Source: Clostridia bacterium
GTDB lineage: Bacteria; Bacillota; Clostridia; TANB77; CAG-465
DNA length: 64,000 nucleotides
NCBI GenBank assembly: GCA_045652705.1
Contig: JAZRUV010000039.1
Location: forward strand, 2,895-66,894
Reading direction: 5' to 3'
Shown: positions 1-64,000 of the stretch, piece by piece
Numbering within the stretch: position 1 is the stretch's first letter
How the letters are laid out: each line of letters opens with the position of its first letter
The notes under the pieces: generated by a model
Databases searched by the model: none
Told to the model about the DNA's origin: nothing
What the model saw: the letters and a program-made list of their open reading frames with translations, nothing else
Made by a program: the position numbers and the translations under genes

Positions 1-2
1 GA

Positions 3-587
3 AACATAGAAATAGATTTGCAAGTGTTGAATAATATGATAAATAAAAATTGTATTACAAGTATAAATAATACAGAAATATATTGTTTTCATTTGTCGGG
101 TAAAGATATGTGTGCAATGTCTAAAGAAATGAAAATATTTATACCAAAAATACAAGAATTAATACAGCCAAAAACACTAATATATTTTGACGAAGTGTGG
201 AAAACGATAGGACTTGGTCAGGATAGATATGTAATAGAAACTTTATACAATATGTTTAAAACTTTAAGAAAGAAAAAGGCGGGTATCATTGCTATAAGTC
301 AAGATGTAAGTGATTTGTTTAATTTGGACAGGGGTAATTTAGGAAAGAGCATATTAAATAACACTAATACTAAAGTAATGTTTAAAATGGAATGGCAAGA
401 TATAGAAATGTTTAAAAGAATGTTAAGAAACGATATAGCTATAAAAAACATATCAGCGTTAAATAGAGGAAATGCACATATTGATATGAATAATATACAC
501 TTTAATTTAGAAATAAAGGCAGCGCCTTTTGAACATAAATTAATAGAAGGAGAGGTTTATGAAGAAAATATTAATTGCAATGGATAA
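3..587 (+). CDS. C-terminal part of a VirB4/TraC/HerA-type (DUF87-like) secretion or conjugation ATPase; the gene starts upstream of the window
   Basis: The frame is open from nt 3. A Walker-B-like 'LIYFDEVWK' is followed by 'AGIIAISQDVSDLF' and 'NTNTKVMFKM', the C-terminal pattern of VirB4/TrsE-family ATPases. The 3' end overlaps the next gene. Confidence 0.45.
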   Translation, partial: NIEIDLQVLNNMINKNCITSINNTEIYCFHLSGKDMCAMSKEMKIFIPKIQELIQPKTLIYFDEVWKTIGLGQDRYVIETLYNMFKTLRKKKAGIIAISQDVSDLFNLDRGNLGKSILNNTNTKVMFKMEWQDIEMFKRMLRNDIAIKNISALNRGNAHIDMNNIHFNLEIKAAPFEHKLIEGEVYEENINCNG

Positions 588-1779
588 CATTGCGCTTTTA
601 GAAAAGATAAAAAGATGTGGGAAATATAATGTACACAATTATGATATGTCTACCAAAGAGGATGTTTTAGAATATCTTGAAAAATATAAAGTTGACATCT
701 TAATAACAAAAGATACATTGTCAGGAGATATGGGAAAAGAGGAATATGTTAATTGTATTAGAAATATATCACAAAGCACAAAAGTTATACTTTGTGTGGA
801 TAAGTTAGATGAAATATATAGAGGTTTTTTATTTTCAAAAAATATTTTTGATATTATAGAAGGTAACGAAGCAGGCTTTAGTGACATTTTTAATATGATA
901 GATTCCAAAGAAAAGATGATAATATTAAAAAATAACAATAAAATTGTTAAACAAAGTGTAAGCAAAAATAACTCGGTAAGTATTTTGACTAAACAAAAAA
1001 TATGTGTGTTTGGTACAAGTGGAGCGGGTAAGTCGTATATTGCAAGTATTCTCGCACAGATAACAAGTAGAAAATTAAAACTAAATACGCTTCTTGTAGA
1101 TATGGATGTGCAAAATGCAGCAATAGATATATACAATAATTTAAATAGCTCGGGTAATAGCTTGCAATTTGTAATGGAAGAAATAGATAGAGGCTCTTTT
1201 AATTCACAAATGCTAAATGAACTAGTAAGCAAAGAGAAGAAAAGGAATGGAAAACTTTCTTTTATAACTAACAATATGGGTATATATGAGTGTCAAAACA
1301 AATTATCTGAGGAATATTACTCTAAACTATATTCTGAGACGGAAAATGAATATGATGTACTTATATTGGATATGCCATCAGCTCCGTTTTTAGATGTTGT
1401 GCCATATTCACTTGCAAAAGCTGATAAGGTGTTTTTCGTAGTTAATCCAAATTTTATAAGCATGAGACAAGCAGTAAAATATTTAGACCTTATAACAAAT
1501 ATATGGAAAATACCCAAAGAAAAGGTTTGTGTAGTTATTAATAGAAGCAAAAAAGATTCACTTTCTTTAAAACAAATAGCAGCGATACTGGAAGGATATA
1601 ATATATGTTTAGAAGTAGCCGAAGACACAAGGCTAGAAGGAATAATAAACGGGTTAGGAGAATTAAACATGGTATCTGTGGACAAAGTGGATAATATAGC
1701 ACAAATTTTAGGGATAATGTCAAATAAAAACACTGAAAACGAAACCAATACACATCTAGGAGTTTCTTATGATAATTAA
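559..1779 (+). CDS. CpaE/TadZ-like protein: atypical receiver-like N-domain plus ParA/MinD-family ATPase
   Basis: SD GGAGAGG lies upstream of the ATG. The P-loop is 'FGTSGAGKSYIAS', and the receiver-like N-terminus reads 'KILIAMDN...VDILITKD'. The gene sits directly upstream of a CpaF-like ATPase. Confidence 0.6.
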   Translation: MKKILIAMDNIALLEKIKRCGKYNVHNYDMSTKEDVLEYLEKYKVDILITKDTLSGDMGKEEYVNCIRNISQSTKVILCVDKLDEIYRGFLFSKNIFDIIEGNEAGFSDIFNMIDSKEKMIILKNNNKIVKQSVSKNNSVSILTKQKICVFGTSGAGKSYIASILAQITSRKLKLNTLLVDMDVQNAAIDIYNNLNSSGNSLQFVMEEIDRGSFNSQMLNELVSKEKKRNGKLSFITNNMGIYECQNKLSEEYYSKLYSETENEYDVLILDMPSAPFLDVVPYSLAKADKVFFVVNPNFISMRQAVKYLDLITNIWKIPKEKVCVVINRSKKDSLSLKQIAAILEGYNICLEVAEDTRLEGIINGLGELNMVSVDKVDNIAQILGIMSNKNTENETNTHLGVSYDN

Positions 1780-2968
1780 TGCGTATAAAGTAGTGACTAA
1801 AACTCAAAAACAAGTGCCGCAAACAGATAAGCAGATAATAAAAGAGATAACGTTAAAACTAATAAAAGAGCAAGATGAAAAAATAAGTGAGAGAGGAAAA
1901 CAAGATATAAAAGAAAAAATAACAAGCTGCCTGTACAACGGTTATCGTTTAAATGATATAACTAGAATAAATAGTATAACAAGAGAAATAATAGACCAAA
2001 TATATGGTTATGGAATTTTACAAAAGTATATCGATAATGAAAATATAAGTGATATTAGGGTTGTAGCATATAATAAAATATATATAAAGCATAAAGGTAA
2101 GTGGAAAAAGGCAAGTGAAGCATTTGATTCTAAAGAGGCTTTTGAAGAGTATGTAAGGTTTTGCGCCCTAAAAAACAACGCAAGTATAAATTTGGAAACG
2201 CCAATAGTTGTATTCAGTGATAGAACAAATTGTTTAAGAATAGAAGCCGGCTTAGAACCTGCAAATGTAATAGGGCCAAGTCTTGTTATACGCATTCATA
2301 GAAAAAATAGTGGCACAAGCTTAGAAAAACTTTATGCAGAATACGGGCTATTAGATAAAGAAGCATATGCAATTTTAAAATTTAAAGTGGGAAGTATGAA
2401 AAATGTTATTTTATGTGGTAAAGGAGGGAGCGGTAAAACCACTTTGTTAAAAGCTCTTATTGAACGAATACCAAAGGAATATGCAATTACAACAAATGAA
2501 GAGACAGCAGAGTTGTATTTGTCTGATAGGAATGTTATACAAAGGGAATGTGTTTTGAATAGAGGACAAGATAAAAATGTAGATTTGGAAAAGCTTTCTC
2601 GTCACTCACTTGTTATGTCTAATGACATTATTATAATTGGTGAACTTAAAGGCGCTGAGGCAAATTCGTTTTTTGATGCGATTTCTACTGGACATACTGG
2701 TCTCGCTACAGTTCATGCAGATAGTGTAAATAATACCATAGATAGATTGATAACATTAATAAAAAAAGATGTTAAAGCACAACATTATACAGAACAGTTT
2801 TTAAGAAGATTTTTAGCTAGCAGTATTAATTATATTATTTTTATGCAAAATTTTAAAGTTAATGAAATAGCGGAAGTAATATTAAATAAAGACACTGATG
2901 GTATTCAGTACAAAAGCTTGTATAAATTAAAGGAGAAAAATAATGTTAATAATAACTATTACAATTAG
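1769..2968 (+). CDS. CpaF/TadA/VirB11-family secretion ATPase
   Basis: Walker A is 'GKGGSGKTTLLKAL', Walker B/Asp box is 'IIIIGELKGAEA', and the His box is 'TGHTGLATVHA'. The start overlaps the previous gene. Confidence 0.8.
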   Translation: MIINAYKVVTKTQKQVPQTDKQIIKEITLKLIKEQDEKISERGKQDIKEKITSCLYNGYRLNDITRINSITREIIDQIYGYGILQKYIDNENISDIRVVAYNKIYIKHKGKWKKASEAFDSKEAFEEYVRFCALKNNASINLETPIVVFSDRTNCLRIEAGLEPANVIGPSLVIRIHRKNSGTSLEKLYAEYGLLDKEAYAILKFKVGSMKNVILCGKGGSGKTTLLKALIERIPKEYAITTNEETAELYLSDRNVIQRECVLNRGQDKNVDLEKLSRHSLVMSNDIIIIGELKGAEANSFFDAISTGHTGLATVHADSVNNTIDRLITLIKKDVKAQHYTEQFLRRFLASSINYIIFMQNFKVNEIAEVILNKDTDGIQYKSLYKLKEKNNVNNNYYN

Positions 2969-3815
2969 TGTGCTAGTGCTTGGCTTTATAATCTATAGAG
3001 TTATTCCAAATATTGAAACAAGAAAATGGAAAACTAAAATTATACAAACTAAACCTTATATAAAATTATCTGAATACATTAGTGTGTCTTTAAAGAAAAA
3101 ACTTATTCTGATGAAATGCAACAGTTTAACTCCTATTCTTTTAGTAATAATAATGCTTGCCCTTTTTGCAATATTTTTTATAATATTTTATTCATATGTT
3201 AAAGTTGTAACAACATCATTAATTTTATCTTTACCGTTTTTATTCTCACCCATCATAGCATTTAAAATCCTATTAAATCATGAAAAATCTAGAATTATTA
3301 AGATATTGCCAATGTATGTTGTAAATATTAAAAACCACATAGATAGGGATAATAACATTATTGGAGCGATTAAAAGAACAACAGTAGAGGAACCACTAAA
3401 AAAATATATAGATAGCTTCAGAAACAACATATCAAGAGGAATGAATGTAATAGAGGCATTTAACATATTAAGGCAAGATGTGAATATAAAAGTTTTTGAT
3501 GGGTTTGTTAATGCGTGTCAGGTTTGTTATCTGAATGGAGGTGATTTTAACGAGGTATTAGAAAGGTACATAAACATAATAACAAAAGAAAATATACATA
3601 AAGAGACTACAAGAGAAAAAGCATATGCAGACATTATAACATTGCTAATAATGGTGATATTAAATGTCTTGGTGGCAGTAATGTTTGTGTTTACAAATAA
3701 AGAATATGCAAGTATTATGCGAGAAACAGTTTTTGGTAAACTAGTATTAAATTTTAATGCGCTCTCTTATATTTTAATAGCATATTTAATTTCAAGGATA
3801 TATAAGGAGGAATAA
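2943..3815 (+). CDS. Polytopic membrane protein, TadB/TadC (T2SS-F)-like platform protein
   Basis: It has an N-terminal TM, two central TMs and C-terminal TMs. It overlaps the CpaF-like gene by 26 nt. The call rests on architecture and position, not on a strong motif. Confidence 0.45.
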   Translation: MLIITITISVLVLGFIIYRVIPNIETRKWKTKIIQTKPYIKLSEYISVSLKKKLILMKCNSLTPILLVIIMLALFAIFFIIFYSYVKVVTTSLILSLPFLFSPIIAFKILLNHEKSRIIKILPMYVVNIKNHIDRDNNIIGAIKRTTVEEPLKKYIDSFRNNISRGMNVIEAFNILRQDVNIKVFDGFVNACQVCYLNGGDFNEVLERYINIITKENIHKETTREKAYADIITLLIMVILNVLVAVMFVFTNKEYASIMRETVFGKLVLNFNALSYILIAYLISRIYKEE

Positions 3816-3817
3816 AT

Positions 3818-4558
3818 ATGGATTTATCTAATGAAATAAATGAAATTATTCAAAATACAAAGGAATTAGCAATAGACCTTACCAAAGATAGCAAGTTGGA
3901 ATCTTTAAAACAAGATTTGACAAATGCTGTTGAAAAAACAGTAGACCATGCGGCAAAGTATGTTATAAAAGCAATGCCTGTCCCTGATGCAGTAAAGGAC
4001 ATACTAATAGATATAAAGGATGCAATAAAGACAAAAGATGTTAAAGAGGTAATATCCACTGCTGTAAAAAGCACAGTAAGAGAAGGACTTGAAATGTTAG
4101 GTTTATCCAAGAAAAGTATTAACTCTTTAAGCGAATTAAAAGATATAGCAAAGAAAGGTGGTCTTGTAACAGCTATAAAAAATGGAATAGAAGTGGTTGA
4201 GTCAAACTATTTGAAAAACAACATTGTAGGTGACTATGTATACAAGTTTTTTGATAAATTAAAAAACTATATTATGAATAATGAGTTCATGAAATATTTG
4301 AATAATCTTATAGATAAATTAGAGCAAAAGAAAAATGAGTTTTTGAGCAAATGTGAAGAGTGGTATAATGCATATAAAAATAAAGATTTAGACAAAGTAA
4401 ATGAACTATCTCAAAAATTAAACGCGAACGAATATGTTTTATCTAGATATAGTGACTGTGTTAAGGAAAATAATGTTATACAAAATATTACCGCAATGGT
4501 TAATAGTAAGAAGGATGTTTTAACAGTAAATCAACGAAGATTGTGTGAAGTTATTTAG
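3818..4558 (+). CDS. Hypothetical Lys/Glu-rich helical (coiled-coil-like) protein; last gene of the secretion-type operon
   Basis: A strong SD AAGGAGG precedes the ATG. The gene starts 2 nt after the previous stop. No motif was recognised. Confidence 0.5.
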   Translation: MDLSNEINEIIQNTKELAIDLTKDSKLESLKQDLTNAVEKTVDHAAKYVIKAMPVPDAVKDILIDIKDAIKTKDVKEVISTAVKSTVREGLEMLGLSKKSINSLSELKDIAKKGGLVTAIKNGIEVVESNYLKNNIVGDYVYKFFDKLKNYIMNNEFMKYLNNLIDKLEQKKNEFLSKCEEWYNAYKNKDLDKVNELSQKLNANEYVLSRYSDCVKENNVIQNITAMVNSKKDVLTVNQRRLCEVI

Positions 4559-4564
4559 TTTTTA

Positions 4565-4593
4565 TTGCAACTTCAAGGAGCGTATAGTATAAT
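4565..4593 (+). promoter_or_regulatory. Sigma-A type promoter (TTGCAA - 17 nt - TATAAT)
   Basis: The -35 is at 4565-4570 and the -10 at 4588-4593, about 20 nt upstream of the ATG at 4612. Confidence 0.45.
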
Positions 4594-4611
4594 TACGTTG
4601 GAGGGGAGTAT

Positions 4612-4851
4612 ATGGCAAGCAGAAAGTCAAGAAGAGGCAACACAACCAAGACTATTAATATGAAACCGGGAGCTAAAAAACAACTTGTTGTAATGCTAAT
4701 ATTTATAGTGTTAATGATATTTACAGTAACACAAGTATATTATCTGGCTAAGTACACTTTGGGTTATGAAGTTCCTGCTGAAAAATTAAAGGTATATAGA
4801 TGGGTAAGTATGCTTTTGCAAGATAGTGAGCCTGTCGCTCCTGAAGAATAG
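4612..4851 (+). CDS. Small single-pass membrane protein, unknown function
   Basis: SD GGAGGGGAG is present. A basic N-terminus is followed by one hydrophobic helix 'LVVMLIFIVLMIFTV'. Confidence 0.5.
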   Translation: MASRKSRRGNTTKTINMKPGAKKQLVVMLIFIVLMIFTVTQVYYLAKYTLGYEVPAEKLKVYRWVSMLLQDSEPVAPEE

Positions 4852-4866
4852 GAAAGAGGGATTATT

Positions 4867-5205
4867 ATGAATTTTTATGATAAAATACATGCTTTAGTGA
4901 GAGATTTGAAAGATACGCCAGAATATACAAACTATATGGCATTGAAAGAAAGAGTAAAAGCTGATAGTGAGCTAAGTGAAAAGATTAAAAAATTTAGACT
5001 ACGTCAAAGAGAAGAACAAATGAAACATATTAGCGGAACCGCTATGGATGAAACAGTAAAAAATGAATTGCAACAAGAATATTCTTTAATTATTCAAAAT
5101 CCACTTGCTGTAGAGTTTTTTCAAGCTGAGATAAAATTAGATGTTTTGCTTGCAGATATGCAAAAAATACTAGGTGAAGGACTTCAGGATGTAATAGAGT
5201 TTTAA
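4867..5205 (+). CDS. YlbF/YmcA-family (UPF0342-like) regulatory protein
   Basis: 'FYDKIHALVRDLKDTPEYTNYMALKERVKAD...' and 'IIQNPLAVEFFQAEIKLDVLLADMQKIL' match the YlbF/YheA family pattern. Confidence 0.6.
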   Translation: MNFYDKIHALVRDLKDTPEYTNYMALKERVKADSELSEKIKKFRLRQREEQMKHISGTAMDETVKNELQQEYSLIIQNPLAVEFFQAEIKLDVLLADMQKILGEGLQDVIEF

Positions 5206-5206
5206 T

Positions 5207-5776
5207 ATGGAAGAATTGGCGAAAGAAATTTTAAAGTATTTAGGAAATTTACATACGAAAGTAGAAAAAAAGCAAGGGTTTATGGGGAACTACTATAGTC
5301 CTCTTATAGATACAATATACATTGCTGAGGATTTGAAAAACGTAAAGGTACAAAATGGCTCAGAAAATATAAATAAAAAAGCAGCGGAGCTTATTATGAT
5401 GTGTCATGAATGCGCACATTCTGTACAAAGTAAAGGCCTGCACTTATTAAATACGTTGTTTGCTAATCTTTCTATGATATTGTCTGTCATATGTATTTTG
5501 ATCGCGCTTTTGGGGACAAGTAAGCTGTGGCTTATAATGGTGACAAGCGCCGCTTTAATAGCAAGTATTACGATTAGACTAATATTAGAAGTTGGAGCTA
5601 TAAATGGTTCTGCTAAGTTGGCTAAAGAAGTAGTGGATAACGAATTTGTACAGGGGGTATCTCACGAAGGGGTGCAAGAAGGTATAGAATATATAAAAAA
5701 GCATAAATTATTTGCTTTGGTTCAAATGATTTTAGATAAAATAGTGTTTCTAATCTTAGTACTAATTACAATATAA
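5207..5776 (+). CDS. Membrane protein with an HExxH motif (putative zinc metallopeptidase)
   Basis: It has an 'HECAH' motif followed by three or more hydrophobic helices. It starts 1 nt after the previous stop. Confidence 0.4.
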   Translation: MEELAKEILKYLGNLHTKVEKKQGFMGNYYSPLIDTIYIAEDLKNVKVQNGSENINKKAAELIMMCHECAHSVQSKGLHLLNTLFANLSMILSVICILIALLGTSKLWLIMVTSAALIASITIRLILEVGAINGSAKLAKEVVDNEFVQGVSHEGVQEGIEYIKKHKLFALVQMILDKIVFLILVLITI

Positions 5777-5857
5777 ATGGAAAATAAATATCACCTTAAT
5801 TTAACTTTAGGGTGATATTGTTGGTATTATATAACATATACATATATTGGTGATTAT

Positions 5858-6568
5858 ATGAAAGTGTTTATGATTACAAAGAAAAAAATAATGTTGTTTG
5901 TTTGTTTTAGTGCGTGTTTGTGTGGTATGGTATTTATAGTTGCTAATGGTACGGTTCAAACAAGTACTACTCCAGCTACAAATAAGACGATAATATTAGA
6001 CGCGGGTCATGGAGTGCCGGATTATGGAACAGAAAGTGTAAACGGAACAACTGAACAAGAACTAAATCTAGCAATAACTTTAAAATTACAACAATTACTT
6101 GAACAAAGTGGAACAAAGGTAATACTTACTCGTTCTGATGACAACGGAATATATGAAGTAGACAAGGACTCTATACGTTCAAAAAAGATAAGCGACATGA
6201 AAAACAGAGTATATATTGGAAACAACTCGGATGCAGACATATATGTGTCAATTCATATGAATTATTATGCAGATTCGCAGTATAGTGGATGGCAAACTTT
6301 TTACCAGTCAAGGTGTGAAGATAGTAGAAAATTAGCAACAATAATACAGCAGTCACTTAGTGAAAATATAGGACAGAACAAGAGGAACCCTATGGCTATA
6401 AAAGGTGCGTATATAATGGATAAGGTAAATATTCCAGCTACTATTGTAGAATGCGGTTTTTTATCTAATAAAAACGATGAAGAAAAGCTAAAAACAGATG
6501 AATATCAATCGAAGCTGGCGTGGGGAATTTATATAGGGATACAAAAATATTTCAATAATATTAAATGA
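5858..6568 (+). CDS. cwlD: Germination-specific N-acetylmuramoyl-L-alanine amidase CwlD
   Basis: An N-terminal TM is followed by 'IILDAGHG', 'IYVSIHMN' and 'IVECGFLSN' (Amidase_3 zinc ligands). The overall layout resembles B. subtilis CwlD. Confidence 0.75.
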   Translation: MKVFMITKKKIMLFVCFSACLCGMVFIVANGTVQTSTTPATNKTIILDAGHGVPDYGTESVNGTTEQELNLAITLKLQQLLEQSGTKVILTRSDDNGIYEVDKDSIRSKKISDMKNRVYIGNNSDADIYVSIHMNYYADSQYSGWQTFYQSRCEDSRKLATIIQQSLSENIGQNKRNPMAIKGAYIMDKVNIPATIVECGFLSNKNDEEKLKTDEYQSKLAWGIYIGIQKYFNNIK

Positions 6569-6686
6569 ATGGTATATTGAACAACTCATTTAATAACAAA
6601 ATTACAAATGTTTTATTTTTTCTATAAAACATATTGTGATTTTTCTTTTTTTAGTATACACTTGAAAGTGTAAAATGGGGGGACAA

Positions 6687-7907
6687 ATGAAAACAGGTAA
6701 AAAAGATGCAGTAAGTTTAATAGTATTAGTAATAACAATTATTATTATGATAATATTGGCGGGGCAAATAATACTTTCTTTAAATAATGTAAGTATAATA
6801 GACAAAGCTAATGAGGCAACGCTTAAATCGGATTTGCAACATATAAGACAAGCTATTGTAATGGAGAAATTAGAAAGTAGCGCAGATGAAAGAACGCCAA
6901 ATTATAATAGTATAATACCTGAGAAATATAAAGAAAAAATTATAGTGTTGGCTGACGAACGTATGTTATATATATGTAAGCCAAACACGGAAGAGGGAAG
7001 GATTGCACGTGAGGCTGGCTTTATAGTAATTGAAAAAACAGTACTGCCTATAATGAATACAGTTGAAAAAATACAAGCGGTGGCTGAAGAATATGTTGCT
7101 TCTGGAAACTCTACATCAGACGCAAGTTTGTTGGTCGTTCAGTATATAAGAAATTTGAGTTATAGTGGAACAACTTGGACTACTGTGGCGGGCGCGGTTG
7201 ATGCAAATTTTGTACAACATGTTAATAGAAGGTTGGGAATGACAAGCGCGCAAGTAAAACAAGAAATAAAGGAATTAAATGATCCAATAACAGGAGAAAA
7301 GATAGACTTTATTCATGCAATAGCGTCGCTAAATGGCTATATGTACAATACACAAAGTTCCCAAACTAAGAAGATTTTAGCGGAATATTCTGCTTGGGCA
7401 GGAGATTTGTGTACACTGATGGAACAAGTGGTTAATTATGCTTCGTCAAAATCATATAGCTCGCCATATACAGAGCAAGCTAAAAAAGATATAGAAAATT
7501 ATATAGATAGTATGTTGGGGACTAAAAATGAAAGTTCTACATTTGGAATGGCAGATATGTTGGCGGATGCGGATGCTGTTGCAATGTATAATATGATTTT
7601 AGAAGGAAAAACAATAAGCGAAACAATATATGATTACTATTGCGGAGACTATAATTGCAAAAATAGATATAACATATTTGCGGACTATCTATTAGATTTA
7701 TCTACAAATGCACTAGCGGTAAATACTGTTACAAAAGTGACAGAGCCTAAAGAAAAAGTAGCATATTTGTTTATGGGAAAAACAAATGTATTGTATACGG
7801 GTTACGCAGCAGCTATAACGAGTGTAGGAACAGTTACTTCACTTCCTGAGGAATTGTGTGGCATTATTGCCAATAAGTTTTCTCAATATATAGAAAATAA
7901 TATATAA
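6687..7907 (+). CDS. Hypothetical protein with a pilin-like N-terminal hydrophobic helix
   Basis: 'KKDAVSLIVLVITIIIMIILAGQIILSL..IIDKANEATLKSDL' resembles a type IV pilin or pseudopilin N-terminus but lacks the canonical G-F-T-L-x-E. An alternative upstream ATG lies at 6675. Confidence 0.5.
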   Translation: MKTGKKDAVSLIVLVITIIIMIILAGQIILSLNNVSIIDKANEATLKSDLQHIRQAIVMEKLESSADERTPNYNSIIPEKYKEKIIVLADERMLYICKPNTEEGRIAREAGFIVIEKTVLPIMNTVEKIQAVAEEYVASGNSTSDASLLVVQYIRNLSYSGTTWTTVAGAVDANFVQHVNRRLGMTSAQVKQEIKELNDPITGEKIDFIHAIASLNGYMYNTQSSQTKKILAEYSAWAGDLCTLMEQVVNYASSKSYSSPYTEQAKKDIENYIDSMLGTKNESSTFGMADMLADADAVAMYNMILEGKTISETIYDYYCGDYNCKNRYNIFADYLLDLSTNALAVNTVTKVTEPKEKVAYLFMGKTNVLYTGYAAAITSVGTVTSLPEELCGIIANKFSQYIENNI

Positions 7908-8027
7908 ATATTTGGTGGGGCGTTTCAGCCTCGCTAAATATTTATATGTTCAAATAAAAAGCAAGTAGACTGTGGATACAGATATATATTAAATGTGATT
8001 TTGAAATAAAAAGATTGGAGAAGAATA

Positions 8028-8501
8028 ATGCAAGTGCAGGAAAGATTTATGAAAGAAGCAATAAAGGAAGCTATAAAAGCAAAGAAAATAGATGAAGTGC
8101 CTATAGGAGCTGTTATTGTAAAAGAAGATAAAATTATATCTAGAGGACACAATTTGCGTGAAAGTAGACAGAACAGTTTAAAACATGCTGAAATAATTGC
8201 TATAGATAGGGCGTGCAAAAAACTAAATAACTTTAGGTTAGAGGATTGTGATTTGTATGTAACAGTTGAGCCGTGTTTAATGTGTTCGGGAGCCATAGTT
8301 CAATCGAGGATTAGAAAAGTGTATTTCGGTGCTTGCGATGAGAAGTATGGAGCTGTAACTAGCGTGGCTAATGCTTTTGATATTAAGTCCAACCACAAGG
8401 TAGAATTTGAGCAAGGAATTTGCAAAGATGAGTGTGAAGGGTTAATGAAAGACTTTTTTAAGGAGCTTAGAAAAAGGAAAAAAGAGTGTAAGAATAATTG
8501 A
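8028..8501 (+). CDS. tadA: tRNA-specific adenosine deaminase
   Basis: The CDA zinc motifs 'HAE' and 'PCLMCSGA' are present, and the size and sequence are typical of TadA. Confidence 0.9.
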   Translation: MQVQERFMKEAIKEAIKAKKIDEVPIGAVIVKEDKIISRGHNLRESRQNSLKHAEIIAIDRACKKLNNFRLEDCDLYVTVEPCLMCSGAIVQSRIRKVYFGACDEKYGAVTSVANAFDIKSNHKVEFEQGICKDECEGLMKDFFKELRKRKKECKNN

Positions 8502-8515
8502 TTTAAATAACAATA

Positions 8516-8545
8516 AAACCATTCTTTTACAGAATGGTTTTGTTT
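8516..8545. terminator. Hairpin plus T-tract between tadA and the tRNA remnant (can act on both strands)
   Basis: AAACCATTCT / AGAATGGTTT stem followed by TGTTT. Confidence 0.55.
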
Positions 8546-8591
8546 GGTGCACCAAAAGGGACTCGAACCCCCAACCTTCAGATTCGTAGTC
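8545..8591 (-). pseudogene. 3' half of a disrupted tRNA-Arg(ACG): anticodon loop to CCA; island attL side
   Basis: The reverse complement is GACTACGAATCTGAAGGTTGGGGGTTCGAGTCCCTTTTGGTGCACCA. Its acceptor and anticodon-stem strands pair perfectly with the 5' half at 21144-21182. Confidence 0.85.
8583..8591. repeat. att core copy (left), TTCGTAGTC
   Basis: It is identical to 21144-21152 and corresponds to the anticodon loop region of the split tRNA. Confidence 0.8.
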
Positions 8592-8844
8592 GTACACCAA
8601 GCGTCAAAATAAGTATATCATTAAGCACTAGAAAAATCAAGCAAAAACGATACAAGCATTGAAAATACTGCGAAAAATCTTATTACCTTTGATAAAACAA
8701 AAATTTATTTTAATTTAAAAAAATATAAAAAAGTTTAAATTAGTTTAAGAAAAATTACAAAAATTGGGGTAAAATTGGGGTATAGTATAAGCAAATAAAT
8801 TTTATTCCCCAATTTTGGGAAAGGTAAATCAAAGGTAAAAATAT

Positions 8845-9198
8845 ATGGAAAAAATAAAACCAAGTTACTATGCAATAATACCTGCAAAGGTAAGGTATGA
8901 TGAAAATCTAAATAATGGACAAAAATTGTTATATGGTGAAATAACAGCACTAACAAATAAGAAAGGATATTGTTTTGCAGGAAACAAATATTTCGCAAGA
9001 TTATATAATTGTGATCCAAACACAATATCTAGATGGATAAGCACCCTTGTTAAGGAGGGATATCTAGAAGTAAAGATAGTAAAAAATAGTGAAGATTCAA
9101 AAAGAAAGATATACATATTAGATAATAGCAGACCAACTCGTAAGAAAAATATAGACGATGAACTAGACTATAATGATTATATAGATGTTGGATATTAA
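8845..9198 (+). CDS. Helix-turn-helix protein typical of Firmicutes mobile elements (replication-initiator / DnaD-N-terminal-like HTH)
   Basis: 'YYAIIPAKVRYDENL..GQKLLYGEITALTNKKGYCFAGNKYFARLYNCDPNTISRWISTLVKEGYL' is a winged-HTH pattern common at the N-terminus of element replication proteins. Confidence 0.55.
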   Translation: MEKIKPSYYAIIPAKVRYDENLNNGQKLLYGEITALTNKKGYCFAGNKYFARLYNCDPNTISRWISTLVKEGYLEVKIVKNSEDSKRKIYILDNSRPTRKKNIDDELDYNDYIDVGY

Positions 9199-9208
9199 TA
9201 TATGACTT

Positions 9209-9297
9209 CTATACAAAATTGTAGAGAGGGTATTATCAAAAATGACTATAGGTACTCTACAAAAATGTAGAGAAGGTATCTACAAAATTGTAGCATA
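9209..9297. repeat. Three iteron-like 25-bp repeats (CTAYACAAAAWTGTAGAGARGGTAT)
   Basis: The copies lie at 9209-9233, 9255-9279 (22/25 identical) and 9278-9297 (partial). Each contains the inverted repeat CTACA-N4-TGTAG. Confidence 0.7.
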
Positions 9298-9468
9298 TAA
9301 TAATATAAATTAAATATTATAAATTATTATTACAAGTTATTATATTAACAAAAATGTATTTTGAGAAAAATGTAGAATTTAGATAAATTTGGACTACAAC
9401 TCCAGATTTCTCTAAAAAGTACTAGACAGAATATTATTTTTGTGTTACACTTGTTTTGAGGTGTTAAG

Positions 9469-10740
9469 ATGGAAAAATATAGAGCAAGAACAATAGAAAA
9501 GAGTTTACAGTCTTTAATAACAAAATTCCCTGTTATAATGGTAACAGGACCAAGACAAGTTGGAAAAACAACATTGCTTAATTATATTGCTGTTAACTCT
9601 AATAAAAAAATAAATTATGTGTCTTTAGATAATTTATTGGTAAGACAACAAGCAATAGAAGACCCAGAACTATTTTTAAGAACATATGAAGCTCCAGTAA
9701 TAATAGATGAGTTTCAATATGCTCCTGAACTATTGTCATATATAAAAATAAAGGTAGATGAAGCAAGAAAAAATGCAATGTTTGGTGATGGTAAAGAAGT
9801 AGAGACTATGTATTTCTTAACTGGTTCTCAAGTATTCCAAACTATGGCTAATGTTAGTGAGTCTCTTGCAGGAAGAATGGGTATTTTGGACTTATATGGC
9901 TTTTCTACAAGGGAATTAGAAGGTGTAGAAGAAACAATATTTATTCCAGATGTTAATCTTTTAAAACAAAAAGAAAAAGTAAAAAAATTATCTACTAAAA
10001 AATTGTTTGAAAGAATATTAAACGGAAGTTATCCAGAAGTTGTAAATGGAAAAACAGATGCGGAAAAAACATCAGCATTTTATGAAACATATATTAGAAC
10101 GTATATTGAAAGGGATGTTAGACAATTAATAAATGTAAAAGACGAGACTAAATTTTTAAGATTTATATCGTCTGTTGCAGCGAGAACTGCTCAAGAATAT
10201 AACGTAAGTGATATAGCAACAGACGTAGGAGTAGATAGTAAAACAATTGATGAATGGGTGTCTATTCTTAAAAATACAAATCTTATATATATGTTACAAT
10301 CATACTCTAATAACAATGTTAAAAAAGCAATTAAAAGACCAAAGATATATTTTATGGATACAGGCCTTGCATGTTATTTAACTGGTTACCTAAATGCAGA
10401 GACTCTAGAGAAAAGTGCATACAATGGTGCTATATTTGAAACATATGTAGTTAGTGAAATTATAAAAACATTTACTAACAACGGTATGAGCCCTAGAATG
10501 AGACTATATTATTATCGAGACAGCAATGCTAAAGAAATAGATTTATTAATTATTTATGATAACAAAGTATATCCTGTAGAAATAAAGAAAAGTGCAAACC
10601 CTGGAAAAACTGCCTTCAAAAACTTTGATGTTGTGGATAAGTTTGGTCTAGAAGTAGGAGATGGAATCGTACTTTGTATGATAGATGAAATATTTGCAGT
10701 AGAAGAAAACAAATATTTTGTTCCTATAGAGTATATTTAA
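9469..10740 (+). CDS. AAA+ ATPase of the DUF4143-containing family
   Basis: Walker A is 'VTGPRQVGKTTLL' and Walker B is 'VIIDEFQ'. The C-terminal region 'YYRDSNAKEIDLLI...VYPVEIK' is typical of the AAA_14/DUF4143 architecture. Confidence 0.75.
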   Translation: MEKYRARTIEKSLQSLITKFPVIMVTGPRQVGKTTLLNYIAVNSNKKINYVSLDNLLVRQQAIEDPELFLRTYEAPVIIDEFQYAPELLSYIKIKVDEARKNAMFGDGKEVETMYFLTGSQVFQTMANVSESLAGRMGILDLYGFSTRELEGVEETIFIPDVNLLKQKEKVKKLSTKKLFERILNGSYPEVVNGKTDAEKTSAFYETYIRTYIERDVRQLINVKDETKFLRFISSVAARTAQEYNVSDIATDVGVDSKTIDEWVSILKNTNLIYMLQSYSNNNVKKAIKRPKIYFMDTGLACYLTGYLNAETLEKSAYNGAIFETYVVSEIIKTFTNNGMSPRMRLYYYRDSNAKEIDLLIIYDNKVYPVEIKKSANPGKTAFKNFDVVDKFGLEVGDGIVLCMIDEIFAVEENKYFVPIEYI

Positions 10741-10764
10741 AAAAATTAATTGTGAGGTAAAACT

Positions 10765-11256
10765 ATGTCAAAAGGTGATTCGAATTCTAAATTAAGATAC
10801 AATATACATGAACGAATGCAAGAATTTTTTGATGATGTAATTTTAAAAAGAGGATTGAACTATTTCTATGAAGAAAGAGTTCAAGATGTTTGTAGAGTAA
10901 AAGGAGATTTTTATTCTACAGTAGAAGGTACATACCCATATACTATAAAAATACAAATTAAAAATAACGACATTGAAGAAATGTATTGTGATTGTCCTTA
11001 TGCAGAAGAAGGTTGCTATTGTAAACATATGGCGGCGACTTTAATATATATCGAACAAAATTTAGAAAATATACTTACAGATAAAGACATAGAAAAACAA
11101 ATTGCAAAAAGAACAAAAGAAATTGAGAAGCATTTAAGTAATATTTCCGAGCAACAATTAAGACAATACATAGCAGATATTGCTTTAGACAATGAAAATA
11201 TATATAGCGATTTAAGAACAATGAGCACAATGAATAATTTTCACATAGTAAAATAG
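10765..11256 (+). CDS. SWIM zinc-finger protein
   Basis: 'CDCPYAEEGCYCKHMAA' fits the CxCx(n)CxH SWIM signature. It lies 24 nt downstream of the ATPase gene. Confidence 0.65.
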   Translation: MSKGDSNSKLRYNIHERMQEFFDDVILKRGLNYFYEERVQDVCRVKGDFYSTVEGTYPYTIKIQIKNNDIEEMYCDCPYAEEGCYCKHMAATLIYIEQNLENILTDKDIEKQIAKRTKEIEKHLSNISEQQLRQYIADIALDNENIYSDLRTMSTMNNFHIVK

Positions 11257-11353
11257 AAAAAATAACAAACAACAGTAACTCTAATTTTAAACAAGAGATA
11301 CTGTTGTTTGGCTTATATGTAGTATTTGACTTAAAATAACCAACTTGGTCATC

Positions 11354-11393
11354 GTATTACAAATGTAATACAAAATTGAAATTGTAATACAAG
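11354..11393. promoter_or_regulatory. Candidate operator: palindrome GTATTACA-AA-TGTAATAC plus a third TGTAATACAA half-site
   Basis: The palindrome is seen directly at 11354-11371 and the half-site at 11384-11393. Confidence 0.35.
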
Positions 11394-11589
11394 TTTAGTG
11401 GCTGTGCCTCTAAGATGCGCGTCAATGTGTCTTACATCTATTCCTGCATTAAGTGAGAAATAAGCCTAATAATACAGATAAATATATGTTTTTGCGTAAA
11501 CAGAGTGAACATTAATAAAACATATAAATAAGATGAAAAGGTATATGTAATGAAATAAAAATCAATGGTGAAAAACACACTATCTATAG

Positions 11590-11618
11590 TTGCAAAAAAA
11601 TGTTGTTTATGATATATA
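11590..11618 (+). promoter_or_regulatory. Sigma-A type promoter of the cargo operon (TTGCAA - 17 nt - TATATA)
   Basis: The -35 is at 11590-11595 and the -10 at 11613-11618, about 45 nt upstream of the ATG at 11663. Confidence 0.45.
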
Positions 11619-11662
11619 TCATATGAGTAAGTGTATCTAGAAACATGAACAAAGGAGTATTT

Positions 11663-12346
11663 ATGAATTTAATACAAAAGATTAAGCAAATATTTAGTTT
11701 TAATAAGACAAAACAACTTGAAGCACCTAAAGAAATACCGATAAAAGTAGATAAGCCTAAAATAAACCTTTTCGAAGACTTAAGCAAACAAACAATAGAC
11801 TTAACAAAGGAAGAAAAATTAAAACAAATATTAAAAACGGCGGGATGCAAAAAAGAAATTTTTTGGCGTGTAGATGATTTAGAAAATATAGATGCAGATA
11901 ATTTAAGAGAAGTATTGAAACTATTAAGTAGTATAAAATTAACAAAATATGAACTAAATGTTGTTTTAGGACAAAATATAGAATTATTAAATACAAATTA
12001 TATATTTATAGATGCTAACATACAAATATTAAAAGAATATCTAAAAGATGAAATCGTATTAAAGAACATTATATATACAAATCCTTTTGTTTTAACTAAC
12101 AGAATAGAAACGGTAATATTAAATGTAAAAGATAGATTTGATAATATAGGTTTATCGCAAAAAGAACAAATAAATATACTAGATGAAAACTCAAACATAC
12201 TTTCATTAGATATAGAAGTGTTAAATCAAAGTATAAATATAATAAAACAATATTATTTAGCAGATGCTAAAAAAATTATATTAGAAGATCCTAATATAAT
12301 AGGAATAACAGATATAAATGTATTAAGAGGTTATATCGAAAATTAA
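11663..12346 (+). CDS. Hypothetical helical-repeat protein (mTERF-like impression), cargo gene 1
   Basis: SD AAGGAG lies 5 nt upstream of the ATG at 11663; the ORF track start at 11645 lacks an SD. It shows repeated roughly 30-aa units such as 'TNPFVLTNRIETVILNV', 'ENSNILSLDIEVLNQSI' and 'EDPNIIGITDINVL'. Confidence 0.55.
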   Translation: MNLIQKIKQIFSFNKTKQLEAPKEIPIKVDKPKINLFEDLSKQTIDLTKEEKLKQILKTAGCKKEIFWRVDDLENIDADNLREVLKLLSSIKLTKYELNVVLGQNIELLNTNYIFIDANIQILKEYLKDEIVLKNIIYTNPFVLTNRIETVILNVKDRFDNIGLSQKEQINILDENSNILSLDIEVLNQSINIIKQYYLADAKKIILEDPNIIGITDINVLRGYIEN

Positions 12347-12356
12347 GAGGTATTAT

Positions 12357-13145
12357 ATGGATGAACAAGCAAAGTTAATGCTTTATAGACAACTACAAGA
12401 AATGAGTGAATTAAATCAAAAAGAAAACGCAGCATCACTTATTTCTGAACAAGAGTTTTTAGCATTATCAGCTAAAGAAGCATTAAAATACACATTTGAA
12501 TATAGAGATAGAGAAACAGATTTTGGCGAAAATATTTACTATTTAGAAATGCCAGATATGGATTTTTCAGGTCAAGATTTAAGTGATGTTCGTATTAGTA
12601 AGTTTATGCTTTCTCGTATGGAAGATGGTAAAAGAGTACCAAGTAAAATAAATGTAAATGGTACAAGAATAGCAATAAACCTAAATGGAATAGGAATAAG
12701 TGAGCAGTCACAAGATGAGTTGGGGATTTCAGACCAAGTTATAGATTTTAGCAATGTGGATTTTAGAGGCTGTGAAATAAGAGGTATATTACCTGACGAA
12801 TATGCAGAAGAAACAAAAGCAAAAACAAGAGGACAAATAACTGTAACAGGAAGAGAAAATCTAGATGAAAGATATTTACAAAGAAGGAAAGAACATCACC
12901 TTATGCCGGGCGAAAGAAAAGTTACAGAAAGAGCATATGCAAGACTACTTTCAGGTGAAACATTAAAAGGAACTAGAGACCAAGATAGAATAGACTTTAC
13001 AGATTATGACTTGGAAGGTTTATCTGAAGAACAAATAAGATATCTAATGGATAAGAAAGAAATAACATTAGACACATATCAAATAGAGTCAAATAGTGAT
13101 TATGTATCACAGTATAGAAAGCGGACAATTAAGAGAAGAAAGTAG
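12357..13145 (+). CDS. Hypothetical protein with pentapeptide-repeat-like stretches, cargo gene 2
   Basis: SD GAGGT is present. The stretches are 'MDFSGQDLSDVRIS' and 'IDFSNVDFRGCEIRG'. It lies 10 nt after gene 1. Confidence 0.55.
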   Translation: MDEQAKLMLYRQLQEMSELNQKENAASLISEQEFLALSAKEALKYTFEYRDRETDFGENIYYLEMPDMDFSGQDLSDVRISKFMLSRMEDGKRVPSKINVNGTRIAINLNGIGISEQSQDELGISDQVIDFSNVDFRGCEIRGILPDEYAEETKAKTRGQITVTGRENLDERYLQRRKEHHLMPGERKVTERAYARLLSGETLKGTRDQDRIDFTDYDLEGLSEEQIRYLMDKKEITLDTYQIESNSDYVSQYRKRTIKRRK

Positions 13146-14592
13146 AAGAAGGATAATATATGAATATGAGAAAGGAAATGCTACATATTTTAGTCAACAT
13201 ATCGATGAATTAGATGCTTGGACACGAGGAGAGGTATTTGAAGAAGTATTACTAATGGCATCCGAAAGAGAGGATATAGAGTTTTTAAAACAATACTTTT
13301 GTGAAGCTGGTTACATACATGGTTTACAAGATCAAATAATAATAAAAGCATATAAATCAGGAGATATAGAATTCGCACAGCAACATTTTGATGAAATTGG
13401 TCTTGCGGGAGGTTGGCCGTTGCAAAGGCAAATAATGATGACTTCCTATGAAAGAGGAGATATAGAATTTGTAGAAGAATACATTAATCGAGTTCATTTT
13501 GAGATCCGAGGGGAAATACTAAAAACAGCCTATGAGAAAGAAGATATGACATTTGTAGAACGACATCTCTCACATACTGACAGTCATACAAGGCTTGAGT
13601 TAGCAATAGCCGAAAGAAAAAAGGGAAAAAATGAACTAGTAAGAAAACTATTAATGGTAGAAAATAGTAAAAAGGAGCAACAAGGGAAAAAGACAGTATC
13701 TTGTTCAGGAAAAATGTTGAATGAAGCATTGTCTCAAGGAAAAATAGATAAAGATTTTATTATAGTATTAATAAGGTTAGGTTCTGGTTTAGACTACGTT
13801 GCTTATAATAATGTTGATGGTTCAACACCCGAATACATACCAACACTATATAAAGCCTTAAAATTAGAAGATGCTACTGTTAGAAAAGAAATTATAACAG
13901 AAATGTTAAAATCAGGAGTAAGTATTGATTCTAAATATGTAGCAAGAACGTATCATTGGGACAAAAGTGTTGAAAAAACAGAGATTCACTGCTTAGATGC
14001 AAATAATGGTGAATTAGTTCAAATAATGAGTGAGTTAGGTATGGAAGTGCCACAGGAAAAGCAAAATATAACCGCACCTAAAAGAGGGGAAAAGCAACCT
14101 AAAGAGCAAAAGCAAGATAATAGAGTTTTAGTTTGTGACTTCTTAACTCACGAGGTAGGATTAAATGAAGAAGAAATTAAAAAACTAGAAACTACATATA
14201 GGGGTTGGGGAAGAGATTTATATAGTCTATCAACAGAAAGACTTGGTATGCAAAAAGCAATTTTGGATTCAGTTGGTGGTACAAAAAGAGCATTTACAAC
14301 AGATGCTAAAGTATTAAATAATGACCCACAAGTTTTATATTCAAGACTAATGTTTTATAGAGAAAGTGGTATAACTGTGATGCCAGACAGATTATATACA
14401 ACATTAGGAATATCTAAAAAAGGATTTGCTAAAAATTTCGGAAGTAGAGTTTTAGAAAAAGGAAATATGGAAGATTCGGATTATGAATATAAACTAAAAC
14501 AAGAACTACTAAAAAGATACCCAATGCCAGAAACTAGAGATGAACTAAAGAGAACATTGGAAGAATTGAATAAAGAAGAAATTGGAGGATAG
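13102..14592 (+). CDS. Hypothetical multi-repeat protein, cargo gene 3
   Basis: It has four to five tandem roughly 32-aa repeats 'Y(E/K)xGDIEFxxx(H/Y)(F/I)': 'KSGDIEFAQQHF', 'ERGDIEFVEEYI', 'EKEDMTFVERHL' and 'EREDIEFLKQYF'. The C-terminus has mTERF-like 'LGLNEEEIKKL', 'DPQVLYSRL' and 'LGISKKGF'. The start is uncertain (GTG 13096 or ATG 13102). Confidence 0.55.
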   Translation: MYHSIESGQLREESRRRIIYEYEKGNATYFSQHIDELDAWTRGEVFEEVLLMASEREDIEFLKQYFCEAGYIHGLQDQIIIKAYKSGDIEFAQQHFDEIGLAGGWPLQRQIMMTSYERGDIEFVEEYINRVHFEIRGEILKTAYEKEDMTFVERHLSHTDSHTRLELAIAERKKGKNELVRKLLMVENSKKEQQGKKTVSCSGKMLNEALSQGKIDKDFIIVLIRLGSGLDYVAYNNVDGSTPEYIPTLYKALKLEDATVRKEIITEMLKSGVSIDSKYVARTYHWDKSVEKTEIHCLDANNGELVQIMSELGMEVPQEKQNITAPKRGEKQPKEQKQDNRVLVCDFLTHEVGLNEEEIKKLETTYRGWGRDLYSLSTERLGMQKAILDSVGGTKRAFTTDAKVLNNDPQVLYSRLMFYRESGITVMPDRLYTTLGISKKGFAKNFGSRVLEKGNMEDSDYEYKLKQELLKRYPMPETRDELKRTLEELNKEEIGG

Positions 14593-14596
14593 ATTT

Positions 14597-15400
14597 ATGC
14601 CATTATATAGTAAAAAAGAGCCATATCGTTCTATGTTAGAAGAATTAGAAGAAGAAAGAGCGTTTACTTTCAAAGGCTCATATATATTAGATGCAGATGA
14701 AAAAATGGGACAAGCAAGTAAAGAACTAGAAAGAATAATAAATAAAAATACTAAAGGTAAATTGCCACCAGGTTTATCTAAAGAAGAAACACAACGAGAA
14801 ATGGAAAGATTATCTACAGGTATAATAGATAGATTAAGAAGTGCAAACGGAAAGTTCAAAGCGTTTGTTTATTCTAAAGGTGGCTCTAGAACTTCTGCAA
14901 ACGAAGCACAACAAACAGAATTATCACAAAAAGGTGCAAACGTGGAATATACAGTTATGGTGGTAAATGGTGTAGCAATATTAGAGCCGTTAGGACAAGA
15001 GGATAATGCTACATATATAGCAGAAGAAAGGGAAGGTCTAGAAGAAGCAATAACTCAATTTGGCAGAGGTGAGGCTATAGATAGCGGAATAATCCAAAAA
15101 GTAATTCACGATAGAAAAGAAAGAGAAGGATACAACTATGGTTCTAACCATATATTACAATTATTAGATTATGCTATTGACGATCCACAGAGACTATTAC
15201 AAGTTGTTAGAGAGCATAATGGTTGTGGGCTAAAGAGAATATCTCAAAATATGCCTACTACAGTTGATGCTATTCATTCGCAAACAGATTCAAGAGTTGA
15301 TGAAATGGGAATTAGTGCTGAAGAAACAATAAAAGCAGGAACAGAATTGGAAAGAACACAAGAAATAAAAGGAAAGGAGACTCCTTATGAAAGTGTATAA
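14597..15400 (+). CDS. Hypothetical acidic protein, cargo gene 4
   Basis: SD GGAGGA lies 8 nt upstream of the ATG at 14597. It starts 4 nt after the gene 3 stop. No motif was recognised. Confidence 0.55.
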   Translation: MPLYSKKEPYRSMLEELEEERAFTFKGSYILDADEKMGQASKELERIINKNTKGKLPPGLSKEETQREMERLSTGIIDRLRSANGKFKAFVYSKGGSRTSANEAQQTELSQKGANVEYTVMVVNGVAILEPLGQEDNATYIAEEREGLEEAITQFGRGEAIDSGIIQKVIHDRKEREGYNYGSNHILQLLDYAIDDPQRLLQVVREHNGCGLKRISQNMPTTVDAIHSQTDSRVDEMGISAEETIKAGTELERTQEIKGKETPYESV

Positions 15401-15620
15401 TGATGAAGAGATAATAGGACTATGTGAGGCTTATCAAGTATATCAAATACTTCCAGAAGATTCACAAAGAAAAATTCCTAAAGAGTTTGTTGAAGAAATG
15501 GAAAAGTATGCTAAATACGATGTAGGCGTAACAATAAATTGCCCTTTGGATATAGGAACTGAAAAACTATCAAGAGAAGGTGTTAAAAGAATAGCATATA
15601 TGTGCTTATTCTTGAAATAG
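15387..15620 (+). CDS. Small hypothetical protein, cargo gene 5
   Basis: SD AGGAGA is present, and the gene overlaps gene 4 by 14 nt. Confidence 0.5.
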   Translation: MKVYNDEEIIGLCEAYQVYQILPEDSQRKIPKEFVEEMEKYAKYDVGVTINCPLDIGTEKLSREGVKRIAYMCLFLK

Positions 15621-15692
15621 GGGCTGACACATAGTAGAAAAAGATATAAGGTATAAATAAAAAATAATTTATAAATTTAAGGAGGTTATATT

Positions 15693-16301
15693 ATGGGATT
15701 TATAGATGATTTACAAAAAAATGTTAAGAGTGAAGAGGATATTGTAGGACATGTAGATAAAGACTTAGAAGACTTAAAAGGATTAGAAGTGGGTTCTTGC
15801 TTACACGAAGATTGGAGACAAACAAGAAGAAATGAAGACGGTACATATGAACCAAGATGGAAAAAGGTTAAAGACCCTAATTTCAAATTTGTTGAATCTG
15901 ATACTTGCAGAAAAACAGAGGAAGGTGTAGTCGAAATAGACATTGCTAACAGAAGTTTTGGTGAGTTATCTGCAGATTGGCAATTTGAAAATTTAGAAGC
16001 GGGAAAAGTTGTTGCTAGATTAGTTGGTGACAAAACTGAATTGACGCCAGAAGAAGTAGAACAAATGGCAAGTGAAATACACGATGAATGGTTAAAAAGA
16101 AATGATTGGGTATTTGATCCAAACTACGGAAACCCAGCTCAAGCAGTTCCTTATGCAGAACTTAGCGAAGAAGAAAAGGAAAAGGACAGAGCTCAATTAA
16201 AATTCGGCTTATCTCTAAATCAAAGATTGCTTTCAGGAGAAGTAAAAAAACAAGATCTAAAAGAGAAATTTAAATCTAACGAAGAACAAGTGGTAGAATA
16301 A
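15693..16301 (+). CDS. Hypothetical protein with RyR-domain-like modules, cargo gene 6
   Basis: A strong SD AAGGAGG is present. 'LHEDWRQTRR' and 'IHDEWLKRNDWVFDPNYGNPAQAVPYAELSEEEKEKDR' resemble the bacterial RyR-domain consensus (HxxW...YG...PY.eLseeeKe.DR). Confidence 0.5.
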   Translation: MGFIDDLQKNVKSEEDIVGHVDKDLEDLKGLEVGSCLHEDWRQTRRNEDGTYEPRWKKVKDPNFKFVESDTCRKTEEGVVEIDIANRSFGELSADWQFENLEAGKVVARLVGDKTELTPEEVEQMASEIHDEWLKRNDWVFDPNYGNPAQAVPYAELSEEEKEKDRAQLKFGLSLNQRLLSGEVKKQDLKEKFKSNEEQVVE

Positions 16302-16308
16302 ATTATAT

Positions 16309-16345
16309 TAGCGAGTTAAGTAAAAATTAACTCGCTATTTACTTT
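16309..16345 (+). terminator. Rho-independent terminator of the cargo operon
   Basis: TAGCGAGTTAA / TTAACTCGCTA stem followed by a T-rich tail. Confidence 0.65.
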
Positions 16346-16392
16346 CTGCAATTAAATATTATATAATTTAATCATTAAACGAAGGAGGAATT

Positions 16393-17673
16393 ATGAGAAA
16401 GAATAAATATAACGAATTGTCTTCTACAATAATGTTAATAATAGGATTAATATGTATTGTATTTGGAACTGTAGTTCAATTTTTATTAAAAGATACAAGA
16501 GATGTTTTAAGCTATACTATTACCTATGTGGGTAAATATATGATTTTTGCAGGTATCGTTTCCTCATTATTAAGCATTATTACAAAAATTGCTCGTATAT
16601 CTAGGGATAATACAATAATGAACTTAAAATCATCAGGCAAACTTGTTTATGCCACTAATTTAAAAGTATGGAAAAATTACTATTGGGGCGTAGATAGAAA
16701 ACATTGGTGTCATCTTTTGGTAGAATGGGAAGATCCTATTACTCATCAAAAGTATGAATTTAGAAGTGACAAATTATGGGTTGATATTGAGCCTATAATT
16801 GCAGATAAAAAAATCGAAAAGATACCTGTTTATATTGATAATAAGAATCCAAAAGTTTATTTTGTTGATGTAGATGAGCTAACTCCATCAAACACTTCTG
16901 AGAAAAAGAATAAAAAAAGTATTGTTGGTAACATTATTCTTATCATAGTTACAATAATTGTATTATCTACATTAGGAATTTTTGCTATTTTGAAATTCGC
17001 TCCAAACAATTCAACACTTGACGCTCAATTGCCAAATAGTAACGAACAGAGAATTCCTAACGAACTAGAAGAAAATGAGTGTGCTCCATTTATTTGTTAT
17101 GATGGTATTAGTGATATACAGAGTAAAGATTTAATACCTAAAGCCAATCAAATAAATAAAAATTTGCGTAGATTGTTAGTTCTTATAAGTTTAGGCGATT
17201 GGGAAAGTGGCGAATATACATTACAAGATATCGACAAGTTTGCATTACACTCTTTAATAGCAAACAGACTTTTTGATGAAGAAGATTATTTAATACTAGA
17301 AAACGGTATAGATAATGCAGCTCTTTCATCTCAAGATTACGAAAATATATTTGAACAAATAACAGGGATTACAGATGTTAAAGCTTATTTTGAAAACTAT
17401 TCATTAGAAAAAACTAAAGATGCTAACAAATCTGTATATATGGAAGATGATGATAAAACTTATTATATTGTTCCTTTTGGTGTAGGTATGGAACTCGGTG
17501 TTTATGGCGTTGCGGTAGTATCTGATGTAACTGTACAAAATGATAGAACTTTATTTTCTATTAAAACTTGTATCGTAGATTATGAAAACAATACATATAC
17601 ATATACTAAAACAACTACATTTGAAATTCAAACAAATGGTTTAAGAGTATATAGCTTCAAAGTAGAAAAATAA
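16393..17673 (+). CDS. Membrane protein with a DUF3592-like segment and a large C-terminal soluble domain
   Basis: SD GAAGGAGG is present. Two N-terminal TMs are followed by 'YWGVDRKHWCHLLVEWEDPITHQKYEFRSD...IPVYIDNKNPKVYFVD' (DUF3592-like) and a third TM 'IILIIVTIIVLSTLGIFAIL'. Confidence 0.5.
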   Translation: MRKNKYNELSSTIMLIIGLICIVFGTVVQFLLKDTRDVLSYTITYVGKYMIFAGIVSSLLSIITKIARISRDNTIMNLKSSGKLVYATNLKVWKNYYWGVDRKHWCHLLVEWEDPITHQKYEFRSDKLWVDIEPIIADKKIEKIPVYIDNKNPKVYFVDVDELTPSNTSEKKNKKSIVGNIILIIVTIIVLSTLGIFAILKFAPNNSTLDAQLPNSNEQRIPNELEENECAPFICYDGISDIQSKDLIPKANQINKNLRRLLVLISLGDWESGEYTLQDIDKFALHSLIANRLFDEEDYLILENGIDNAALSSQDYENIFEQITGITDVKAYFENYSLEKTKDANKSVYMEDDDKTYYIVPFGVGMELGVYGVAVVSDVTVQNDRTLFSIKTCIVDYENNTYTYTKTTTFEIQTNGLRVYSFKVEK

Positions 17674-17683
17674 ATATTATATA

Positions 17684-17712
17684 GGGGGATAGAGTTAAAT
17701 CTCTATTCCCCC
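17684..17712. terminator. Bidirectional hairpin between convergent genes
   Basis: GGGGGATAGAG-TTAAAT-CTCTATTCCCCC. Confidence 0.6.
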
Positions 17713-17731
17713 ATTTATTATCATATACAAT

Positions 17732-18703
17732 TTATATAGCATCAATACTTCTGCCATTTGACTCTTGAACAATTTTGCCATCTAAATCTATTTGTTCTTT
17801 AACTAATCCCTGCAACGATGTAAGAAAATCATTTGATTTGTCTTCTTTTTTTCTTGTAAGCTCTCTAGCATTAATTATTGCTTTTTGTTCTGCCTCGTCA
17901 ACTATTTCAGAGAGGCTTTTGCCTGGATTTTCTCTTTTAGCTTTCATCGGATGCATTATCGCATTATATAAATTATCAAAGCTTTGTGATAATTCTTCAA
18001 ACTTTTCGTGACCAAAATATTGCAAATGTTCATCTGTTCCATTTAACTGAGCATTTCTAAGAGCTTTAACCATTTTTTCATTTTGAAGCAAAGCTTGTGC
18101 ACTTTCGTTAAACTTACCAAAATAACTACGAGATATATATTCTCTTCCAAGTATTCTTGACATTATTTTCGATTCATCATCGCAATTAATGGCTTCCTCT
18201 ATACCAGTATGAAATTCTTCTCCATTAGAATATTTGCCAGTTTGTCCATCTTTATCCATATTTGTTTTAGCAATGCCCTCTCTCTTTTTCAGTTTCCCTT
18301 TTTCAACTTGATATTTATTATTATATGACTTTACTAAATGCCCCATTTCATGTACTAAAGTTGCAAGCACTTTCTCGTCATTTAAATCAGTTGAGCACAT
18401 ATATATTAAGTCTTTCGAATAAAATTTTCCGTCTCTATCAATTGGCATACTTTCAGAAAAACCTACTATTGTTGCTGGTATTGCTTGTGCCTCCATATCT
18501 GGAAAATATTCCTGATAATAATTTCTAGCATTTTCTCCGTCCTTTTGTAAATGGATTTCACAATTTGAAATTGCATCTAAAATCGTTTTTTCGTGTTCTT
18601 TTCCAAAATGCTCAATGAATGCTGGGATTATCTTGTGTAATGTCTCCATTAAATCATCGCTATATTCATATTTTTCTTGTAAACCATTAAAATAATCTTC
18701 CAT
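17732..18703 (-). CDS. Hypothetical cytoplasmic protein with a zinc-metalloprotease HExxH motif
   Basis: 'LATLVHEMGHLVKS'. The ATG at 18703 is preferred (AGAAGG lies 7 nt upstream); the ORF could extend to 18751. Confidence 0.5.
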   Translation of the reverse strand: MEDYFNGLQEKYEYSDDLMETLHKIIPAFIEHFGKEHEKTILDAISNCEIHLQKDGENARNYYQEYFPDMEAQAIPATIVGFSESMPIDRDGKFYSKDLIYMCSTDLNDEKVLATLVHEMGHLVKSYNNKYQVEKGKLKKREGIAKTNMDKDGQTGKYSNGEEFHTGIEEAINCDDESKIMSRILGREYISRSYFGKFNESAQALLQNEKMVKALRNAQLNGTDEHLQYFGHEKFEELSQSFDNLYNAIMHPMKAKRENPGKSLSEIVDEAEQKAIINARELTRKKEDKSNDFLTSLQGLVKEQIDLDGKIVQESNGRSIDAI

Positions 18704-18855
18704 TTTAAAACCTTCTTTTAATACACATCTCTTTTTTAATAATTTTACCATAAAATTTTTATATGTCTAGCGTTTCAAAACAAATAAAAGTAATTGGGCA
18801 GTTTAAATACTACTCTTTTATTGTGCCTTAAATTGTAATAATAACAGCTGATTCT

Positions 18856-19235
18856 GTGTGAAATTGTGTAAAAAAGCATTGTTTTTATAAATTTTGTCCG
18901 ATTTTTGATGTTTCAACTGTTTATATAAGTGAAGGGGTAAATAATATAATTTATAAAAAATCAAATAAATTTTTAATATTTTGTCCGACTTTCACTGTTT
19001 CAATCGATAGGGAAGTGAAAGGGTATAAAACTAATTGTAACAAATAAAGAAAATTGTGTTATTTTTATAAATCTTTTAATTATTTATATGTATCAATGAC
19101 TGTTAAGTAATGAAGGGATAGAAAAATTGATACTAAAAACAAAGAAGATTATGTGAAATTTTGTAAAAAGGCATTATTTTTTATAATTTTGTCCGACTTT
19201 TAGTGTTTGAAGGATATATAGGAAGTGAAGGGGTA
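18856..19235. repeat. Four diverged tandem units (period about 85-115 bp) with conserved boxes TTTGTCCGAC and GTGAAGGGGTA
   Basis: Box 1 lies at 18893, 18980 and 19188. Box 2 lies at 18929, 19015, 19110 (degenerate) and 19225. Box 2 starts 35-37 nt after box 1 starts. The outer units 18856-18939 and 19151-19235 are about 80% identical. Confidence 0.7.
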
Positions 19236-19357
19236 CGAAATAAGCAAGGTAAAAAATATATAATTTTTAATTTTCACATTTGTTATTTTTAGTTATATTA
19301 AGTGGACAGATTATTTATATAACAAATCCTTTCAATTTAAGAAGAAGGAGGTATATT

Positions 19358-19546
19358 ATGCAAGACGAAAAGGTATGTATTAGCATTGAGGAAGCAAGAA
19401 AGATGTTAGGCATTGGAAGAAACTTAATGTTAGAACTAATTAAAGTGGATGGATTCCCTTGTATAAGATTTAAGCGAAAAGTAATTATTAATAAGCAAGA
19501 TCTTGAAAAGTGGATTCACGAAAATTACGGCAAATATTATTATTAA
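19358..19546 (+). CDS. Excisionase-family / MerR-like HTH DNA-binding protein
   Basis: SD AGGAGG is present. 'ISIEEARKMLGIGRNLMLELIKVDGFPCIRFKRKVIINKQDLEKWI' is the typical Xis-type HTH_17 pattern. It lies directly upstream of the integrase. Confidence 0.7.
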   Translation: MQDEKVCISIEEARKMLGIGRNLMLELIKVDGFPCIRFKRKVIINKQDLEKWIHENYGKYYY

Positions 19547-19642
19547 AGATTAGACTTTACATATAAAGAGATGTTATAATAACTATGATTTACCTTTCTA
19601 AACGCTAATTTAAACATTTTCTTTATATTAGGAGGGATTGTT

Positions 19643-20924
19643 ATGAAGAAGATGAAAGAAAGGGCTAAAAAGGGCACTATAAGCGTTAGAAAAAGAAATA
19701 ATGGTTATGAAGCAAGAATAACTTTAGATATTGATGGTATAAAAAACTATAGATTATCTAGGTTTAGTTCTGTTTCAGAAAAGGAGGCAAAAAGAAAACT
19801 TGGTGAAGCAATAGCTGAGGCTTACATTAGGGCATCACAAGGAAAGGGGTTAAATGAACAAGAAACAAATAGGACATGTTCTAAAAGTTTGAGAAAATTA
19901 AAAGAATATAACAATGAAGATATTACACAAGAAATTATTTCTAAAGCAAAAGAGTGTAATAAGTTTAACAAGGTTGCTTTTGACTGGTTGGAAAAAAGAA
20001 GACAAGAAACAATGCCTAATAGAGCAAAAAGATTAAGCAGTAAAACTTTTGAACAATATGTATATAATGTTAAGTCTAATTTAATACCTACGTTTGGAGA
20101 ATACTTAATAAATGAAATTACCAAAGATATGTTTCAAAATTATATAGATAATAGAAATGCACCTAAAATGGCAAGGGATAATTACATTACGATGAAACAA
20201 ATAATGGACTTTGCAAGAGGGCAAAATTTAATTAGTATTAATCCTATTGTAGATATTGTGTTACCACCAAAGAGAAGAAAAGTGATTAGTTATTTAACAT
20301 CTGAAGAACAAGTAAAGTGGTTAGATTGTGCCGAGCAAGATGGTAGAGATTGGGCACTCATCTTTGCTACCATAATTCAAACTGGTATGAGACCAGAAGA
20401 ACGGTTGCGGCTTGAAATGGAAGTGTGTAAATTTTAAAGATGAGACTATATGTGTAGAAAATGCATATAAAGAGATTCAAATATTTGATGAGAACTTTAA
20501 TGCTATTGGATATAAAAAGGCAGATAGTAGTCTTAAAACTAAAGAAAGTTATAGAATTATACCAATGTCGCCAAGGTTATTTAAAATGTTAATTAAGTTA
20601 AAAGAAAGCAAAAAAGAAAAGGCAAAAAGGAATAATGTAAGGTGGTCAGATGAGGAATATGTTTTTCTAAATGAAAACGGAGGACCTTATGTATCTGAAA
20701 GATTAACAAATAAAATACCAGCATTTATTAAAAAGTACAAATTGGGGAAAGTAACTTTATATGGTTTAAGGCATAGTTTTGCAACATTATGCAGTGAAAG
20801 AGGTGTACCTGATATTGTGTTAAAAGAACTAATGGGGCACTCTGACTCATCTACAACAAAGAAGTATTATATACATGTTACATTAACAAGAAAAAGAGAA
20901 GAAATTAATAAAATTTGGGGATAA
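19643..20924 (+). pseudogene. int: Tyrosine recombinase (phage-type integrase) interrupted by one frameshift near 20399-20412
   Basis: ORF 19643-20437 ends '...TGMRPEERLRLEMEVCKF*'. The +1 frame continues '(NGCG)LKWKCVNFKDETI...' through 'GLRHSFAT', 'GHSD' and 'KKYYIHV' (catalytic R, H-x-x-R, H, Y). Confidence 0.8.
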
Positions 20925-20960
20925 AAAATACAGCCTTCTGTAAACTAAAAGCTGTATAAG

Positions 20961-21037
20961 TGGTGCGGCAGAAGGGATTTGAACCCCCAACCGACGGATT
21001 CGTAGTCCGTTACTCTATCCAATTGAGCTACTGCCGC
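20961..21037 (-). tRNA. tRNA-Arg(ACG), complete, carried inside the island
   Basis: The reverse complement is GCGGCAGTAGCTCAATTGGATAGAGTAACGGACTACGAATCCGTCGGTTGGGGGTTCAAATCCCTTCTGCCGCACCA. It forms a full cloverleaf with anticodon loop CUACGAA and an encoded CCA. Confidence 0.9.
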
Positions 21038-21143
21038 ATATATTAAATTGTATTTTAGTTTTTTGGGGTAAAACTGGGGAATGAAAAATTCCCAGACCCT
21101 GAAAAACAGCATTATCAATAGGTATAAGGTTTTGAGCGTTCGT

Positions 21144-21152
21144 TTCGTAGTC
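21144..21152. repeat. att core copy (right), TTCGTAGTC
   Basis: It is identical to 8583-8591. Confidence 0.8.
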
Positions 21153-21182
21153 TGACGCTCTATCCAGTTGAGCTATTGGTGC
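21144..21182 (-). pseudogene. 5' half of the disrupted host tRNA-Arg(ACG); island attR side
   Basis: The reverse complement is GCACCAATAGCTCAACTGGATAGAGCGTCAGACTACGAA (acceptor, D-arm, anticodon stem and loop). tRNA structure stops after that point. Confidence 0.85.
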
Positions 21183-21193
21183 TTGCGAAAATT

Positions 21194-21222
21194 ATTATAC
21201 ACTACCAAAAGAAAAAAATCAA
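21194..21222 (-). promoter_or_regulatory. Promoter of the (now split) host tRNA-Arg(ACG): TTGATT - 17 nt - TATAAT
   Basis: On the minus strand the -35 is at 21222-21217 and the -10 at 21199-21194, about 12 nt upstream of the tRNA 5' end at 21182. Confidence 0.55.
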
Positions 21223-21229
21223 CGAAATA

Positions 21230-21258
21230 TTGAAAAAGAATTAAATCTTGTGTATAAT
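21230..21258 (+). promoter_or_regulatory. Promoter of tRNA-Arg(CCU): TTGAAA - 17 nt - TATAAT
   Basis: The -35 is at 21230-21235 and the -10 at 21253-21258. The tRNA starts at 21270. Confidence 0.55.
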
Positions 21259-21269
21259 TGAGATGCAAT

Positions 21270-21344
21270 GTCCCCTTAGTTAAATGGATATAATAAGCCC
21301 CTCCTAAGGGCTAGTTGTGGGTTCGATTCTCGCAGGGGGCACCA
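21270..21344 (+). tRNA. tRNA-Arg(CCU)
   Basis: GTCCCCTTAGTTAAATGGATATAATAAGCCCCTCCTAAGGGCTAGTTGTGGGTTCGATTCTCGCAGGGGGCACCA. The anticodon loop is CUCCUAA, the T-loop is GTTCGATTC, and CCA is encoded. Confidence 0.9.
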
Positions 21345-21367
21345 ATAATATATTTGGAGGTGTTTAT

Positions 21368-21676
21368 ATGAAAACTTTTAATAAACTGGTAAGAGATAGA
21401 ATTCCCGAGATAATCCGTACCAAGGGGGAAACGCCCCTAGTGAGAATTTTAGGTGATGAAGAATACGAAAATGAGCTTAGCAAAAAGCTGCAAGAAGAAG
21501 TTAATGAATATTTAGCGGATGGAAATATAGAAGAACTTGCAGATATTGAAGAAGTGTTAAGGGCTCTTGTTGCACTAAAAGGTGTGCCTTATGAAGATTT
21601 TGATAAGATGCGTGAGAAAAAGTGTGAACAAAGAGGAGCGTTTAAAGACAGAGTGTTCCTTGAGAGTACAAATTAA
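21368..21676 (+). CDS. MazG-like / phosphoribosyl-ATP pyrophosphohydrolase-like NTP pyrophosphatase
   Basis: SD GGAGG lies 7 nt upstream of the ATG at 21368. 'KLVRDRIPEII...EE..EYL......EELADIEEVL.AL' is the all-alpha NTP-PPase pattern. The ORF track start at 21317 lies inside the tRNA. Confidence 0.6.
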   Translation: MKTFNKLVRDRIPEIIRTKGETPLVRILGDEEYENELSKKLQEEVNEYLADGNIEELADIEEVLRALVALKGVPYEDFDKMREKKCEQRGAFKDRVFLESTN

Positions 21677-21802
21677 ATGTGAAGAAGCGTATGTGTGCCA
21701 TACGCTTCTTTTAAAACATATAGCCGTTTTAAAAAGTATAGCTACTGGTGTATAGTTATAATATATAAATATACGCACTAAGCGTTGGTTTTTGGAGGTA
21801 AT

Positions 21803-22123
21803 ATGTTATATATAGATTTAGGCAAAAAGATAAAAGAAGAAAGGCTAGAGAAAGGCTATACACAAGAGGAGTTGGGAGAAAAAATAGATAGTACAGGCGC
21901 ATATATAGGACAAATCGAAAGAGGTGAACGCAGTGCTAGTATGTCTAAAATCATATTAATTGCAGAAGCTTTAAATGTGAGCTTAGATTATTTAATTGGC
22001 AATTTTAGATTTGAACAAGCTTACGGTGTAGATAGTAAAATAGCAGAAGAGTTAAAAGACGCAACAAACAAGCAAAAAGAAATGATGATAGATATTATAA
22101 AAATAATAAAAAAATATAAATAA
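21803..22123 (+). CDS. XRE-family HTH transcriptional regulator
   Basis: SD GGAGG is present. 'LGKKIKEERLEKGYTQEELGEKIDSTGAYIGQIERGERSASMSKIILIAEALNVSLDYLI'. Confidence 0.8.
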   Translation: MLYIDLGKKIKEERLEKGYTQEELGEKIDSTGAYIGQIERGERSASMSKIILIAEALNVSLDYLIGNFRFEQAYGVDSKIAEELKDATNKQKEMMIDIIKIIKKYK

Positions 22124-22170
22124 TGTAATAAAAACTAATGTAGGCATAGTACAATGTATCGAGGTGTACT

Positions 22171-22746
22171 ATGTCTATAATTTGGTCTTATATGATAATA
22201 CTAGCTATAGTATTTACGTTTTTTGTAGGAAGTGCAGATAGTTTAATTGAACATATAACAAAAGCGTCTACTAATTCGATTGAAAATATAATGACTTTAG
22301 CAGGAACGTTGTGCTTTTGGACGGGGATTTTCAACATTTTAAAACATACTCCGGCTATAGATAAACTTTCAAGTTTTGTAAAACCAATTGTTAGTAAATT
22401 ATTTAAAAAAGATGAAATAGATGAAGAAATAATGCAGGATGTGGCGCTAAATGTTACTTCTAATGCTATAGGAGTAGGAAATGCAGCTACAGTGTTTGGT
22501 ATGAGTGCTACTAAAAAGATGCAAGCAAAAAATAAGAGTAAAGAAAAGGCAAATGATAGCATGACTGCGTTTATTCTTCTAAATACAGCATCTATACAGT
22601 TGATTCCCACAACAATAATCTCTTTAAGAGCAATTTATGGAAGTGACAATCCAGGAAGCATAATTATTGCGGTATGGATTGTAAGTGTTGCTGCTCTTGT
22701 AACGGGAATTTCTGCGATAAAAATACTAAATAAGGTGATAAAATAA
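22171..22746 (+). CDS. spmA: Spore maturation protein A (nucleoside-recognition domain membrane protein)
   Basis: The sequence and size are typical of SpmA. It is followed by an spmB-like gene with an ATGA-type overlap. Confidence 0.7.
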   Translation: MSIIWSYMIILAIVFTFFVGSADSLIEHITKASTNSIENIMTLAGTLCFWTGIFNILKHTPAIDKLSSFVKPIVSKLFKKDEIDEEIMQDVALNVTSNAIGVGNAATVFGMSATKKMQAKNKSKEKANDSMTAFILLNTASIQLIPTTIISLRAIYGSDNPGSIIIAVWIVSVAALVTGISAIKILNKVIK

Positions 22747-23267
22747 TGGTATATGTTTTTTCTGCTATAGTTCCAGCCTTTATATTAATAACAATAGTTT
22801 TGGGAATAAAAAACAAGTCGGATATTTTGAAACTGTTTACTGATGGCGTTTTGGAGGGATTAAAAACAACTCTTACCATATTTCCATATATACTTGCAAT
22901 AACAATTGCTATAACTCTTTTGCAGGATACAGGTGTGTTATCTTGGTTGATTAAACCGATACAAGGAATATTAGCTAAATTTGGAATACCAGAAAGTATT
23001 ATTCCATTAGCGCTATTCAGACCTCTTTCGGGTGGGGCTTCTACGTCGGTTGTAATGGATATATTTAAAAGATATGGCCCTGATTCTGTAGAAGGTAAAA
23101 CTGCGTCTATAATTATGGGGGGGACCGAAACGACGTTCTATGTCACTACAGTCTTATTCGGTGCGGCTAAAGTGAAGAAATTAAGAGGAACAATTATAGC
23201 TGCTATTATAGCAGATGTTGTGGCCGTTGTAACTGCAGTAATCTTAGTTAATGTAGGGGTTGTTTAA
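22746..23267 (+). CDS. spmB: Spore maturation protein B
   Basis: 'FTDGVLEGLKTTLTIFPYILAITIAI' and 'LFRPLSGGAS' are typical of SpmB, and it pairs with spmA. Confidence 0.7.
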   Translation: MVYVFSAIVPAFILITIVLGIKNKSDILKLFTDGVLEGLKTTLTIFPYILAITIAITLLQDTGVLSWLIKPIQGILAKFGIPESIIPLALFRPLSGGASTSVVMDIFKRYGPDSVEGKTASIIMGGTETTFYVTTVLFGAAKVKKLRGTIIAAIIADVVAVVTAVILVNVGVV

Positions 23268-23363
23268 GCGGGGAAAAAACAAGGTTGCTTTATGTTAAGT
23301 TGAGTGGTATAATTACAAAGGAGCTGTTATGCGCTTCTATTATAATTATTATGAGGAACATTA

Positions 23364-23585
23364 ATGAAAATTATTAAGCAAGGTCACGATGAGGACCGGA
23401 TGCAAGTAGTGTGCCAAAGCTGTGAGGCGGTTTTGGAAATAAGTTCTGCAGATATTCGTCATGAGAAGTCGCTTGATTCTGTATGGGGAATGTATTTTTA
23501 TGAATGCCCTTGTTGCAATGCGACCAGATATTTGAAGCGATATGAAATGACAAGAGGCGTAGAGACTAATCTTAGTTTTAAATAA
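23364..23585 (+). CDS. Small zinc-ribbon protein, unknown function
   Basis: Two CxxC pairs are present ('CQSCEA', 'CPCCNA'). Confidence 0.5.
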   Translation: MKIIKQGHDEDRMQVVCQSCEAVLEISSADIRHEKSLDSVWGMYFYECPCCNATRYLKRYEMTRGVETNLSFK

Positions 23586-23591
23586 ACAAAA

Positions 23592-23627
23592 AATAGGTTC
23601 TTCTAAATGTTAGAGGAACCTATTTTG
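23592..23627 (+). terminator. Rho-independent terminator
   Basis: ATAGGTTCTTCTA / TAGAGGAACCTAT stem followed by TTTG. Confidence 0.6.
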
Positions 23628-23659
23628 CGTAATTTGAGATATAAAAACAGTAAAATTTA

Positions 23660-23688
23660 TTGATTTTTTACATAAAATTTGGTATAAT
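23660..23688 (+). promoter_or_regulatory. Promoter P1 in the rpoB leader (TTGATT - 17 nt - TATAAT)
   Basis: The -35 is at 23660-23665 and the -10 at 23683-23688. Confidence 0.45.
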
Positions 23689-23742
23689 TAAAATGTAGTT
23701 TGAAAAAGTTGATAAAAACGGGTAAAAACTTAGGACAAAAAG

Positions 23743-23771
23743 TTGACAAGTAGGCATTCGTGTGATAAAAT
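23743..23771 (+). promoter_or_regulatory. Promoter P2 in the rpoB leader (TTGACA - 17 nt - TAAAAT)
   Basis: The -35 is at 23743-23748 and the -10 at 23766-23771. Confidence 0.5.
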
Positions 23772-23973
23772 ATACGAAATGTTTATCGTAACATTCGAAA
23801 AACTATGTAAACTAAAATGTTTAAGGATGGTACAATTGTTGAAAAAAGAAGTTCGTAAAGCATAAAATTAAATATATAAAATCAAGTTGATTTTGGATAA
23901 GAAAAATCAATTTGGTTTTTTGTTGTCTTATCGAACTTTTTATGTAAATAGAATATGTTTAGGGGGAATTTAC

Positions 23974-26900
23974 GTGGTACATGAAGTAAAAAATGGAAAA
24001 ACAACAAGAAAAAGTTTTTCAAGAATTGCAGAAGTTATTGATATGCCAGATTTGATTGAGGTACAAAAATCATCATACAAATGGTTTTTAGAATCTGGTT
24101 TAAAAGATGTTTTTCACGACATCTCTCCTATAGTAGACTACTCTGGGAATCTTATGCTAGAGTTTGTAGACTATAGATTAGAAGATGAAACGAAATACAC
24201 AATAGAACAAGCAAAGGAAAGAAATACTACTTATGCATCTCGTTTGCAAGTTAAAGTTCGTTTGATGAACAAAGAAACAAGCGAAATTAAAGAGCAAGAG
24301 ATATTTATGGGTGATTTCCCTCTTATGACAGATAACGGAACATTCATAATAAATGGTGCAGAAAGGGTTGTAGTAAGCCAGTTAGTAAGAAGCCCTGGTG
24401 TATATTTTGATACACAAAAGGACAAAACTGGTAAACTTATCTTTACTGGAACTGTTATGCCTAACAGAGGTACTTGGCTTGAGTATGAAACAGACCTTCA
24501 AGATATGTTATGGGTAAGAGTAGATAGAACTCGTAAAATACCGATGACTACTTTTGTACGTGCTTTGGGTATAGAAAAAGATGCTGAAATATTAGATTTA
24601 TTTGAAGATGATAAAATAGCAGCAACTCTTGAAAAAGATCCGTCTAAAACAACAGATGAAGCCCTTCTTGAAATATACAAAAAATTAAGACCGGGTGAAC
24701 CTCTACATGTAGATGCAGCAGAATCGCTACTATACGGCTTAATGTACGATGCAAGAAGATATGATTTATCTAGGGTTGGTAGATACAAATACAATAAAAA
24801 ATTAAGTATAGCAACAAGAATAGTAAATGAAATTGCAGCTGAAGATATAATAAACACTGAAACAGGCGAAATGTTTGTTAAGAAAGGTGAAAAGATTTCT
24901 CGTGAAGTTGCAAACGAAATAAAACAAGCTGGAATAAACGTTGTATATGTTGAAAAGAATGGTAAGAAAGTAAAAATTATTGGTAACAATACAGTAGATA
25001 TCTCAACATATCTAGGAATTGAAATAGATAAAAATGTTATAAAAGAAGAAGTTTACCTACCAGTGCTTAAAGAAATAATAGCAAAAACTGAAGGTAAAGA
25101 CGAAAAGGCATTAAGAAATGAAATTAAGAAAAGAAGAGAAGAACTAGTAGTTAAACACATAACAATAGACGATATAATCGCATCTATAAACTACTTTGTA
25201 AACTTCTACCATGGAATAGGCAAAATAGAAGATATCGACCACTTAGGAAACAGAAGAGTAAGATGTGTTGGTGAACTTTTACAAAACCAATTCAGAATTG
25301 GTCTTACAAGACTTGAAAGAGTTGTTCGTGAAAGAATGGCAACTCAAGACATTGATGTGGCAACACCTCAAATGCTAATAAATATAAAACCAGTAGTTGG
25401 TGCAATAAAAGAATTCTTTGGAAGCAGCCAATTATCTCAATTCATGGATCAAATAAATCCGCTTGCAGAATTAACTCACAAGAGAAGAATTTCTGCATTA
25501 GGACCTGGAGGACTTTCTCGTGAAAGAGCTGGTTTCGAAGTACGTGACGTTCACTATACTCACTACGGAAGACTATGTCCAATTGAATCTCCAGAAGGAC
25601 CTAACATAGGACTTATTTCATCACTTCCAACTTATGCAAGAATCAACAGATATGGATTTGTTGAATCTCCATATAGAAAAGTAGATAAAGCAACTGGAGT
25701 TGTAACTGATGAAATTGAATATATGACAGCTGATACAGAAGATGATTTCATCATTGCACAAGCTAACGAAAAACTAGACAAAGATAACAAATTTGCAAAT
25801 AAAAAGATTAAAGTAAGATATAGAAATGAAGTGCTAGAAGTTGCACCAGAAAAAGTTGATTACATGGACGTATCTCCTAAACAATTAGTATCTGTTGCTA
25901 CAGCTATGATACCATTCCTTGAAAGCGATGACGCTAAACGTTCTCTAATGGGATCTAACATGCAGCGTCAAGCAGTTCCATTAGTAAAAGCAGAAGCTCC
26001 AATTATTGGAACAGGAATTGAGTATAAAGCAGCGCAAGACTCTGGTACTTGTATAGTTGCAGGCCAAGATGGTATTGTAACTTATGTAAGCGGAGACAAA
26101 GTTGTAGTTGAAGGTAAACAAGGAAAAGAAGAACACGTATTAACTAAATTTAAACGTTCTAACCAAGGTACTTGTCTAAATCAAAGACCAATAGTAACAA
26201 AAGGAACTAAGGTTAAAAAAGGCGATGTGCTTGTAGATGGTTCTTCTACAGACCAAGGTGAAATGTCTCTAGGAAAGAATATTCTAGTTGGTTTCATGAC
26301 TTGGGAAGGTTACAACTACGAAGATGCTATACTAATCTCTGAAGATTTAGTAAAAGATGATGTATTAACATCAATACACATAGAAGATTATGACTGTGAA
26401 GCTAGAGACACTAAACTAGGACCTGAAGAAATTACTCGTGAAATACCAAACGTTGGTGATGATGCGTTAAAAGATCTTGATGAAGACGGTATTATACGTA
26501 TTGGTGCTGAAGTAAGACCAGGAGATATCCTTGTTGGTAAAGTTACTCCTAAGGGAGAAACAGAGCTTACAGCTGAAGAAAAACTTCTAAGAGCTATATT
26601 TGGTGAGAAATCTAGAGAAGTAAGAGACACTTCACTTAGAGTTCCTCACGGAGAAGCTGGTACAGTTATAGACGTTAAAATCTATACTAGAGAAACTTCT
26701 GATGAACTAGCTCCTGGAGTAAACAAAGTAGTAAGAATATATATTGCTCAAAAGAAGAAAATATCTGTTGGTGACAAGATTTGTGGACGTCACGGAAACA
26801 AAGGTATTATCTCTAGAGTATTACCAAGAGAAGATATGCCATATCTTCCAGATGGTACACCATTACAAATCGTTCTTAACCCACTAGGTATACCTTCTCG

Positions 26901-27657
26901 TATGAACGTAGGGCAAGTACTTGAAGTGCATTTAGGATACATTGCAAAACAACTTGGTTGGAAAGTTTCAACTCCAGTATTTGATGGTGCTAAAGAAGAA
27001 GATATAGAAGAACTATTCAAGAAAGCTGGCTTAAGCGAAACTTGTAAGTTCCCTGTAAGAGATGGTAGAACAGGTGAATTATTCGATAACGAAGTTACAG
27101 TTGGATACATGTATATGTTAAAACTATATCACTTAGTTGATGATAAAATCCACGCTCGTTCTATTGGACCATACGGAATGGTTACACAACAACCTCTTGG
27201 TGGTAAAGCACAATTTGGTGGACAAAGATTTGGTGAAATGGAAGTTTGGGCTCTTGAAGCTTACGGTGCAGCGTATGCATTACAAGAAATCTTAACAGTA
27301 AAATCTGACGATATTACAGGAAGACTTAAAACATATGAAGCTATCGTTAAAGGAGAAAGTGTTCCAGAACCAGGAATACCAGAATCATTCAGAGTTCTTA
27401 TAAAAGAACTACAAAGTTTAGGTTTAGACATGAAGTTGTATAATCATAATGATGAAGTTGAAATAAAAGAAACAGTAGACTTAACAGAAAAAGATGTAGT
27501 GCCTCTATCTAAGATGCAAGACTTCGATCCTATAGATGATGATGAATTATATGTTCTTGATGACGAAGATTCAATGTCTATCGAGGGTGAAGATGAAGAC
27601 GAAGATAGTATGGATGATTTAGATGGTGACATTTATCTTGATGATGAAGAAGTTTAA
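23974..27657 (+). CDS. rpoB: DNA-directed RNA polymerase subunit beta
   Basis: The sequence is unmistakably RpoB throughout ('[16 protein letters not shown]' and others). The GTG at 23974 is preceded by AGGGGGA. The upstream 29 codons of the ORF look non-coding. Confidence 0.97.
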
Positions 27658-27680
27658 GGTGAAGGGAGGAAAATGTTAAA

Positions 27681-30600
27681 ATGGCAGATATGAATAATGT
27701 AAATCCAGAAGTTTTTGATAGATTAAGCATAGGAATAGCATCTCCAGAAAAGATTAGAGAATGGTCTAAAGGAGAAGTTAAAAAACCTGAAACAATTAAC
27801 TACAGATCCCTAAAACCTGAGCGTGATGGTCTGTTCTGTGAAAAGATATTCGGACCAACAAAAGACTGGGAATGTTACTGTGGTAAATACAAAAAAATAA
27901 GATATAAAGGAATAATATGTGATAGATGTGGTGTTGAAGTTACTAAAAAGAGCGTAAGACGTGAAAGATTAGGACACATTGAACTTGCAACACCAGTGTC
28001 TCACATCTGGTTCTTCAAGGGAATACCTAGTAGAATGAGCTTAATAATAGACGTTTCTCCTAAAGCCCTTGAAAGAGTTGTATATTTTGCAGCATACATA
28101 GTTATGGATCCAAAAGATACAGGCCTTATGTACAAACAAATTCTTTCTGAAAAAGAATATAGAGAAGCTGTAGAAAAATACGGTGAAGATTCATTCGTAG
28201 TTGGAATGGGTGCTGAAGCAATAAAAGAACTTTTATCTAAAGTCGATCTTGAAAAAGAAGAAGCTGAAATTAGAAAAGGTCTTGAGACAGCGACTTCACA
28301 AAAACGTTTGAAACTTATTAAAAGACTTGAAACTATAGAAGCATTTAGAAAATCTGGAAACAAACCAGAATGGATGGTACTAGAAGTAATACCTGTAATC
28401 CCACCAGATTTAAGACCAATGGTACAATTAGATGGTGGTAGATTTGCCACTTCTGACTTAAATGACTTATATAGAAGAGTTATAAACAGAAATAACAGAT
28501 TAAAAAGACTTATTGAGCTTGAAGCTCCAGACATCATTATACGTAATGAAAAGAGAATGCTTCAAGAATCAGTAGACGCATTAATAGACAATGGAAGACG
28601 TGGAAGACCTGTAACAGGTGCTGGTAATAGAGCATTAAAATCTCTATCAGATATGTTAAAAGGTAAACAAGGTAGATTTAGACAAAACCTACTAGGTAAG
28701 AGAGTTGACTATTCTGGTCGTTCAGTTATCGTTGTAGGACCAAGCCTAAAAATACATCAATGTGGTTTGCCACGTGGAATGGCTCTAGAATTATTCAAAC
28801 CTTTCGTAATGAAAGAACTTGTTAAAAGAGAGATGGCGTTTAATATTAAAAATGCTAAGAGAATGGTAGAAAGAGCAGTTGTAGAAGTATGGGATGTTCT
28901 AGAAGATGTAATTAAAGATAGACCAGTTCTACTTAACCGTGCACCAACTCTACACAGACTTGGTATTCAAGCATTTGAACCAGTTCTAGTAGAAGGAAGA
29001 GCGATTAAGCTACATCCATTAGTTTGTGCGGCGTTTAACGCAGACTTCGACGGTGACCAAATGGCGGTACACGTACCACTATCACCAGAAGCACAATCTG
29101 AAGCAAAATTCTTGATGCTTGCATCAAACAACCTGCTTAAACCACAAGATGGTAAAGCGGTTACAGTACCTTCTCAAGATATGATACTTGGAAGCTACTA
29201 CTTAACAGTTGCTTATGATGATGAGCCGGGTGTTGGTAAAGTATTTAAAGATGAAGACGAAGCTTTAATGGCTTATGACCAAAAAGTTGTAGGATTACAC
29301 GCTCCAATTAAACTTAGAGTAACTAAGGAAATTGATGGTGTAAAGCAATCTAGGATAATAGACACAACAGTTGGTAGAATAATATTCAATGGAATTGTTC
29401 CACAAACATTAGGATATGTAGATAGAACAAATCCAGAAAATGCTTTCAGACAAGAGATTGAATTCCCTGTTAGAAAGAAAGAAATTGGACAGATGATAGA
29501 TATGTGTATCGAAAAATTTGGTATTCCAGAAACAGCTATAATGCTAGATAACATTAAAGAACTAGGATACAAATATTCTACAATAAGCGCTATCACAGTT
29601 TCAGTTGCAGACATGGAAGTTCCAGCTGAAAGAGAAAAAATACTTAAAGAAGCTGACGAAGCAGTTGACGCAGTATATAAAAACTACAAACGTGGTTTAA
29701 TATCTGATGAACAAAGATACAACGAAGTTGTTAAGATTTGGGGTAAAGCTACAGATGACATCCAAGATGCAATTATGAGCAACCCTAACATCAAAAACCC
29801 AGTTCGTATCATGGCTCATACAGGTGCTAGAGGTAACCCTAAACAGATGAGACAATTATCTGGTATTCGTGGACTTATGGCAGATACTTCAGGTAAAGCG
29901 GTAGAAATACCAATTAGATCAAGCTTTAGAGATGGTCTAGACGTTCTTGAGTACTTCATTTCTTCACACGGTGCTAGAAAAGGTCTTGCGGATACAGCTT
30001 TAAGAACAGCTGACTCTGGTTACTTAACAAGAAGACTTGTTGACGTTAACCAAGAAGTTACTATCACTTCTGAAGATTGCGGAACTAAAGATGGTCTTTG
30101 GGTTGAAGCAATTATGGAAAGTGGAGAACCAATTGAAAAATTATCTGAAAGAATTGAAGGTAGATACCTATCTGATGATATCATAGACGAAGCAGGAGAA
30201 GTTATTTGTGCTAGAGATACATATGTAACATCTGCTATAGCTAAAGATATTGTGGGTAGAGGATTTACTAAAGTTAAAATACGTTCAGCCCTTACTTGTG
30301 ACATGGGTAGAGGAGTATGTTGTAAATGTTATGGTAAAAACCTTGCAACTGGTGAACCAATTGCGGTTGGTGAAGCAGTTGGTGTAATTGCAGCACAATC
30401 TATAGGTGAGCCAGGAACACAGCTTACAATGAGAACTATTCATACAGGTGGTGTCGCTGGAGGCGCAGATATTACTCAAGGTCTTCCTCGTGTTGAAGAA
30501 TTATTCGAAGCGAGAAAACCAAAGGGTGTTGCTATAGTTACTGAAATAGCAGGTACTGTTAAGGTTACTGCTCTAGACGATATAAACAAAAATGTAACTG

Positions 30601-31262
30601 TAACAAGTGAAGATGGAACAAGCGAAACTTATGAATTATATAGTGCTAGACCAGTTGTTAAAGACGGAGATGTTATAGCAGCAGGTGACAGACTAACAGA
30701 AGGTTCACTTGACCCACACGATATAATTCGTATAAATGGCGAAGTTGCCGTACAAAACTATATTATACAAGAAATACAAAAAGCATATAGAACTCAAGGT
30801 GTTCACATTAACGATAAACACATTGAAATTGTTGCAAAACAAATGCTAAGAAAAATAAAAGTAAATGATGCAGGAGAAACTAAACTTGTTGCTGGTTCTG
30901 TTATAGACATTAACCAATTCAAAGCGGCAAATAAAGAAGCAGCAGAGCAAGGCAAGAAACTTGCTACTGGTAAGAGAGAATTACTTGGTATTACTAAAGT
31001 TGCTCTTCTTACAGACTCATTCTTATCTGCAGCATCATTCCAAGAAACAGCAAGAGTATTAACAGATGCAGCAATTAAAGGTAAGACAGATAAACTTCTA
31101 GGATTAAAAGAAAACGTAATCATCGGTAGACTAATACCAGCAGGTACAGGTCTTGTAGATTACAAAGATATAAGCTTCTCTTCAGATGAAGAAGAAACAA
31201 CAAGCAATAATTCCGATGAAGATGTATTAAGTTCTAATATAATAGAAGAAATATACGAATAA
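27681..31262 (+). CDS. rpoC: DNA-directed RNA polymerase subunit beta'
   Basis: The 'NADFDGDQM' catalytic motif and the zinc-binding '[23 protein letters not shown]' are present. Confidence 0.98.
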
Positions 31263-31280
31263 TACAATAATAACAACAAT

Positions 31281-31324
31281 AAACCAACCTAGTTAAACGA
31301 AAGTTTAATTCGGTTGGTTTTATG
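31281..31324 (+). terminator. rpoC terminator
   Basis: AAACCAACC...GGTTGGTTT stem followed by TTAT. Confidence 0.6.
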
Positions 31325-31463
31325 TGCAAAATGTGATAAAAATATCATATAATCGACAAAGTTCGACAGACTGAAAAAAGAAAGTCTTATATAATATACC
31401 CAAAAATATTTTTGCTTCTTCTATGTTAGTGATGAGGAAGCAAATTTGTTTAGGGGTATAAAT

Positions 31464-32351
31464 ATGAAAGAAAACATATATAATAACAATTATTTCTTTG
31501 TAGATGAATCAGGAGACACCACTTTCTATAATAGAAAAGGAGAATGGATAGTAGGCGAAGATAATGGGTCATCTTTAATATTAGTAATGGGATTCATTAG
31601 AACAACCGAACCGGAATTTTTAAGAAAGAAATTAAACGAATTAAAGAATGAATTAAGTAATGATGAATATTTGAAAGACATTCCATCTATGAGTAAGACA
31701 AAGTTAGCGTTTCATGCAAAAGATGATTGTCCGGAAGTTAGATATAGAGTTTTTAAATTGTTAAAAGAATTGCCTTTTTCTTGCAATATTGTTGTTGCAA
31801 GAAAAACAAAACACGTTTTTGAAAAATTTGAAGGAAATACACAAAAACTATACGATTCTTTGATTACACATTTATTCAAAAACATTTTGCATTTGTCAAG
31901 CAACAATTACATATACATAGCTACGAGGGGGAGTAAGAAAAGGCAGGCACCACTGGAAAAAGCAATACAAGATGCACTAAAATATACTGAAGAAAAATTA
32001 AGTATGCCTATTGTTTCTAATCAACAAATTTTGCCACAGACGCCATCTGGCGAAGCATGTTTGCAAATAGTAGATTATTGCAACTGGGCTATTCAGAGAG
32101 CTTTCTTAAAAAATGATATGAGATATTATAATTTTTTAAAAGAAAAATTTGGTTTAATAGTAGACTTATATGACTTTAAAAAAGGATGGAAAAACTTTTA
32201 TTCTAAAAGCAATCCGTTTGATATAAAAAAGATAAGCCCTTTACGGCTAGGTATCAAAGATACTCACAGCTTGAAGCTGACTTTCGCACGTAAAGGACTC
32301 AATATAAATGTAAGCTTTCGCTCATTGTTATTATATTTAATTGTTAAATAA
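31464..32351 (+). CDS. DUF3800-family protein
   Basis: 'YFFVDESGDT' at the N-terminus is the DUF3800 hallmark. The ATG at 31464 is preceded by AGGGG. Confidence 0.6.
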   Translation: MKENIYNNNYFFVDESGDTTFYNRKGEWIVGEDNGSSLILVMGFIRTTEPEFLRKKLNELKNELSNDEYLKDIPSMSKTKLAFHAKDDCPEVRYRVFKLLKELPFSCNIVVARKTKHVFEKFEGNTQKLYDSLITHLFKNILHLSSNNYIYIATRGSKKRQAPLEKAIQDALKYTEEKLSMPIVSNQQILPQTPSGEACLQIVDYCNWAIQRAFLKNDMRYYNFLKEKFGLIVDLYDFKKGWKNFYSKSNPFDIKKISPLRLGIKDTHSLKLTFARKGLNINVSFRSLLLYLIVK

Positions 32352-32446
32352 ATTATACATAATTTAACAATATTTGTCAAATATAATTTGTAAAAATTTT
32401 AAATATTTGATAAAAAATATAATAAACATATTATTAGAAGGATAAG

Positions 32447-32484
32447 ACAAGAACATTTTCCTAATGTCGGGAAAATGTTCTTGT
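32447..32484. terminator. Hairpin between convergent genes
   Basis: ACAAGAACATTTTCC / GGAAAATGTTCTTGT. Confidence 0.6.
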
Positions 32485-32508
32485 TTAGTATTATCAACAT
32501 TTATCACA

Positions 32509-33528
32509 TTATTGTTTCTTTGACATAACTGTATTTATAGTATCTGGATTTGTTCGAACAAATTCTATAAATATTTCTGCAAGATCTTTATCTAGTTGAG
32601 CATCTTTAACTCTATCTATTTCTAACAAAGCATCTTCTATAGTCATTTGTTCTCTATAAACTCTTCTTGAAGTAATAGCATCAAATGTATCACATATTGA
32701 AAGAATACGAGCGAGTTTTGGAATTTGTTCTCCTTTAAGACCATCTGGATAGCCTCTGCCATCGATTCTTTCATGATGGTGTCTTACTGCTGGTATAGCA
32801 TCTTTGAAAGATTCAGAACCTGCTAGAATGTTTACAGAGATTATTGGGTGTAATTTAATTTTAGTATATTCTTCATCAGTAAGTTTTCCCTCTTTTAGAA
32901 GGACAGCATCAGATATACCAATTTTCCCAATATCGTGGAAGTCTGCAGCAAGTATTAAAGTTTTTAAATCCTCTTCATCAAGTTCTAGATGTGCTCCAAA
33001 TAGTTTTGCATATTCCGCAACCCTATCACTATGTTCTTTGGTATAGTGGTCTCTAGCACCAACTGTGCTTTTTAGTGTGTTAGCTAGTTGTAAACCAAAG
33101 TTTTGTATTGTGTGGTTCATTTGTTTTATTTCATTTATTTGGTCTATATATTTGTATCCGCTCTCTATAAGAAGAATAAGGTCATCAAAACGTGCTCCTT
33201 TTTCGAAGAATGCTTGTATATCCAAAGAACGCATTATATCTATAGAAGGAGCAAGGTCTTTGTGAGCAGACATAAGTATAATATATATTTCTTTATCAAA
33301 GTCACGAACAAGTTTAACTATTTCATCGCCTCTAGTTGAAGTCATTAAGTAGTTAACTATTAAAATGTCATGTTTATTTGTTCTTAGCTCTTGTATTGCG
33401 GCAAGTGGTTCTGTAAATGTAGATAGTTTTATGTTGTAGCTGTCTAAAACTATAGATAAAGCCTGTGTTAAACCTATATCGTCGTCTATAATCATTACAT
33501 TGTTTTTGTTACTATGCACGAATATCAC
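32509..33528 (-). CDS. Receiver-domain / HD-GYP-domain protein (RpfG-type c-di-GMP phosphodiesterase family)
   Basis: The HD motif 'AADFHDIGK' and 'HHERIDGRGYPDGL' are present. The N-terminal REC-like domain has 'DILIVNYLM' at the phospho-acceptor position. Confidence 0.8.
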   Translation of the reverse strand: MIFVHSNKNNVMIIDDDIGLTQALSIVLDSYNIKLSTFTEPLAAIQELRTNKHDILIVNYLMTSTRGDEIVKLVRDFDKEIYIILMSAHKDLAPSIDIMRSLDIQAFFEKGARFDDLILLIESGYKYIDQINEIKQMNHTIQNFGLQLANTLKSTVGARDHYTKEHSDRVAEYAKLFGAHLELDEEDLKTLILAADFHDIGKIGISDAVLLKEGKLTDEEYTKIKLHPIISVNILAGSESFKDAIPAVRHHHERIDGRGYPDGLKGEQIPKLARILSICDTFDAITSRRVYREQMTIEDALLEIDRVKDAQLDKDLAEIFIEFVRTNPDTINTVMSKKQ

Positions 33529-33578
33529 CTCTAATATAACAAGTATATCAAAAACAGAAGGTATTTACAATAGAAAAT

Positions 33579-33764
33579 TTACAGAATTCTAAATGTTCCG
33601 AGTGTTACTGTGAAATCGTTTGGAAAAACTGTTATGGATTCTATTTTAAGTCTACCGGTAAGAATAAGCAAAATTACCAACAGCTTGTTTATATCTAGGT
33701 TATCACAATTTATACCACAATTATTTAAAAAGGATGAATCAAAATTGCCTAAAAAATTATCCAT
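33579..33764 (-). CDS. Small hypothetical protein upstream of the HD-GYP gene
   Basis: The ATG is preceded by AGGTGG. It is 61 aa with no motif recognised. Confidence 0.35.
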   Translation of the reverse strand: MDNFLGNFDSSFLNNCGINCDNLDINKLLVILLILTGRLKIESITVFPNDFTVTLGTFRIL

Positions 33765-33795
33765 CAAAACCACCTATTAAAATATACTCAATCAC

Positions 33796-33824
33796 TTGAG
33801 TTTTTATGTGTTACGTTGTATAAT
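33796..33824 (+). promoter_or_regulatory. Promoter (TTGAGT - 17 nt - TGnTATAAT)
   Basis: The -35 is at 33796-33801 and the extended -10 at 33817-33824. Confidence 0.45.
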
Positions 33825-33948
33825 ATGGGTGTCATTAGAAGAAATCAGTTATTCGAAAAAATTGAATAACTGAAATAATAAATAAAGACATAGGGTAAAA
33901 GCAACTACACAAGGAATTTGAGGAGTTGGAATAAATTCGGAGGGAACG

Positions 33949-34617
33949 ATGGATAAGAAAAAGATATTTTGGGTATTAATGACATTAGTGATTTCGGTGT
34001 TGCTACTAATTGTGGTAATAAATCTAGTATTCAAAAAAGATACAGTAAACGAAGGAAAATTTAGAGTAAGTGATGTTATATTAACAAGTTCAGCAGAGCT
34101 TACAAACAAAACAGAAAAAAATGGAGTATGGAGTATAGATTTATCTCAAAGAAATAAACTTAGTATGCTTGTTACAGCAGCAACAGGTGTGGAGATTAAT
34201 AGAGTATATTTAAGCGATGTAACTTCAAATGAAGGTAAGGTTATATTTTCACAATTAGACAATGAAGGTAAACTTGCATTAGATAGTAAAGGGCAAGAAC
34301 TTGCAGTAGAATATAAATTAGATGAAAATAATCAAATGCTATTAGAATTTGTAGCGCTTAATGAAAACGTTCTTAAAGATTGGATTGTACCAGAAGATAC
34401 AAAGCAAATTGTGTATGATGGTAGAATGCTTAGCACAGCTGGTATAAAGTTACAAGACATACAATTTAAATTGAAGTTTAAATTAAACATTGTTGAAAGT
34501 ACTGGAAAAACAAATACTATGAAAGTAGAATTATTACTACCAAATGAAGAGCTTGTAATTAACGGAGCAGATGTAAGAAGGCTATCTCTTTCAGACTTTA
34601 AATTTAAAGTAAATTAG
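33949..34617 (+). CDS. Membrane-anchored hypothetical protein
   Basis: SD GGAGGGA is present. An N-terminal TM 'IFWVLMTLVISVLLLIVVINLVF' is followed by a beta-rich extracellular part. Confidence 0.5.
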   Translation: MDKKKIFWVLMTLVISVLLLIVVINLVFKKDTVNEGKFRVSDVILTSSAELTNKTEKNGVWSIDLSQRNKLSMLVTAATGVEINRVYLSDVTSNEGKVIFSQLDNEGKLALDSKGQELAVEYKLDENNQMLLEFVALNENVLKDWIVPEDTKQIVYDGRMLSTAGIKLQDIQFKLKFKLNIVESTGKTNTMKVELLLPNEELVINGADVRRLSLSDFKFKVN

Positions 34618-34640
34618 AAATAGAAAAATATAAAGTACAC

Positions 34641-34669
34641 TTGAAAAATACAAGACTATATTGTATAAT
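34641..34669 (+). promoter_or_regulatory. Promoter of the SRP RNA gene (TTGAAA - 17 nt - TGnTATAAT)
   Basis: The -35 is at 34641-34646 and the -10 at 34664-34669. Confidence 0.55.
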
Positions 34670-34675
34670 TACTAA

Positions 34676-34768
34676 AGTCGCTTTGGCAATAGCGAGTTTG
34701 TGAACCTTGTCAGGTCCGGAAGGAAGCAGCAATAAGCAAATGATGCTATGTGCCGTGGGCGACCTTTT
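34676..34768 (+). ncRNA. ffs: Signal recognition particle RNA, short (4.5S-like) form
   Basis: It contains the universally conserved domain IV sequence GTCAGGTCCGGAAGGAAGCAGC. The closing helix is GTCGC...GCGAC, followed by a T-tract. The position upstream of dnaX is the classical one in Firmicutes. Confidence 0.8.
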
Positions 34769-34817
34769 TGTATATATAGCATTTGTAGTAAGATTATTAA
34801 ATATAAGGGGTTAAAAT

Positions 34818-36419
34818 ATGTCATACGTAGCGTTATATAGAAAATATAGGCCACAAAATTTTAGTGATATGACTGGTCAAGAACATATAACTAAAATTTT
34901 AAAAAACCAAATAGTATCTTCTAAAATATCTCATGCATATATTTTTAGCGGAATTAGAGGAACAGGTAAAACTACAGCGGCTAAAGTTTTTGCAAGAGCG
35001 GTTAACTGTCTAAATAATCAAGATGGAGAGCCTTGTAACGAATGTGAAGCATGCCGTAGCATATTAGAAGGAAATACAACAGATGTAGTTGAAATGGATG
35101 CTGCATCTAATAATTCAGTAGAAAACATACGTAGCATACGTCAAGAAGTGGCATATTCTACAACTGGCTTGAAGTACAAAGTGTACATCATAGACGAGGC
35201 ACATATGCTTTCAACTAGTGCATTTAACGCATTGCTTAAAACTTTAGAAGAACCACCAGAGAATGTTATATTTATTCTAGCAACAACAGAAGAGCATAAG
35301 ATTTTACCTACAATTCTATCTCGTTGTATAAGATTTGAATTTAAAAAGATAGGTAAGGCTGGTATAGTTCAAAGACTACAACACGTTCTTAAAGATTATG
35401 ATGTTCATTACGATATGGAAGCATTAGAGCATATAGCTGAACTTGCTGACGGTGGAATGAGAGATGCTTTAAGTATTCTAGAAAGATGTATAACTTCTGG
35501 CGAAGGTGAAATAACAGAACAAAAAATAGAAGAAATAATTGGAACAGTTCCAAAGAAACTTATACAAGATATAGTTATAAGCGTTCTTGAATACAATATT
35601 ACCAAAGTAGATGAACTAGTAAATACAATACTTTCATCAGGTAAAGATTTGAGAAATATATCTGCAAGTATAACACAAGAATTTTTAAAAGTATTAATTG
35701 CAGTGTCTTGTGGGGATAATGTGGATATGTCAGAAGAATTAAAACAAATTTGTGGAAATACAAGTGTAGTTAGAATACATGAAATTATTAAACACATGTC
35801 AAAACTTGATGATGATTTAAGACAATCTAACAATGTAGCAATGTTGTTTAAAGCAAAACTATTAGAACTTTCAACAAAGGTTGTAGGATTAGATGAAAGT
35901 GAACTTCTAGCAAAAATAAAAGAGCTTGAAATGAAAATAGAAAAGCTTGAAATGACAGGTATTAAAGTTCAAGTAGAATCTAAACCAAAGGTGCAAAAAC
36001 AAGAGAAACAAGCAGTTGTTGAGAAAGAAGAAGTGCCAGTTGAAACAGTTCAAGTAGCAACTGAATCTAAAGAAGCAAAGGTGGCCGAAGTAAAACTTGG
36101 TAGAAAAAAAGTTAAAGAGTTAGATAAGATAATGAAAAAAGCAGTAGATTCAGATAACTTAAAACTTTATTCAGCACTTGCAGGAGCTCAGGCTTTTGAA
36201 GAAGAAGAAACAATTGTATTTGCTACGGCAAACGCATTTGCTTATGGAGTGTTAAATAAAGATAATACTCGTGAAGATTTAAGAAAAATAGTTAACGAAG
36301 AAATGAATAATGATTTTGGCGTCAGAATTGAATATATTAAAGAAACTAAAAAAGATGATGCTTGTGGTTTTGAAAATATGATGAAAGATTCAGGTGTCCC
36401 TTTTGAAGTTGTAGATTAA
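34818..36419 (+). CDS. dnaX: DNA polymerase III subunits gamma/tau
   Basis: 'GIRGTGKTTAAKVFA', the zinc module 'CNECEACRS' and 'YIIDEAHMLS' are present. Confidence 0.95.
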   Translation: MSYVALYRKYRPQNFSDMTGQEHITKILKNQIVSSKISHAYIFSGIRGTGKTTAAKVFARAVNCLNNQDGEPCNECEACRSILEGNTTDVVEMDAASNNSVENIRSIRQEVAYSTTGLKYKVYIIDEAHMLSTSAFNALLKTLEEPPENVIFILATTEEHKILPTILSRCIRFEFKKIGKAGIVQRLQHVLKDYDVHYDMEALEHIAELADGGMRDALSILERCITSGEGEITEQKIEEIIGTVPKKLIQDIVISVLEYNITKVDELVNTILSSGKDLRNISASITQEFLKVLIAVSCGDNVDMSEELKQICGNTSVVRIHEIIKHMSKLDDDLRQSNNVAMLFKAKLLELSTKVVGLDESELLAKIKELEMKIEKLEMTGIKVQVESKPKVQKQEKQAVVEKEEVPVETVQVATESKEAKVAEVKLGRKKVKELDKIMKKAVDSDNLKLYSALAGAQAFEEEETIVFATANAFAYGVLNKDNTREDLRKIVNEEMNNDFGVRIEYIKETKKDDACGFENMMKDSGVPFEVVD

Positions 36420-36454
36420 TTTAGTAATTAAAAGTATATTAGGAGGAATTTAAA

Positions 36455-36784
36455 ATGGCTAAATTTGGAGGATTCCCAGGCGGAATGGGGAATATGCAAA
36501 ACTTAATGAGACAGGCACAAAAAATGCAAGCAGAAATGCAAAAGAAACAAGAGGAAGCAGCAAACACAGAGTTTGAAACTTCTGCTGGTGGCGGTGCCGT
36601 TGTAGTTAAAGCAACAGGTGCTAAAGAAATAAAAGAAATAATAATTAAAAAAGAAGTAGTAGACCCAGACGATGTAGAAATGTTACAAGACCTTGTTCTT
36701 ACTGCTGTAAATGAAGCATTAAGAAAAGCAGACGATATGATGCAAGAAGGACTTGGAGGCTTAAATATTCCGGGGTTGATGTAG
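36455..36784 (+). CDS. ybaB: YbaB/EbfC nucleoid-associated protein
   Basis: '[22 protein letters not shown]' is present, as is the conserved dnaX-ybaB-recR synteny. Confidence 0.85.
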
Positions 36785-36791
36785 GTAGGTT

Positions 36792-37388
36792 ATGTATTCA
36801 GAATCAGTAAAAAAATTAATAGGAGAATTTGAAAAGTTGCCAGGTATAGGGCATAAGACAGCTGTGCGTTTGGCATTTTATATATTAGAATCAGATACAG
36901 AAGTAGCTCGCACAATGTCTGAAGCTTTGCTTGAAGCAAAACAAAAAGTAAGATTTTGTTCTACTTGTTACAATTTATCAGAAGCAGACAAATGTGAGAT
37001 TTGTAGTAATTCTAAAAGAGATAATAGCGTTATTTGCGTAGTGGAAAATGTAAAAGACGTTGTTGCTATGGAAAAAACACACGAGTACAAAGGGTTATAC
37101 CATGTGCTTCATGGGGCAATTTCTCCTATGAACAATATATCTGCACAAGATATAAAAATTAAAGAACTAGTATCTAGACTTTCAGATGAAAATGTGAAAG
37201 AAGTAATTCTTGCAACAAACCCAACAATAGAAGGGGAAGCAACAGCAATGTATATATCTAGAATTATTAAAACAATACCAGGTATTAAGGTGTCAAGAAT
37301 AGCGCACGGGATACCAGTAGGTGGAGATTTAGAATATACAGATGAAATTACTTTAATCAAGGCTATGGAAAATAGAAGGGAAATGTAA
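36792..37388 (+). CDS. recR: Recombination protein RecR
   Basis: '[14 protein letters not shown]', the zinc finger '[16 protein letters not shown]' and a Toprim region are present. Confidence 0.95.
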
Positions 37389-37389
37389 T

Positions 37390-38748
37390 ATGGATAAATT
37401 TAATGAATTAAGAGAAAAATATCCAATATTTGAATACAATTCTTATGATATTGTTGAAACAGAAAATAGATTCGAAGTATCATTTAGCTTTGTTGTGCCA
37501 GGTTTAACAGAGTTTAGACCAACTTGGAGTTTTCCTAAGCCTCAAGGCAGAGTATTAGATGAAAGTTTAAGAAAAGTTTTTGAAAATACAATATTTAATC
37601 TTGGTATGGTTGAGATTGTATCTTATCTTAAAGCAACGTGTTCACCTACACTTGTTGTAAAATGTGGAAACTTAAATGATGAGCAAATAGCTTGGTATAA
37701 AAAACTGTATATAAACGGTTTGGGAGAATTTTTCTACAGAAATAACATTGTAGAGGCAATGAACATAGACACGTTTCTAGATATTAAAGTAGAAAATACA
37801 GAAAGCCAAAAAGTAGAATTAACAGAGGAACTTACAGGAAATCTTGTACCAGTTGGTGGTGGTAAGGACTCATCTTTATCTTTAGAAGTATTAAAGAATA
37901 TGGATAATATGTGTTATATAGTAAATCCAAGAGGAGCATCTAGAGATTCTGCTGTCGTTGGTGGATATGATGGTAAGATTTATGCTCCAAAGAGAACACT
38001 AGATACAAGATTATTAGAGTTAAATAAACAAGGTTTTTTAAATGGGCATACACCATTTTCTGCAATACTTGCGTTTTCTTCTTATGCATCAGCTATAATA
38101 CTTGGCAGAAAACATATAGTATTATCTAACGAGGCAAGTGCAAATGAGGCAAATGTTAGTGGTACAAATATAAACCACCAATATTCTAAGAGTATAGAGT
38201 TTGAAAATGACTTTAGAGAATTTCTTACTAAACACATTTGTGAAAATGGACCAAATTATTTTAGTTTACTTAGACCTTTAAGTGAATGGCAAATAGTTAG
38301 AGCATTTGTTAAAACGGATAAATACTATGAAGTATTTAAAAGCTGTAATGTGGGCTCTAAACAAGACATTTGGTGTGAAAATTGTCCTAAGTGCCTATAT
38401 GTATATATTATGGTTAAAGCATTTTTAAGTGATGAAGATATGGAGAGAATATTTAAAACTGATATGTTAGACAATGAAGAGCTAAGAACTATATTTAACG
38501 GACTTGTTTATCCAGATTACGACAAACCATTTGAATGTGTTGGGACTAAGGACGAAATAAACTTAAGCCTTAATATGATAATAGAAAAATATAATAAACA
38601 CGGTAAAGAATTACCAGCGTTATTAAGAGACTTTAAGCCAAACATTTCAAATTTAGAACAATCAATAGAAGAGGCAAAAGCAGATTGGAATGTCGACAAC
38701 AACTTGCCAGAAGAGTTTGAAATGGCATTAAGAGAATATATTGAGTAG
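37390..38748 (+). CDS. PP-loop (SGGKDS-like) ATP pyrophosphatase-fold protein; candidate MurL-type UDP-MurNAc-L-Ala-L-Glu epimerase
   Basis: 'VPVGGGKDSSLSLEVL' is a PP-loop. The gene starts 1 nt after the recR stop and ends 11 nt before a stand-alone murD-type ligase gene. The MurL assignment is an inference from gene context. Confidence 0.45.
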   Translation: MDKFNELREKYPIFEYNSYDIVETENRFEVSFSFVVPGLTEFRPTWSFPKPQGRVLDESLRKVFENTIFNLGMVEIVSYLKATCSPTLVVKCGNLNDEQIAWYKKLYINGLGEFFYRNNIVEAMNIDTFLDIKVENTESQKVELTEELTGNLVPVGGGKDSSLSLEVLKNMDNMCYIVNPRGASRDSAVVGGYDGKIYAPKRTLDTRLLELNKQGFLNGHTPFSAILAFSSYASAIILGRKHIVLSNEASANEANVSGTNINHQYSKSIEFENDFREFLTKHICENGPNYFSLLRPLSEWQIVRAFVKTDKYYEVFKSCNVGSKQDIWCENCPKCLYVYIMVKAFLSDEDMERIFKTDMLDNEELRTIFNGLVYPDYDKPFECVGTKDEINLSLNMIIEKYNKHGKELPALLRDFKPNISNLEQSIEEAKADWNVDNNLPEEFEMALREYIE

Positions 38749-38759
38749 GAGGAACTTTT

Positions 38760-40124
38760 GTGAAAGGAAAAATTAAACAAGAGTTGACAGGTAAACGTAT
38801 ACTAATTTTAGGTTTTGGCCGTGAGGGAAGAAGTACATATAGATTTATAAAAAACAACAATATAGATTGCGAAATAGGTATTGCAGATATTAAAGATATA
38901 ACCGATGAAGAAATTTTGCAAGATGGAGTTATTCTTCATACTGGCGAAAATTATCTAGAGGCAATGAAAGACTATGATGTTATAATGAAAACACCAGGAC
39001 AGTCTTTTAAAGATGTAGATTTAACGGGATTGAGAGACAAAGTTACATCTCAAACAGAACTTTTCTTGAAATATGGTAAGGATAAAATAATTGGGATTAC
39101 AGGAACCAAAGGAAAGAGTACAACTTCTTCATTAATATATGCAATGCTTAAAGAAAAATACAATACACTTCTGGTTGGAAACATAGGACTTCCTGCTTTT
39201 GAAGAAATGGAAACATATAATACAACAGATTACTATGTGTATGAACTTTCGTCACATCAGTTGGAATTTGTAGATTGTAGCCCACATATTGCAGTACTTC
39301 TTAATATGTATGAAGACCACTTGGACCATTATAAAGGCTATGAGGAGTATAAAGAGGCAAAAAGAAATATTTATAAATACCAAGATGAAAATGATTATTA
39401 CATATTTAATGAGGCTGAAAAAGAAGTATTAAATGGAAACAGAATATTAAAGCAACATCATATTGGAGTCGGTAAAGAAGAAACAGACGAACAAGAATCT
39501 TGCTGTTATTTTGATGACAAAGTTCGTATAAATATTCACGGAGATATAATGACAGTACGTGAGCCTAAAAACGAGAATATACGAGGTGCTCATAACTCAT
39601 ACAATATTGCAGTTGCTACAACTGTTGCAAAACTATTAGATGTAGAGGATGATAAAATAGCAAAAGCGATTGTAGAATTTAAACCATTAGCACATAGATT
39701 AGAAAATATAGGTGTATATAATGGTGTAACATACATAGATGACTCTATTGCAACTATTCCGGAAGCTGTTATTTCGGCAGTACAAAGTATTCCAAATATA
39801 AACACTGTAATAATTGGTGGAATGGATAGAGGAATACATTATGCATCTTTAATAGAGTTTTTATCTCAAGGTAAAGTAGAAAATGTAATCCTTATGTACG
39901 ATAGTGGCAAGAAAATATATGAAGCGTTAAAGAAAACAGGTACAAATTCTAATTATGTCCTTGCAGAAGATTTAGAGAAAGCAGTAGAACTTGCAACTCA
40001 AATTACTAAAAAAAGTACAATATGCTTAATGTCACCAGCAGCTGCAAGTTATGGAGTATTCAAAAACTTTGAAGAACGCGGGGATAAGTTTAAAGAATAT
40101 GTAGAAAAATATACAAATAATTAA
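38760..40124 (+). CDS. murD: Mur ligase of the MurD type (UDP-MurNAc-L-Ala--glutamate ligase; possibly the L-Glu-adding MurD2 form)
   Basis: The GTG start is preceded by AGGAGG. 'GITGTKGKSTTSSLIYAML' is present, with MurD-like length and N-terminal Rossmann 'ILILGFGREGRS'. It is not located in a dcw cluster. Confidence 0.7.
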   Translation: MKGKIKQELTGKRILILGFGREGRSTYRFIKNNNIDCEIGIADIKDITDEEILQDGVILHTGENYLEAMKDYDVIMKTPGQSFKDVDLTGLRDKVTSQTELFLKYGKDKIIGITGTKGKSTTSSLIYAMLKEKYNTLLVGNIGLPAFEEMETYNTTDYYVYELSSHQLEFVDCSPHIAVLLNMYEDHLDHYKGYEEYKEAKRNIYKYQDENDYYIFNEAEKEVLNGNRILKQHHIGVGKEETDEQESCCYFDDKVRINIHGDIMTVREPKNENIRGAHNSYNIAVATTVAKLLDVEDDKIAKAIVEFKPLAHRLENIGVYNGVTYIDDSIATIPEAVISAVQSIPNINTVIIGGMDRGIHYASLIEFLSQGKVENVILMYDSGKKIYEALKKTGTNSNYVLAEDLEKAVELATQITKKSTICLMSPAAASYGVFKNFEERGDKFKEYVEKYTNN

Positions 40125-40154
40125 GGAATATAAAGAATAAAATAGCAGGAGAAA

Positions 40155-40583
40155 TTAATCTCCTGCTAATAGTTTGTTCGCCATAGCGCTAAACATAGTT
40201 GCAACACTTGGATTTCTACTTCCACTTAAGCAAAAACAAATACCACAAGTTTTGTGGGCGGCAGCAATATAATTGTCTGGGTTTTGAAAAAATTCAACAA
40301 TAAATTTATTTCTTTCCTTCGTAATTGTCATATGGTTGGATATTTCAGGTAAGCTTGCTTCGCAAAGCCAATTAAATACATTATCTTTAAGTTGTGGTTC
40401 TTGACGTATTTTCATAAATCTAAAAATAGTTTGCAAGCCTTCATAAAGTTTTTCGTGCTCTTTTGTTATTACAAATTTGTTGTTCTCGTGGTAATTTAGC
40501 ATTACCCAATAGTGGTCTGAGCCAAAGTAGCTAATTATGAATTTGTCTTGCCCCTGTTTTACGGTAAATTGTTTATTTCCCAT
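40155..40583 (-). CDS. Hypothetical protein
   Basis: SD GGAGG is present on the minus strand. No motif was recognised. Its stop codon sits in the loop of a hairpin shared with murD. Confidence 0.5.
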   Translation of the reverse strand: MGNKQFTVKQGQDKFIISYFGSDHYWVMLNYHENNKFVITKEHEKLYEGLQTIFRFMKIRQEPQLKDNVFNWLCEASLPEISNHMTITKERNKFIVEFFQNPDNYIAAAHKTCGICFCLSGSRNPSVATMFSAMANKLLAGD

Positions 40584-40800
40584 ATAATAACCTCCATAAT
40601 AGTAATCTAATTAGAACTATATTTACATATTTTTGCTAGAAATATTATAGCATAGATAGTGTAGAATTACAATTCACACAATGTTATAACATAATTGTAA
40701 TATGATTAAAAATAAATGACAGTAAAATGACACAATTTTAACAAAAACACTTGTCAAAAGATATTTTTGTGATAAAATAATCTCGTAAAGAGGTGTCGAT

Positions 40801-41490
40801 ATGGAAAAGAAAATATTGATAGTTGACGATGAAAAGCCAATAGTAGATGTGTTAAAATTTAACCTTGAAAAAGATGGCTATAAAACAATCGAAGCATATG
40901 ATGGAGAACAAGCAGTAGAAATGGCACTAACTGCAAAACCGGATTTAATAATCTTAGACGTAATGCTTCCTAAAATGGACGGGTTTACTGTATGTAAGAA
41001 GATAAGACAGAAACTTACTTGCCCAATAATAATGCTTACAGCTAAAGAGGAAGTTGTAGATAAAATAATTGGTCTTGAGCTTGGCGCTGATGACTACATG
41101 ACAAAACCATTCAGCGTAAGAGAACTTACAGCACGTGTAAAAGCAAACCTAAGAAAACACGTGTTACCTGAAGAGGCTCAAAAAGAGAACGAGACAGATG
41201 AATTAAAGATTAAAGATTTAGTTTTAGACGTAGAAAAGTATGTAGTTGTTAAAAAAGGTAAAATAATAGATTTAACAATGAAAGAATTCGAAGTTATAAA
41301 ACTACTTGCTACTCATTCAGGACAAGTATTTACTCGTGAACAAATACTTAAAAACGTGTGGGGATATGACTATTATGGTGATGTTAGAAGCGTTGACGTT
41401 ACTATACGTAGAATAAGAGAGAAAATAGAAGATAATACTTCTGAACCAAAATATATAATAACAAAAAGAGGAATAGGATATTATGTTTAA
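40801..41490 (+). CDS. OmpR-family response regulator, WalR/YycF-like
   Basis: 'KILIVDDEKPIVDVLKFNLEKDGY', 'DLIILDVMLPKMDG', 'IIMLTAKEE..DKIIGLELGADDYMTKPFS.REL.ARVKANLR' and a winged-helix C-terminus are present. Confidence 0.85.
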   Translation: MEKKILIVDDEKPIVDVLKFNLEKDGYKTIEAYDGEQAVEMALTAKPDLIILDVMLPKMDGFTVCKKIRQKLTCPIIMLTAKEEVVDKIIGLELGADDYMTKPFSVRELTARVKANLRKHVLPEEAQKENETDELKIKDLVLDVEKYVVVKKGKIIDLTMKEFEVIKLLATHSGQVFTREQILKNVWGYDYYGDVRSVDVTIRRIREKIEDNTSEPKYIITKRGIGYYV

Positions 41491-42868
41491 ATCTATAAAA
41501 ACTAGTACAAAAGTATTAGTATTAGGATTTGTAATAGTTACATTTATAGTGATGAACTTTGTTATAAATTATTCTATTACAAAGAAATTTGGATTTGTAT
41601 TTGACGCACCGATTGTAATATCAATTGGTGTGCTACTTTTATGTGCATTAATATTTGCGGCTATATATAACAATAAGATTTTATTACCGCTTAGACGTAT
41701 AGAAAAATCTATGAAAAACATAAAAGATGGAAAAACTGTAGATTCTCGTATGCTAAACGGTTGTACAGAGCTTAAAGAACTAAATAGCGTAATTGATGTA
41801 TATAGCGAAATAATGCAAAGTATTTCTAAAAACAACTTTGAAGTTACAAGTCAAGAAAGTAAAACAGGAAAGATAATAGAAAGAATGCCAGATGGAGTTA
41901 TAGCATTTTCTATGCAAAGACAAATAATACAAATAAACTCAGCGGCTAAAGCTTTTGCAAACCTTAGCTCAGAAGATAACACATATGAAAAAGTTATGAA
42001 AAAGCTTAAGCTTAAAGTGGATTTTGATAAAGTACTTTATATGACAAACTACAAGAACGTGCAAGAAAAGACAACTGTAAATGATAATGTACTTGACGTT
42101 GTGTTAGTTCCTTTCCAAAACGAAAGATTAATGCCTATGGGTGTTATTGTGTTTATTAAAAACATAACTGAAAGTGAAAAGTTAGACAATATGAGAAAAG
42201 AATTTGTTGCTAATGTTTCTCATGAACTAAAAACGCCTTTATGTTCAATTAAAGGTTATTCTGAAACAATACTAGATAGAGAACTAGAAAAAGAAGAAAT
42301 AGCAAAATTTGCTCAAGTTATAAATGATGAAGCAAATAGAATGGATAGAATAGTAGCAGATCTTTTACAACTTTCTCGTTTTGATTATAAGAAAAACGTA
42401 TGGAATAAGACTAAACTTAACATTGATGACTTGGCAAAACAAGTTGTAGAAAATATGCAATATGTAGCTATGGAGAAAAAACACAATTTAAAATGTGTTG
42501 TTAATATGATACCAGGTCCGGTATTTGTAGATAAAGATGGAATACAACAGGTTATGATAAATATCTTAAGTAACAGTATAAAATATACGCCTGAAGGTGG
42601 AGAGATTACTGTATATATTGGAGCGGCTGGTGGTAAAGCGTATCTTAAGTTTGTAGATAATGGTATGGGAATACCTGAAAAAGATTTAAAACGTATATTT
42701 GAAAGATTTTATAGAGTAGACAAAGCTCGCTCAAGGCAGATGGGTGGAACAGGATTAGGGCTTTCTATAGTTAAAGAAATAGTGGAAGCCCATGATGGAA
42801 CTATTGAAATGAAGAGTGAAGTAGGAATTGGAACAGAAGTAATAGTTACAATTCCAATAATGAAATAG
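41483..42868 (+). CDS. Sensor histidine kinase (2 TM, PAS-like, HisKA, HATPase_c)
   Basis: The H-box is 'FVANVSHELKTPL', the N-box is 'NILSNSIKYTPEGG', and the G-boxes are 'DNGMGIP' and 'GGTGLGLSIV'. Confidence 0.85.
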   Translation: MFKSIKTSTKVLVLGFVIVTFIVMNFVINYSITKKFGFVFDAPIVISIGVLLLCALIFAAIYNNKILLPLRRIEKSMKNIKDGKTVDSRMLNGCTELKELNSVIDVYSEIMQSISKNNFEVTSQESKTGKIIERMPDGVIAFSMQRQIIQINSAAKAFANLSSEDNTYEKVMKKLKLKVDFDKVLYMTNYKNVQEKTTVNDNVLDVVLVPFQNERLMPMGVIVFIKNITESEKLDNMRKEFVANVSHELKTPLCSIKGYSETILDRELEKEEIAKFAQVINDEANRMDRIVADLLQLSRFDYKKNVWNKTKLNIDDLAKQVVENMQYVAMEKKHNLKCVVNMIPGPVFVDKDGIQQVMINILSNSIKYTPEGGEITVYIGAAGGKAYLKFVDNGMGIPEKDLKRIFERFYRVDKARSRQMGGTGLGLSIVKEIVEAHDGTIEMKSEVGIGTEVIVTIPIMK

Positions 42869-42884
42869 GAGTAGACAGTTTAAT

Positions 42885-43658
42885 ATGAAAATAATTGATG
42901 TACACGCGCATTATGAAGACGAAAGATATAATGAAGATAGAGAAGAAACATTAAATAGACAATTTGAAAGTGGTGTAGAATATATAATAAATGCTGGTGC
43001 CGGAATAGAGTCTTCTAAAGGAGCACTTGCTATTGCAAATGGTCACGAAAAAATATATTGCACAATAGGAATTCACCCACAATATGTGGAAGATGGGGAA
43101 AACGTAGAAGATTTAAAAAGACTATATGTGGAAAACCCTAAAGATAAAATTGTTGCAATTGGAGAAATTGGACTAGATTATCATTATACAAAGGAATTTA
43201 AAGAGGAACAGAAGAAACTCTTTAGAGACCAATTGGAATTTGCTTATGAAGTAGGACTTCCTGTACAAATACATTCGCGAGATGCTAGTATAGATACAGT
43301 GGAAGTGCTAGAAAGTACAGATAAAAAACCAGAAAAAATAATGTTCCATTGTTTTGATTTGAATGAACAAACAGCAAAGTATATTAAAGAAGAAGGATAT
43401 AAAATATCTGTTGGTGGAAATATAACATACAAAAGGACAGATACAGCAATTAGAGTAATAAAAGATATGCCAATAGAAAATATTATGACAGAAACAGACT
43501 CTCCATATCTTGCACCAGTACCACATAGGGGAGAAAGAAACGAGTCTTTAAATATAACATATGTTATAGAAAAAATAGCTGAGATTAAAGAAATGGATAA
43601 AGATGAAGTTGCCAGTGTTTTATACAATAATGCAATAGAATTTTATGGATTAAGTTAA
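42885..43658 (+). CDS. tatD: TatD-family metal-dependent hydrolase/DNase
   Basis: 'IIDVHAHY', 'AIGEIGLDYHY', 'VQIHSRDA', 'FHCF' and 'METDSPYLAPVPHRGERNE' are present. Confidence 0.85.
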   Translation: MKIIDVHAHYEDERYNEDREETLNRQFESGVEYIINAGAGIESSKGALAIANGHEKIYCTIGIHPQYVEDGENVEDLKRLYVENPKDKIVAIGEIGLDYHYTKEFKEEQKKLFRDQLEFAYEVGLPVQIHSRDASIDTVEVLESTDKKPEKIMFHCFDLNEQTAKYIKEEGYKISVGGNITYKRTDTAIRVIKDMPIENIMTETDSPYLAPVPHRGERNESLNITYVIEKIAEIKEMDKDEVASVLYNNAIEFYGLS

Positions 43659-43720
43659 TTGCTTAATCCGTATTTTTGTGATATAATGTGCTTGCAAAAT
43701 AAAAATTAGGGGGAGTCATA

Positions 43721-44047
43721 ATGAATATTTATGATGTAAAGTTTTACGGGGTATATTTTCGGTATAAACTGGAGTTTTCAGGAGTAAATATATTTGCAAG
43801 AAAGGAAGATGTTCACGCAGTTCCGGGTTTTGATAATTCCTTTTTTGAAGTAACTGTTCTTGAGGAATACAAAGGGAAACAAGACGTATTAAAACTTATT
43901 TTTGAGAATGGCGAGGAAGCATACGAGACATTAAAATATCCGTATTTGTTCTGGGATATTGAAGACAATATATGGAGAGAATCTAAGGATACGTCTACAC
44001 CAGAAGCATTTATGAAGGCGTATTTTGAAAGCGTTTCAAAGAAATAA
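43721..44047 (+). CDS. Hypothetical protein, single copy of a roughly 100-aa domain shared with the next gene
   Basis: 'MNIYDVKFYGVYF...FEVTVLEEYKGKQDVLKLIFENG' parallels 44200-44853. Confidence 0.5.
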   Translation: MNIYDVKFYGVYFRYKLEFSGVNIFARKEDVHAVPGFDNSFFEVTVLEEYKGKQDVLKLIFENGEEAYETLKYPYLFWDIEDNIWRESKDTSTPEAFMKAYFESVSKK

Positions 44048-44054
44048 AGAATAA

Positions 44055-44080
44055 AGAGGAGATTTAAATAAATCTCCTCT
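44055..44080 (+). terminator. Rho-independent terminator
   Basis: AGAGGAGATTT / AAATCTCCTCT. Confidence 0.55.
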
Positions 44081-44199
44081 ATAATTTGTATTAAATACCA
44101 TAATTATGCGGACTAAAATATGTATAAATGCTGGTATATTGCAAACCGTAGAAGAATGTGATATAATTAAACCCTAAAATAAAACTAGGAGGAATCAAA

Positions 44200-44853
44200 A
44201 TGACTATTTATGATTTGAAGTTATATGGAGTTTACTTCCCGCAACTAGTCGGTGGAGGACATGTACGTCTATCCACGGAACGGATAGAGGTGCGTGCAAG
44301 TAGGGGTTATGTCTATAAGTTTGAGGTAACAGCTTTGAAACAATATGGTACCAAGCAAGATGTCTTGGAGTTACAATTTGATGATGGACACACAGAATAT
44401 ATTACTTTGTATGAACCTTCGATGTATCTTAATGAAGGAGAATGGAAACTGGCAAAGGATAGAATTGTAGCAGCAAGTTTCTTGTCAAAGTACGAGGAAT
44501 TGAAGGAGGAGGAAGCTATTGGTAGCACTCCTAGCATTTTTGACCTTACATTTTATGGATTATTGGAAGATGTTGGCTTAAAAATGCTTAAGACCAAAAT
44601 TTTTCTTTCTCGGGCGAGTAGGGACAGAGAACTTACACAAAATAGTATACTGTTTACTGCTACTGTGTTGAAGGAATATAAAGGTAATAAGTATGTTATC
44701 AAAGTTGTGACAGTAGATAATGTAATCTGTTATATTCCGCTCTTTAAGGCGAATATGTGCTATGATAATGACAATAGAATTTGGGTTTCCTGCTCGGAAA
44801 GTCCTATCCCTGGAAAGATTCTGAAATGCTATGTTAAGCATTTGAATGGGTAA
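44200..44853 (+). CDS. Hypothetical protein with two tandem copies of the same roughly 100-aa domain
   Basis: 'MTIYDLKLYGVYF...FEVTALKQYGTKQDVLELQFDDG' and 'SIFDLTFYGLL...FTATVLKEYKGNKYVIKVVTVDN'. Confidence 0.5.
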   Translation: MTIYDLKLYGVYFPQLVGGGHVRLSTERIEVRASRGYVYKFEVTALKQYGTKQDVLELQFDDGHTEYITLYEPSMYLNEGEWKLAKDRIVAASFLSKYEELKEEEAIGSTPSIFDLTFYGLLEDVGLKMLKTKIFLSRASRDRELTQNSILFTATVLKEYKGNKYVIKVVTVDNVICYIPLFKANMCYDNDNRIWVSCSESPIPGKILKCYVKHLNG

Positions 44854-44871
44854 TAGAAATTAAGAAATAAT

Positions 44872-44900
44872 TAACAGGTGGTTCTAATGAACCACCTGTT
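44872..44900. terminator. Bidirectional hairpin between convergent genes
   Basis: AACAGGTGGTTC-TAAT-GAACCACCTGTT. Confidence 0.65.
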
Positions 44901-44924
44901 ATGTTATACTGATTTTATCAAGAA

Positions 44925-47402
44925 TTATTTATTCTCTTCAATTTTTAATTGGTCGTCATTTTCTTCATGAACAAGTTTAGCAACATTTACGACTCTACCG
45001 CCTTCTGAAGTTCTCATTAAAGTTACACCTTGAGTATTTCTACCAAGTACAGATATATCGCTTACGTTAATTCTAATAATTACGCCACTTGCAGTAACTA
45101 TCATAACATCGTCATCATCTGTAACAACTTTAACTCCTATAATATGTCCAGTTTTTTCAGTAGTTTTGTATGTTAATATTCCTTTACCTGCTCTGGATTG
45201 TGCGCGGTATTCTTCAACCTCAGTTCTCTTACCAAATCCGTTTTCTGTTATAGCTAAGATGTAGTTGTCCTTTTCAGATGTAATTGGTTCCATACCAACG
45301 ACATAATCGCCTTTGCCAAGAGTAATACCTTTAACACCCATTGAAGTTCTACCTACAGGTCTTGCTTCTTCTTCCTTGAATCTAATAGATAGACCAGAAT
45401 TTGTTACAAGGATTATATCACTGTTTCCGTCTGTGATTCTAACATCGATAATTTCATCATCATCTTTTAATGTTACAGCAAGAATACCAGTTTTTCTAAT
45501 ATTTGAATACTCAGAAAGAGGAGTCTTTTTAACAAGACCGTTCTTTGTAGCCATGAGAACATTTAACTTATCTTCAAAGTTCTTAACAGGTATAACGGCA
45601 GCAATCTTTTCACCTTGTGCAAGTTGAAGAAGGTTAACTATTGCCATTCCCTTAGCTACTCTTGATGCTTCTGGAAGATCATAAGCTTTAAGCTTAAATA
45701 CTCTACCAGTTGTTGTAAAGAATAGTATGTAGTCGTGAGTAGAAGATACGAATAGATGTTCAACAAAGTCATCCTCCCTCGTTGCCATACCAGTAACACC
45801 TTTGCCGCCACGTCTTTGAGATTTGTATGCGTCTACAGAAATTCTCTTAACGTAACCAAAGTGAGTTATTGTAACAACATTATCTTCTTGTTTTATTAAG
45901 CTTTCTATTTCAATATCACTTTCCCCGTGAACCACTTTAGTTCTTCTTTCATCACCATATGTGTTTTTAATTTCAGTTAATTCTTCTTTTATGATATTGA
46001 GAACTAGGGCTTCGCTTTCTAGAATTTCTCTTAAATGTTTAATAGTTTCAAGTAAAGCTTTGTATTCTGATTCAATCTTATCACGAGATAGACCTGTTAA
46101 AGTTCTAAGTCTCATATCTAGAATTGCTTGAGCTTGTATTTCAGAAAGACCAAATCTTTCCATTAATGTTGCTTTGGCAGAATTGTCATCTTTTGCAGAT
46201 TTAATTATCTTGATGATTTCATCAATATTGTCTATTGCAATTCTTAAACCTTCTAAAATATGAAGTCTAGCTTCAGCTTTCTTTAAGTCGTATTTAGTTC
46301 TTCTTACAATTATATCTTTTCTGTGTTCAATATAGTGGTAAAGAATTTCTTTTAATGTAAGAATCTTAGGTTCGCCGTTTACAAGGGCAAGTAGTATCAT
46401 AGATTGAGTTGTTTGAAGCTCAGAATGTTTGTATAAAAGATTTAGTACAACGTTTGGATTAGCATCTTTCTTAAGGTCTATAACAATTCTTACACCTTCT
46501 CTGTCTGAGTGGTCATGTACGTCTGAAATTCCTTCAATAACTTTATCATTAACAAGTTTTGCTATGTTAGCACACATTGCTGCTTTGTTAACTTTATAAG
46601 GTACTTCTGTAACTATTATGTGATATCTGCCTCTTTGGTCTTCTTCGATTTCACACTTGGCACGTAGACATACTTTACCACGACCAGTTGTATATGCATT
46701 TTTGAAGCCTTCGTGACCAACTATAATACCTGCAGTTGGGAAGTCAGGTCCTTTAATATATTCCATTAACTGTTCGTCAGTTATATCTGGGTTGTCTATC
46801 ATAGCGCAAGTTCCGTTTATAACTTCAGTTAAGTTGTGTGGTGGAATATTTGACGCCATACCAACTGCAATACCATAAGAACCATTGATTAAAAGGTTTG
46901 GTATCTTTGCAGGTAGTACTGTAGGCTCCATAAGTCTATCGTCATAGTTTGGTGAATAATCTACAGTTTCTTTGTCAATATCATCTAGCATTTCAACAGC
47001 CATTTTATATAATTTGGCCTCTGTATATCTCATTGCGGCTGGTGGGTCGTTATCTATTGAACCAAAGTTTCCATGTCCGTTAACTAACGGATAACGCAAA
47101 GAGAAATCTTGTGCAAGTCTTACTAGTGCATCATAAACTGCTGCATCACCGTGTGGGTGATAGTTACCTAAAACGTCACCAACAATACCGGCACATTTTC
47201 TATATGGTTTGTCTGGCCACAAAGCCAATTCGCTCATAACATACAATATTCTTCTGTGAACAGGTTTTAAACCATCACGAACATCTGGAAGCGCACGAGA
47301 AACTATAACACTCATGGCATAATCTATATATGAACGTCTCATTTCGTCCTCGATTTTAACAGGGACTATTTTTCCTTCGTCTAGCAAATTATTTTCTTCC
47401 AT
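44925..47402 (-). CDS. gyrA: DNA gyrase subunit A
   Basis: The active-site region '[10 protein letters not shown]', the QRDR-like '[14 protein letters not shown]' and the GyrA box 'QRRGGKG' are present. No gyrB is adjacent. Confidence 0.93.
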
Positions 47403-47536
47403 AATACCCTCCTATTGCTAAGTGTATTATATACGAAAAATGTCATAATTGCAACTAAAAAGGGTTGAAAATGCTATAAATTATGATATAATAATTTTGC
47501 GCTAAACGTAGCATTAAATATTGAAAAGAGGTCGCT

Positions 47537-48481
47537 ATGAAACAAAAGGATTATTACCTATTACTTGGGGTAAATAAACGCTCAAGTAAGGAAGAAATAA
47601 AAGCTAATTACAGAAGATTGGCTAAAAAATATCATCCGGATGCAAATGTTGGAAGTCCTGAAGCAGAAGAGGTTTTTAAGGACTTAACGGTTGCTTATGA
47701 TATATTAATGGATAAAGAAAAAAAGAAAAAATATGACAGACAAGTTGCTCGTTATGGTTATGGTATACCACCAAAGGCTAGTGTAAAAAAAGACGTGAAA
47801 TACGGGGTTAAAAGTGCAGATGCAAAATCTGAACTCATTAATACACTTTTAGGTTTTGGTAAAGGGGCAAAAGAAATGTTTGAAACTGCTACAGCAGATA
47901 TAAAAGATAGAATAAATGCTAATAAGCAACCTAAAAAGGGTGGTAATATAGAAGCAGCACTAGAAATAACTTTAGAAGAAGGTTTCTTTGGTGCGGAAAA
48001 GAAATTGTCGCTTAAAACTATTGGGGGCAAAGTAAACAATTATACTGTTCAGGTTCCAAGAGGAATAAAAGATGGTGAAAAAATTCGTTTGGCCGCTCTT
48101 GGACAACCGGGAAAAAATGGTGGGAAAAATGGCGATTTAATTATTACGGTAAAAATGAAGGAACACTCAAGTCTGAAACTAGAAGGCTTAGACATACATA
48201 TGAATTTAGACATAACATACGCGCAAGCTGTAGTTGGAGACAAAATAAAAATTAAAGTTTTGGGTGAACAAGTTGAGGTAGATATTCCGACAGGTTCTAA
48301 GCAGCAAGACAAAATTAACATTACTGACAAAGGATATGCAAGTGCAGATAATGCTAGAGGAAACTTAGTTGTTCATCTTGGAATAAGGCAACCAGAGGAG
48401 ATAACAGAAAGAGAGAAAAAAATATATGAACAACTTTTAAGAGTTGAAAAACAACAAGTAAAAGAAAAACAAAAGGGCTAA
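47537..48481 (+). CDS. J-domain co-chaperone (CbpA/DnaJ-like, lacking the Cys-rich zinc finger)
   Basis: 'DYYLLLGVNKRSSKEEIKANYRRLAKKYHPD' and DnaJ C-terminal domains are present, with no CxxCxGxG repeats. Confidence 0.8.
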   Translation: MKQKDYYLLLGVNKRSSKEEIKANYRRLAKKYHPDANVGSPEAEEVFKDLTVAYDILMDKEKKKKYDRQVARYGYGIPPKASVKKDVKYGVKSADAKSELINTLLGFGKGAKEMFETATADIKDRINANKQPKKGGNIEAALEITLEEGFFGAEKKLSLKTIGGKVNNYTVQVPRGIKDGEKIRLAALGQPGKNGGKNGDLIITVKMKEHSSLKLEGLDIHMNLDITYAQAVVGDKIKIKVLGEQVEVDIPTGSKQQDKINITDKGYASADNARGNLVVHLGIRQPEEITEREKKIYEQLLRVEKQQVKEKQKG

Positions 48482-48528
48482 CAGTGAAGTGAAGTTAGCT
48501 CTTTTGCTTATATGTTATATAAAATATG

Positions 48529-49065
48529 CTATGCACAAGAATTGTTTTTTAAGTACTTTTTAAATAACACTTTTATTTTATTTAATATGCTTTCAAAAAC
48601 AAAAAACTTATCCTTTGATTTTTCTAGTGTAGGAAGTGCAGTGTTTTGCTCGAACCCATACCTTTGCATAATATTAGAAAAAGGGTCTGGCAATATATCA
48701 AGTTTAAATGGATAACTATTATTTAATTCATAATTCCCGTTATTATTTAAAAAACCAAAGTTTAGAGTGTGATACATATCCAAATCTATTGTTGCGCAAT
48801 AACAGTCGCCGGCGCACTTTGTACATTTATGCAGTTTAATAGTTTTTTTGTCATTTTCTAGATTGTCAAAATAATAGAACATACTAAATACCGTCGAATT
48901 ATCTTCTTCTTTGGCTGTAAGTATACCATGATATCTAATAACTATAGAATTTTTTTGATTTAAATTTCCAAAAATACTAAAAATGTTGTTTTCTATTGTC
49001 TTTTTTAATGCCCCTTTGTCATATCCTGTATTGCAAGCACATTCAAAATTAACAAATTCATTCAT
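48529..49065 (-). CDS. Hypothetical Cys-containing protein
   Basis: The ATG at 49065 is preceded by AGAGGTGA. The longer ORF to 49302 adds a low-complexity, implausible N-terminus. Confidence 0.4.
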   Translation of the reverse strand: MNEFVNFECACNTGYDKGALKKTIENNIFSIFGNLNQKNSIVIRYHGILTAKEEDNSTVFSMFYYFDNLENDKKTIKLHKCTKCAGDCYCATIDLDMYHTLNFGFLNNNGNYELNNSYPFKLDILPDPFSNIMQRYGFEQNTALPTLEKSKDKFFVFESILNKIKVLFKKYLKNNSCA

Positions 49066-49301
49066 AAAATCACCTCTTGAAACATTGTTTGACATCATTT
49101 TACAGCACATGAAAAGACGGTGCAACAATTGTATTAAAACTAGACAAAAGTATATAAAAGTTGTGTACTTTTGACAAAAAGACACAAAATATATAAAAAT
49201 GCGATAAAAATTATATAAATACAACATTAAAAATATTGCTAATATATTACGAATGTGATAATATATTGAATGTGAACATATGATGTTTTGGAGGTAGAAC
49301 A

Positions 49302-51140
49302 TTGGAAAACGAACAACAGATAAAAGAAAATGTAGAGAATAAAAGAGCAGGGAACATACAAGTGGAATCTAGAAAAAAAATAAATAAAGGACTAATTATA
49401 ACAGCTGTTGTATTAAGTGTAATTGCAATAGCTATGGTTGTTTTTGCTCTTGTTAATAAACTTAATACAAAAGTTTATTCAAATGTATATATAAATGACA
49501 TTAGTGTTGGTTCTATGACTGAAGAACAAGTAGTAGAAGTGGTTAAAAACTTAAACAAGCAATTTAAAGAGAAGGTTGTAACTGTAAAACACGAAGACGG
49601 CATTATAATGGAGCTTACACCAGACAGTATAGATATGACTATAGACGAGCAAGCTACTATTAAAAAAATAATGGAATACGGAAGAACAGAAAATATAGTT
49701 ATGAACAATGTTAAAATATTAAAAACTATATTTGGGAAAGCTATTATAAAGCCAGAATATATCCATTCTGAAGCAAAGTTAACAAATATTTCTGCGGAAA
49801 TAACTTCTGGTATTGAAGGAAGAGTGCAAGATGATTCATATAGATTGGACGAAGAAAACTATACTTTAGTAATAACTAAAGGCAAATCTGGGAAGGATAT
49901 AGTAGTAGAAGAATTTAAAGCAGACGTTTTAGCAGCATTAACAGATAAAAACATGACAGAATATAAACTAGAACTTGAAGTGAGAAAACCAAGCACGTTA
50001 GATGTAGATGTTGTTTATGCTAACATATGTAGGGAAGCAAAAGATGCTTATGTTGATGAAACTGTAAAACCTATAGTGTATCATAAACATGAAATGGGGA
50101 TATCTTTTAATAAGCAAGATTTAAAAGACATATTAGACAAAGTTGAAAATCAACAAGAAGGCAAAAAGATAAACTTTAAACTTATAACGACAGAGCCTAA
50201 AGTAAAAATTCAAGACATAACGAAGGATATATATAAAGATAAAATTGCATCTTATACATCATCTTATGAAAATTCTGATTCAAACAGGGCAAGTAATGTT
50301 GCACTAGGTGCTAAAATGTTAAATGGAACTATAGTAATGCCAGGAGAAACATTCTCGTTTAATAAAGTAATGGGAGATTGTGGGCTTAGTTCAAGAGGAT
50401 TTAAACCAGCTGCTGTATTTAAAGGTGGAAAAACTGTACAAGAAGTGGGTGGAGGAATATGCCAAATATCTTCAACATTATATGTGTCAGTGCTATATGC
50501 TAACTTAGCAATTGTGTCAAGAAGTAATCATGCTCTTCCAGTAGGATACGTACCAGTAAGTTTGGACGCCACAGTATATTATCCATATCTGGACTTTAAA
50601 TTTAAAAATACTAGAGAATACCCTATAAAAATAGTTGCAACAACTACTCCTTCAAGAAAATTAACAATTGCTATATATGGGACAAAAGAGGATAAAGAAT
50701 ATGATGTAGAACTAACATCTTGGGTTACATCAACTATTGCTTCTAAAGTACAAGAACAAAAAGATAGTAGTTTAGCTCAAGGCAAAACAAAAATAATACA
50801 AGCCGGAAAAGCAGGATATAAATCGGTTGCATATAAAACTGTAAAATATAATGGTAAGGTTATATCTAAAGTAATGTTATCACAAGATTCGTATGGCTCT
50901 ACTCCTAAGATAATAGCGGTAGGAACAAAAGTGGTTAGTAAACCAAATGGTGGCAAGGAAGAAAGCGTTACACCAGGCGGAAGTATACCGGGGGGCGTAA
51001 CTGGTGGAGAACAAACTGGAGAAGCAACAGGTGGCAATACTGGAGGTAACACATCCGGAGAGAATTCAGGTGGTGGAGATACAAATAGCCCAAATACACC
51101 AAACATAGATGTACCAACTGGAGAAACAACTACACCATAA
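49302..51140 (+). CDS. VanW-family protein with an N-terminal TM, a G5-like segment and a Gly/Thr-rich tail
   Basis: The TTG start lies 8 nt after GGAGG. 'PGETFSFNKVMG' and 'GGGICQISSTLY' are VanW motifs. The C-terminus is 'GGVTGGEQTGEATGGNTGGNTSGENSGGG'. Confidence 0.75.
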   Translation: MENEQQIKENVENKRAGNIQVESRKKINKGLIITAVVLSVIAIAMVVFALVNKLNTKVYSNVYINDISVGSMTEEQVVEVVKNLNKQFKEKVVTVKHEDGIIMELTPDSIDMTIDEQATIKKIMEYGRTENIVMNNVKILKTIFGKAIIKPEYIHSEAKLTNISAEITSGIEGRVQDDSYRLDEENYTLVITKGKSGKDIVVEEFKADVLAALTDKNMTEYKLELEVRKPSTLDVDVVYANICREAKDAYVDETVKPIVYHKHEMGISFNKQDLKDILDKVENQQEGKKINFKLITTEPKVKIQDITKDIYKDKIASYTSSYENSDSNRASNVALGAKMLNGTIVMPGETFSFNKVMGDCGLSSRGFKPAAVFKGGKTVQEVGGGICQISSTLYVSVLYANLAIVSRSNHALPVGYVPVSLDATVYYPYLDFKFKNTREYPIKIVATTTPSRKLTIAIYGTKEDKEYDVELTSWVTSTIASKVQEQKDSSLAQGKTKIIQAGKAGYKSVAYKTVKYNGKVISKVMLSQDSYGSTPKIIAVGTKVVSKPNGGKEESVTPGGSIPGGVTGGEQTGEATGGNTGGNTSGENSGGGDTNSPNTPNIDVPTGETTTP

Positions 51141-51158
51141 TAACGGTAGGAGAAAAAA

Positions 51159-52274
51159 GTGAAAAAAATTATAAAAACAATATCAATAATTGCAGTAATA
51201 TTTCTAATATGTTTAGTTTTTAAACTAGACATATTAGATTTTTCTGTTTTTAAGGTAGATGAACAGAAACTTACTAATTATTCAGGATACTATTTTAATC
51301 AATTAGAACAATCTGAAAAAGAGATATACGTGAAAATGGATGATGCTGTAAAAAATATGCGAGAGACCGTATGGCTAGGTACAGTAGAAACAGATGGCTT
51401 GGCAGACAAGATAAATAGGGTAATAACTGCATATTTTTACGATAATCCAGATAAATTTTATATATCTAATGAGTACGTTATATCTACTAGCGATTTGAGA
51501 TTTGTTAAATTGTCAACCTTGAAATTAAGTTATATAGTAAATAGTATGGAACAAGTAAAAGAAAAGACCCAAGAAATAGAAAATGAAATAGATAAAATTA
51601 TAAACGAAAATATTACACAAGATATGACGGAATTTGAAAAAGAATTAGCCTTACATGACGCTCTAGTTAAACAAGTGAGTTATTACGAATATGAAAACAT
51701 AAATGATATACCAGCTATTAAGCATACAGCTTATGGGGCGTTAGTGCAAAACGAGGCGGTTTGTGACGGGTATTCAAAAGCTTTTAAGTTGCTGTTAGAA
51801 AGAGTGGGTATAGAAAACATTATTATAAATGGAAGTTCGGATGGAGTAGCACATGCTTGGAACATTGTAAATATAGGTGGTGAGTACTATCATGTAGATG
51901 TCACATCGGATAAACTAAATGAACCAAAGAAATATCCAATACATGTATATTTTAATTTAAGTGATAAAGTAATATCTAAGACTCATGATATAGGTAAGGA
52001 CTATAATATATCAAAGTGTAATTCTGAAAAATATGAATATTATAATAAGAAAGATTATTATATTTCCGAACAAGACAATTTATATAATAAGCTGAAGGAA
52101 ATCGTAATAAAACAAAATAAATCAGAAATATTAGAAATAAAGGTAGATGAAAAATATACGGCTAGACATATTATAGATATGTTATACGAATTAGATTTTA
52201 ATAACTGGTATTCAAGTAGAAAGAGCAAAGTTGAATATACCAACATACAAGATAAATATATTTTTGTAAAATAG
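51159..52274 (+). CDS. Transglutaminase-like (papain-fold) domain protein, membrane-anchored
   Basis: The GTG start follows AGGAG. It has an N-terminal TM and the Cys-His-Asp triad context 'AVCDGYSKAF', 'VAHAWNIV' and 'YHVDVT'. Confidence 0.7.
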   Translation: MKKIIKTISIIAVIFLICLVFKLDILDFSVFKVDEQKLTNYSGYYFNQLEQSEKEIYVKMDDAVKNMRETVWLGTVETDGLADKINRVITAYFYDNPDKFYISNEYVISTSDLRFVKLSTLKLSYIVNSMEQVKEKTQEIENEIDKIINENITQDMTEFEKELALHDALVKQVSYYEYENINDIPAIKHTAYGALVQNEAVCDGYSKAFKLLLERVGIENIIINGSSDGVAHAWNIVNIGGEYYHVDVTSDKLNEPKKYPIHVYFNLSDKVISKTHDIGKDYNISKCNSEKYEYYNKKDYYISEQDNLYNKLKEIVIKQNKSEILEIKVDEKYTARHIIDMLYELDFNNWYSSRKSKVEYTNIQDKYIFVK

Positions 52275-52326
52275 AAAGCATAAATATGCTTTTCTTTTTT
52301 TTATACACAATTCATATAAATATATT

Positions 52327-52970
52327 ATGAACAGCGTAAATAATGAGTATTGGTCAGATAACAGACCGTATTATATATTGTATCAGGATAAGACTTTTTT
52401 AAAAGATATTTTTGCTCAAATTTTTTCAGAATTACCTGATGTTGGGGAAATAGCATATATAGGAGCAAGCACGCATAAATTGTCTAAAGACTATTCGTTA
52501 GACCGGCGAATTGATAAATGCGGTAGATAGAAAGAAAGGTAATAAGGAGTGCGAACTGGAACGAAACAATAGAACAGATACAAGAAGAAGAGGGAGAATA
52601 AGTATTTGTGATGTCAATGAAGAAAGTCAAATAAGGGAATATGCAAATATACATGAAATAAAAGAAATGAATAATATGTTGTTTTATAAACGATTAATTA
52701 AGTTGTTAGTTAATGAACAAGTAAGTGGAAAATGTAATAATTTGTGCTGTATAAAAGACAAGGTGCTAATGTATGATGAATACAAAGAATCGCAAGACGT
52801 TTTTATTAAAATGGGACGGGTGTTGTGTATGGTTAAAGCGAAATTTTATGGATACAACAGCTATAAATATAGCAAATGTCATGGGGACAGTAAATTTATT
52901 GGGTTATGTGTTGGAAGAAGCAACAGAAGTTTCACCTAGAGTGATAAAAGCGTTAGCGATATACACGTGA
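52327..52970 (+). pseudogene. Probable decayed gene (coding signal jumps across three frames), unknown family
   Basis: ORFs 52327-52530, 52511-52939 and 52773-52970 overlap end to end in different frames. Most lack an SD, and parts of each look protein-like while other parts look out of frame. Confidence 0.35.
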
Positions 52971-53024
52971 TTATTTACAATAATGTTCGTAAGTGATATA
53001 ATAATGGCACTAGGAGATGATACA

Positions 53025-54491
53025 ATGACACAAAAAGAACTTATTGAGCTATTAGATAGCAAAGTGGGTATTGTAAAAAGTAGTGTATATCGCGATAAAT
53101 ATGATACACCTATACAAGATATAACATATAATTCAAAAGCTTGTATAAAAGGTTCGGCGTTTTTTGTTAAAGGAGCTAATTTTAAAGAAGAGTATGTGAT
53201 AGACGCTGTGAATAATGGAGCGTGTTTAGTAATTGCAGAGAAAGAATATGAAACACAAGATGCAGGGCTTATCATAGTAAAAGATATAAGGAAGGCAATG
53301 GTTGTAGTAGCGGAAGATTTTTTTGAAAGAGCATATGAAAAAATTAAAATGATAGGTTTAACGGGAACTAAAGGAAAAACTACAACGGCAACATATATTC
53401 ATAATATACTTAACACATATTTAAAAAAGAGAACAGCACTTTTGTCTACTGTAGAAACTTATACAGGAACTAGATGTGAAGAGTCACACTTGTCTACCCC
53501 AGAAGCAATAGAGTTACAAAGATATATTAAAGAGGCTGAGACAAATGGGCTTCAGTATCTTACAATGGAAGTTTCATCTCAGGCATACAAAACAAACAGA
53601 ATATTAAATATGCAGTTTGATATAGGACTGTTTTTAAATATATCTGAAGACCATATAAGTCCATCGGAACATCCTAATTTTACAGATTATTTAAATTGTA
53701 AATTGGAATTTATAAAAAATTGTAAAACGGTTGTAGTAAACAGAGAAACAGATTATTATGAAGTAGTAAAAGATGCGACTAAAAATGCAGAAAAGGTAAT
53801 AATGTATGGTTCAGAGAAAGTTAAAGATGATGTAGATTATTATTTTACGAATATAAGGAAAGAGCATGACTATTTAACATTTGATGTTGCACATAATGCA
53901 CATACAGAGACATATAGAACAAAAATGTTTGGAGATTTTAATGTGCAAAATGCTACAGCAGCAATAATTATGGCAAAAGAGTTAAAAATACCAGTAGAAT
54001 TTATACAACAAGGCATCCAGGAAACAACAGTATCTGGTAGAATGAACGTATTTAAAAATAATAACAAAACTATAATTGTAGATTACGCACATAATAGACT
54101 TAGTTTTGAAAAGTTTTTTGAAGCAATAAAGAAAGATTATCCTAAAAGTGAAATTGTTGCCGTATTTGGTGCACCTGGTGGAAAGGCATATATACGCAGA
54201 AAAGATATGGCTGAAGTTGCAAGCAAATACTCAAATAAAATATATCTTACAGCAGATGACCCACAATTTGAAAATGTGAGAGACATATGTAATGAAATAG
54301 CTCAGTTTACAACTTGTGACTATGAAATAATAGAAGATAGAGTAACGGCTATAAGCAAAGCGTTCAATGAACTGAAATGTGGCGGAGTACTTTGTTTACT
54401 TGCTAAAGGTGAGGACAAGTATCAACAAGTAAGGGGCAAATTTGAAGAATATATTTCTGATGTGGGTATAGCTAAAAAATTAACAGAATGA
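53025..54491 (+). CDS. murE: UDP-N-acetylmuramoyl-L-alanyl-D-glutamate--diamino-acid ligase
   Basis: SD AGGAGA lies 7 nt upstream of the ATG at 53025, and the promoter TTTACA-17-TATAAT ends at 53001. 'GLTGTKGKTTTA' and MurE-like domain order are present. Confidence 0.85.
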   Translation: MTQKELIELLDSKVGIVKSSVYRDKYDTPIQDITYNSKACIKGSAFFVKGANFKEEYVIDAVNNGACLVIAEKEYETQDAGLIIVKDIRKAMVVVAEDFFERAYEKIKMIGLTGTKGKTTTATYIHNILNTYLKKRTALLSTVETYTGTRCEESHLSTPEAIELQRYIKEAETNGLQYLTMEVSSQAYKTNRILNMQFDIGLFLNISEDHISPSEHPNFTDYLNCKLEFIKNCKTVVVNRETDYYEVVKDATKNAEKVIMYGSEKVKDDVDYYFTNIRKEHDYLTFDVAHNAHTETYRTKMFGDFNVQNATAAIIMAKELKIPVEFIQQGIQETTVSGRMNVFKNNNKTIIVDYAHNRLSFEKFFEAIKKDYPKSEIVAVFGAPGGKAYIRRKDMAEVASKYSNKIYLTADDPQFENVRDICNEIAQFTTCDYEIIEDRVTAISKAFNELKCGGVLCLLAKGEDKYQQVRGKFEEYISDVGIAKKLTE

Positions 54492-54493
54492 CT

Positions 54494-54517
54494 AAAGCGA
54501 GTTTAACTCGCTTTTTG
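54494..54517 (+). terminator. murE terminator
   Basis: AAGCGAGTT / AACTCGCTT stem followed by TTTG. Confidence 0.65.
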
Positions 54518-54618
54518 CATGCAATAATATAAAATTAAAAGATAATACTTGACATAATTTGAAAGTTGAAGTAAAATATTTAATTGTGATTAAAAATTTA
54601 TGAAAGAAGGAAAATAAT

Positions 54619-56430
54619 ATGAAAAACATAAGAAATGTAGCAATTATAGCTCATGTTGACCACGGTAAAACAACACTTGTAGATAGCTTGCTTAAACAAA
54701 GTGGAATATTTAGAGATAATGAAACTGTATCTGAAAGAGTAATGGACTCTGGTGATATAGAAAAAGAAAGAGGAATAACAATACTTTCTAAAAACACATC
54801 AGTTATGTTTGAAGATACAAAAATAAACATAGTAGATACTCCAGGACATGCGGATTTTGGTGGGGAAGTTGAACGTGTTTTAAAAATGGTAGATGGTGTC
54901 TTACTTATTGTTGATGCGTTTGAAGGTGCAATGCCTCAAACAAGATTTGTTTTGTCTAAAGCATTAGCATTAGATTTAGTACCTATAGTTGTAGTAAATA
55001 AAATAGACAGACCAGGCGCAAGACCATCAGAAGTATTAGATGAAGTATTAGAACTATTTATGGACCTTAATGCAAGTGATGAACAATTAGACTTCCCAGT
55101 TGTATATGCTTCAGGTAAAGGTGGATTTGCAAAATATAACGTAGAAGATGAATCGAACAATATGAAACCAATATTTGAGACAATTATTAAATATGTGCCG
55201 GAACCAAAAGGAAGTAAGGATGAACCATTACAGCTTTTAGTTTCTAATATAGATTATGATGAATATACGGGAAGAATTGGTGTAGGTAGAATAGAAAATG
55301 GTGTAATACACGCTGGTTCGCAAGTAGCTCTTTGCAAAAAAGATGGCACAGTACAAAATATGAAAATTGGTAAAGTATATACTTACGTTGGACTAAAAAG
55401 AACTGAAGTAGAAAGTGCAGAATGTGGCGAAATAGTTTCTGTAACAGGTGTTGAGGGAATAAACATTGGTGAAACTATAGCAGATATAAATAATCCGGTT
55501 GCGGTACCATTCGTAGACATAGATGAACCAACAGTTTGTATGACATTTAGTGTAAATAATGGACCTTTTGCGGGTAAAGAGGGCAAATTTATAACATCTC
55601 GTCATTTAAGAGATAGATTATTTAAAGAAGTTGAAACAAACGTATCTTTAAGAGTTGAAGAAACAGAAACTCCAGATGCATTTAAAGTATATGGACGTGG
55701 AGAACTACATCTTTCTATACTTATTGAAAATATGAGAAGAGAAGGATTTGAACTTTTAGTTTCTAAACCAACAGCTATAAGTAAAATTATAGATGGAGTA
55801 AAATGTGAACCTATGGAACTTGCAACAATAGATGTTCCAGAGGAATATGTTGGAGTTGTAATGGAAAAAATGGGTAACAGAAAAGGTGAAATGACAAATA
55901 TGTGCCCATCTATAGCACAAGCGGGATACACAAGACTTGAGTTCAAAATCCCATCAAGAGGACTTATTGGATATAGAAGTGAGATACTTACAGATACTAA
56001 AGGTACAGGGGTACTTAATAGTATATTCGTAGGATTTGAGCCAGACAGAGGAGAAGTTGTAACAAGAACTCACGGAACAATAATTGCTTATGAGCAAGGA
56101 AAATCTACAACTTATGGTCTATATAACGCTCAAGAAAGAGCAACACTATTTATTGGTGCAGGAACTGAAGTATACATTGGTATGATAGTTGGTGAAAACT
56201 CAAGAAGCGAAGACATGATAGTTAATGTATGTAAAGAAAAACACTTAACTAACACAAGAGCAAGTGGAAGTGATGACGCATTGAAATTAACACCACATAA
56301 AGTATTATCTTTAGAACAATCATTAGAATTTATAGCAGATGATGAACTTGTAGAAATAACACCTCTAAACATCAGACTTAGAAAGAAAATATTAGACCCA
56401 ACAAAGAGATTAAGAGGAATTACAACCTAG
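54619..56430 (+). CDS. typA: Translational GTPase TypA/BipA
   Basis: 'NVAIIAHVDHGKTTLVD' and 'DTPGHADFGGEVER' are present, with full-length TypA similarity. Confidence 0.95.
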   Translation: MKNIRNVAIIAHVDHGKTTLVDSLLKQSGIFRDNETVSERVMDSGDIEKERGITILSKNTSVMFEDTKINIVDTPGHADFGGEVERVLKMVDGVLLIVDAFEGAMPQTRFVLSKALALDLVPIVVVNKIDRPGARPSEVLDEVLELFMDLNASDEQLDFPVVYASGKGGFAKYNVEDESNNMKPIFETIIKYVPEPKGSKDEPLQLLVSNIDYDEYTGRIGVGRIENGVIHAGSQVALCKKDGTVQNMKIGKVYTYVGLKRTEVESAECGEIVSVTGVEGINIGETIADINNPVAVPFVDIDEPTVCMTFSVNNGPFAGKEGKFITSRHLRDRLFKEVETNVSLRVEETETPDAFKVYGRGELHLSILIENMRREGFELLVSKPTAISKIIDGVKCEPMELATIDVPEEYVGVVMEKMGNRKGEMTNMCPSIAQAGYTRLEFKIPSRGLIGYRSEILTDTKGTGVLNSIFVGFEPDRGEVVTRTHGTIIAYEQGKSTTYGLYNAQERATLFIGAGTEVYIGMIVGENSRSEDMIVNVCKEKHLTNTRASGSDDALKLTPHKVLSLEQSLEFIADDELVEITPLNIRLRKKILDPTKRLRGITT

Positions 56431-56461
56431 TAATAAACAATTAGTAATAAATAAAAAAGGA

Positions 56462-56489
56462 AACACCGTGCAAAATGCTGCACGGTGTT
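56462..56489. terminator. Bidirectional hairpin between convergent genes
   Basis: AACACCGTGCA...TGCACGGTGTT. Confidence 0.65.
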
Positions 56490-56498
56490 CTTTGAAAT

Positions 56499-57110
56499 TT
56501 AAGTAAGATATTTATCTTGTAATTCTTTTTGCTTTTCAAGGATTTCGTTTATAGCGGTTTCTCCCACGCCTTTAAGGCTTTGTAAGGTTTGTATAGTTAA
56601 CTTTGTAAACTGCCGTAAAGTAAATATGTTAGCGTTACATAAGGCGTTATATGTTTTGGTTGACAAATTAAGGGTACAAATATGGGTGTTGGCAAGAACA
56701 GCAGAAGGAGTATTCATGTGACGCTTTCTTGCAGCTAAGCTGTATTGCTTGGCTAAAGTGTCATTTTTGAGTTTGCCTATTGCGCTGGAGCATAGATGAG
56801 ACACGCTGCTAGGAGTCATATATAATATGTTCCCAATCTCATCAAAAGTTAAGGGATCTTTGCCCGTTAAACCATATTTAGCAATTAATGCGAATTGTGA
56901 ATTGTCTTTGAATTTTTTACATACTGCCATCAACTCGTGAAGCACAATGTCACAAACAGCATTTTGCATTTCATTGACAAAAATATCCTTTACAAGCCGA
57001 CAATATCCTATAAGAATAGCGGGTTCATAGTTATGAGCGTCAAAAAATATCCTATAGGCATCAACCAACAGAATACTATTTTGTTGACGCAACTTTTGTT
57101 CGTTTGTCAT
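56499..57110 (-). CDS. Protein combining a sigma-70 region-4-like HTH with one RNAP alpha-CTD-like helix-hairpin-helix domain
   Basis: The ATG at 57110 lies 5 nt after GGAGG. The sigma r4-like stretch is 'LTFDEIGNILYMTPSSVSHLCSSAIGKLK', and the alpha-CTD-like stretch is 'LNLSTKTYNALCNANIFTLRQFTKLTIQTLQSLKGVGETAINEI'. Confidence 0.6.
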   Translation of the reverse strand: MTNEQKLRQQNSILLVDAYRIFFDAHNYEPAILIGYCRLVKDIFVNEMQNAVCDIVLHELMAVCKKFKDNSQFALIAKYGLTGKDPLTFDEIGNILYMTPSSVSHLCSSAIGKLKNDTLAKQYSLAARKRHMNTPSAVLANTHICTLNLSTKTYNALCNANIFTLRQFTKLTIQTLQSLKGVGETAINEILEKQKELQDKYLT

Positions 57111-57344
57111 AATAACCTCCAAAATTTTAAAGAGTAATATGTAAATATAGTGGAATTTACTAAAATATAACTAACAAAAACATTATATCACATTATGTAA
57201 ACAAAGTCAAAAAAGGACAGATTTTAAAAATATAATTGCATTTACTGTCATATCTTGCAATAATGTTTTGTTCATGATACTATGTAAGTATAAATTTTAA
57301 GAAACGGAAATAGTATTAAACATAAGATAATTTTGGAGGAACAG

Positions 57345-59954
57345 ATGACGGTAAAATATGAATGTGTTAGAAATATAGAAACACTAGAAAAAATGCTGGA
57401 TAAAACAAAAAAAGCACAGCTAGAGTATGCTAAATATACACAAGAAAAAGTAGACGAAATATTTAAAGCAGCGGCACTTGCAGCAAATAATGCAAGAATT
57501 CCTTTGGCAAAAATGGCGGTAAGTGAAACGGGTATGGGAATAGTAGAGGATAAGGTCATTAAAAACCATTATGCTGCAGAATACATATATAACAAATATA
57601 AAGATGAGAAAACTTGTGGAATACTTGAAGAGGATGAGAAATTTGGTATAAAGAAAATAGCTGAGCCAATAGGAATTATAGGTGCAGTTATACCTACTAC
57701 AAATCCCACATCTACGGCTATATTTAAAACATTGCTTGCTCTTAAAACTCGTAACGGTATTGTAATAAGTCCACATCCAAGGGCAAAAGAGGCCACTATA
57801 GCTGCTGCAAAGATAGTACTAGAGGCAGCTGTAAAAGCGGGCGCTCCTAAAAACATTATCTCTTGGATAGATGTGCCATCATTAGAGCTTACTAATGCTC
57901 TTATGCATTCGGTGGATTTAATACTAGCTACCGGTGGACCGGGTATGGTTAAGGCTGCTTATTCTAGTGGTAGGCCGGCTTTGGGGGTTGGCGCGGGAAA
58001 TACACCAGCAGTTATAGATAAGAGTGCAGATGTAATTTTAGCAGTAAATTCTATCATTCATTCTAAAACTTTTGATAATGGTATGATATGCGCATCAGAA
58101 CAATCTGTGATTGTGCATAAAGATATATATGAAAAAGCAAAAGATGAATTTGTAAAACGAGGCTGTTATGTTTTAAATAATGAAGAAATAGAAAAGGTCA
58201 GAAAAACAATTATAATTAATGGAGCACTAAATGCAAAAATTGTAGGACAGTCTGCATATACAATAGCAAATCTTGCAGGAGTACAAGTTCCGGAAAATAC
58301 AAAGATATTAATTGGCGAAGTGGATAGCGTGGATTGTCACGAAGAATTTACACACGAAAAGTTATCTCCCGTACTTGCGATGTATAAAGCAAAAGACTTT
58401 AAACAAGCTGTAGCTATTGCATACCAGCTTATAGAAGATGGAGGACTTGGACATACATCTTCGTTATATATAAATACAGTTACAGAAAAAGAAAAAATAG
58501 AGAATTTCTATAATACAATGAAAACGTGTAGAGTTTTAATAAATACACCAGCCTCGCATGGAGGAATAGGCGATTTATATAACTTTAAACTTACACCATC
58601 ACTAACACTTGGTTGTGGTTCGTGGGGTGGCAACTCAGTTTCAGAGAATGTTGGAATAAAACATTTATTAAACATTAAAACTGTAGCAGAGAGGAGAGAA
58701 AATATGCTTTGGTTTAGAGCTCCGGAAAAAGTATATATTAAAAGAGGATGTCTTCCAGTAGCACTTGATGAACTAAAGACAGTGCTTAATAAAAAGAGAG
58801 TATTTATAGTCACAGATACATTCCTTTATGAAAATGGTTATACAAAATGTATAACAGATAAATTAGATGAAATGAAAATAGAACATTCTACATTCTTTAA
58901 TGTGGCCCCAGACCCAACTATAGCTTGTGCTAAAGAGGGGACAAAACTTATAGAAGCATTTAAGCCTGATTGTATAATTGCAGTGGGTGGTGGTTCAGCT
59001 ATGGATGCTGCAAAGATTATGTGGGTTATGTATGAACATCCAGAACTAGATTTTATGGATATGGCAATGAGATTTATGGATATACGTAAACGTGTATATA
59101 CTTTCCCTAAGATGGGAGAAAAAGCATATTTTATAGCTGTCCCTACTTCTGCGGGAACTGGTTCTGAAGTTACGCCTTTTGCGGTTATAACAGACGAAAC
59201 AACGGGGGTTAAATATCCACTAGCGGATTATGAGCTTATGCCTAAAATGGCCATTGTAGATAGTAACATGATGATGAATGCACCAAAAGGACTTACATCA
59301 GCTTCGGGAATAGATGCACTAACTCACGCACTTGAAGCATATGCATCTATGATGGCTACTGAATATACAGATGGCCTTGCTAAAGAGGCGATAAAAATTA
59401 TATTTGAGTATTTACCGGAGGCTTATGACAAAGGAGCCAAGTCGCCGGTGGCACGTGAAAAGATGGCTAATGCTGCAACGATAGCAGGTATGGCTTTTGC
59501 CAATGCCTTTCTTGGTGTGTGTCACTCTATGGCACATAAACTTGGAGCATTCTACCACTTGCCTCACGGAATTGCAAATGCCCTTATGATAAATGAGGTA
59601 TTAAGATTTAATAGCTGTGAACAACCTACTAAAATGGGAACGTTCCCTCAATACGACCATCCACACACATTGAGTAGATATGCTGAAATAGCAGAAAGCT
59701 TAAATCTTAGTGGAAAAACTGACGAAGAAAAACTAGAAAAATTAATAGGAAGAATAGAAGAGCTTAAAGAAAAAATAGGCATTAAGAAAAGTATAAAAGA
59801 ATACGGAATAGATGAAAAAGAATTCTTGGCTAGGCTTGATGAAATGACAGAGCAAGCTTTTGATGACCAATGTACAGGAGCAAATCCTAGATACCCACTA
59901 ATGAGCGAGATAAAACAAATGTATCTAAATGCATATTATGGAGGTAACAAATAA
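57345..59954 (+). CDS. adhE: Bifunctional acetaldehyde-CoA / alcohol dehydrogenase
   Basis: The ATG at 57345 lies 5 nt after GGAGG. The ALDH half contains 'FDNGMICASEQS', and the Fe-ADH half contains 'GGGSAMDAAK' and 'HSMAHKLG'. Confidence 0.95.
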   Translation: MTVKYECVRNIETLEKMLDKTKKAQLEYAKYTQEKVDEIFKAAALAANNARIPLAKMAVSETGMGIVEDKVIKNHYAAEYIYNKYKDEKTCGILEEDEKFGIKKIAEPIGIIGAVIPTTNPTSTAIFKTLLALKTRNGIVISPHPRAKEATIAAAKIVLEAAVKAGAPKNIISWIDVPSLELTNALMHSVDLILATGGPGMVKAAYSSGRPALGVGAGNTPAVIDKSADVILAVNSIIHSKTFDNGMICASEQSVIVHKDIYEKAKDEFVKRGCYVLNNEEIEKVRKTIIINGALNAKIVGQSAYTIANLAGVQVPENTKILIGEVDSVDCHEEFTHEKLSPVLAMYKAKDFKQAVAIAYQLIEDGGLGHTSSLYINTVTEKEKIENFYNTMKTCRVLINTPASHGGIGDLYNFKLTPSLTLGCGSWGGNSVSENVGIKHLLNIKTVAERRENMLWFRAPEKVYIKRGCLPVALDELKTVLNKKRVFIVTDTFLYENGYTKCITDKLDEMKIEHSTFFNVAPDPTIACAKEGTKLIEAFKPDCIIAVGGGSAMDAAKIMWVMYEHPELDFMDMAMRFMDIRKRVYTFPKMGEKAYFIAVPTSAGTGSEVTPFAVITDETTGVKYPLADYELMPKMAIVDSNMMMNAPKGLTSASGIDALTHALEAYASMMATEYTDGLAKEAIKIIFEYLPEAYDKGAKSPVAREKMANAATIAGMAFANAFLGVCHSMAHKLGAFYHLPHGIANALMINEVLRFNSCEQPTKMGTFPQYDHPHTLSRYAEIAESLNLSGKTDEEKLEKLIGRIEELKEKIGIKKSIKEYGIDEKEFLARLDEMTEQAFDDQCTGANPRYPLMSEIKQMYLNAYYGGNK

Positions 59955-60700
59955 TGGATATAATTGCCGAAAGAAAAACAAAAACAGTATACAAAGATAA
60001 TGATACTGTTGTAAAACTTTTTATAAAAGACTATTCAAAAGCAGATATTTTAAATGAAGCTTTGATACATTCAAGGGTAGAGGAAAATACTAAACTAAAC
60101 ATACCAAAACTATTAGAAGTAAAAAAGTATGGTTCCCGTTGGGCTCTAACTACAGAGTATGTTGAAGGAAAAACTTTAACAGCTCTTATGACAGAGCATC
60201 CTGAAAAACAAGACGAATATTTAGAATTATTTGTTAAGTTGCAGTTAGAAGTGTTGGGCAATACAGTCCCACTTTTAAACCGTGTAAAGGACAAGTTTAG
60301 AAGAAAGTTAACAGAGACAAACCTAATAGATGAAAATACAAAATATGAGTTGCTTCAAAGGTTAGAAGGAATGAAAAATCATACAAAACTTTGTCACGGG
60401 GATTTTAATCCAAGTAATATTATAGTAAAGCCAAATGGGGAATGCTACATATTGGATTGGTCGCACGCAACTGTTGGCAATGCATCAGCAGATGCTGCAA
60501 GAACATTTTTAATATTTTCTATGCATGCAAATGAACAGTTGGCTAGTAAATATTTAGATTTGTTCTATAAATTGAGTGAAATAGAAAAAAGCCACATTCA
60601 AAGATGGATACCAATTGTTGCGGCTACTCAACTTACAAAAGGTATTGAAGCAGAGCAAGAATTTTTAAGGAATTGGATAGATATTGTAGATTTTGAATAA
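59954..60700 (+). CDS. Aminoglycoside-phosphotransferase / choline-kinase-fold small-molecule kinase
   Basis: The Brenner motif 'LCHGDFNPSNIIV' and 'ILDWSHATVGNASADAA' are present. The ATG overlaps the adhE stop (TAATG). Confidence 0.7.
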   Translation: MDIIAERKTKTVYKDNDTVVKLFIKDYSKADILNEALIHSRVEENTKLNIPKLLEVKKYGSRWALTTEYVEGKTLTALMTEHPEKQDEYLELFVKLQLEVLGNTVPLLNRVKDKFRRKLTETNLIDENTKYELLQRLEGMKNHTKLCHGDFNPSNIIVKPNGECYILDWSHATVGNASADAARTFLIFSMHANEQLASKYLDLFYKLSEIEKSHIQRWIPIVAATQLTKGIEAEQEFLRNWIDIVDFE

Positions 60701-60705
60701 CTATT

Positions 60706-60729
60706 AAGCACATACAGTTGTATGTGCTT
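60706..60729 (+). terminator. Rho-independent terminator
   Basis: AAGCACATAC-AGTT-GTATGTGCTT followed by TTG. Confidence 0.65.
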
Positions 60730-60806
60730 TTGACATGTTGGTATAAGTATGGTATAATGTTACCGTGTGTGTAATGAGTACTCTGCTAAAAATTTAGGAG
60801 TAAAAA

Positions 60807-61610
60807 ATGGAGGACAAGATGATGGAACAACAAAAAAACGAAGCAAAAAGGCAAGAACTTTTGAAAGAAACTAATAGAATCTTTGCAGACTCTATTATGT
60901 ATGAAGAGTTTGAGCGGTTAGGGTATTGCAGGCTAATTAAGGCGGCTTTTGAAAATCGTGAATTCGATAACAATTCGCTCTTAATAAGCGGTCTCAAAAT
61001 GGTGTTGTCTGGTTTGGGGAAAGAAAAAGCTGAAGTTATTCGTATGCGTTACTGGGAGACACATACTGTTAGAGAAGTTGGAAATAGATTTGGAGTTAGT
61101 GACAGTTCGGTTTGTATAATGTGCAGAAGAGTGTTAGAAAAATTGAGAACAAGCAGAGAAGTTTTTGAAATTGATTTGCAAATTCAAAGCCACGAAATGG
61201 CCATAATTTATCTTAAGAAGCTTAAATCCGGAGAACGCTTTACAGAAGATGCGCCTATTGAAAAGTTAAATATTTCTGCCAGAGCATATAATTGTTTGAA
61301 ACGTAATGGTATTAATACAGTAGAACAAGTTGCATCATTATCTGAAACTGAATTAATGCAAATCAGGACTGTTGGTCGAACAACCGCTTTAGAGATAATA
61401 AGGGCAGTTCGCCAAATAGAGCATGGCTGGGGAGTTCCATTAAAACCGATTGAAATGTTAGGGCTTTCTGAACGAACAATGATGGCACTCAAGAATCATG
61501 GTGTAACAACTATTGAACAACTTTTTGCTTTGCAAAAGGAAGAGCTAATTAAAATTAAAAATATTGGCGAGCAAGGTTTGCTTGAAATTTTAGACAAATA
61601 TAATGCGTGA
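60807..61610 (+). CDS. Protein combining a sigma-70 region-4-like HTH with two RNAP alpha-CTD-like domains (paralog of 56499-57110)
   Basis: The r4-like stretch is 'KAEVIRMRYWETHTVREVGNRFGVSDSSVCIMCRRVLEKLR'. The alpha-CTD-like stretches are 'LNISARAYNCLKRNGINTVEQVASLSETELMQIRTVGRTTALEI' and 'LGLSERTMMALKNHGVTTIEQLFALQKEELIKIKNIGEQGLLEI'. Confidence 0.6.
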   Translation: MEDKMMEQQKNEAKRQELLKETNRIFADSIMYEEFERLGYCRLIKAAFENREFDNNSLLISGLKMVLSGLGKEKAEVIRMRYWETHTVREVGNRFGVSDSSVCIMCRRVLEKLRTSREVFEIDLQIQSHEMAIIYLKKLKSGERFTEDAPIEKLNISARAYNCLKRNGINTVEQVASLSETELMQIRTVGRTTALEIIRAVRQIEHGWGVPLKPIEMLGLSERTMMALKNHGVTTIEQLFALQKEELIKIKNIGEQGLLEILDKYNA

Positions 61611-61630
61611 CTAAACAATTGTTAATTAAT

Positions 61631-61664
61631 AAAGATATCGTACGATTTTTCGTGCGATATCTTT
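61631..61664 (+). terminator. Rho-independent terminator
   Basis: AAAGATATCGTACG / CGTGCGATATCTTT. Confidence 0.6.
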
Positions 61665-61790
61665 GCTTTATGGGATAATATGTAAACCCTAAAAATGGTT
61701 GCATTTTTTTAGATTTAGTTGTAAAATATACTGAATAAAATATAGGGGAAAGTTTTTGCTTTCCTCGTTTGACTGTGAGAAAGGAGCAAT

Positions 61791-63530
61791 ATGAAAAGAT
61801 ATTTAAAATATTTAAAAGGGGTTAAGAAATATGCTATTCTAGCACCAATATTTATGATGGTTGATGCTATGTGTAGTGTAATATCTCCATATATAATTTC
61901 AAAGATTATAGACGTTGGAATTGCAAATGGAGACACGGGATACATTATTAAAATGGGTGGAATAATGTTTGCTTTAGCTCTTGGTGTTCTTGGCGGTGGA
62001 TTCGGTTGTATGTATTTTTCTGCTAAAGCATCATATGGATTTGGAGCAAATTTAAGGAAAGATATTATTAGAAGAATACAATCATTCTCGTTTGCCAATA
62101 TTAACAAGTTTACTACTGCATCAATAATTACAAGGGCGACAAATGATGTGGAAGTGTTAGTGCAACTTGTTCAAATGTGTTTAAGAATGCTAATACGTTC
62201 CCCATTTATGTTTGTTGGTGGAATTGTTATGGCAATTAGCTTAAACAAAGGCATGTCACTAATCCTTGTAGCACTAATACCATTGCTTGCGGTTTTAATT
62301 GCATTTGCAATTTTAAAAGCATTCCCGTTATTTACAAAAGTACAAGAAAAGATAGATAGAGTAAACAGCATACTTCGTGAAAATTTGGTTGGTTCTAGAG
62401 TTATAAAAGCATTTGTAAGAGAAAGACATGAAGAGCAAAGATTCAAAAATGCCAACCAAGAGCTAAGAGACTTGTCTGTTAAAAGTTTTGGTATTATGGT
62501 ACTTTTAATGCCAGGTGTGACATTAATAATGAACCTAGGAATTGCAGCAGTATTATGGTTTGGAGGAAAACTAGCTTTAACTGGATCGATACAAGTTGGT
62601 CAAATAAGCTCATATGTTACATATATAACTATGGTGCTTTCTGCGTTAATTATGCTCATGATGATGTTTATGAATCTTTCTCGTTCAAAAGCGTCGGCTA
62701 AAAGAATATCAGAAATACTTACTGAACAACCGGACATTGCAAACAATGTGGATGGTATGGAAAAAGAACATAAGATTACAAAAGGAAAGGTAGAATACAA
62801 TGTAGAAAAATTTGCGTTTGCAGATTCTGAAGGTGAAGCTATACTAGAGAATATTAAGTTTAAGGTTGGCCCCGGAGAAATGGTTGCAATAATTGGTTCT
62901 ACTGGCACAGGTAAATCTACAATTGTAAATCTTATGCCTAGATTTTATGATGTAACAGAAGGCTATGTAAAAATAGACGATATTGATGTAAGGGATTATG
63001 ACTTGAAGACTTTAAGAGATGGAATAGGTATGGTTTTACAAGAAAATAGACTGTTTTCTGGAACTGTAAGAAGTAATCTTTTGTGGGGGAAAAATGATGC
63101 TACTGATGAAGAGTTATATGAAGCATTAAGAATTGCTCAAATGGAAGAACATGTTAAGAATATGAAAGATGGCTTGGATTCTAGAGTTGAACAAAGGGGA
63201 ACAAACTTCTCCGGTGGACAAAAGCAAAGATTTGCTATTGCAAGAGCATTAGTAAAACAACCTAAGATACTTATAATGGATGATAGCGTAAGTGCGCTTG
63301 ATTCAACTACTGAAAAGAACTTAAGAGAAGCTTTAAGGCGCGAAATGAAAGATACTACAATATTTGTAATTACTCAAAGAATTAGTAGTTGTAAAGAAGC
63401 AGATAAAATACTTGTTGTTGACGATGGTACAATTGTGGGTCAGGGCACTCATGAGGAGCTTATAGCAAACAACAAAGTATACAAAGAAATTAGTGATTCG
63501 CAAAACCAGGAGGTGAGAGACGATGGCTAA
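61791..63530 (+). CDS. ABC exporter, fused permease/ATPase (MsbA/MdlB-like), first subunit of a heterodimer
   Basis: Six TMs are followed by Walker A 'GSTGTGKST', signature 'FSGGQKQR' and Walker B 'ILIMDD'. Confidence 0.9.
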   Translation: MKRYLKYLKGVKKYAILAPIFMMVDAMCSVISPYIISKIIDVGIANGDTGYIIKMGGIMFALALGVLGGGFGCMYFSAKASYGFGANLRKDIIRRIQSFSFANINKFTTASIITRATNDVEVLVQLVQMCLRMLIRSPFMFVGGIVMAISLNKGMSLILVALIPLLAVLIAFAILKAFPLFTKVQEKIDRVNSILRENLVGSRVIKAFVRERHEEQRFKNANQELRDLSVKSFGIMVLLMPGVTLIMNLGIAAVLWFGGKLALTGSIQVGQISSYVTYITMVLSALIMLMMMFMNLSRSKASAKRISEILTEQPDIANNVDGMEKEHKITKGKVEYNVEKFAFADSEGEAILENIKFKVGPGEMVAIIGSTGTGKSTIVNLMPRFYDVTEGYVKIDDIDVRDYDLKTLRDGIGMVLQENRLFSGTVRSNLLWGKNDATDEELYEALRIAQMEEHVKNMKDGLDSRVEQRGTNFSGGQKQRFAIARALVKQPKILIMDDSVSALDSTTEKNLREALRREMKDTTIFVITQRISSCKEADKILVVDDGTIVGQGTHEELIANNKVYKEISDSQNQEVRDDG

Positions 63531-63999
63531 AATGGGACCTCCTAATGCAAAGAAATTCGAAAAGCCAAAGGATACAAAACAAACAGTAAAAAGATTATGG
63601 GGTTATTTAAAACAAAGTAAATCTTTGCTTATAGCAGTAATAATTTTAGTTATAGCTGCAGCGGTTATAGATATGGCATCGATTTATGTGTTAGCCCCAA
63701 TAATTGATGATTATATTATGCCTATGGTTGAAAACCGAGGCGCAAGTGAATACGTTTCGGGGTTTGCTAAGATGATAGGAATATTTTTAGGACTAGACAT
63801 AGCATATGTAATATGCAATTATATATCTTCTAGGATAATGATAAAAGTTTCTCAAAATACTGTTATGTCAATGAGAAATGAATTAGTAGAAAAGATAGAA
63901 AAACTACCTATAAAGTATTTTGATACTCATCCTCATGGAGAGCTTATGAGCAGGATTACAAATGATATGGATAATTTAAGTAATACATTAAATAGTAGC
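63523..63999 (+). CDS. ABC exporter, fused permease/ATPase, second subunit (N-terminal part; continues beyond the window)
   Basis: The ATG overlaps the stop of the previous gene. The TM domain opens with 'LLIAVIILVIAAAVIDM', and 'HPHGELMSRITND' is typical of the ABC_membrane ICL1. Confidence 0.85.
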   Translation, partial: MAKMGPPNAKKFEKPKDTKQTVKRLWGYLKQSKSLLIAVIILVIAAAVIDMASIYVLAPIIDDYIMPMVENRGASEYVSGFAKMIGIFLGLDIAYVICNYISSRIMIKVSQNTVMSMRNELVEKIEKLPIKYFDTHPHGELMSRITNDMDNLSNTLNSS

Positions 64000-64000
64000 G

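Follow-up and report, generated by a model that had tools for sequence, protein, structure and literature searches.

A Clostridial Island That Splits a tRNA-Arg(ACG) Gene and Carries an Intact tRNA with the Same Anticodon

What becomes of a tRNA gene when an element integrates into its anticodon loop? The window, a 64,000-nt stretch of DNA from a Clostridia bacterium, raises this question, since its preliminary description placed a tRNA-Arg(ACG) gene (tRNA-A) in two pieces on the minus strand, at 21182->21144 and 8591->8545. The sequences quoted for both pieces checked out. When they were joined in silico across their shared 9 nt, ARAGORN identified the 77-mer as tRNA-Arg(acg), in which the acceptor stem is perfect over its 7 bp and the anticodon stem has 5 bp; no tRNA was called on either fragment by itself. 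The 5' half (21144-21182), at the attL junction, comprises the acceptor 5' strand, the D arm, the 5' strand of the anticodon stem and the loop. The displaced 3' half (8545-8591), at the attR junction, comprises the anticodon loop, the 3' strand of the anticodon stem, the variable loop, the T arm, the acceptor 3' strand and CCA. The 9-bp direct repeat proposed as the att core, TTCGTAGTC, was confirmed at 8583-8591 (attR) and at 21144-21152 (within the 5' half), and it spans the 7-nt anticodon loop and 2 nt of the stem. By chance 0.24 copies are expected per window, and a third copy, previously unreported, lies at 20999-21007.

An empty site was found in a related Clostridia MAG (L002, JAZKXT010000010.1), where the tRNA gene is uninterrupted and differs from the in-silico join by 1 nucleotide. 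Synteny with the window locus extends to either side of this gene, and its neighbour is the same divergent tRNA-Arg(CCT). Because L002 has an unbroken tRNA-Arg(ACG) gene at the syntenic position, 8592-21143 is an insertion, and the integrated island measures 12,552 bp with a core at each end. Its nucleotide-exact limits and its foreign origin, as first proposed, are borne out by the empty site and by a synonymous divergence lower than that of the host genes. The dS values were 0.11-0.23 for the integrase gene and 0.10 for xis, compared to 0.23-0.42 for rpoB and 0.4-3 for neighbouring genes. The island is present in six copies, all of which interrupt the same tRNA gene in hosts that are close relatives (rpoBC 91-96% identical), and the orphan tRNA halves show 0 substitutions where the adjoining host flank differs by 18% and non-coding DNA of the island by about 5%. 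The 3' half does not vary across five island-bearing loci and exactly matches the corresponding half of the uninterrupted L002 gene, and the window island and four further copies (L093-L096) each lie between split halves. The divergence of the hosts predates the island.

The claims of the preliminary description were all supported, including those on the integrase and excisionase genes treated below, but three points missing from it alter what the island is: the third core copy lies in an intact tRNA of the island, the junctions rebuild no tRNA, and the integrase gene holds a conserved extra base. According to ARAGORN and Rfam, neither junction is a tRNA, and what follows the core at attL (ACGAACGCTCAAAACC...) offers neither a partner for the anticodon stem nor a T arm or an acceptor strand. 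The intact tRNA-Arg(ACG) (tRNA-B, 20961-21037, minus strand; Rfam tRNA, 68 bits) was found by ARAGORN 106 nt from this junction, beside the integrase gene, and the core copy at 20999-21007 is its anticodon loop. There are 16 differences between tRNA-B and tRNA-A over 77 positions, and the changes in the acceptor and anticodon stems are compensatory. Across 18 distinct element tRNAs, all 378 cells were paired (100%), with compensatory changes in 15 of the 21 pairs. Selection thus acts on the element tRNAs, and this covariation supports the view that they are functional.

The surroundings of tRNA-B suggest how it may be expressed. The host tRNA gene promoter (TTGATT-17-TATAAT, 21194-21222, minus strand) is now aimed through the 5' half and the spacer into tRNA-B, which may have captured it by read-through. 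A terminator hairpin (20928-20957, minus strand) stands between tRNA-B and the integrase stop codon, and the host gene has its own intrinsic terminator at 8515-8541 (minus strand). In the 106-nt spacer from core to tRNA-B (21038-21143, minus strand), no tRNA 3' half, promoter-like site or terminator was found. This spacer is the putative P' arm of attP and contains TTCCCCA (21075-21081) and TACCCCA (21064-21070), 11 bp apart. The distal end of the island (8765-8811) has two TACCCCA repeats, also 11 bp apart (8765-8771 and 8776-8782, minus strand), and an inverted TTCCCCA (8805-8811). The paired TWCCCCA repeats, at -191/-180 and +71/+82 relative to the core, are candidate arm-type integrase sites of the heterobivalent (lambda-like) kind; 5 of the 20 copies in the window lie within 230 bp of the cores. 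A promoter-like site with a TG element (TTGATT-17-TATACT, 8612-8640, minus strand), conserved in L001 and L003, points outward from the same end. Moreover, an excisionase-like HTH_17 protein of 62 aa is encoded at 19358-19546 (plus strand) by domain match, where a xis-like gene had been noted.

We consider it very probable that this is a site-specific integrative island that disrupts tRNA-Arg(ACG), supplies its own tRNA with the same anticodon, and uses a frameshifted integrase. The junctions suggest that the integrase recombines attP with attB. For the lineage of the window island no attP junction was found, and a viral-contig scan for one gave nothing. Together with Xis, it would join the island attP, a 9-bp core with paired TWCCCCA sites on either side, to the anticodon loop of the host tRNA-Arg(ACG) gene. 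Because attP and the tRNA gene have only the core in common, no tRNA arises at the junctions and the host gene is inactivated. The loss would be compensated by the complete tRNA-B, which lies between attP and int at a distance of 106 nt inward from attL. In the integrated state, tRNA-B lies 3' of the host promoter that it may have captured and 5' of its own terminator; in a circular form, the outward promoter of the distal end would read across the core to tRNA-B and replace the host promoter. The ACG tRNA reads CGU, CGC and CGA, which make up 97 of the 493 Arg codons in the window. The retention of the carried tRNA throughout the family suggests that tRNA-B is required for viability.

The same architecture was found in the five further copies of the window island (L004, L093-L096), and the window layout is shared by 64 other metagenomic loci with related integrases. 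The 65 informative loci, with the window counted, consist of 42 Arg(ACG), 22 Lys(CTT) and 1 Arg(CCT) targets. Their order is a split 5' half, a spacer of 106-224 nt, an intact tRNA and int, and the anticodon of the carried tRNA is that of the target in 65 of 65. A single element type was found beside as many as four different host 5' halves. Junctions of the form y-core-x (attP or tandem) are present in L006 and L008, and their y side matches the DNA just within attR of L016. Furthermore, tRNAs of resident elements have been hit as targets by other elements at five loci (L024, L033, L036, L043, and L081).

The integrase gene is present at the right end as described, though a 1-nt insertion interrupts its frame (19643-20437 and 20412-20924). 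The gene spans 1282 nt (19643-20924, plus strand), with codons 1-253 in frame 0 (19643-20401), then the extra C (20402) and, in the +1 frame, the remainder of the gene (20403-20924). It matches the Pfam domains Phage_int_SAM_3, Phage_int_M and Phage_integrase. In an alignment with 24 homologues, 54 columns were invariant, including the R of GMRPEE, the R and H of YGLRHS, and the H and Y of the C-terminal region. The extra C is common to the six island copies and the L097/L098 lineage, which is just 49% identical, and the site GAAGAA-C-GGTTG is kept in all of them. Both frames are under strong purifying selection, as dN/dS was 0.02-0.18 in each among copies that all have the extra C, compared to more than 1.8 for a wrong-frame control. 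At the break, the A site is occupied by CGG, which accounts for only 2 of the 493 Arg codons in the window. Given the shared extra C, the selection on both frames and an island younger than the split of its hosts, synthesis of the integrase probably involves a programmed +1 frameshift at this rare codon.

Programmed +1 ribosomal frameshifting is known from the prfB/RF2 type and from hungry-codon shifting of the Ty3 type. The integrase resembles these cases in the conserved break position, the purifying selection on both frames and the very rare A-site codon, but its site lacks a CUU-U-type slippery codon, an upstream SD-like stimulator and a stop codon. No slippery P-site codon was found there, GAA being unable to re-pair in the +1 frame, and there was neither an SD-like motif nor significant RNA structure (folding z-score -1.15). 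A literature search returned no integrase example of programmed +1 frameshifting. We also considered that the ribosome does not shift, and that the integrase either works as two polypeptides (a 264-aa DNA-binding and a 170-aa catalytic one) or comes in trans from related elements. A TTG start does open the second ORF in the window, and many related integrases occur together in gut communities. However, this TTG is TTA in L094, L095 and the P0089 lineage, and yet the 57 codons past the extra C, in the +1 frame and with no conserved start codon, are under strong purifying selection (pN/pS = 0.04). The break also parts the first catalytic Arg (GMRPEE) from the remaining catalytic domain, and supply in trans would not keep both halves of the gene, so that either version is unlikely. 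A +1 ribosomal shift at CGG, joining the two frames at GAA-C-GGU, seems the most likely route to an intact integrase.

The remaining genes bear on the kind of element. The conserved distal-end gene of the island lineage (8845-9198, plus strand) encodes a 117-aa HTH_36 protein similar to replication initiators of phages and plasmids over their N-terminal ~100 residues. It is followed by an AAA_14/DUF4143 ATPase (9469-10740, plus strand), a cargo gene that matches the PADLOC candidate defence family PDC-S01 (E 3e-109). The region 10765-18751 holds variable cargo, namely a SWIM-finger protein, an mTERF-like protein, several proteins that match no family, and an HExxH protein (17732-18751, minus strand), and its gene content differs in sister islands. 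Apart from the integration functions and the tRNA, the content is exchangeable and largely defence-like. The island might instead be the remnant of a small temperate phage, or a helper-packaged PICI-like satellite, with strict tRNA-dependent lysogeny. The mechanism fits the phage paradigm, the HTH_36 gene matches PHROG families, and a size of 6.7-12.6 kb across the family with int and xis at one end is satellite-like. On the other hand, a PHROG search of the island gave no match for capsid, tail, terminase, lysis or packaging, and the examined cargo of its relatives gave Pfam matches to non-structural functions only (radical SAM, methyltransferase, subtilase, AAA ATPase, Abi_2, and RloB). There was no close match among 2.9 million IMG/VR contigs, and the top integrase match in 50,697 phage records reached 26% identity. 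A phage or satellite origin is therefore distinctly unlikely. No transfer functions (relaxase, packaging) were recognised in the island. These elements are a non-phage island family, common in gut Clostridia.

The type of system is already known, and the non-phage variant is new: the strategy of disrupting and replacing a tRNA gene, shown so far only in some phages, is found here throughout a large island family. The closest parallel is tRNA-dependent lysogeny in the actinobacteriophages Fionnbharth/K4, Cluster L, Gaia and Gordonia CQ2/DL (Guerrero-Bustamante and Hatfull, mBio 2024, PMC10865867). Both systems have a tyrosine integrase, arm-type sites around attP (candidate sites in the island), an attB within a host tRNA gene, a short core (8-17 bp compared to 9 bp in the island), no tRNA rebuilt at attL or attR, and an element tRNA with the anticodon of the disrupted gene. 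The requirement for that tRNA was established by experiment in the phages, whereas in the island it is suggested by sequence. Unlike them, the island family is not phage: its members have 6.7-12.6 kb, defence-like cargo and no structural genes, and they reside in gut Clostridia instead of Actinobacteria. At 12.5 kb, with the PHROG result above and no close phage relative in IMG/VR or GenBank, the window island falls outside the temperate phages of that study. The island tRNA has a fixed place between attP and int, whereas that of Fionnbharth lies elsewhere in the genome and overlaps gene 37; its carriage is universal in the sampled integrase clade and tracks the switches of target (Arg-ACG, Lys-CTT, and Arg-CCT), whereas carriage is patchy in the actinophages (PMC10865867). 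Moreover, the island elements insert into one another's tRNAs, and the window lineage would require a +1 frameshift for its integrase.

Two further phage cases are similar. In the Rhizobium phage vTRX32-1 group (tRNA-Leu, 12-bp core; PMC8631192), integration at a short repeat breaks up a tRNA gene, for which a complete phage-borne tRNA of that type is the presumed replacement, and the same arrangement, on the account cited in PMC10865867, holds for prophage Lj965 of Lactobacillus johnsonii. Going by these sources, both are 40-kb phages, unlike the island. The tRNA of vTRX32-1 is free of the core motif, which was proposed to block super-integration (PMC8631192), whereas the island tRNA retains the core and is demonstrably targeted by other elements.

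The broken integrase frame could also mean that the island is a fixed, decaying relic of one ancestral integration, with the integrase killed by the frameshift, vertical inheritance ever since, and tRNA-B now a host gene. The six copies at one locus of related hosts and the apparently truncated rep-like gene agree with this. However, selection has kept both integrase halves among copies that all have the extra C, the identical frameshift site recurs in the lineage that is just 49% identical, the island genes have a lower dS than the host genes, and the orphan tRNA halves are unchanged beside a diverged flank. In addition, L096 has the remnant of a second, adjacent island. We therefore regard a relic as highly improbable.

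Classical tDNA islands, which reportedly include an anticodon-loop sublocation in the Williams 2002 classification, share some features with the island. As in that sublocation, the crossover lies in the 7-nt anticodon loop within the symmetric anticodon stem. In the Islander database (PMC4383910), too, the integrase gene adjoins a tRNA gene and a displaced tRNA fragment lies at the far end, but the defining repair of the target gene by island sequence is absent here. That the intact tRNA beside int is a host gene regenerated by an island-borne 3' copy, as these two features at first sight predict, has virtually no probability left. The displaced 3' half and the start of tRNA-B do not pair (GCGGCAG versus TTGGTGC); its perfect partner is a separate orphan 5' half (21144-21182), 106 nt farther out, which refutes this reading. 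Beyond the core, the junction there does not resemble a tRNA, and the empty-site gene of L002 equals the 5' half plus the 3' half, not tRNA-B. Some Lys(CTT) relatives of the island retain a degenerate 3' half past the core, which looks like a vestige of the classical restoring state.

The two pieces of the host tRNA-Arg(ACG) gene (tRNA-A) lie at opposite ends of the island, the 5' half reading GCACCAATAGCTCAACTGGATAGAGCGTCAGACTACGAA (minus strand, 21182->21144) and the 3' half reading GACTACGAATCTGAAGGTTGGGGGTTCGAGTCCCTTTTGGTGCACCA (minus strand, 8591->8545). No tRNA was called by ARAGORN in either piece alone with its flanks. The halves joined via their 9-nt overlap were called as a 77-nt tRNA-Arg(acg) whose acceptor and anticodon stems are fully paired, which bore out the split gene proposed in the preliminary description. 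The 9-nt core, TTCGTAGTC on the plus strand, is expected in 0.24 copies in the window and was found at 8583, 20999, and 21144, the copies at 8583 and 21144 being the direct repeat already described at the two junctions. The same description had suggested a search of related genomes for an empty site with an intact tRNA. One genome per species was scanned for the 44-nt 3' half of tRNA-A, and 3 contigs of Clostridia MAGs were obtained. The empty site was found in one of them (L002, JAZKXT010000010.1), where the tRNA is uninterrupted, lies 1 D-loop base away from the in-silico join, and adjoins the same divergent tRNA-Arg(CCT) as in the window. Collinearity of this contig with the window extends to both sides, over tadA and its upstream genes to the left and over the HTH_3 and Gate genes to the right. 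In the other two contigs (L001 and L003), the same island end as in the window precedes the tRNA 3' half, with 91-93% identity. These results indicated that the segment is an insertion and that its boundaries, 8592-21143, are exact, so both the nucleotide-level limits and the acquired origin claimed earlier were upheld. The GC content did not distinguish the island (27-33%) from its flanks (30-35%).

The third core copy, at 20999, is the anticodon loop of an intact tRNA carried by the island (tRNA-B, 20961-21037, minus strand; Rfam, 68 bits), which is a tRNA-Arg(ACG) distinct from tRNA-A. The two tRNAs differ at 16 of 77 positions, and the changes in the acceptor and anticodon stems are compensatory. 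Past the core at the integrase-proximal junction, the sequence runs on as ACGAACGCTCAAAACC..., and neither an anticodon-stem partner nor a T arm nor an acceptor strand was detected there by ARAGORN and Rfam. tRNA-B begins 106 nt inward of the core; a terminator hairpin (20957->20928) and then the integrase stop codon come after it. Since the core is followed by non-tRNA DNA, without any tRNA remainder, the classical model, by which the target tRNA would be restored from island DNA, does not apply and was ruled out. It is highly probable that the host gene was destroyed and that a complete gene with the same anticodon is supplied by the island. The preliminary description was correct in what it reported and incomplete in that the third core copy in the intact tRNA-B, and the replacement of the host gene, were left out. 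The main point is that the island also replaces the tRNA gene that it splits, a conserved strategy that a large gut-element family has in common.

After the insertion, the host tRNA promoter (21222->21194, TTGATT-17-TATAAT) points at the orphan 5' half, with the spacer and tRNA-B beyond it, and neither a promoter-like nor a terminator-like site was found between this promoter and tRNA-B. We inferred that the host tRNA promoter is captured by tRNA-B. At the distal end of the island, an outward promoter-like site (8640->8612) is located 20 nt off the core, and in the circular form it would take the host promoter's position relative to tRNA-B. Pairs of TWCCCCA with a spacing of 11 bp were present at -191/-180 and +71/+82 from the core, with an inverted copy at -220, and 5 of the 20 copies of this motif in the window fall within 230 bp of the two cores. 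These motifs are candidate arm-type integrase sites, their arrangement being that which would be expected of such sites.

The integrase of the window, rebuilt by skipping one base, was used as the query for homologues, and the alignment of the homologues was used as the query that yielded 80 metagenomic loci, mainly from the human gut. Nearly all of these loci carry a minus-strand tRNA 100-230 bp beyond the integrase stop codon, which is tRNA-Arg(ACG) with the closer integrases, tRNA-Lys(CTT) with the more distant ones, and tRNA-Arg(CCT) in 2 loci. The sequence was sufficient for judgment in 42 Arg(ACG) loci including the window, 22 Lys(CTT) loci, and 1 Arg(CCT) locus, while most of the others were interrupted by contig ends. 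Every judged locus contained the 5' half of a second tRNA with the same anticodon, which ends at the anticodon loop, is followed by element DNA, and sits 106-224 nt upstream of the intact tRNA. This split 5' half mostly has its own promoter. One element type was found beside up to 4 different host 5' halves, which indicates that the family moves between hosts. Both element ends were captured in L016 (10,446 bp), L020 (7,673 bp), and the window (12,561 bp core to core). Moreover, two contigs (L006 and L008) contained a y-core-x junction whose y side shows 91% identity with the DNA immediately inside the distal end (attR) of L016, so that each represents either a circular (attP) or a tandem junction.

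The cloverleaf was complete in the 18 distinct element tRNA-Arg(ACG), with 378 of 378 cells paired, and 15 of the 21 pairs were changed on both sides, values which the shuffle and slide controls came nowhere near. The full pairing and the two-sided changes argue that these are working tRNA genes rather than relics. In L024, L033, L036, L043, and L081, the split 5' half comes from an element-type tRNA and has an element spacer in front, so incoming elements target the tRNA of a resident element. In a further copy of the window's island (L096), the tRNA-A 3' half is followed on its left (1120-1278) by an island-type terminator, the final ~75 nt of an integrase gene, and then a PDC-S01 gene. This stretch is what remains of an older island next to it. 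Many of the Lys(CTT)-targeting relatives (L046, L052, L053, L055-L058, L061-L066, and L088) have a degenerate 3' half after the core, between two tRNA-Lys(CTT) calls; its T arm is kept, its anticodon stem is broken, the CCA is missing, and the full tRNA is found ~120 bp further on. ARAGORN still combines this degenerate 3' half with the host 5' half and scores the two as a second tRNA-Lys. The degenerate half resembles a classical tRNA-restoring attP that decays once a complete tRNA has been acquired, which is among the scenarios discussed by Guerrero-Bustamante and Hatfull (PMC10865867).

Two loci were unusual in their tRNA content. L015 was the sole long locus without a split 5' half upstream, and the tRNA beside its integrase (8586-8662) has two G-U pairs in the acceptor stem (GTGCCTG / CGGGTAC); a hybrid of two different tRNA-Arg(ACG) genes recombined at the anticodon loop would fit. 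In L099, an N run next to a partial tRNA-like T arm was present at ~2600-2700, downstream of the intact integrase P0002, and this T arm is on the strand opposite to that in all other loci.

The integrase gene of the window is split into two ORFs (19643-20437 and 20412-20924). The frame-break site (20396-20412) contains an extra C at 20402, reading GAA GAA C GGT TGC compared with GAA GAA GGN TGT in intact relatives, and the 30 nt around it are GAGACCAGAAGAACGGTTGCGGCTTGAAATG. The same 1282-nt two-frame gene was found in six independent assemblies, namely the window, L004 (1484-2765), L093 and L094 (10001-11282 in both), L095 (9569-10850), and L096 (6034-7315). Among the six copies, dS was 0.11-0.23, and dN/dS was 0.05-0.18 in the first part (frame 0) and 0.02-0.11 in the second part (+1 frame), compared with more than 1.8 for the second part read in frame 0 as a control. 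In the 57 codons between the extra C and the first ATG, 14 of the 17 variable sites were third positions of the +1 frame, and pN/pS was 0.04. Furthermore, the identical site GAAGAA-C-GGTTGCGG occurs in a second lineage (integrase P0089; L097 at ~2315 and L098 at ~1643), which is 49% identical to the N-terminal part of the window's integrase and 66% identical to the intact integrase P0002, and in which the +1 frame is open and integrase-like. A pseudogene or an assembly error was rejected, since the extra base is shared by six assemblies and a second lineage and the gene is under strong purifying selection in both frames.

The frame-0 codon at the site is CGG, which is the only CGN codon of the integrase and the rarest Arg codon, accounting for 2 of the 493 Arg codons in the window's host ORFs. 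Neither a slippery codon nor an SD-like motif was seen at the site, and no stimulatory RNA structure reached significance. The second ORF could be started separately at a TTG, which would give an integrase of two subunits; however, this TTG is TTA in L094 and L095, and the P0089 lineage is without a start codon, which leaves two subunits as the weaker alternative. With moderate confidence, we favour a programmed +1 frameshift at the hungry CGG codon, with GAA-CGG-U read as GAA-GGU. If this is true, such recoding would be without precedent among tyrosine integrases, and the site would also give a truncated DNA-binding product possibly regulating recombination. If confirmed, the conserved +1 frameshift would represent a new class of recoded gene. 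No frameshifted tyrosine integrase was found described in the literature searched, although absence there is not proof.

An Xis and an Int are both encoded in the island, in agreement with the earlier annotation of an xis-like gene and a tyrosine integrase. The island also encodes an HTH_36 protein of 117 aa that resembles the N-terminus of replication initiators, an AAA_14/DUF4143 ATPase (9469-10740) with a match to PDC-S01, a candidate defence family (E 3e-109), a SWIM-finger protein, an mTERF-like protein, an HExxH protein, and several proteins without a family match. Seven of the ten largest island proteins were without a confident function after PHROG, PADLOC, and Pfam searches. The sister islands kept both ends and contained other cargo, such as Abi_2, AAA_15/AAA_21 with RloB, a metallophosphatase, an RNase_T-type exonuclease, and an ABC/SMC-like protein. 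The exchangeable segments are located at 8266-9246 in L093, 5465-7526 in L094, 3335-5396 and 6061-8673 in L095, and 2954-5162 in L096. This cargo is unlike among islands that are 91-95% identical elsewhere, and it is mostly defence-like; the conserved island ends act as a vehicle in which defence genes are swapped. In more distant relatives, the cargo consists of radical-SAM/SPASM genes, or of a subtilase and an AAA ATPase.

Phage structural genes, packaging genes, and a relaxase were not recognised in the window's island by PHROG, PADLOC, and Pfam. The exact scan of IMG/VR for the core-plus-spacer junction (attP or attL probe) gave no match, and the integrase-profile scan of IMG/VR gave only 4 distant matches (25-33% identity), none with the tRNA architecture. 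Megablast of the whole island against the PLSDB plasmids gave no match, and the best tblastn match of the integrase in GenBank phages was just 26% identical. A known phage or plasmid origin was rejected on these searches, and the element, which may have a satellite lifestyle, was therefore treated as a small integrative cargo island rather than a prophage.

All copies of the window's lineage occupy the same tRNA in related hosts (rpoBC 91-96% identical). The island genes were less diverged (dS 0.11-0.23 for int and about 0.10 for xis) than the host genes of the same genome pairs (dS 0.23-0.42 for rpoB, and 0.4 to saturation for the HTH_3 and Gate genes). The non-coding ends of the island differed by ~5%, compared with 18% for the host flank just outside the integrase-proximal junction (attL). 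Moreover, the orphan tRNA-A halves (76 nt; 8545-8591 and 21153-21182) showed 0 substitutions in ten pairwise comparisons of the window and L093-L096. These results argue for recent horizontal movement, and they fit recent independent integrations or ongoing excision and re-integration. The unchanged orphan halves are accounted for only by recent integration or by excision that regularly restores the gene. An ancient fixed relic does not fit the low island divergence and the unchanged orphan halves.

Integration with destruction and replacement of a tRNA gene was not established experimentally until 2024, and then in actinobacteriophages only, when tRNA-dependent lysogeny was defined by Guerrero-Bustamante and Hatfull (mBio 2024, PMC10865867). 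This system combines a tyrosine integrase and an attB within a tRNA gene with a phage tRNA of matching isotype. Its core measures 8-17 bp, so no tRNA is rebuilt, and the phage tRNA was shown to be necessary for viable integration (PMC10865867). Earlier descriptive cases are the Rhizobium phage vTRX32-1 (PMC8631192) and the prophage Lj965 (via PMC10865867). The window element has every sequence-level feature of this system; however, it is no phage, and its tRNA requirement is presumed, whereas that of the phages was shown experimentally. We classified it as a non-phage variant of the mechanism. Mechanisms of this kind were already known in phages. The new points are the non-phage family, the relay of insertions into tRNAs that elements carry, the 3' halves left as vestiges, and the conserved integrase +1 frameshift. 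No description of this Clostridia family was found in the literature searched, which is not proof of its absence. We give an even chance to two readings that reach past the phage precedent, namely a non-phage clade with a relay of tRNA splitting and replacement, and a sub-lineage that makes its integrase only via a programmed +1 frameshift. In the first, a whole clade of cargo islands in gut Firmicutes would split an essential tRNA gene and supply a substitute, and newcomers would split the tRNA of the resident island. If this is true, the working tRNA-Arg, tRNA-Lys, or tRNA-Arg(CCT) of the host would be repeatedly exchanged for an element-borne one, and the last island could not be lost by deletion.

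The frequency of the strategy beyond actinobacteriophages and its relation to classical sites were left open by the authors (PMC10865867), and at least 65 gut Clostridia loci bear on both questions. The strategy occurs outside phages and outside Actinobacteria, and it follows changes of the target tRNA. The decaying 3' halves after the core would represent erosion of the classical state in elements that already have a full tRNA. Island finders keyed to a regenerated tRNA and a long direct repeat will overlook these islands or place their limits wrongly, and tRNA genes annotated as the host's may be element-borne. In addition, the int-attP-tRNA cassette is a possible self-selecting integration vector for hard-to-manipulate gut anaerobes.

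The neighbourhood of the locus varies even outside the island. A TadA-like tRNA adenosine deaminase (MafB19-deam / dCMP_cyt_deam_1) is encoded at 8028-8501 on the plus strand, and its gene is convergent with the split tRNA-Arg(ACG), 44 nt from the tRNA 3' end. The substrate of bacterial TadA is tRNA-Arg(ACG), so the genes of the enzyme and its substrate adjoin at this locus. In L002, L093, and L094, about 1 kb with an ATP-grasp gene separates tadA and the tRNA, and the window lacks this stretch, which is about 1.1 kb long in L002. Conversely, window positions 6552-8040, with an ORF of 410 aa without a Pfam match (6675-7907), and 21359-21684 are absent from the syntenic region of L002. Further to the right, a bacterial small SRP RNA is located at 34674-34769 on the plus strand (Rfam RF00169, 65.7 bits), which was the only Rfam match in the window besides the two intact tRNAs.

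Follow-up and report, generated by a model that had tools for sequence, protein, structure and literature searches.

A single transcription unit on a tRNA-Arg island

Within the window, that is, the whole 64,000-nt stretch of clostridial DNA that was analysed, positions 11590-16337 form a single transcription unit carried on a 12.4-kb tRNA-Arg integrative island (Table 1). The sequence-only reading of this DNA had described six same-strand genes between a promoter and a terminator, and six ORFs do lie at the positions and spacings that it gave (10 nt, a 44-nt overlap, 4 nt, a 14-nt overlap and 72 nt), taking ATG starts at 13102 and 14597; the start of g1, previously placed at 11645, had to be corrected to 11663. 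The operon is genuine: a second genome keeps its promoter, it has Shine-Dalgarno sites, and it closes with a terminator hairpin, found where it had been expected after g6. The promoter is absent from the list of our consensus scan and matches the consensus at only 8 of 12 positions, but it is supported because the motif TTGCAA-17 nt-TGaTATATA, together with about 75 nt of flanks, is conserved 5' of g1 in L005, an unrelated locus in another genome. All six products are predicted to be cytoplasmic, with neither a signal peptide nor a transmembrane (TM) segment predicted in any of them, and g1 to g6 match no known enzyme or defence model.

Table 1. Features of the operon and of the island that carries it, in window coordinates.
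Feature	Position	Strand	Description
Left island boundary	8545..8591	.	Displaced copy of the 3' half of tRNA-Arg(ACG), 83% identical to 20961-21007
AAA_14/DUF4143 ATPase	9469..10740	+	Island neighbour (Pfam); full-length match to PADLOC PDC-S01, E 3.4e-109
SWIM zinc-finger protein	10765..11256	+	Island neighbour (Pfam SWIM); PADLOC PDC-S62, E 5.6e-13
Promoter	11590..11618	+	TTGCAA, 17-nt spacer, TGaTATATA (extended -10); conserved with flanks in L005
g1	11663..12346	+	mTERF-like, cytoplasmic, 227 aa; start at the second ATG, after AAAGGAG
g2	12357..13145	+	Residues 1-225, new conserved domain: three-helix cap and short beta-strand region
Frameshift site	13087..13096	+	Removing one base at 13095 gives a 744-aa ORF
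g3	13096..14592	+	C-terminal part of the g2g3 protein: repeats, ankyrin, C-domain
g4	14597..15400	+	New alpha/beta protein, 267 aa
g5	15387..15620	+	77 aa; its first 14 nt lie within the end of g4
g6	15693..16301	+	Acidic, 202 aa; one RyR domain at aa ~121-190; window-specific accessory gene
Intrinsic terminator	16309..16337	+	11-bp stem, then T-rich tail; ends the operon
Membrane protein	16393..17673	+	Three predicted TM segments; own promoter-like site at 16338-16367
Tyrosine integrase of the island	19643..20924	+	Pfam; two ORFs, split by a frameshift near 20400-20440 (frame analysis)
tRNA-Arg(ACG)	20961..21037	-	Integration site and right island boundary

The earlier description of the operon as island cargo holds in this window, given the integrase and a 47-nt stretch from the 3' half of tRNA-Arg that is directly repeated at 8545-8591 and 20961-21007. 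It is not an intrinsic property of these genes, however, which have housekeeping flanks in most other genomes. Of the two neighbours upstream, the SWIM gene is probably a fragment, because its product covers only the N-terminal ~130 positions of the 566-position PDC-S62 profile.

One large repeat protein, interrupted in this copy

By alignment with their relatives, g2 and g3 are the two halves of one gene for a protein of about 744 aa, split here by a 1-nt frameshift near 13095, so that the operon holds five genes and not the six independent ones first described. When joined in silico, g2g3 aligns with the 741-aa protein P0012 in a single HSP (residues 1-734 to 1-728, E 3e-150), and likewise with P0017 and P0027. 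It is a fused ORF in L001, L005, L008 and L009, and almost all g2g3 relatives are single proteins of 670-1200 aa, nearly all of the 44 representatives carrying the g2 N-domain at the N-terminus. In the window, no Shine-Dalgarno site lies 5' of g3, and the last ~16 codons of g2 are an out-of-frame tail.

The cassette is probably inactive or decaying in this window, because the gene for the putative sensor and the island integrase are both frameshifted. We give an even chance to the reading that this copy is a non-functional remnant on a decaying island, with integrase and main cargo gene both pseudogenes. Two frameshifts fall within 12.4 kb, at the g2/g3 junction and in the integrase, although they may be sequencing or assembly errors, whereas long backbone ORFs are intact (e.g. 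1256 and 1193 aa at 23887-31262); the lack of a ribosome-binding site for g3 and the SWIM gene, which covers its profile's N-terminal end only, point the same way. Against this, the promoter, the Shine-Dalgarno sites and the terminator are undamaged, as are the remaining ORFs, and short stand-alone g2-like proteins are known from elsewhere. Such a reading describes the condition of one copy and not the nature of the cassette, and is compatible with any of the explanations considered below.

The domains of the g2g3 protein were examined in turn. First, the N-domain has ten residues that are invariant in the family alignment (Y10, Q12, R50, P66, F136, C139, G143, Y173, D216 and D218); the AF2 model of g2 is confident for residues 1-145, and the domain has no significant PDB or fold match. 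The pentapeptide-like character ascribed to g2 is weakly suggested and unproven. A few xDFxx/xDLxx turns, short beta-strands at residues 60-145 of the model, and top matches to QnrB1 (E 0.7) and to pentapeptide or synthetic solenoid folds (E > 1), all of them non-significant, recall the Qnr/MfpA beta-solenoids; yet g2 lacks a Pfam pentapeptide match, a long tandem array and any significant match in sequence or fold, and that family has neither its helical cap nor its invariant motifs YRD, FxGC and DYD.

Second, the tandem repeats reported in g3 were confirmed: aa ~20-175 hold about five degenerate YExGDxEF units of 28-32 aa, and in relatives, arrays of 12-13 copies keep a strict 28-aa period; repeat number ranges from 5 to 13. 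These 28-aa YExGNxEFV repeats match only designed helical-repeat proteins, weakly (E 1e-3), and on their sequence they are an undescribed repeat type, separate from ankyrin. Third, aa ~200-290 hold two ankyrin repeats, the profile of this region matching designed (DARPins) and natural ankyrins at E 1.5e-9 through an 'xxIVxxLLxAGAdvn' helix-loop; unlike ankyrin-repeat proteins proper, g3 has only these two or so, embedded within a larger protein. Fourth, the C-domain is a new, conserved helical domain of ~150 aa that ends in a YPMP motif, with no PDB or Pfam match and no detected relation to g1. It had been taken for mTERF-like, an identity that failed in every comparison (hhalign probability 9%, no PDB match, none of 16 family members matching Pfam mTERF) and was rejected.

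Companion proteins

For g1, on the other hand, the mTERF assignment was borne out. It scores 28.7 bits against Pfam PF02536 (curated cut-off 23.1), its L005 orthologue also exceeding the threshold, and its profile matches human MTERF1 structures (e.g. PDB 3MVA and 5CRJ) at E 1e-3 over ~145 residues that cover the repeated ~30-aa helical units. It differs from MTERF1 in being bacterial, in its Lys-rich N-terminal tail and in its shortness, with 227 aa that make up roughly half of an MTERF1 array. Orthologues lie immediately 5' of the g2 gene in L005, L008 and L004.

The g4 protein has no Pfam, PDB or fold match and only a low-confidence model (pLDDT 53), but carries the invariant motifs YSxGGS, EPxGQxNNAT, GR, KxxH, YNYxSxHI and C. 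Invariant polar residues as dense as these are usually seen in domains that catalyse a reaction or bind a ligand, which suggests an enzyme-like protein. The view that the operon encodes binding proteins and no enzyme thus stands in so far as no known enzyme model matches, and is doubtful in view of g4. This gene adjoins that for the repeat protein in five loci (3' of it in L001-3, L005 and L009), and is fused to the C-terminus of the g2g3 protein in three relatives (P0030-32) and in L020. The small g5 protein is the best-conserved cassette member (77% identity in L005, 74% in L006 and 45% in L020), and its gene comes after g4 in all three loci, following the g4-fused protein in L020.

In g6, two RyR-like HxxW modules had been proposed. 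One is supported, at residues 121-190, by a PDB match to RyR repeats (E 2.9e-5) and by the H-x-x-W and 'VPY-x-EL-x-EEEKxxDR' motifs of this domain (PF02026; bacterial structures 3NRT and 6UAG), although its Pfam score of 20.8 bits is below the 27.4 cut-off; the second module is not supported. Neither the related loci nor phages yielded a homologue of g6, which lies outside the conserved cassette. The six-gene unit is accordingly redrawn: g1 to g5 are co-conserved, g6 is an addition particular to this locus, and one more gene, the seventh, for the membrane protein, is partly shared with L005, its C-terminal ~225-aa domain being common to this window and that one other locus (45% identity over 225 aa to L005 12172-12837, in the gene that ends the cassette there).

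Several of these domains, namely mTERF, ankyrin and RyR, are mainly eukaryotic in distribution, which might suggest a set of effectors delivered into a eukaryotic host cell. We consider this very improbable: g1 to g6 lack export signals, no locus has a secretion system linked to the cassette, where a host is named, it is a free-living or gut member of the Clostridia or a Lachnospiraceae MAG, and the conserved core consists of new domains that are bacterial only.

Conservation and distribution of the cassette

Judged from gene content across loci, the conserved cassette is made up of four components, g1, the large g2g3 protein, g4 and g5. Co-conservation in other genomes, on which the sequence-only reading had made its proposal of a new system depend, was observed for g1-g5 in L005, L008, L001-3, L006, L009 and L020, and gene fusions link g2, g3 and g4; some loci lack g1 and g5. 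Profile searches, the other point on which that proposal hung, assigned the proteins to no ordinary characterised family. The family is very rare and patchy: a search of 1.84 billion proteins gave 44 cluster representatives, 185,579 species genomes gave three loci, and all named organisms are Clostridia or Lachnospiraceae MAGs. Between the window and L005, where the cassette occupies a different site, backbone genes are 91-93% identical and cassette proteins 48-77%, so by this comparison the cassette is diverging much faster than the backbone. Accessory genes vary as well, g6 being found here and genes for 269 and 71 aa in L005.

The cassettes of L001, L006, L008 and L009 are flanked by housekeeping genes. 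Moreover, remote members of the g2 N-domain family form a branch that occupies one fixed chromosomal position, pgeF-[gene]-ldcA-UDG, near addB and ogg, syntenic in many MAGs and without g1, g4 and g5; this synteny suggests vertical inheritance and a cellular, not a defensive, role. This branch, the housekeeping or sporulation genes that flank most cassette loci, and the nature of mTERF and ankyrin as binding modules would fit a cellular module unrelated to conflict, such as a scaffold or regulatory complex for DNA or RNA transactions or for the envelope of spore-forming Clostridia, of which the island captured a copy. We hold this to be unlikely, since the family is so rare and patchy, sites differ between closely related genomes, divergence greatly outpaces that of the backbone, defence candidates adjoin the cassette at two sites, and a frameshifted copy is tolerated here.

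A module that benefits the mobile element itself, in counter-defence or host takeover on islands, plasmids or phages, for example through interference of the mTERF-like protein with host transcription, appears less likely still. Besides the integrase-bearing tRNA island of this window, it is favoured by L020, where the g4-fused version adjoins a DnaB-like helicase and a sigma factor, by the sigma-70-type gene downstream in L004, and by a weak match between one relative and the polyvalent-protein domain LPD37 (E 0.009). However, 2.9 million viral contigs, 50,697 phage records and 72,556 plasmids held no relatives except one spurious repeat match, and mobile-element hallmarks are absent at most loci.

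A possible sensor-effector conflict module

Our own tentative reading, to which we give somewhat less than an even chance, is that the cassette may be an undescribed sensor-effector conflict module, probably for defence against phages or other mobile DNA. Signs of the conflict type are its fast divergence, different site, variation in repeat number, variable accessory genes, defence-candidate neighbours and patchy rarity. The proposal of a defence or related module made earlier is thus partly supported, in that PADLOC defence candidates adjoin the cassette at two independent sites: its immediate neighbours in the window match PDC-S01 and PDC-S62, one in L005 matches PDC-S13 (E 5e-82), and at the site where L005 has its cassette the window carries a DUF3800 defence-type gene, as in a hotspot. 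The PDC neighbours are themselves only candidates. This is guilt by association, because no cassette component matches PADLOC, PHROG or NCBIfam models, PADLOC being a check that the sequence-only reading had proposed. The cassette shares a genomic habitat with the PDC-S01, PDC-S62, PDC-S13 and DUF3800-type genes (the island and the L005 variable region), but the PDCs are single-gene candidates without known mechanism.

In such a module, the variable-copy repeat and ankyrin region would sense, or serve as a scaffold for, an invader or host protein. The effector role would fall to g4, as an enzyme of unrecognised type, and the small g5 protein, tightly coupled to it, would be its inhibitor or an adaptor; on the model of mTERF proteins that bind nucleic acids, g1 may steer a block on nucleic-acid transactions or carry it out. 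Bearing against defence are the housekeeping flanks, the cellular-looking distant branch, the loci without g1 and g5, and an effector whose activity cannot be named, the g4 model being of low confidence and without a fold match. By analogy, the putative conflict module resembles repeat-sensor and effector systems, e.g. bacterial NLR-like/STAND proteins, in coupling or fusing a large variable-repeat protein to a distinct C-terminal domain, in its fast evolution and in its defence-island context, and differs from them in having no NTPase/STAND module or recognised effector domain.

Operon structure and a frameshifted repeat-protein gene

The six same-strand ORFs (g1 to g6) reported in the sequence-only reading are present in the window, with the spacings claimed for them if ATG 13102 and ATG 14597 are taken as start codons, and the terminator proposed to close the operon was found as a hairpin-like structure with an 11-bp stem and a T-rich tail. 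The proposed promoter (TTGCAA, 17 nt, and TATATA with a preceding TG) matches the consensus at 8 of 12 positions, in a window with a G+C content of about 30%, and is absent from the list returned by the scan. Despite this weak match we accepted it, since in a second genome, whose flanking sequence at the locus is unrelated apart from this stretch, the ~75 nt around it are ~85% conserved 5' of the g1 orthologue. From this cross-genome alignment and an AAAGGAG Shine-Dalgarno site, g1 starts at 11663 and not at 11645; good sites of this kind precede all operon genes but g3. The 388-nt intergenic region 5' of the promoter holds a perfect 8-bp inverted repeat, GTATTACA-AA-TGTAATAC, with a third copy of TGTAATAC, possibly the target of a regulator; the element is not conserved in L005, a related locus from a Clostridia metagenome-assembled genome (MAG).

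The 44-nt overlap between g2 and g3 does exist as a spacing, but it does not separate two genes. First, in four related loci (L001, L005, L008 and L009) one ORF of 725-978 aa spans the regions homologous to g2 and g3. Second, when 1.84 billion representatives were searched in full with HMMER, the g2 N-domain turned up in just 44 proteins, in nearly all of which it is the N-terminus of a protein of 670-1200 aa that continues with the g3 modules. Third, g3 lacks a ribosome-binding site. Fourth, joining in silico the g2 frame to 13094 and the g3 frame from 13096 gives a protein of 744 aa, which aligns with the 741-aa relative P0012 as a single HSP (residues 1-734 against 1-728, E 3e-150), and in the same way with the relatives P0017 and P0027. 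Therefore, the overlap is the scar of a 1-nt frameshift within one gene, g2g3. Programmed frameshifting was considered and rejected: the junction has no evident slippery or stop-codon context, so mutation or sequencing error is more likely. The integrase of the surrounding island is broken in a similar way, by a frameshift inside its conserved TGMRxxE...LxW segment, whereas long backbone ORFs are intact, which favours real decay over assembly error. Whichever role of the cassette is right, its copy in the window is probably non-functional, a judgement close to even, and since this copy is frameshifted, experiments are better done on an intact relative of the L005 type.

Conservation and distribution of the cassette

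The backbone genes of L005 are 91-93% identical to those of the window, whereas its cassette has diverged to 57% for g1, 65% and 48% for the fused g2g3, 70% for g4 and 77% for g5. It also occupies a different site, between rpoC and dnaX, and 3' of g5 there are two unrelated genes followed by a homologue (45%) of the C-domain of the membrane protein encoded 3' of the operon in the window. Partial cassettes take several forms: g1 and then the fused gene (L008), g1 and then a g2C-g3 protein (L004), the fused gene and then g4 (L001-3 and L009), g4 and then g5 (L006), and a single 1118-aa protein with g2, g3 and g4 modules followed by g5 (L020). In three representatives g4 is fused to the C-terminus of the repeat protein. 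No homologue of g6 was found in the related loci examined, and a comparison of unannotated neighbouring genes between the loci detected no homology either. Therefore, the conserved unit consists of g1, g2g3, g4 and g5, joined in two loci by the membrane-protein domain. Of the six-gene unit first proposed, the material of g1 to g5 is co-conserved, but g2 and g3 are one gene and g6 is restricted to the window.

The family is very rare. Only two non-self clusters each were retrieved for g3 and g4 among 5.8 billion sequences, and three loci among 185,579 species genomes, all of them MAGs (Clostridia bacterium, uncultured Clostridium sp. and uncultured Lachnospiraceae bacterium). Profile scans of metagenome contigs and of viral contigs gave no further loci, and phage records and plasmids gave no relatives except one match, to a Helicobacter prophage protein with MORN-variant repeats, which depends on a 'YENGN' motif repeated at another period and was dismissed as spurious. 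Membership in the LPD/polyvalent proteins of conjugative elements and phages found no backing either, with LPD37 in just 1 of 32 relatives (E 0.009) and no relatives in viral or plasmid collections. The window copy lies in an integrase-bearing island, as might be expected of a module that benefits a mobile element; we nevertheless consider this reading improbable.

A distant branch, with only the g2 N-domain and the repeats, occupies a fixed pgeF-ldcA-UDG position, where the partner genes are missing, and at most loci other than the window and L005 the flanks are housekeeping genes. Such settings would suit a cellular role for the cassette, which we regard as rather unlikely. In the MAG contigs of the distant branch (L013-L019), gene calling breaks many housekeeping genes (addB, LD-carboxypeptidase, UDG, dapB) into 2-5 consecutive pieces, which could reflect low assembly quality or a lineage in which a stop codon is translated as sense.

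Protein modules of the operon

The mTERF-like character noticed in g1 was borne out by Pfam (PF02536, 28.7 bits against a gathering threshold of 23.1), an annotation shared by the L005 orthologue, and by sequence matches to solved structures of MTERF1, whose chains align with the g1 profile (A2) over ~145 residues at E 1.4e-3 to 6e-3. The same assignment for the g3 C-terminus could not be sustained: hhalign of g1 against the g3 C-domain gave 9% probability, the profile of this domain had no PDB match at E up to 10, and Pfam mTERF matched none of its 16 family members at E up to 1. Ankyrin repeats occupy the middle of g3: profile A8 matched 240 chains of DARPins and natural ANK proteins at E up to 10, the best of them at E 1.5e-9; a single-sequence Pfam scan gave no detection. 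The tandem repeats reported for g3 are confirmed as about five YExGDxEF units in its N-terminal part, and in relatives this unit reaches 12-13 copies with an exact 28-aa period.

For g2, a pentapeptide character is at most weakly suggested. Units are visible in the alignment of the domain (A5), only in short runs of 2-3, and there are non-significant hints from QnrB1 (sequence match, E 0.7) and from solenoid folds, but no Pfam pentapeptide family matched at E up to 1. The AF2 model of g2, confident over residues 1-145 and with short strands at residues 60-145, had no significant match in PDB or BFVD; its top Foldseek matches include 6UVI and 2J8K (E above 1, TM at most 0.33). An OTU-like protease reading of the N-domain, from weak PDB matches to nairovirus OTU (E 0.25), was rejected: the match is non-significant, and the catalytic Cys region falls outside the part that aligns. 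One of the two RyR-like modules seen in g6 is supported, at residues 121-190, and the second is not: PF02026 scores 20.8 bits (E 4.5e-4), under its gathering threshold of 27.4, while phmmer against solved structures gave E 2.9e-5 to 3e-4 for RyR1/RyR2 repeat domains and 0.06-0.08 for the bacterial RyR structures 3NRT and 6UAG. With mTERF, ankyrin and RyR modules side by side, effectors directed at eukaryotes might be imagined, a reading to which we give very little credence; every product but the membrane protein is predicted to be cytoplasmic.

The products of g4 and g5 remain as unrecognised as first described, with no match in Pfam, PDB, PHROG or NCBIfam searches. For g4, neither PDB nor Pfam gave a match to profiles built from 4 and 8 sequences, and Foldseek with an AF2 model (3 sequences, pLDDT 53) found nothing. 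Invariant polar residues of g4 (S93, G95, G96, N124, E130, Q134, N137, T139, R157, K168, H171, N180, S183, H185 and C210) suggest, from conservation, a putative catalytic or ligand-binding site. The two genes overlap by 14 nt, and g5 lies 3' of g4 in four loci, a layout like that of a type II toxin-antitoxin pair; neither product matched a toxin-antitoxin family. The operon is real, and so is the cassette, which is conserved, linked by fusions and made mostly of unassigned protein modules: Pfam, NCBIfam, PHROGs, PADLOC and PDB offer no family for the N-domain of g2, the 28-aa repeat, the C-domain of g3, g4 or g5. Since synteny and gene fusion link them across diverged Clostridia, these modules form a real functional unit, hitherto undescribed.

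Genomic context and possible function

The operon sits in a 12.4-kb island between tadA and a tRNA, bracketed by direct repeats of the tRNA-Arg(ACG) 3' half, in which Rfam finds tRNAs only. Island features are listed from left to right in the table.

Coordinates of features in the window and in related loci
Feature	Position	Strand	Remarks
TraG and Tad/Flp-pilus-like genes	18-4558		Left end; short TraG P-loop fragment, then ParA/CpaE-like ATPase, CpaF-type T2SSE ATPase, T2SSF protein
Direct repeat, left copy	8545-8591		47 nt
HTH_36 protein
AAA_14/DUF4143 ATPase	in 9469-11256
SWIM protein			163 aa
Inverted repeat	~11355-11392
Operon ORFs g1-g6	11645-16301	+
Terminator	16309-16337	+
Membrane protein	16393-17673	+
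HExxH protein	17732-18751	minus	339 aa, HEMGH zinc-metalloprotease motif
Three direct repeats	18861-19211		~56 nt; common core 'ATTTTGTCCGAyTTT'; between HExxH gene and integrase
Tyrosine integrase	19643-20924		Split into ORFs 19643-20437 and 20412-20924
Direct repeat, right copy	20961-21007		47 nt
DUF3800 gene	31446-32351		Between rpoC and response-regulator/HD gene
L005 variable region	3050-12900 (L005)		~10 kb; PDC-S13 and cassette
Neighbours of the L020 fusion	1-1923, 6634-7408 (L020)		DnaB-like helicase, sigma-70 family gene
Sigma-70 region-4 gene	2364-2867 (L004)		Just 3' of cassette part

The operon had been taken for a candidate undescribed system, and indeed no PADLOC model (PADLOC-DB v2) matches g1 to g6 at E up to 1, and at E up to 0.01 none matches the membrane protein or the fused L005 protein. 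Its neighbours do match. The ATPase matches the PADLOC candidate PDC-S01 over its full length (E 3e-109); the SWIM protein 3' of it covers only the N-terminal ~130 of 566 PDC-S62 profile positions, so its gene is probably truncated; and the immediate neighbour in L005 matches PDC-S13 (E 5e-82). The DUF3800 gene of the window matches PADLOC DUF3800_VII (E 2e-25), and L005 keeps only its last 33 codons, the site being filled by the variable region that contains the cassette; it looks like a defence hotspot.

Because the cassette diverges fast relative to the backbone, varies in repeat number and accessory genes, has moved between sites and has defence candidates as neighbours, we infer that it may have a role in conflict, tentatively and at somewhat below even likelihood. 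The repeat/ankyrin protein would then be a sensor or scaffold, and g4 an effector to which g5 is coupled as a partner, with g1 as an accessory that binds nucleic acid. Such a system would add a mechanism without the usual NTPase, nuclease or TIR parts, and would place mTERF, whose fold is otherwise studied in organelles, in a bacterial setting. In its boldest form, a long shot, this would be an undescribed NTPase-free immune system of Clostridia, in which the giant repeat/ankyrin protein recognises an invader and switches on g4, a new enzyme fold restrained by g5, while the mTERF protein blocks invader transcription or replication; it would give an mTERF protein its first functional role in bacteria. 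A literature search on conflict systems of bacteria with mTERF, ankyrin, pentapeptide or RyR domains found nothing relevant and no known family or system accommodates the cassette, which is therefore new by assignment. By this we mean that it can be assigned to no family or system, and do not claim a new mechanism as demonstrated. As an exemplar the window has limited value, the family being tiny and this copy frameshifted.

With its integrase split, the island may have lost the ability to excise. The ~56-nt repeats could serve the island as iterons or operators, and the HEMGH gene, divergent in orientation from the integrase side, has a weak similarity to a PHROG metalloprotease (E 0.004). 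Elsewhere, the L020 fusion adjoins genes for a sigma-70 family protein and for a DnaB-like helicase whose N-terminus is long and acidic, and L004 has a sigma-70 region-4 gene next to its cassette part; these neighbours may point to a mobile-element or transcription-related context.

Follow-up and report, generated by a model that had tools for sequence, protein, structure and literature searches.

What happens when an integrative island breaks a tRNA gene that neither of its junctions rebuilds? The 64-kb window analysed here, by which we mean the whole stretch of clostridial DNA, holds a 12,552-bp integrative island (8592–21143) that sits in the anticodon loop of a host tRNA-Arg(ACG) gene and carries a complete tRNA-Arg(ACG) of its own. 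In what we regard as the best explanation, and a likely one, a mobile island splits the host gene and supplies the replacement tRNA itself, following the logic of tRNA-dependent lysogeny without a phage.

The host tRNA-Arg(ACG) gene is split at a 9-bp core

The remnants of the host gene, the right end of the island and the signals around them are arranged as follows.

8515–8541, minus strand: host intrinsic terminator, now 3' of the orphan 3' half (terminator-like hairpin and T run)
8545–8591, minus strand: orphan 3' half of the host tRNA-Arg(ACG) gene, with CCA at its end (sequence; repeat family D5)
20928–20957, minus strand: terminator-like hairpin directly 3' of the island tRNA (scan)
20961–21037, minus strand: complete island tRNA-Arg(ACG), CCA encoded (ARAGORN; Rfam, 68 bits)
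21038–21143, minus strand: 106-nt spacer, the P' arm of the predicted attP (fold, relaxed promoter scan, motif search)
21144–21182, minus strand: orphan 5' half of the host tRNA-Arg(ACG) gene, GCACCAATAGCTCAACTGGATAGAGCGTCAGACTACGAA, including the attR copy of the core (21144–21152)
21194–21222, minus strand: host tRNA-Arg(ACG) promoter, TTGATT-17-TATAAT, intact (10/12 in the scan)

ARAGORN identifies two tRNAs in the window, the tRNA-Arg(ACG) at 20961–21037 (minus strand) and a tRNA-Arg(CCT) at 21270–21344 (plus strand), which score 68 and 53 bits with Rfam; neither program finds a tRNA at attL or attR, nor elsewhere in the 64 kb. The orphan 5' half (39 nt, 21182–21144) reads GCACCAA-TA-GCTC-AACTGGATA-GAGC-G-TCAGA-CTACGAA and is followed at attR by ACGAACGCTC, which does not pair with TCAGA, so that no anticodon stem can form. 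At attL, the core GACTACGAA (8591–8583) leads into TCTGA...TTGGTGCACCA at 8582–8545. The exact identity between the two junctions is this 9-bp core, which in the window comprises the 7-nt anticodon loop and two nucleotides of the stem, and joining the halves in silico across the repeat yields a perfect 77-nt tRNA-Arg(ACG) with CCA. The terminator at 8515–8541 originally stood behind the host gene, with the convergent tadA lying beyond the orphan 3' half, and the −10 element of the host promoter ends 11 nt ahead of the former mature 5' end of the tRNA. A preliminary description of the locus had held that the gene is split at a 9-bp core with a foldable tRNA at neither junction, that the loop at attR runs into a sequence unable to pair with TCAGA, and that the host promoter is intact; the sequence, ARAGORN and Rfam bear out the split, the sequence at attR agrees with the second point, and the promoter scan upholds the third.

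The island carries a complete tRNA-Arg(ACG) of its own

The island tRNA lies 106 nt inside attR (gap 21143–21038), points in the same direction as the broken gene and follows the promoter of that gene, and its stems (acceptor GCGGCAG/CTGCCGC, anticodon ACGGA/TCCGT) are unlike those of the host copy, all of which had been correctly noted before. It is identical to the host tRNA at 61 of 77 positions; the 16 differences extend to the acceptor and anticodon stems, and the anticodon loop CUACGAA is common to both. In the four window-type islands described below, the tRNA is identical at 77/77 positions and the adjacent spacer differs at 3–7 of its 106. In five distinct tRNAs, two from hosts and three from islands, standard pairs fill all 105 stem cells, and compensatory double changes are found in 12 of the 21 pairs, compared with 7.0 ± 1.7 in shuffles. 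The cloverleaf of the island tRNAs is kept by compensatory changes across subfamilies, and the island tRNA looks functional. The ArgRS identity elements and the recognition of the anticodon loop by TadA are established, and the island tRNA has A20, C35 and G36 as well as the host's anticodon loop; on this basis it would be expected to be charged, and deaminated at A34, much as the host tRNA is.

Empty sites hold the uninterrupted host gene

Empty sites were reached through a search with the small host protein encoded to the right of the site and then through contigs encoding its relatives. Eight metagenome or MAG contigs (L011, L012, L015–L017 and L020–L022) carry an uninterrupted tRNA-Arg(ACG) that is identical at 77/77 positions to the joined halves (39/39 for the orphan 5' half and 100% for the 3' half), with the same TTGATT-17-TATAAT promoter and the divergent tRNA-Arg(CCT) 88 nt away. 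Alignments show that the promoter is kept at empty and occupied sites alike. In three of the contigs (L011, L012 and L015), tadA lies directly downstream of the intact gene; in L011 the tRNA is followed by a palindrome-containing stretch, GAGAATGGTTTTGTTTTT. Because the empty sites carry the uninterrupted gene, the island is delimited as 8592–21143 and attB as the anticodon loop of tRNA-Arg(ACG).

The same contigs refute a reading in which an ordinary tRNA-regenerating integration had been misread, the complete tRNA being the host gene and the 5' half older debris. Hot spots for islands often hold partial tRNA fragments beside complete tRNA genes, which counts for such a reading. The empty sites, however, hold a GCACCAA-type tRNA 88 nt from tRNA-Arg(CCT) and no GCGGCAG-type tRNA, the matching 3' half lies 12.5 kb away beside tadA exactly as it does there, and the GCGGCAG tRNA travels with the integrase; we give this reading next to no credence.

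Two metagenome scans, with the host 5' half and with the island P' arm, gave zero matches, as did three viral-contig scans with the island tRNA, the host anticodon region and the island arm; an exact-sequence look-up of two flanking host proteins returned no recorded match. The zero matches of the scans reflect the content of the collection and not absence, since three JGI contigs reached by other means contain the 39-nt query.

The element is an island and not a prophage

The remaining features of the island, from its left end to the integrase, are these.

8592–8844, minus strand: left arm, the P arm of the predicted attP (promoter scans; alignment)
8845–9198, plus strand: HTH_36 protein, the first island gene (Pfam PF13730, 3e-14; PHROG replication initiation protein, 2e-26)
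9469–10740, plus strand: cargo AAA_14/DUF4143 ATPase (PADLOC candidate defence family PDC-S01)
10765–11256, plus strand: cargo SWIM zinc-finger protein (PDC-S62-like in PADLOC)
11645–18751, mixed strands: variable cargo, comprising an mTERF-like ORF, several ORFs of no family and one minus-strand ORF
19358–19546, plus strand: Xis/RDF, an excisionase-type HTH_17 protein of 62 aa from ATG (Pfam PF12728, 6e-08)
19643–20924, plus strand: tyrosine integrase in two overlapping frames (Pfam on both parts)

Pfam and PHROG reveal no capsid, tail, terminase or lysis genes in the island. All PHROG matches are to the first island protein, with replication-initiator-like families leading, and this HTH_36 protein resembles the N-terminal part of replication initiators; its gene has a dN/dS of 0.05–0.09 between islands. 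The integrase combines Phage_int_SAM_3, Phage_int_M and Phage_integrase domains, with the RHSFAT...GH...Y motifs in the +1 frame, and the same 62-aa Xis-type gene is found upstream of int in all relatives.

The cargo at 11645–18751 differs between the window and two related islands (L001 and L002), in both of which the left arm is nearly identical by alignment. Two TACCCCAAT repeats in this arm (8763–8771 and 8774–8782) may be arm-type integrase sites, and the spacer at the other end holds one TACCCCAAA motif (21070–21062). The motif TAYCCCAAW clusters in the att arms (3/4 matches), a distribution that is not significant window-wide. A further candidate, WTTCCCCA, was rejected as an arm-type motif because it is enriched across the window and not specific to the att arms.

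Related islands occupy the same site in other genomes

With the repaired integrase as query, we found two species-representative Clostridia MAGs (L001 and L002) that have identical anatomy at the same site. A Logan contig, L025, is a fourth case, again in the attR form; it was the only extra contig, and the search yielded no window-type island in the attP form. The islands measure 12.5, ∼8.3 and ∼6.8 kb and differ in cargo; their ends are 90–97% identical between the window, L001, L002 and L025 genomes, and the middle differs. Identical arrangement in independent genomes, together with the uninterrupted gene at the empty sites, means that the arrangement is not chance, and every factual statement of the preliminary description is correct.

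Synonymous divergence (dS) between the islands is 0.11–0.20 for int and 0.27–0.40 for the HTH_36 gene, and in the hosts it is 0.22–0.41 for rpoB and 0.9–2.8 for spmA/spmB next door to the site. The orphan halves show zero substitutions, and the host intergenic DNA differs by up to ∼30%. Because island dS is far below that of spmA/spmB and the orphan halves are 100% intact, the islands are younger than the split between their hosts. The element has passed between related hosts, repeatedly entering the same site.

The integrase gene contains a conserved +1 shift

Frame 0 of the integrase runs to ...ATG AGA CCA GAA GAA (20401), where an extra C follows at 20402; the remainder of the protein (GCGLKWK... 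RHSFAT ... Y) is in the +1 frame, giving ORFs of 264 and 170 aa. With the reading frame interrupted in this way, integrase activity would depend on a predicted recoding event. The same extra C is present in all four window-type islands (window, L001, L002 and L025), and the same shift recurs in L023/L024, a lineage only 48% identical in which the +1 frame is open to the end of the contig; in-frame relatives read MRPEEGCGLKW at this point. Values of dN/dS are 0.02–0.14 in both parts, each in its own frame, and each of the three substitutions in the frame overlap is silent when read in the +1 frame but changes the amino acid in frame 0. Purifying selection acts on the integrase.

In frame 0 the shift falls on CGG, which among the arginine codons is used least by the host (6 per 13,311 codons in the window), the catalytic Arg is encoded upstream of the shift, and the downstream part has no conserved start codon. 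The most economical reading of these sequences would be a programmed +1 ribosomal frameshift at the hungry CGG codon. A limited literature search found no precedent for programmed frameshifting in tyrosine integrases.

The two ORFs could also be what is left of a dead, vertically inherited island whose integrase is a frameshifted pseudogene and whose arrangement is a frozen accident. That island and host divergence rank alike, L001 being closer than L002 in both, would suit such a remnant. We nevertheless judge it very improbable, because the low dN/dS of both integrase parts, the overlap substitutions that are silent in the +1 frame alone and the retention of the shift in a lineage with only 48% identity all speak against a pseudogene, and because inheritance with the host fits neither an island dS far below that of spmA/spmB nor the unchanged orphan halves amid divergent intergenic DNA; most related contigs, moreover, have empty sites.

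Diverged integrases keep the same module of integrase, tRNA and core

The nearest single-ORF integrases are 50–54% identical to the window integrase. Those of P0003 and P0005 (50–52%) are followed, ∼30 nt past the stop codon, by a tRNA-Arg(ACG) that is convergent as in the window, with an orphan host 5' half ending in CTACGAA ∼115 nt upstream of the island tRNA. The P0005 element (L008) is integrated and shows the orphan 5' half, the spacer and the island tRNA in succession, with the 3' half ∼10 kb away. For P0003, both attR and attP were found. At attR (L004 and L006), the host half GCGTTTG...TTCGG is followed by CTACGAA and then by CTATATAACC; in attP (L005 and L007), the left end of the island, ...GAATGTTCAA, is followed by CTACGAA and CTATATAACC, with the first island gene beyond. 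The two forms share exactly CTACGAA, and the crossover segment is the anticodon loop. It is for this relative only that the attP form was seen; the corresponding junction of the window-type island is predicted to read TTGGTGTAC-GACTACGAA-ACGAACGCTC.

CUACGAA is common to the three host tRNAs, which differ in their stems, and no two of the three island tRNAs are alike. The preliminary description had proposed a comparison with other members of the integrase family, to learn if a full tRNA is always part of attP. This is the case in all three tRNA-Arg-targeting subfamilies examined, for P0003 by direct view of attP. The nearest in-frame integrase, P0002 (L009/L010), adjoins the 3' half of a tRNA-Thr(CGT)-like gene, and no complete tRNA is present in 7.3 kb of its short, N-masked contig.

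Transcription of the island tRNA

The scan found no terminator-like site between the host promoter and the island tRNA, and no promoter site of at least 9/12 in the spacer (21038–21143). The earlier remark that no comparably good promoter lies there therefore stands, a relaxed scan giving only a weak 8/12 site, TTCCCC-18-TAAAAT (21081–21052, minus strand), which matches 3/6 in the −35 element and whose −10 ends 14 nt before the tRNA. The spacer also folds into a long hairpin (about 21107–21058; fold z = −3.07), in which the U tract is paired within the longer stem. The scan calls no terminator here, and a canonical terminator that blocks read-through is disfavoured, though not rejected outright. 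Since promoter-like sites at these thresholds occur about as often in shuffled AT-rich sequence, promoter use at this locus is something we infer and do not observe.

With no terminator intervening and no site of at least 9/12 in the spacer, it is plausible that the host promoter drives the island tRNA, and we would call the chance roughly even. The data do not require it, given the weak 8/12 site, a 10/12 site (CTGACG-18-TATAAT) in the P0005-type spacer of L008 and the strong hairpin in the leader. These two spacer sites would equally suit expression from the island's own signals, in which case the place of the tRNA behind the host promoter is incidental. The signal could be the weak spacer promoter or, in the circular form, an outward promoter-like site in the left arm, TTGATT-17-TATACT with a TG (extended −10) at 8640–8612 (minus strand), which would face the island tRNA across attP; there is also the example of phage Fionnbharth, whose tRNA has its own demonstrated promoter (PMC10865867). 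However, the internal site of the window type is poor in its −35, sites of this quality are as frequent in shuffled AT-rich sequence, the path from the host promoter to the tRNA contains no terminator-like site, and the co-orientation and the core distance of ∼106–115 nt are conserved across integrases only 50% identical. Expression from such signals is a real possibility that we place somewhat short of even.

If the host promoter is used, transcription of the island tRNA in the integrated state would come mainly from this captured promoter. A broader and quite doubtful reading would join promoter capture to the integrase shift, so that integration would both exchange promoters and be subject to a translational gate. 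Before integration, the left-arm promoter, reading across attP of the circle, would give the island tRNA little or no expression; on integration, the captured host promoter would take over just as the host gene is destroyed, so that a native level of expression would be automatic. Full-length integrase, in turn, would be made only when ribosomes undergo the programmed +1 shift at CGG, a very rare codon for arginine. Were the gate real, recombination would be tuned by the arginine-decoding state in an element that is itself centred on an arginine tRNA.

How the island may replace the tRNA that it breaks

In the mechanism that we favour, a mobile island that encodes a tyrosine integrase together with Xis and an HTH protein resembling replication initiators recombined with the chromosome within the anticodon loop (7 nt) of the host tRNA-Arg(ACG) gene. 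Because attP shares only 9 bp with attB, the gene is split and neither junction rebuilds it. The island's own tRNA-Arg(ACG), which occupies the arm of attP nearer the integrase gene and lies 106 nt from the core, would compensate for the broken gene: integration has put it downstream of the intact host promoter with no terminator between, RNase P could free it from a leader of ∼150 nt, and the product of the neighbouring tadA should deaminate A34 as usual because the island tRNA has the host's CUACGAA loop. In this way the island tRNA would presumably substitute for the host tRNA. Of the break-and-replace interpretation offered previously, the break at the 9-bp core, the lack of rebuilding and the cognate, co-oriented tRNA inside attR have stood, and the replacement itself is best worded as a likely consequence.

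Any dependence of the host on the island would concern its arginine codons. CGU, CGC and CGA make up 109 of the 13,311 host codons in the window, essential genes included, and in bacteria these codons are normally read only by tRNA-Arg(ICG), so that a single-copy tRNA-Arg(ACG) gene would be essential. Many Firmicutes have several tRNA-Arg(ACG) genes, and this counts in favour of another view, in which the host has such genes elsewhere and the island tRNA is a dispensable addition rather than a required substitute, kept for dosage, for protection against anticodon nucleases or as part of the attP architecture. Other tRNA-Arg(ACG) genes, if present in the genome, would make the island copy unneeded; the cargo includes candidate defence genes (PADLOC), and counter-defence has been raised as a possible selective force in the discussion of the phage systems (PMC10865867). 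We consider the accessory view unlikely. Every tRNA-Arg-targeting subfamily keeps a tRNA with the anticodon of the broken gene and a structure preserved by compensatory change, the loop is identical to the host's and would offer no escape from a loop-specific nuclease, and the host gene at empty sites is solitary, promoter-bearing and perfectly conserved across species in whose ordinary genes synonymous sites are saturated. That every such subfamily retains the cognate tRNA is an argument that many hosts, at the least, need it.

Even as a needed replacement, the island tRNA does not amount to a simple addiction device, because the host gene would be restored if Int and Xis excised the island precisely at the 9-bp core. 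The candidate dependence would concern survival of the integrant, as in the phage systems, and the island would not lock itself in.

Relation to known integration systems

In the canonical class of integration into tRNA genes ascribed to Williams (2002), crossover reportedly takes place in the 7-nt anticodon loop, flanked by a symmetric stem, with int beside att; attP is said to include the part of the tRNA gene that runs from the crossover point to its 3' end, an identity of at least ∼40 bp, so that the gene is restored. The island shares with this anticodon-loop class the crossover in the loop and an integrase gene beside the att site. It differs in that only 7–9 bp are shared and a whole separate tRNA gene is brought, the restoring 3' segment being absent: on the island side, the core is followed by ACGAACGCTC in the window or CTATATAACC in the P0003 type, and not by a tRNA 3' half.

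The preliminary description had treated this strategy as unusual, but it has already been described and tested as tRNA-dependent lysogeny in mycobacterial and other actinobacteriophages, namely Fionnbharth/K4, Cluster L, Cain and Gaia (Guerrero-Bustamante and Hatfull, mBio 2024; PMC10865867). In those phages the cores are 8–17 bp, and the requirement for the element tRNA, its essentiality and complementation were shown experimentally (PMC10865867). The island shares four of the six defining features of that system (PMC10865867): a tyrosine integrase, here with the +1 frameshift required; an attB inside a host tRNA gene, as seen at the empty sites; a short core, here 9 bp, with no tRNA rebuilt at attL or attR; and a cognate tRNA carried by the element, as also in the P0003 and P0005 subfamilies. 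It departs from the temperate-phage feature, being an island of 6.8–12.5 kb without virion or lysis genes, and whereas essentiality was demonstrated by experiment for the phages (PMC10865867), the island is known here from sequence alone.

The phages target tRNA-Lys, tRNA-Leu and tRNA-Ile2 in Actinobacteria (PMC10865867), in contrast to tRNA-Arg(ACG) in uncultured Clostridia. The Gaia tRNA, like that of the clostridial island, is located downstream of int; the Fionnbharth tRNA is far from attP and has its own promoter (PMC10865867), whereas the island tRNA is within the att–int module, has the orientation of the broken gene and lies behind the promoter of that gene. Prophage Lj965 of Lactobacillus johnsonii is, according to the account that cites it, a likely case in the Firmicutes, in which the junction tRNA is not rebuilt and a cognate tRNA is carried (PMC10865867); it is a prophage and not an island. 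In Sinorhizobium meliloti, phage-related sequences put a foreign tRNA in the place of a host tRNA, the two belonging to one isoacceptor type (PMC11476347). These are phage-related elements of Alphaproteobacteria, and the likeness lies in the replacement of the tRNA. What is new here is the setting: a non-phage island in Clostridia, another phylum, with tRNA-Arg(ACG) as the target and a compact module of integrase, tRNA and core.

Implications

Elements of this kind have practical consequences for genome annotation, since software for mapping islands will mis-map them when it looks for a restored tRNA and a displaced 3' fragment, and annotators will mistake the island tRNA for the host gene. 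The conserved +1 frameshift of the integrase offers a lead of its own, open to experiment. For the family itself, break-and-replace integration into tRNA genes is extended from actinobacteriophages to non-phage islands of uncultured Clostridia, with both the empty site and the attP form documented and with the module of integrase, tRNA and core conserved across integrases only 50% identical. Because only homology to the CUACGAA loop is needed and the element brings its own gene, a universal loop target combined with a self-supplied tRNA may allow these islands to enter hosts with differing tRNA-Arg sequences.

A candidate programmed +1 frameshift in the integrase

Reading the window integrase through as a single protein requires a +1 frameshift, at ...CCA GAA GAA / C GGT TGY GGC..., where the frame 0 codon at the shift site is CGG, a very rare codon. 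Four close islands keep the extra C, as does a lineage whose integrase is 48% identical; the in-frame relatives lack it. Both parts of the integrase are under strong purifying selection, each in its own frame. Judged from these sequence features, the tyrosine integrase of the island is a candidate case of programmed +1 frameshifting; no precedent for such frameshifting in tyrosine integrases turned up in the literature searched.

Integrase frameshift region in the window and equivalent regions in other contigs
20387-20440, shift at 20401/20402: window
from 10745: L001, window-type island
from 10745: L002, window-type island
about 2250: L025, window-type island
from 2306: L023, distant lineage
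from 1634: L024, distant lineage

Targets of related integrases

Among the in-frame integrases, P0002 is the closest, at 54% identity; it differs from the window integrase in both target and orientation. It adjoins a tRNA-Thr(CGT)-like 3' half with the loop TTCGTAA (L009 2527-2700, and L010); this gene is not rebuilt at the junction, and no complete tRNA was seen near P0002 in the short, N-masked contig. At the insertion of a second single-ORF relative, P0005, the host gene order is unlike that of the window clade, and the acceptor strands of the two orphan halves (5' half GTACTCA, 3' half TGGGTGC) pair only by way of two G-U pairs, a pattern that may reflect orphan decay after an older insertion.

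Orphan tRNA halves at the P0005-type insertion in L008
about 11538-11500, minus strand: orphan half
about 1255-1205, minus strand: orphan half

Host neighborhood and unbroken sites

The target tRNA-Arg(ACG) is convergent with tadA (window 8028-8501, plus strand), and the pairing is kept at empty sites in L011, L012 and L015. The TadA deaminase converts A34 to inosine in exactly tRNA-Arg(ACG), the tRNA targeted by the island; the adjacency is probably plain synteny.

In three contigs, an island-type cargo cassette is flanked by tadA on one side and by the host tRNA-Arg(ACG), still intact, on the other, placing island cargo outside an unbroken attB. Its AAA_14/DUF4143 and SWIM genes share 93.5% nucleotide identity with the window island, and it also carries DUF6904 and UPF0158, with gene sizes and arrangement matching the L001 island. 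These three contigs lack an integrase, Xis and the island tRNA.

Cargo cassette beside intact tRNA-Arg(ACG), with its window counterpart
6546-9632: L020
6546-9632: L021
3-2162: L022
9363-11284: window counterpart

An exact-match scan of the metagenome contig collection with the 39-nt host tRNA 5' half gave zero matches, yet the same sequence is present in three JGI contigs (L015-L017) reached by a separate route; empty scans of this collection therefore do not amount to evidence of absence.

The island left arm and the island tRNA

The left arm of the island carries an outward-facing promoter-like site, TTGATT-17-TATACT with an extended -10 (window 8640-8612, minus strand), which shares its -35 with the host tRNA promoter. 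When the island is integrated, this site aims into the orphan 3' half; after circularization it would face the island tRNA across attP.

Because its anticodon stem-loop holds the full 9-bp core GACTACGAA (window 20999-21007, minus strand), the island tRNA could itself offer a second island copy a secondary attB, giving rise to tandem arrays of the kind speculated for mycobacterial plasmids (PMC10865867).
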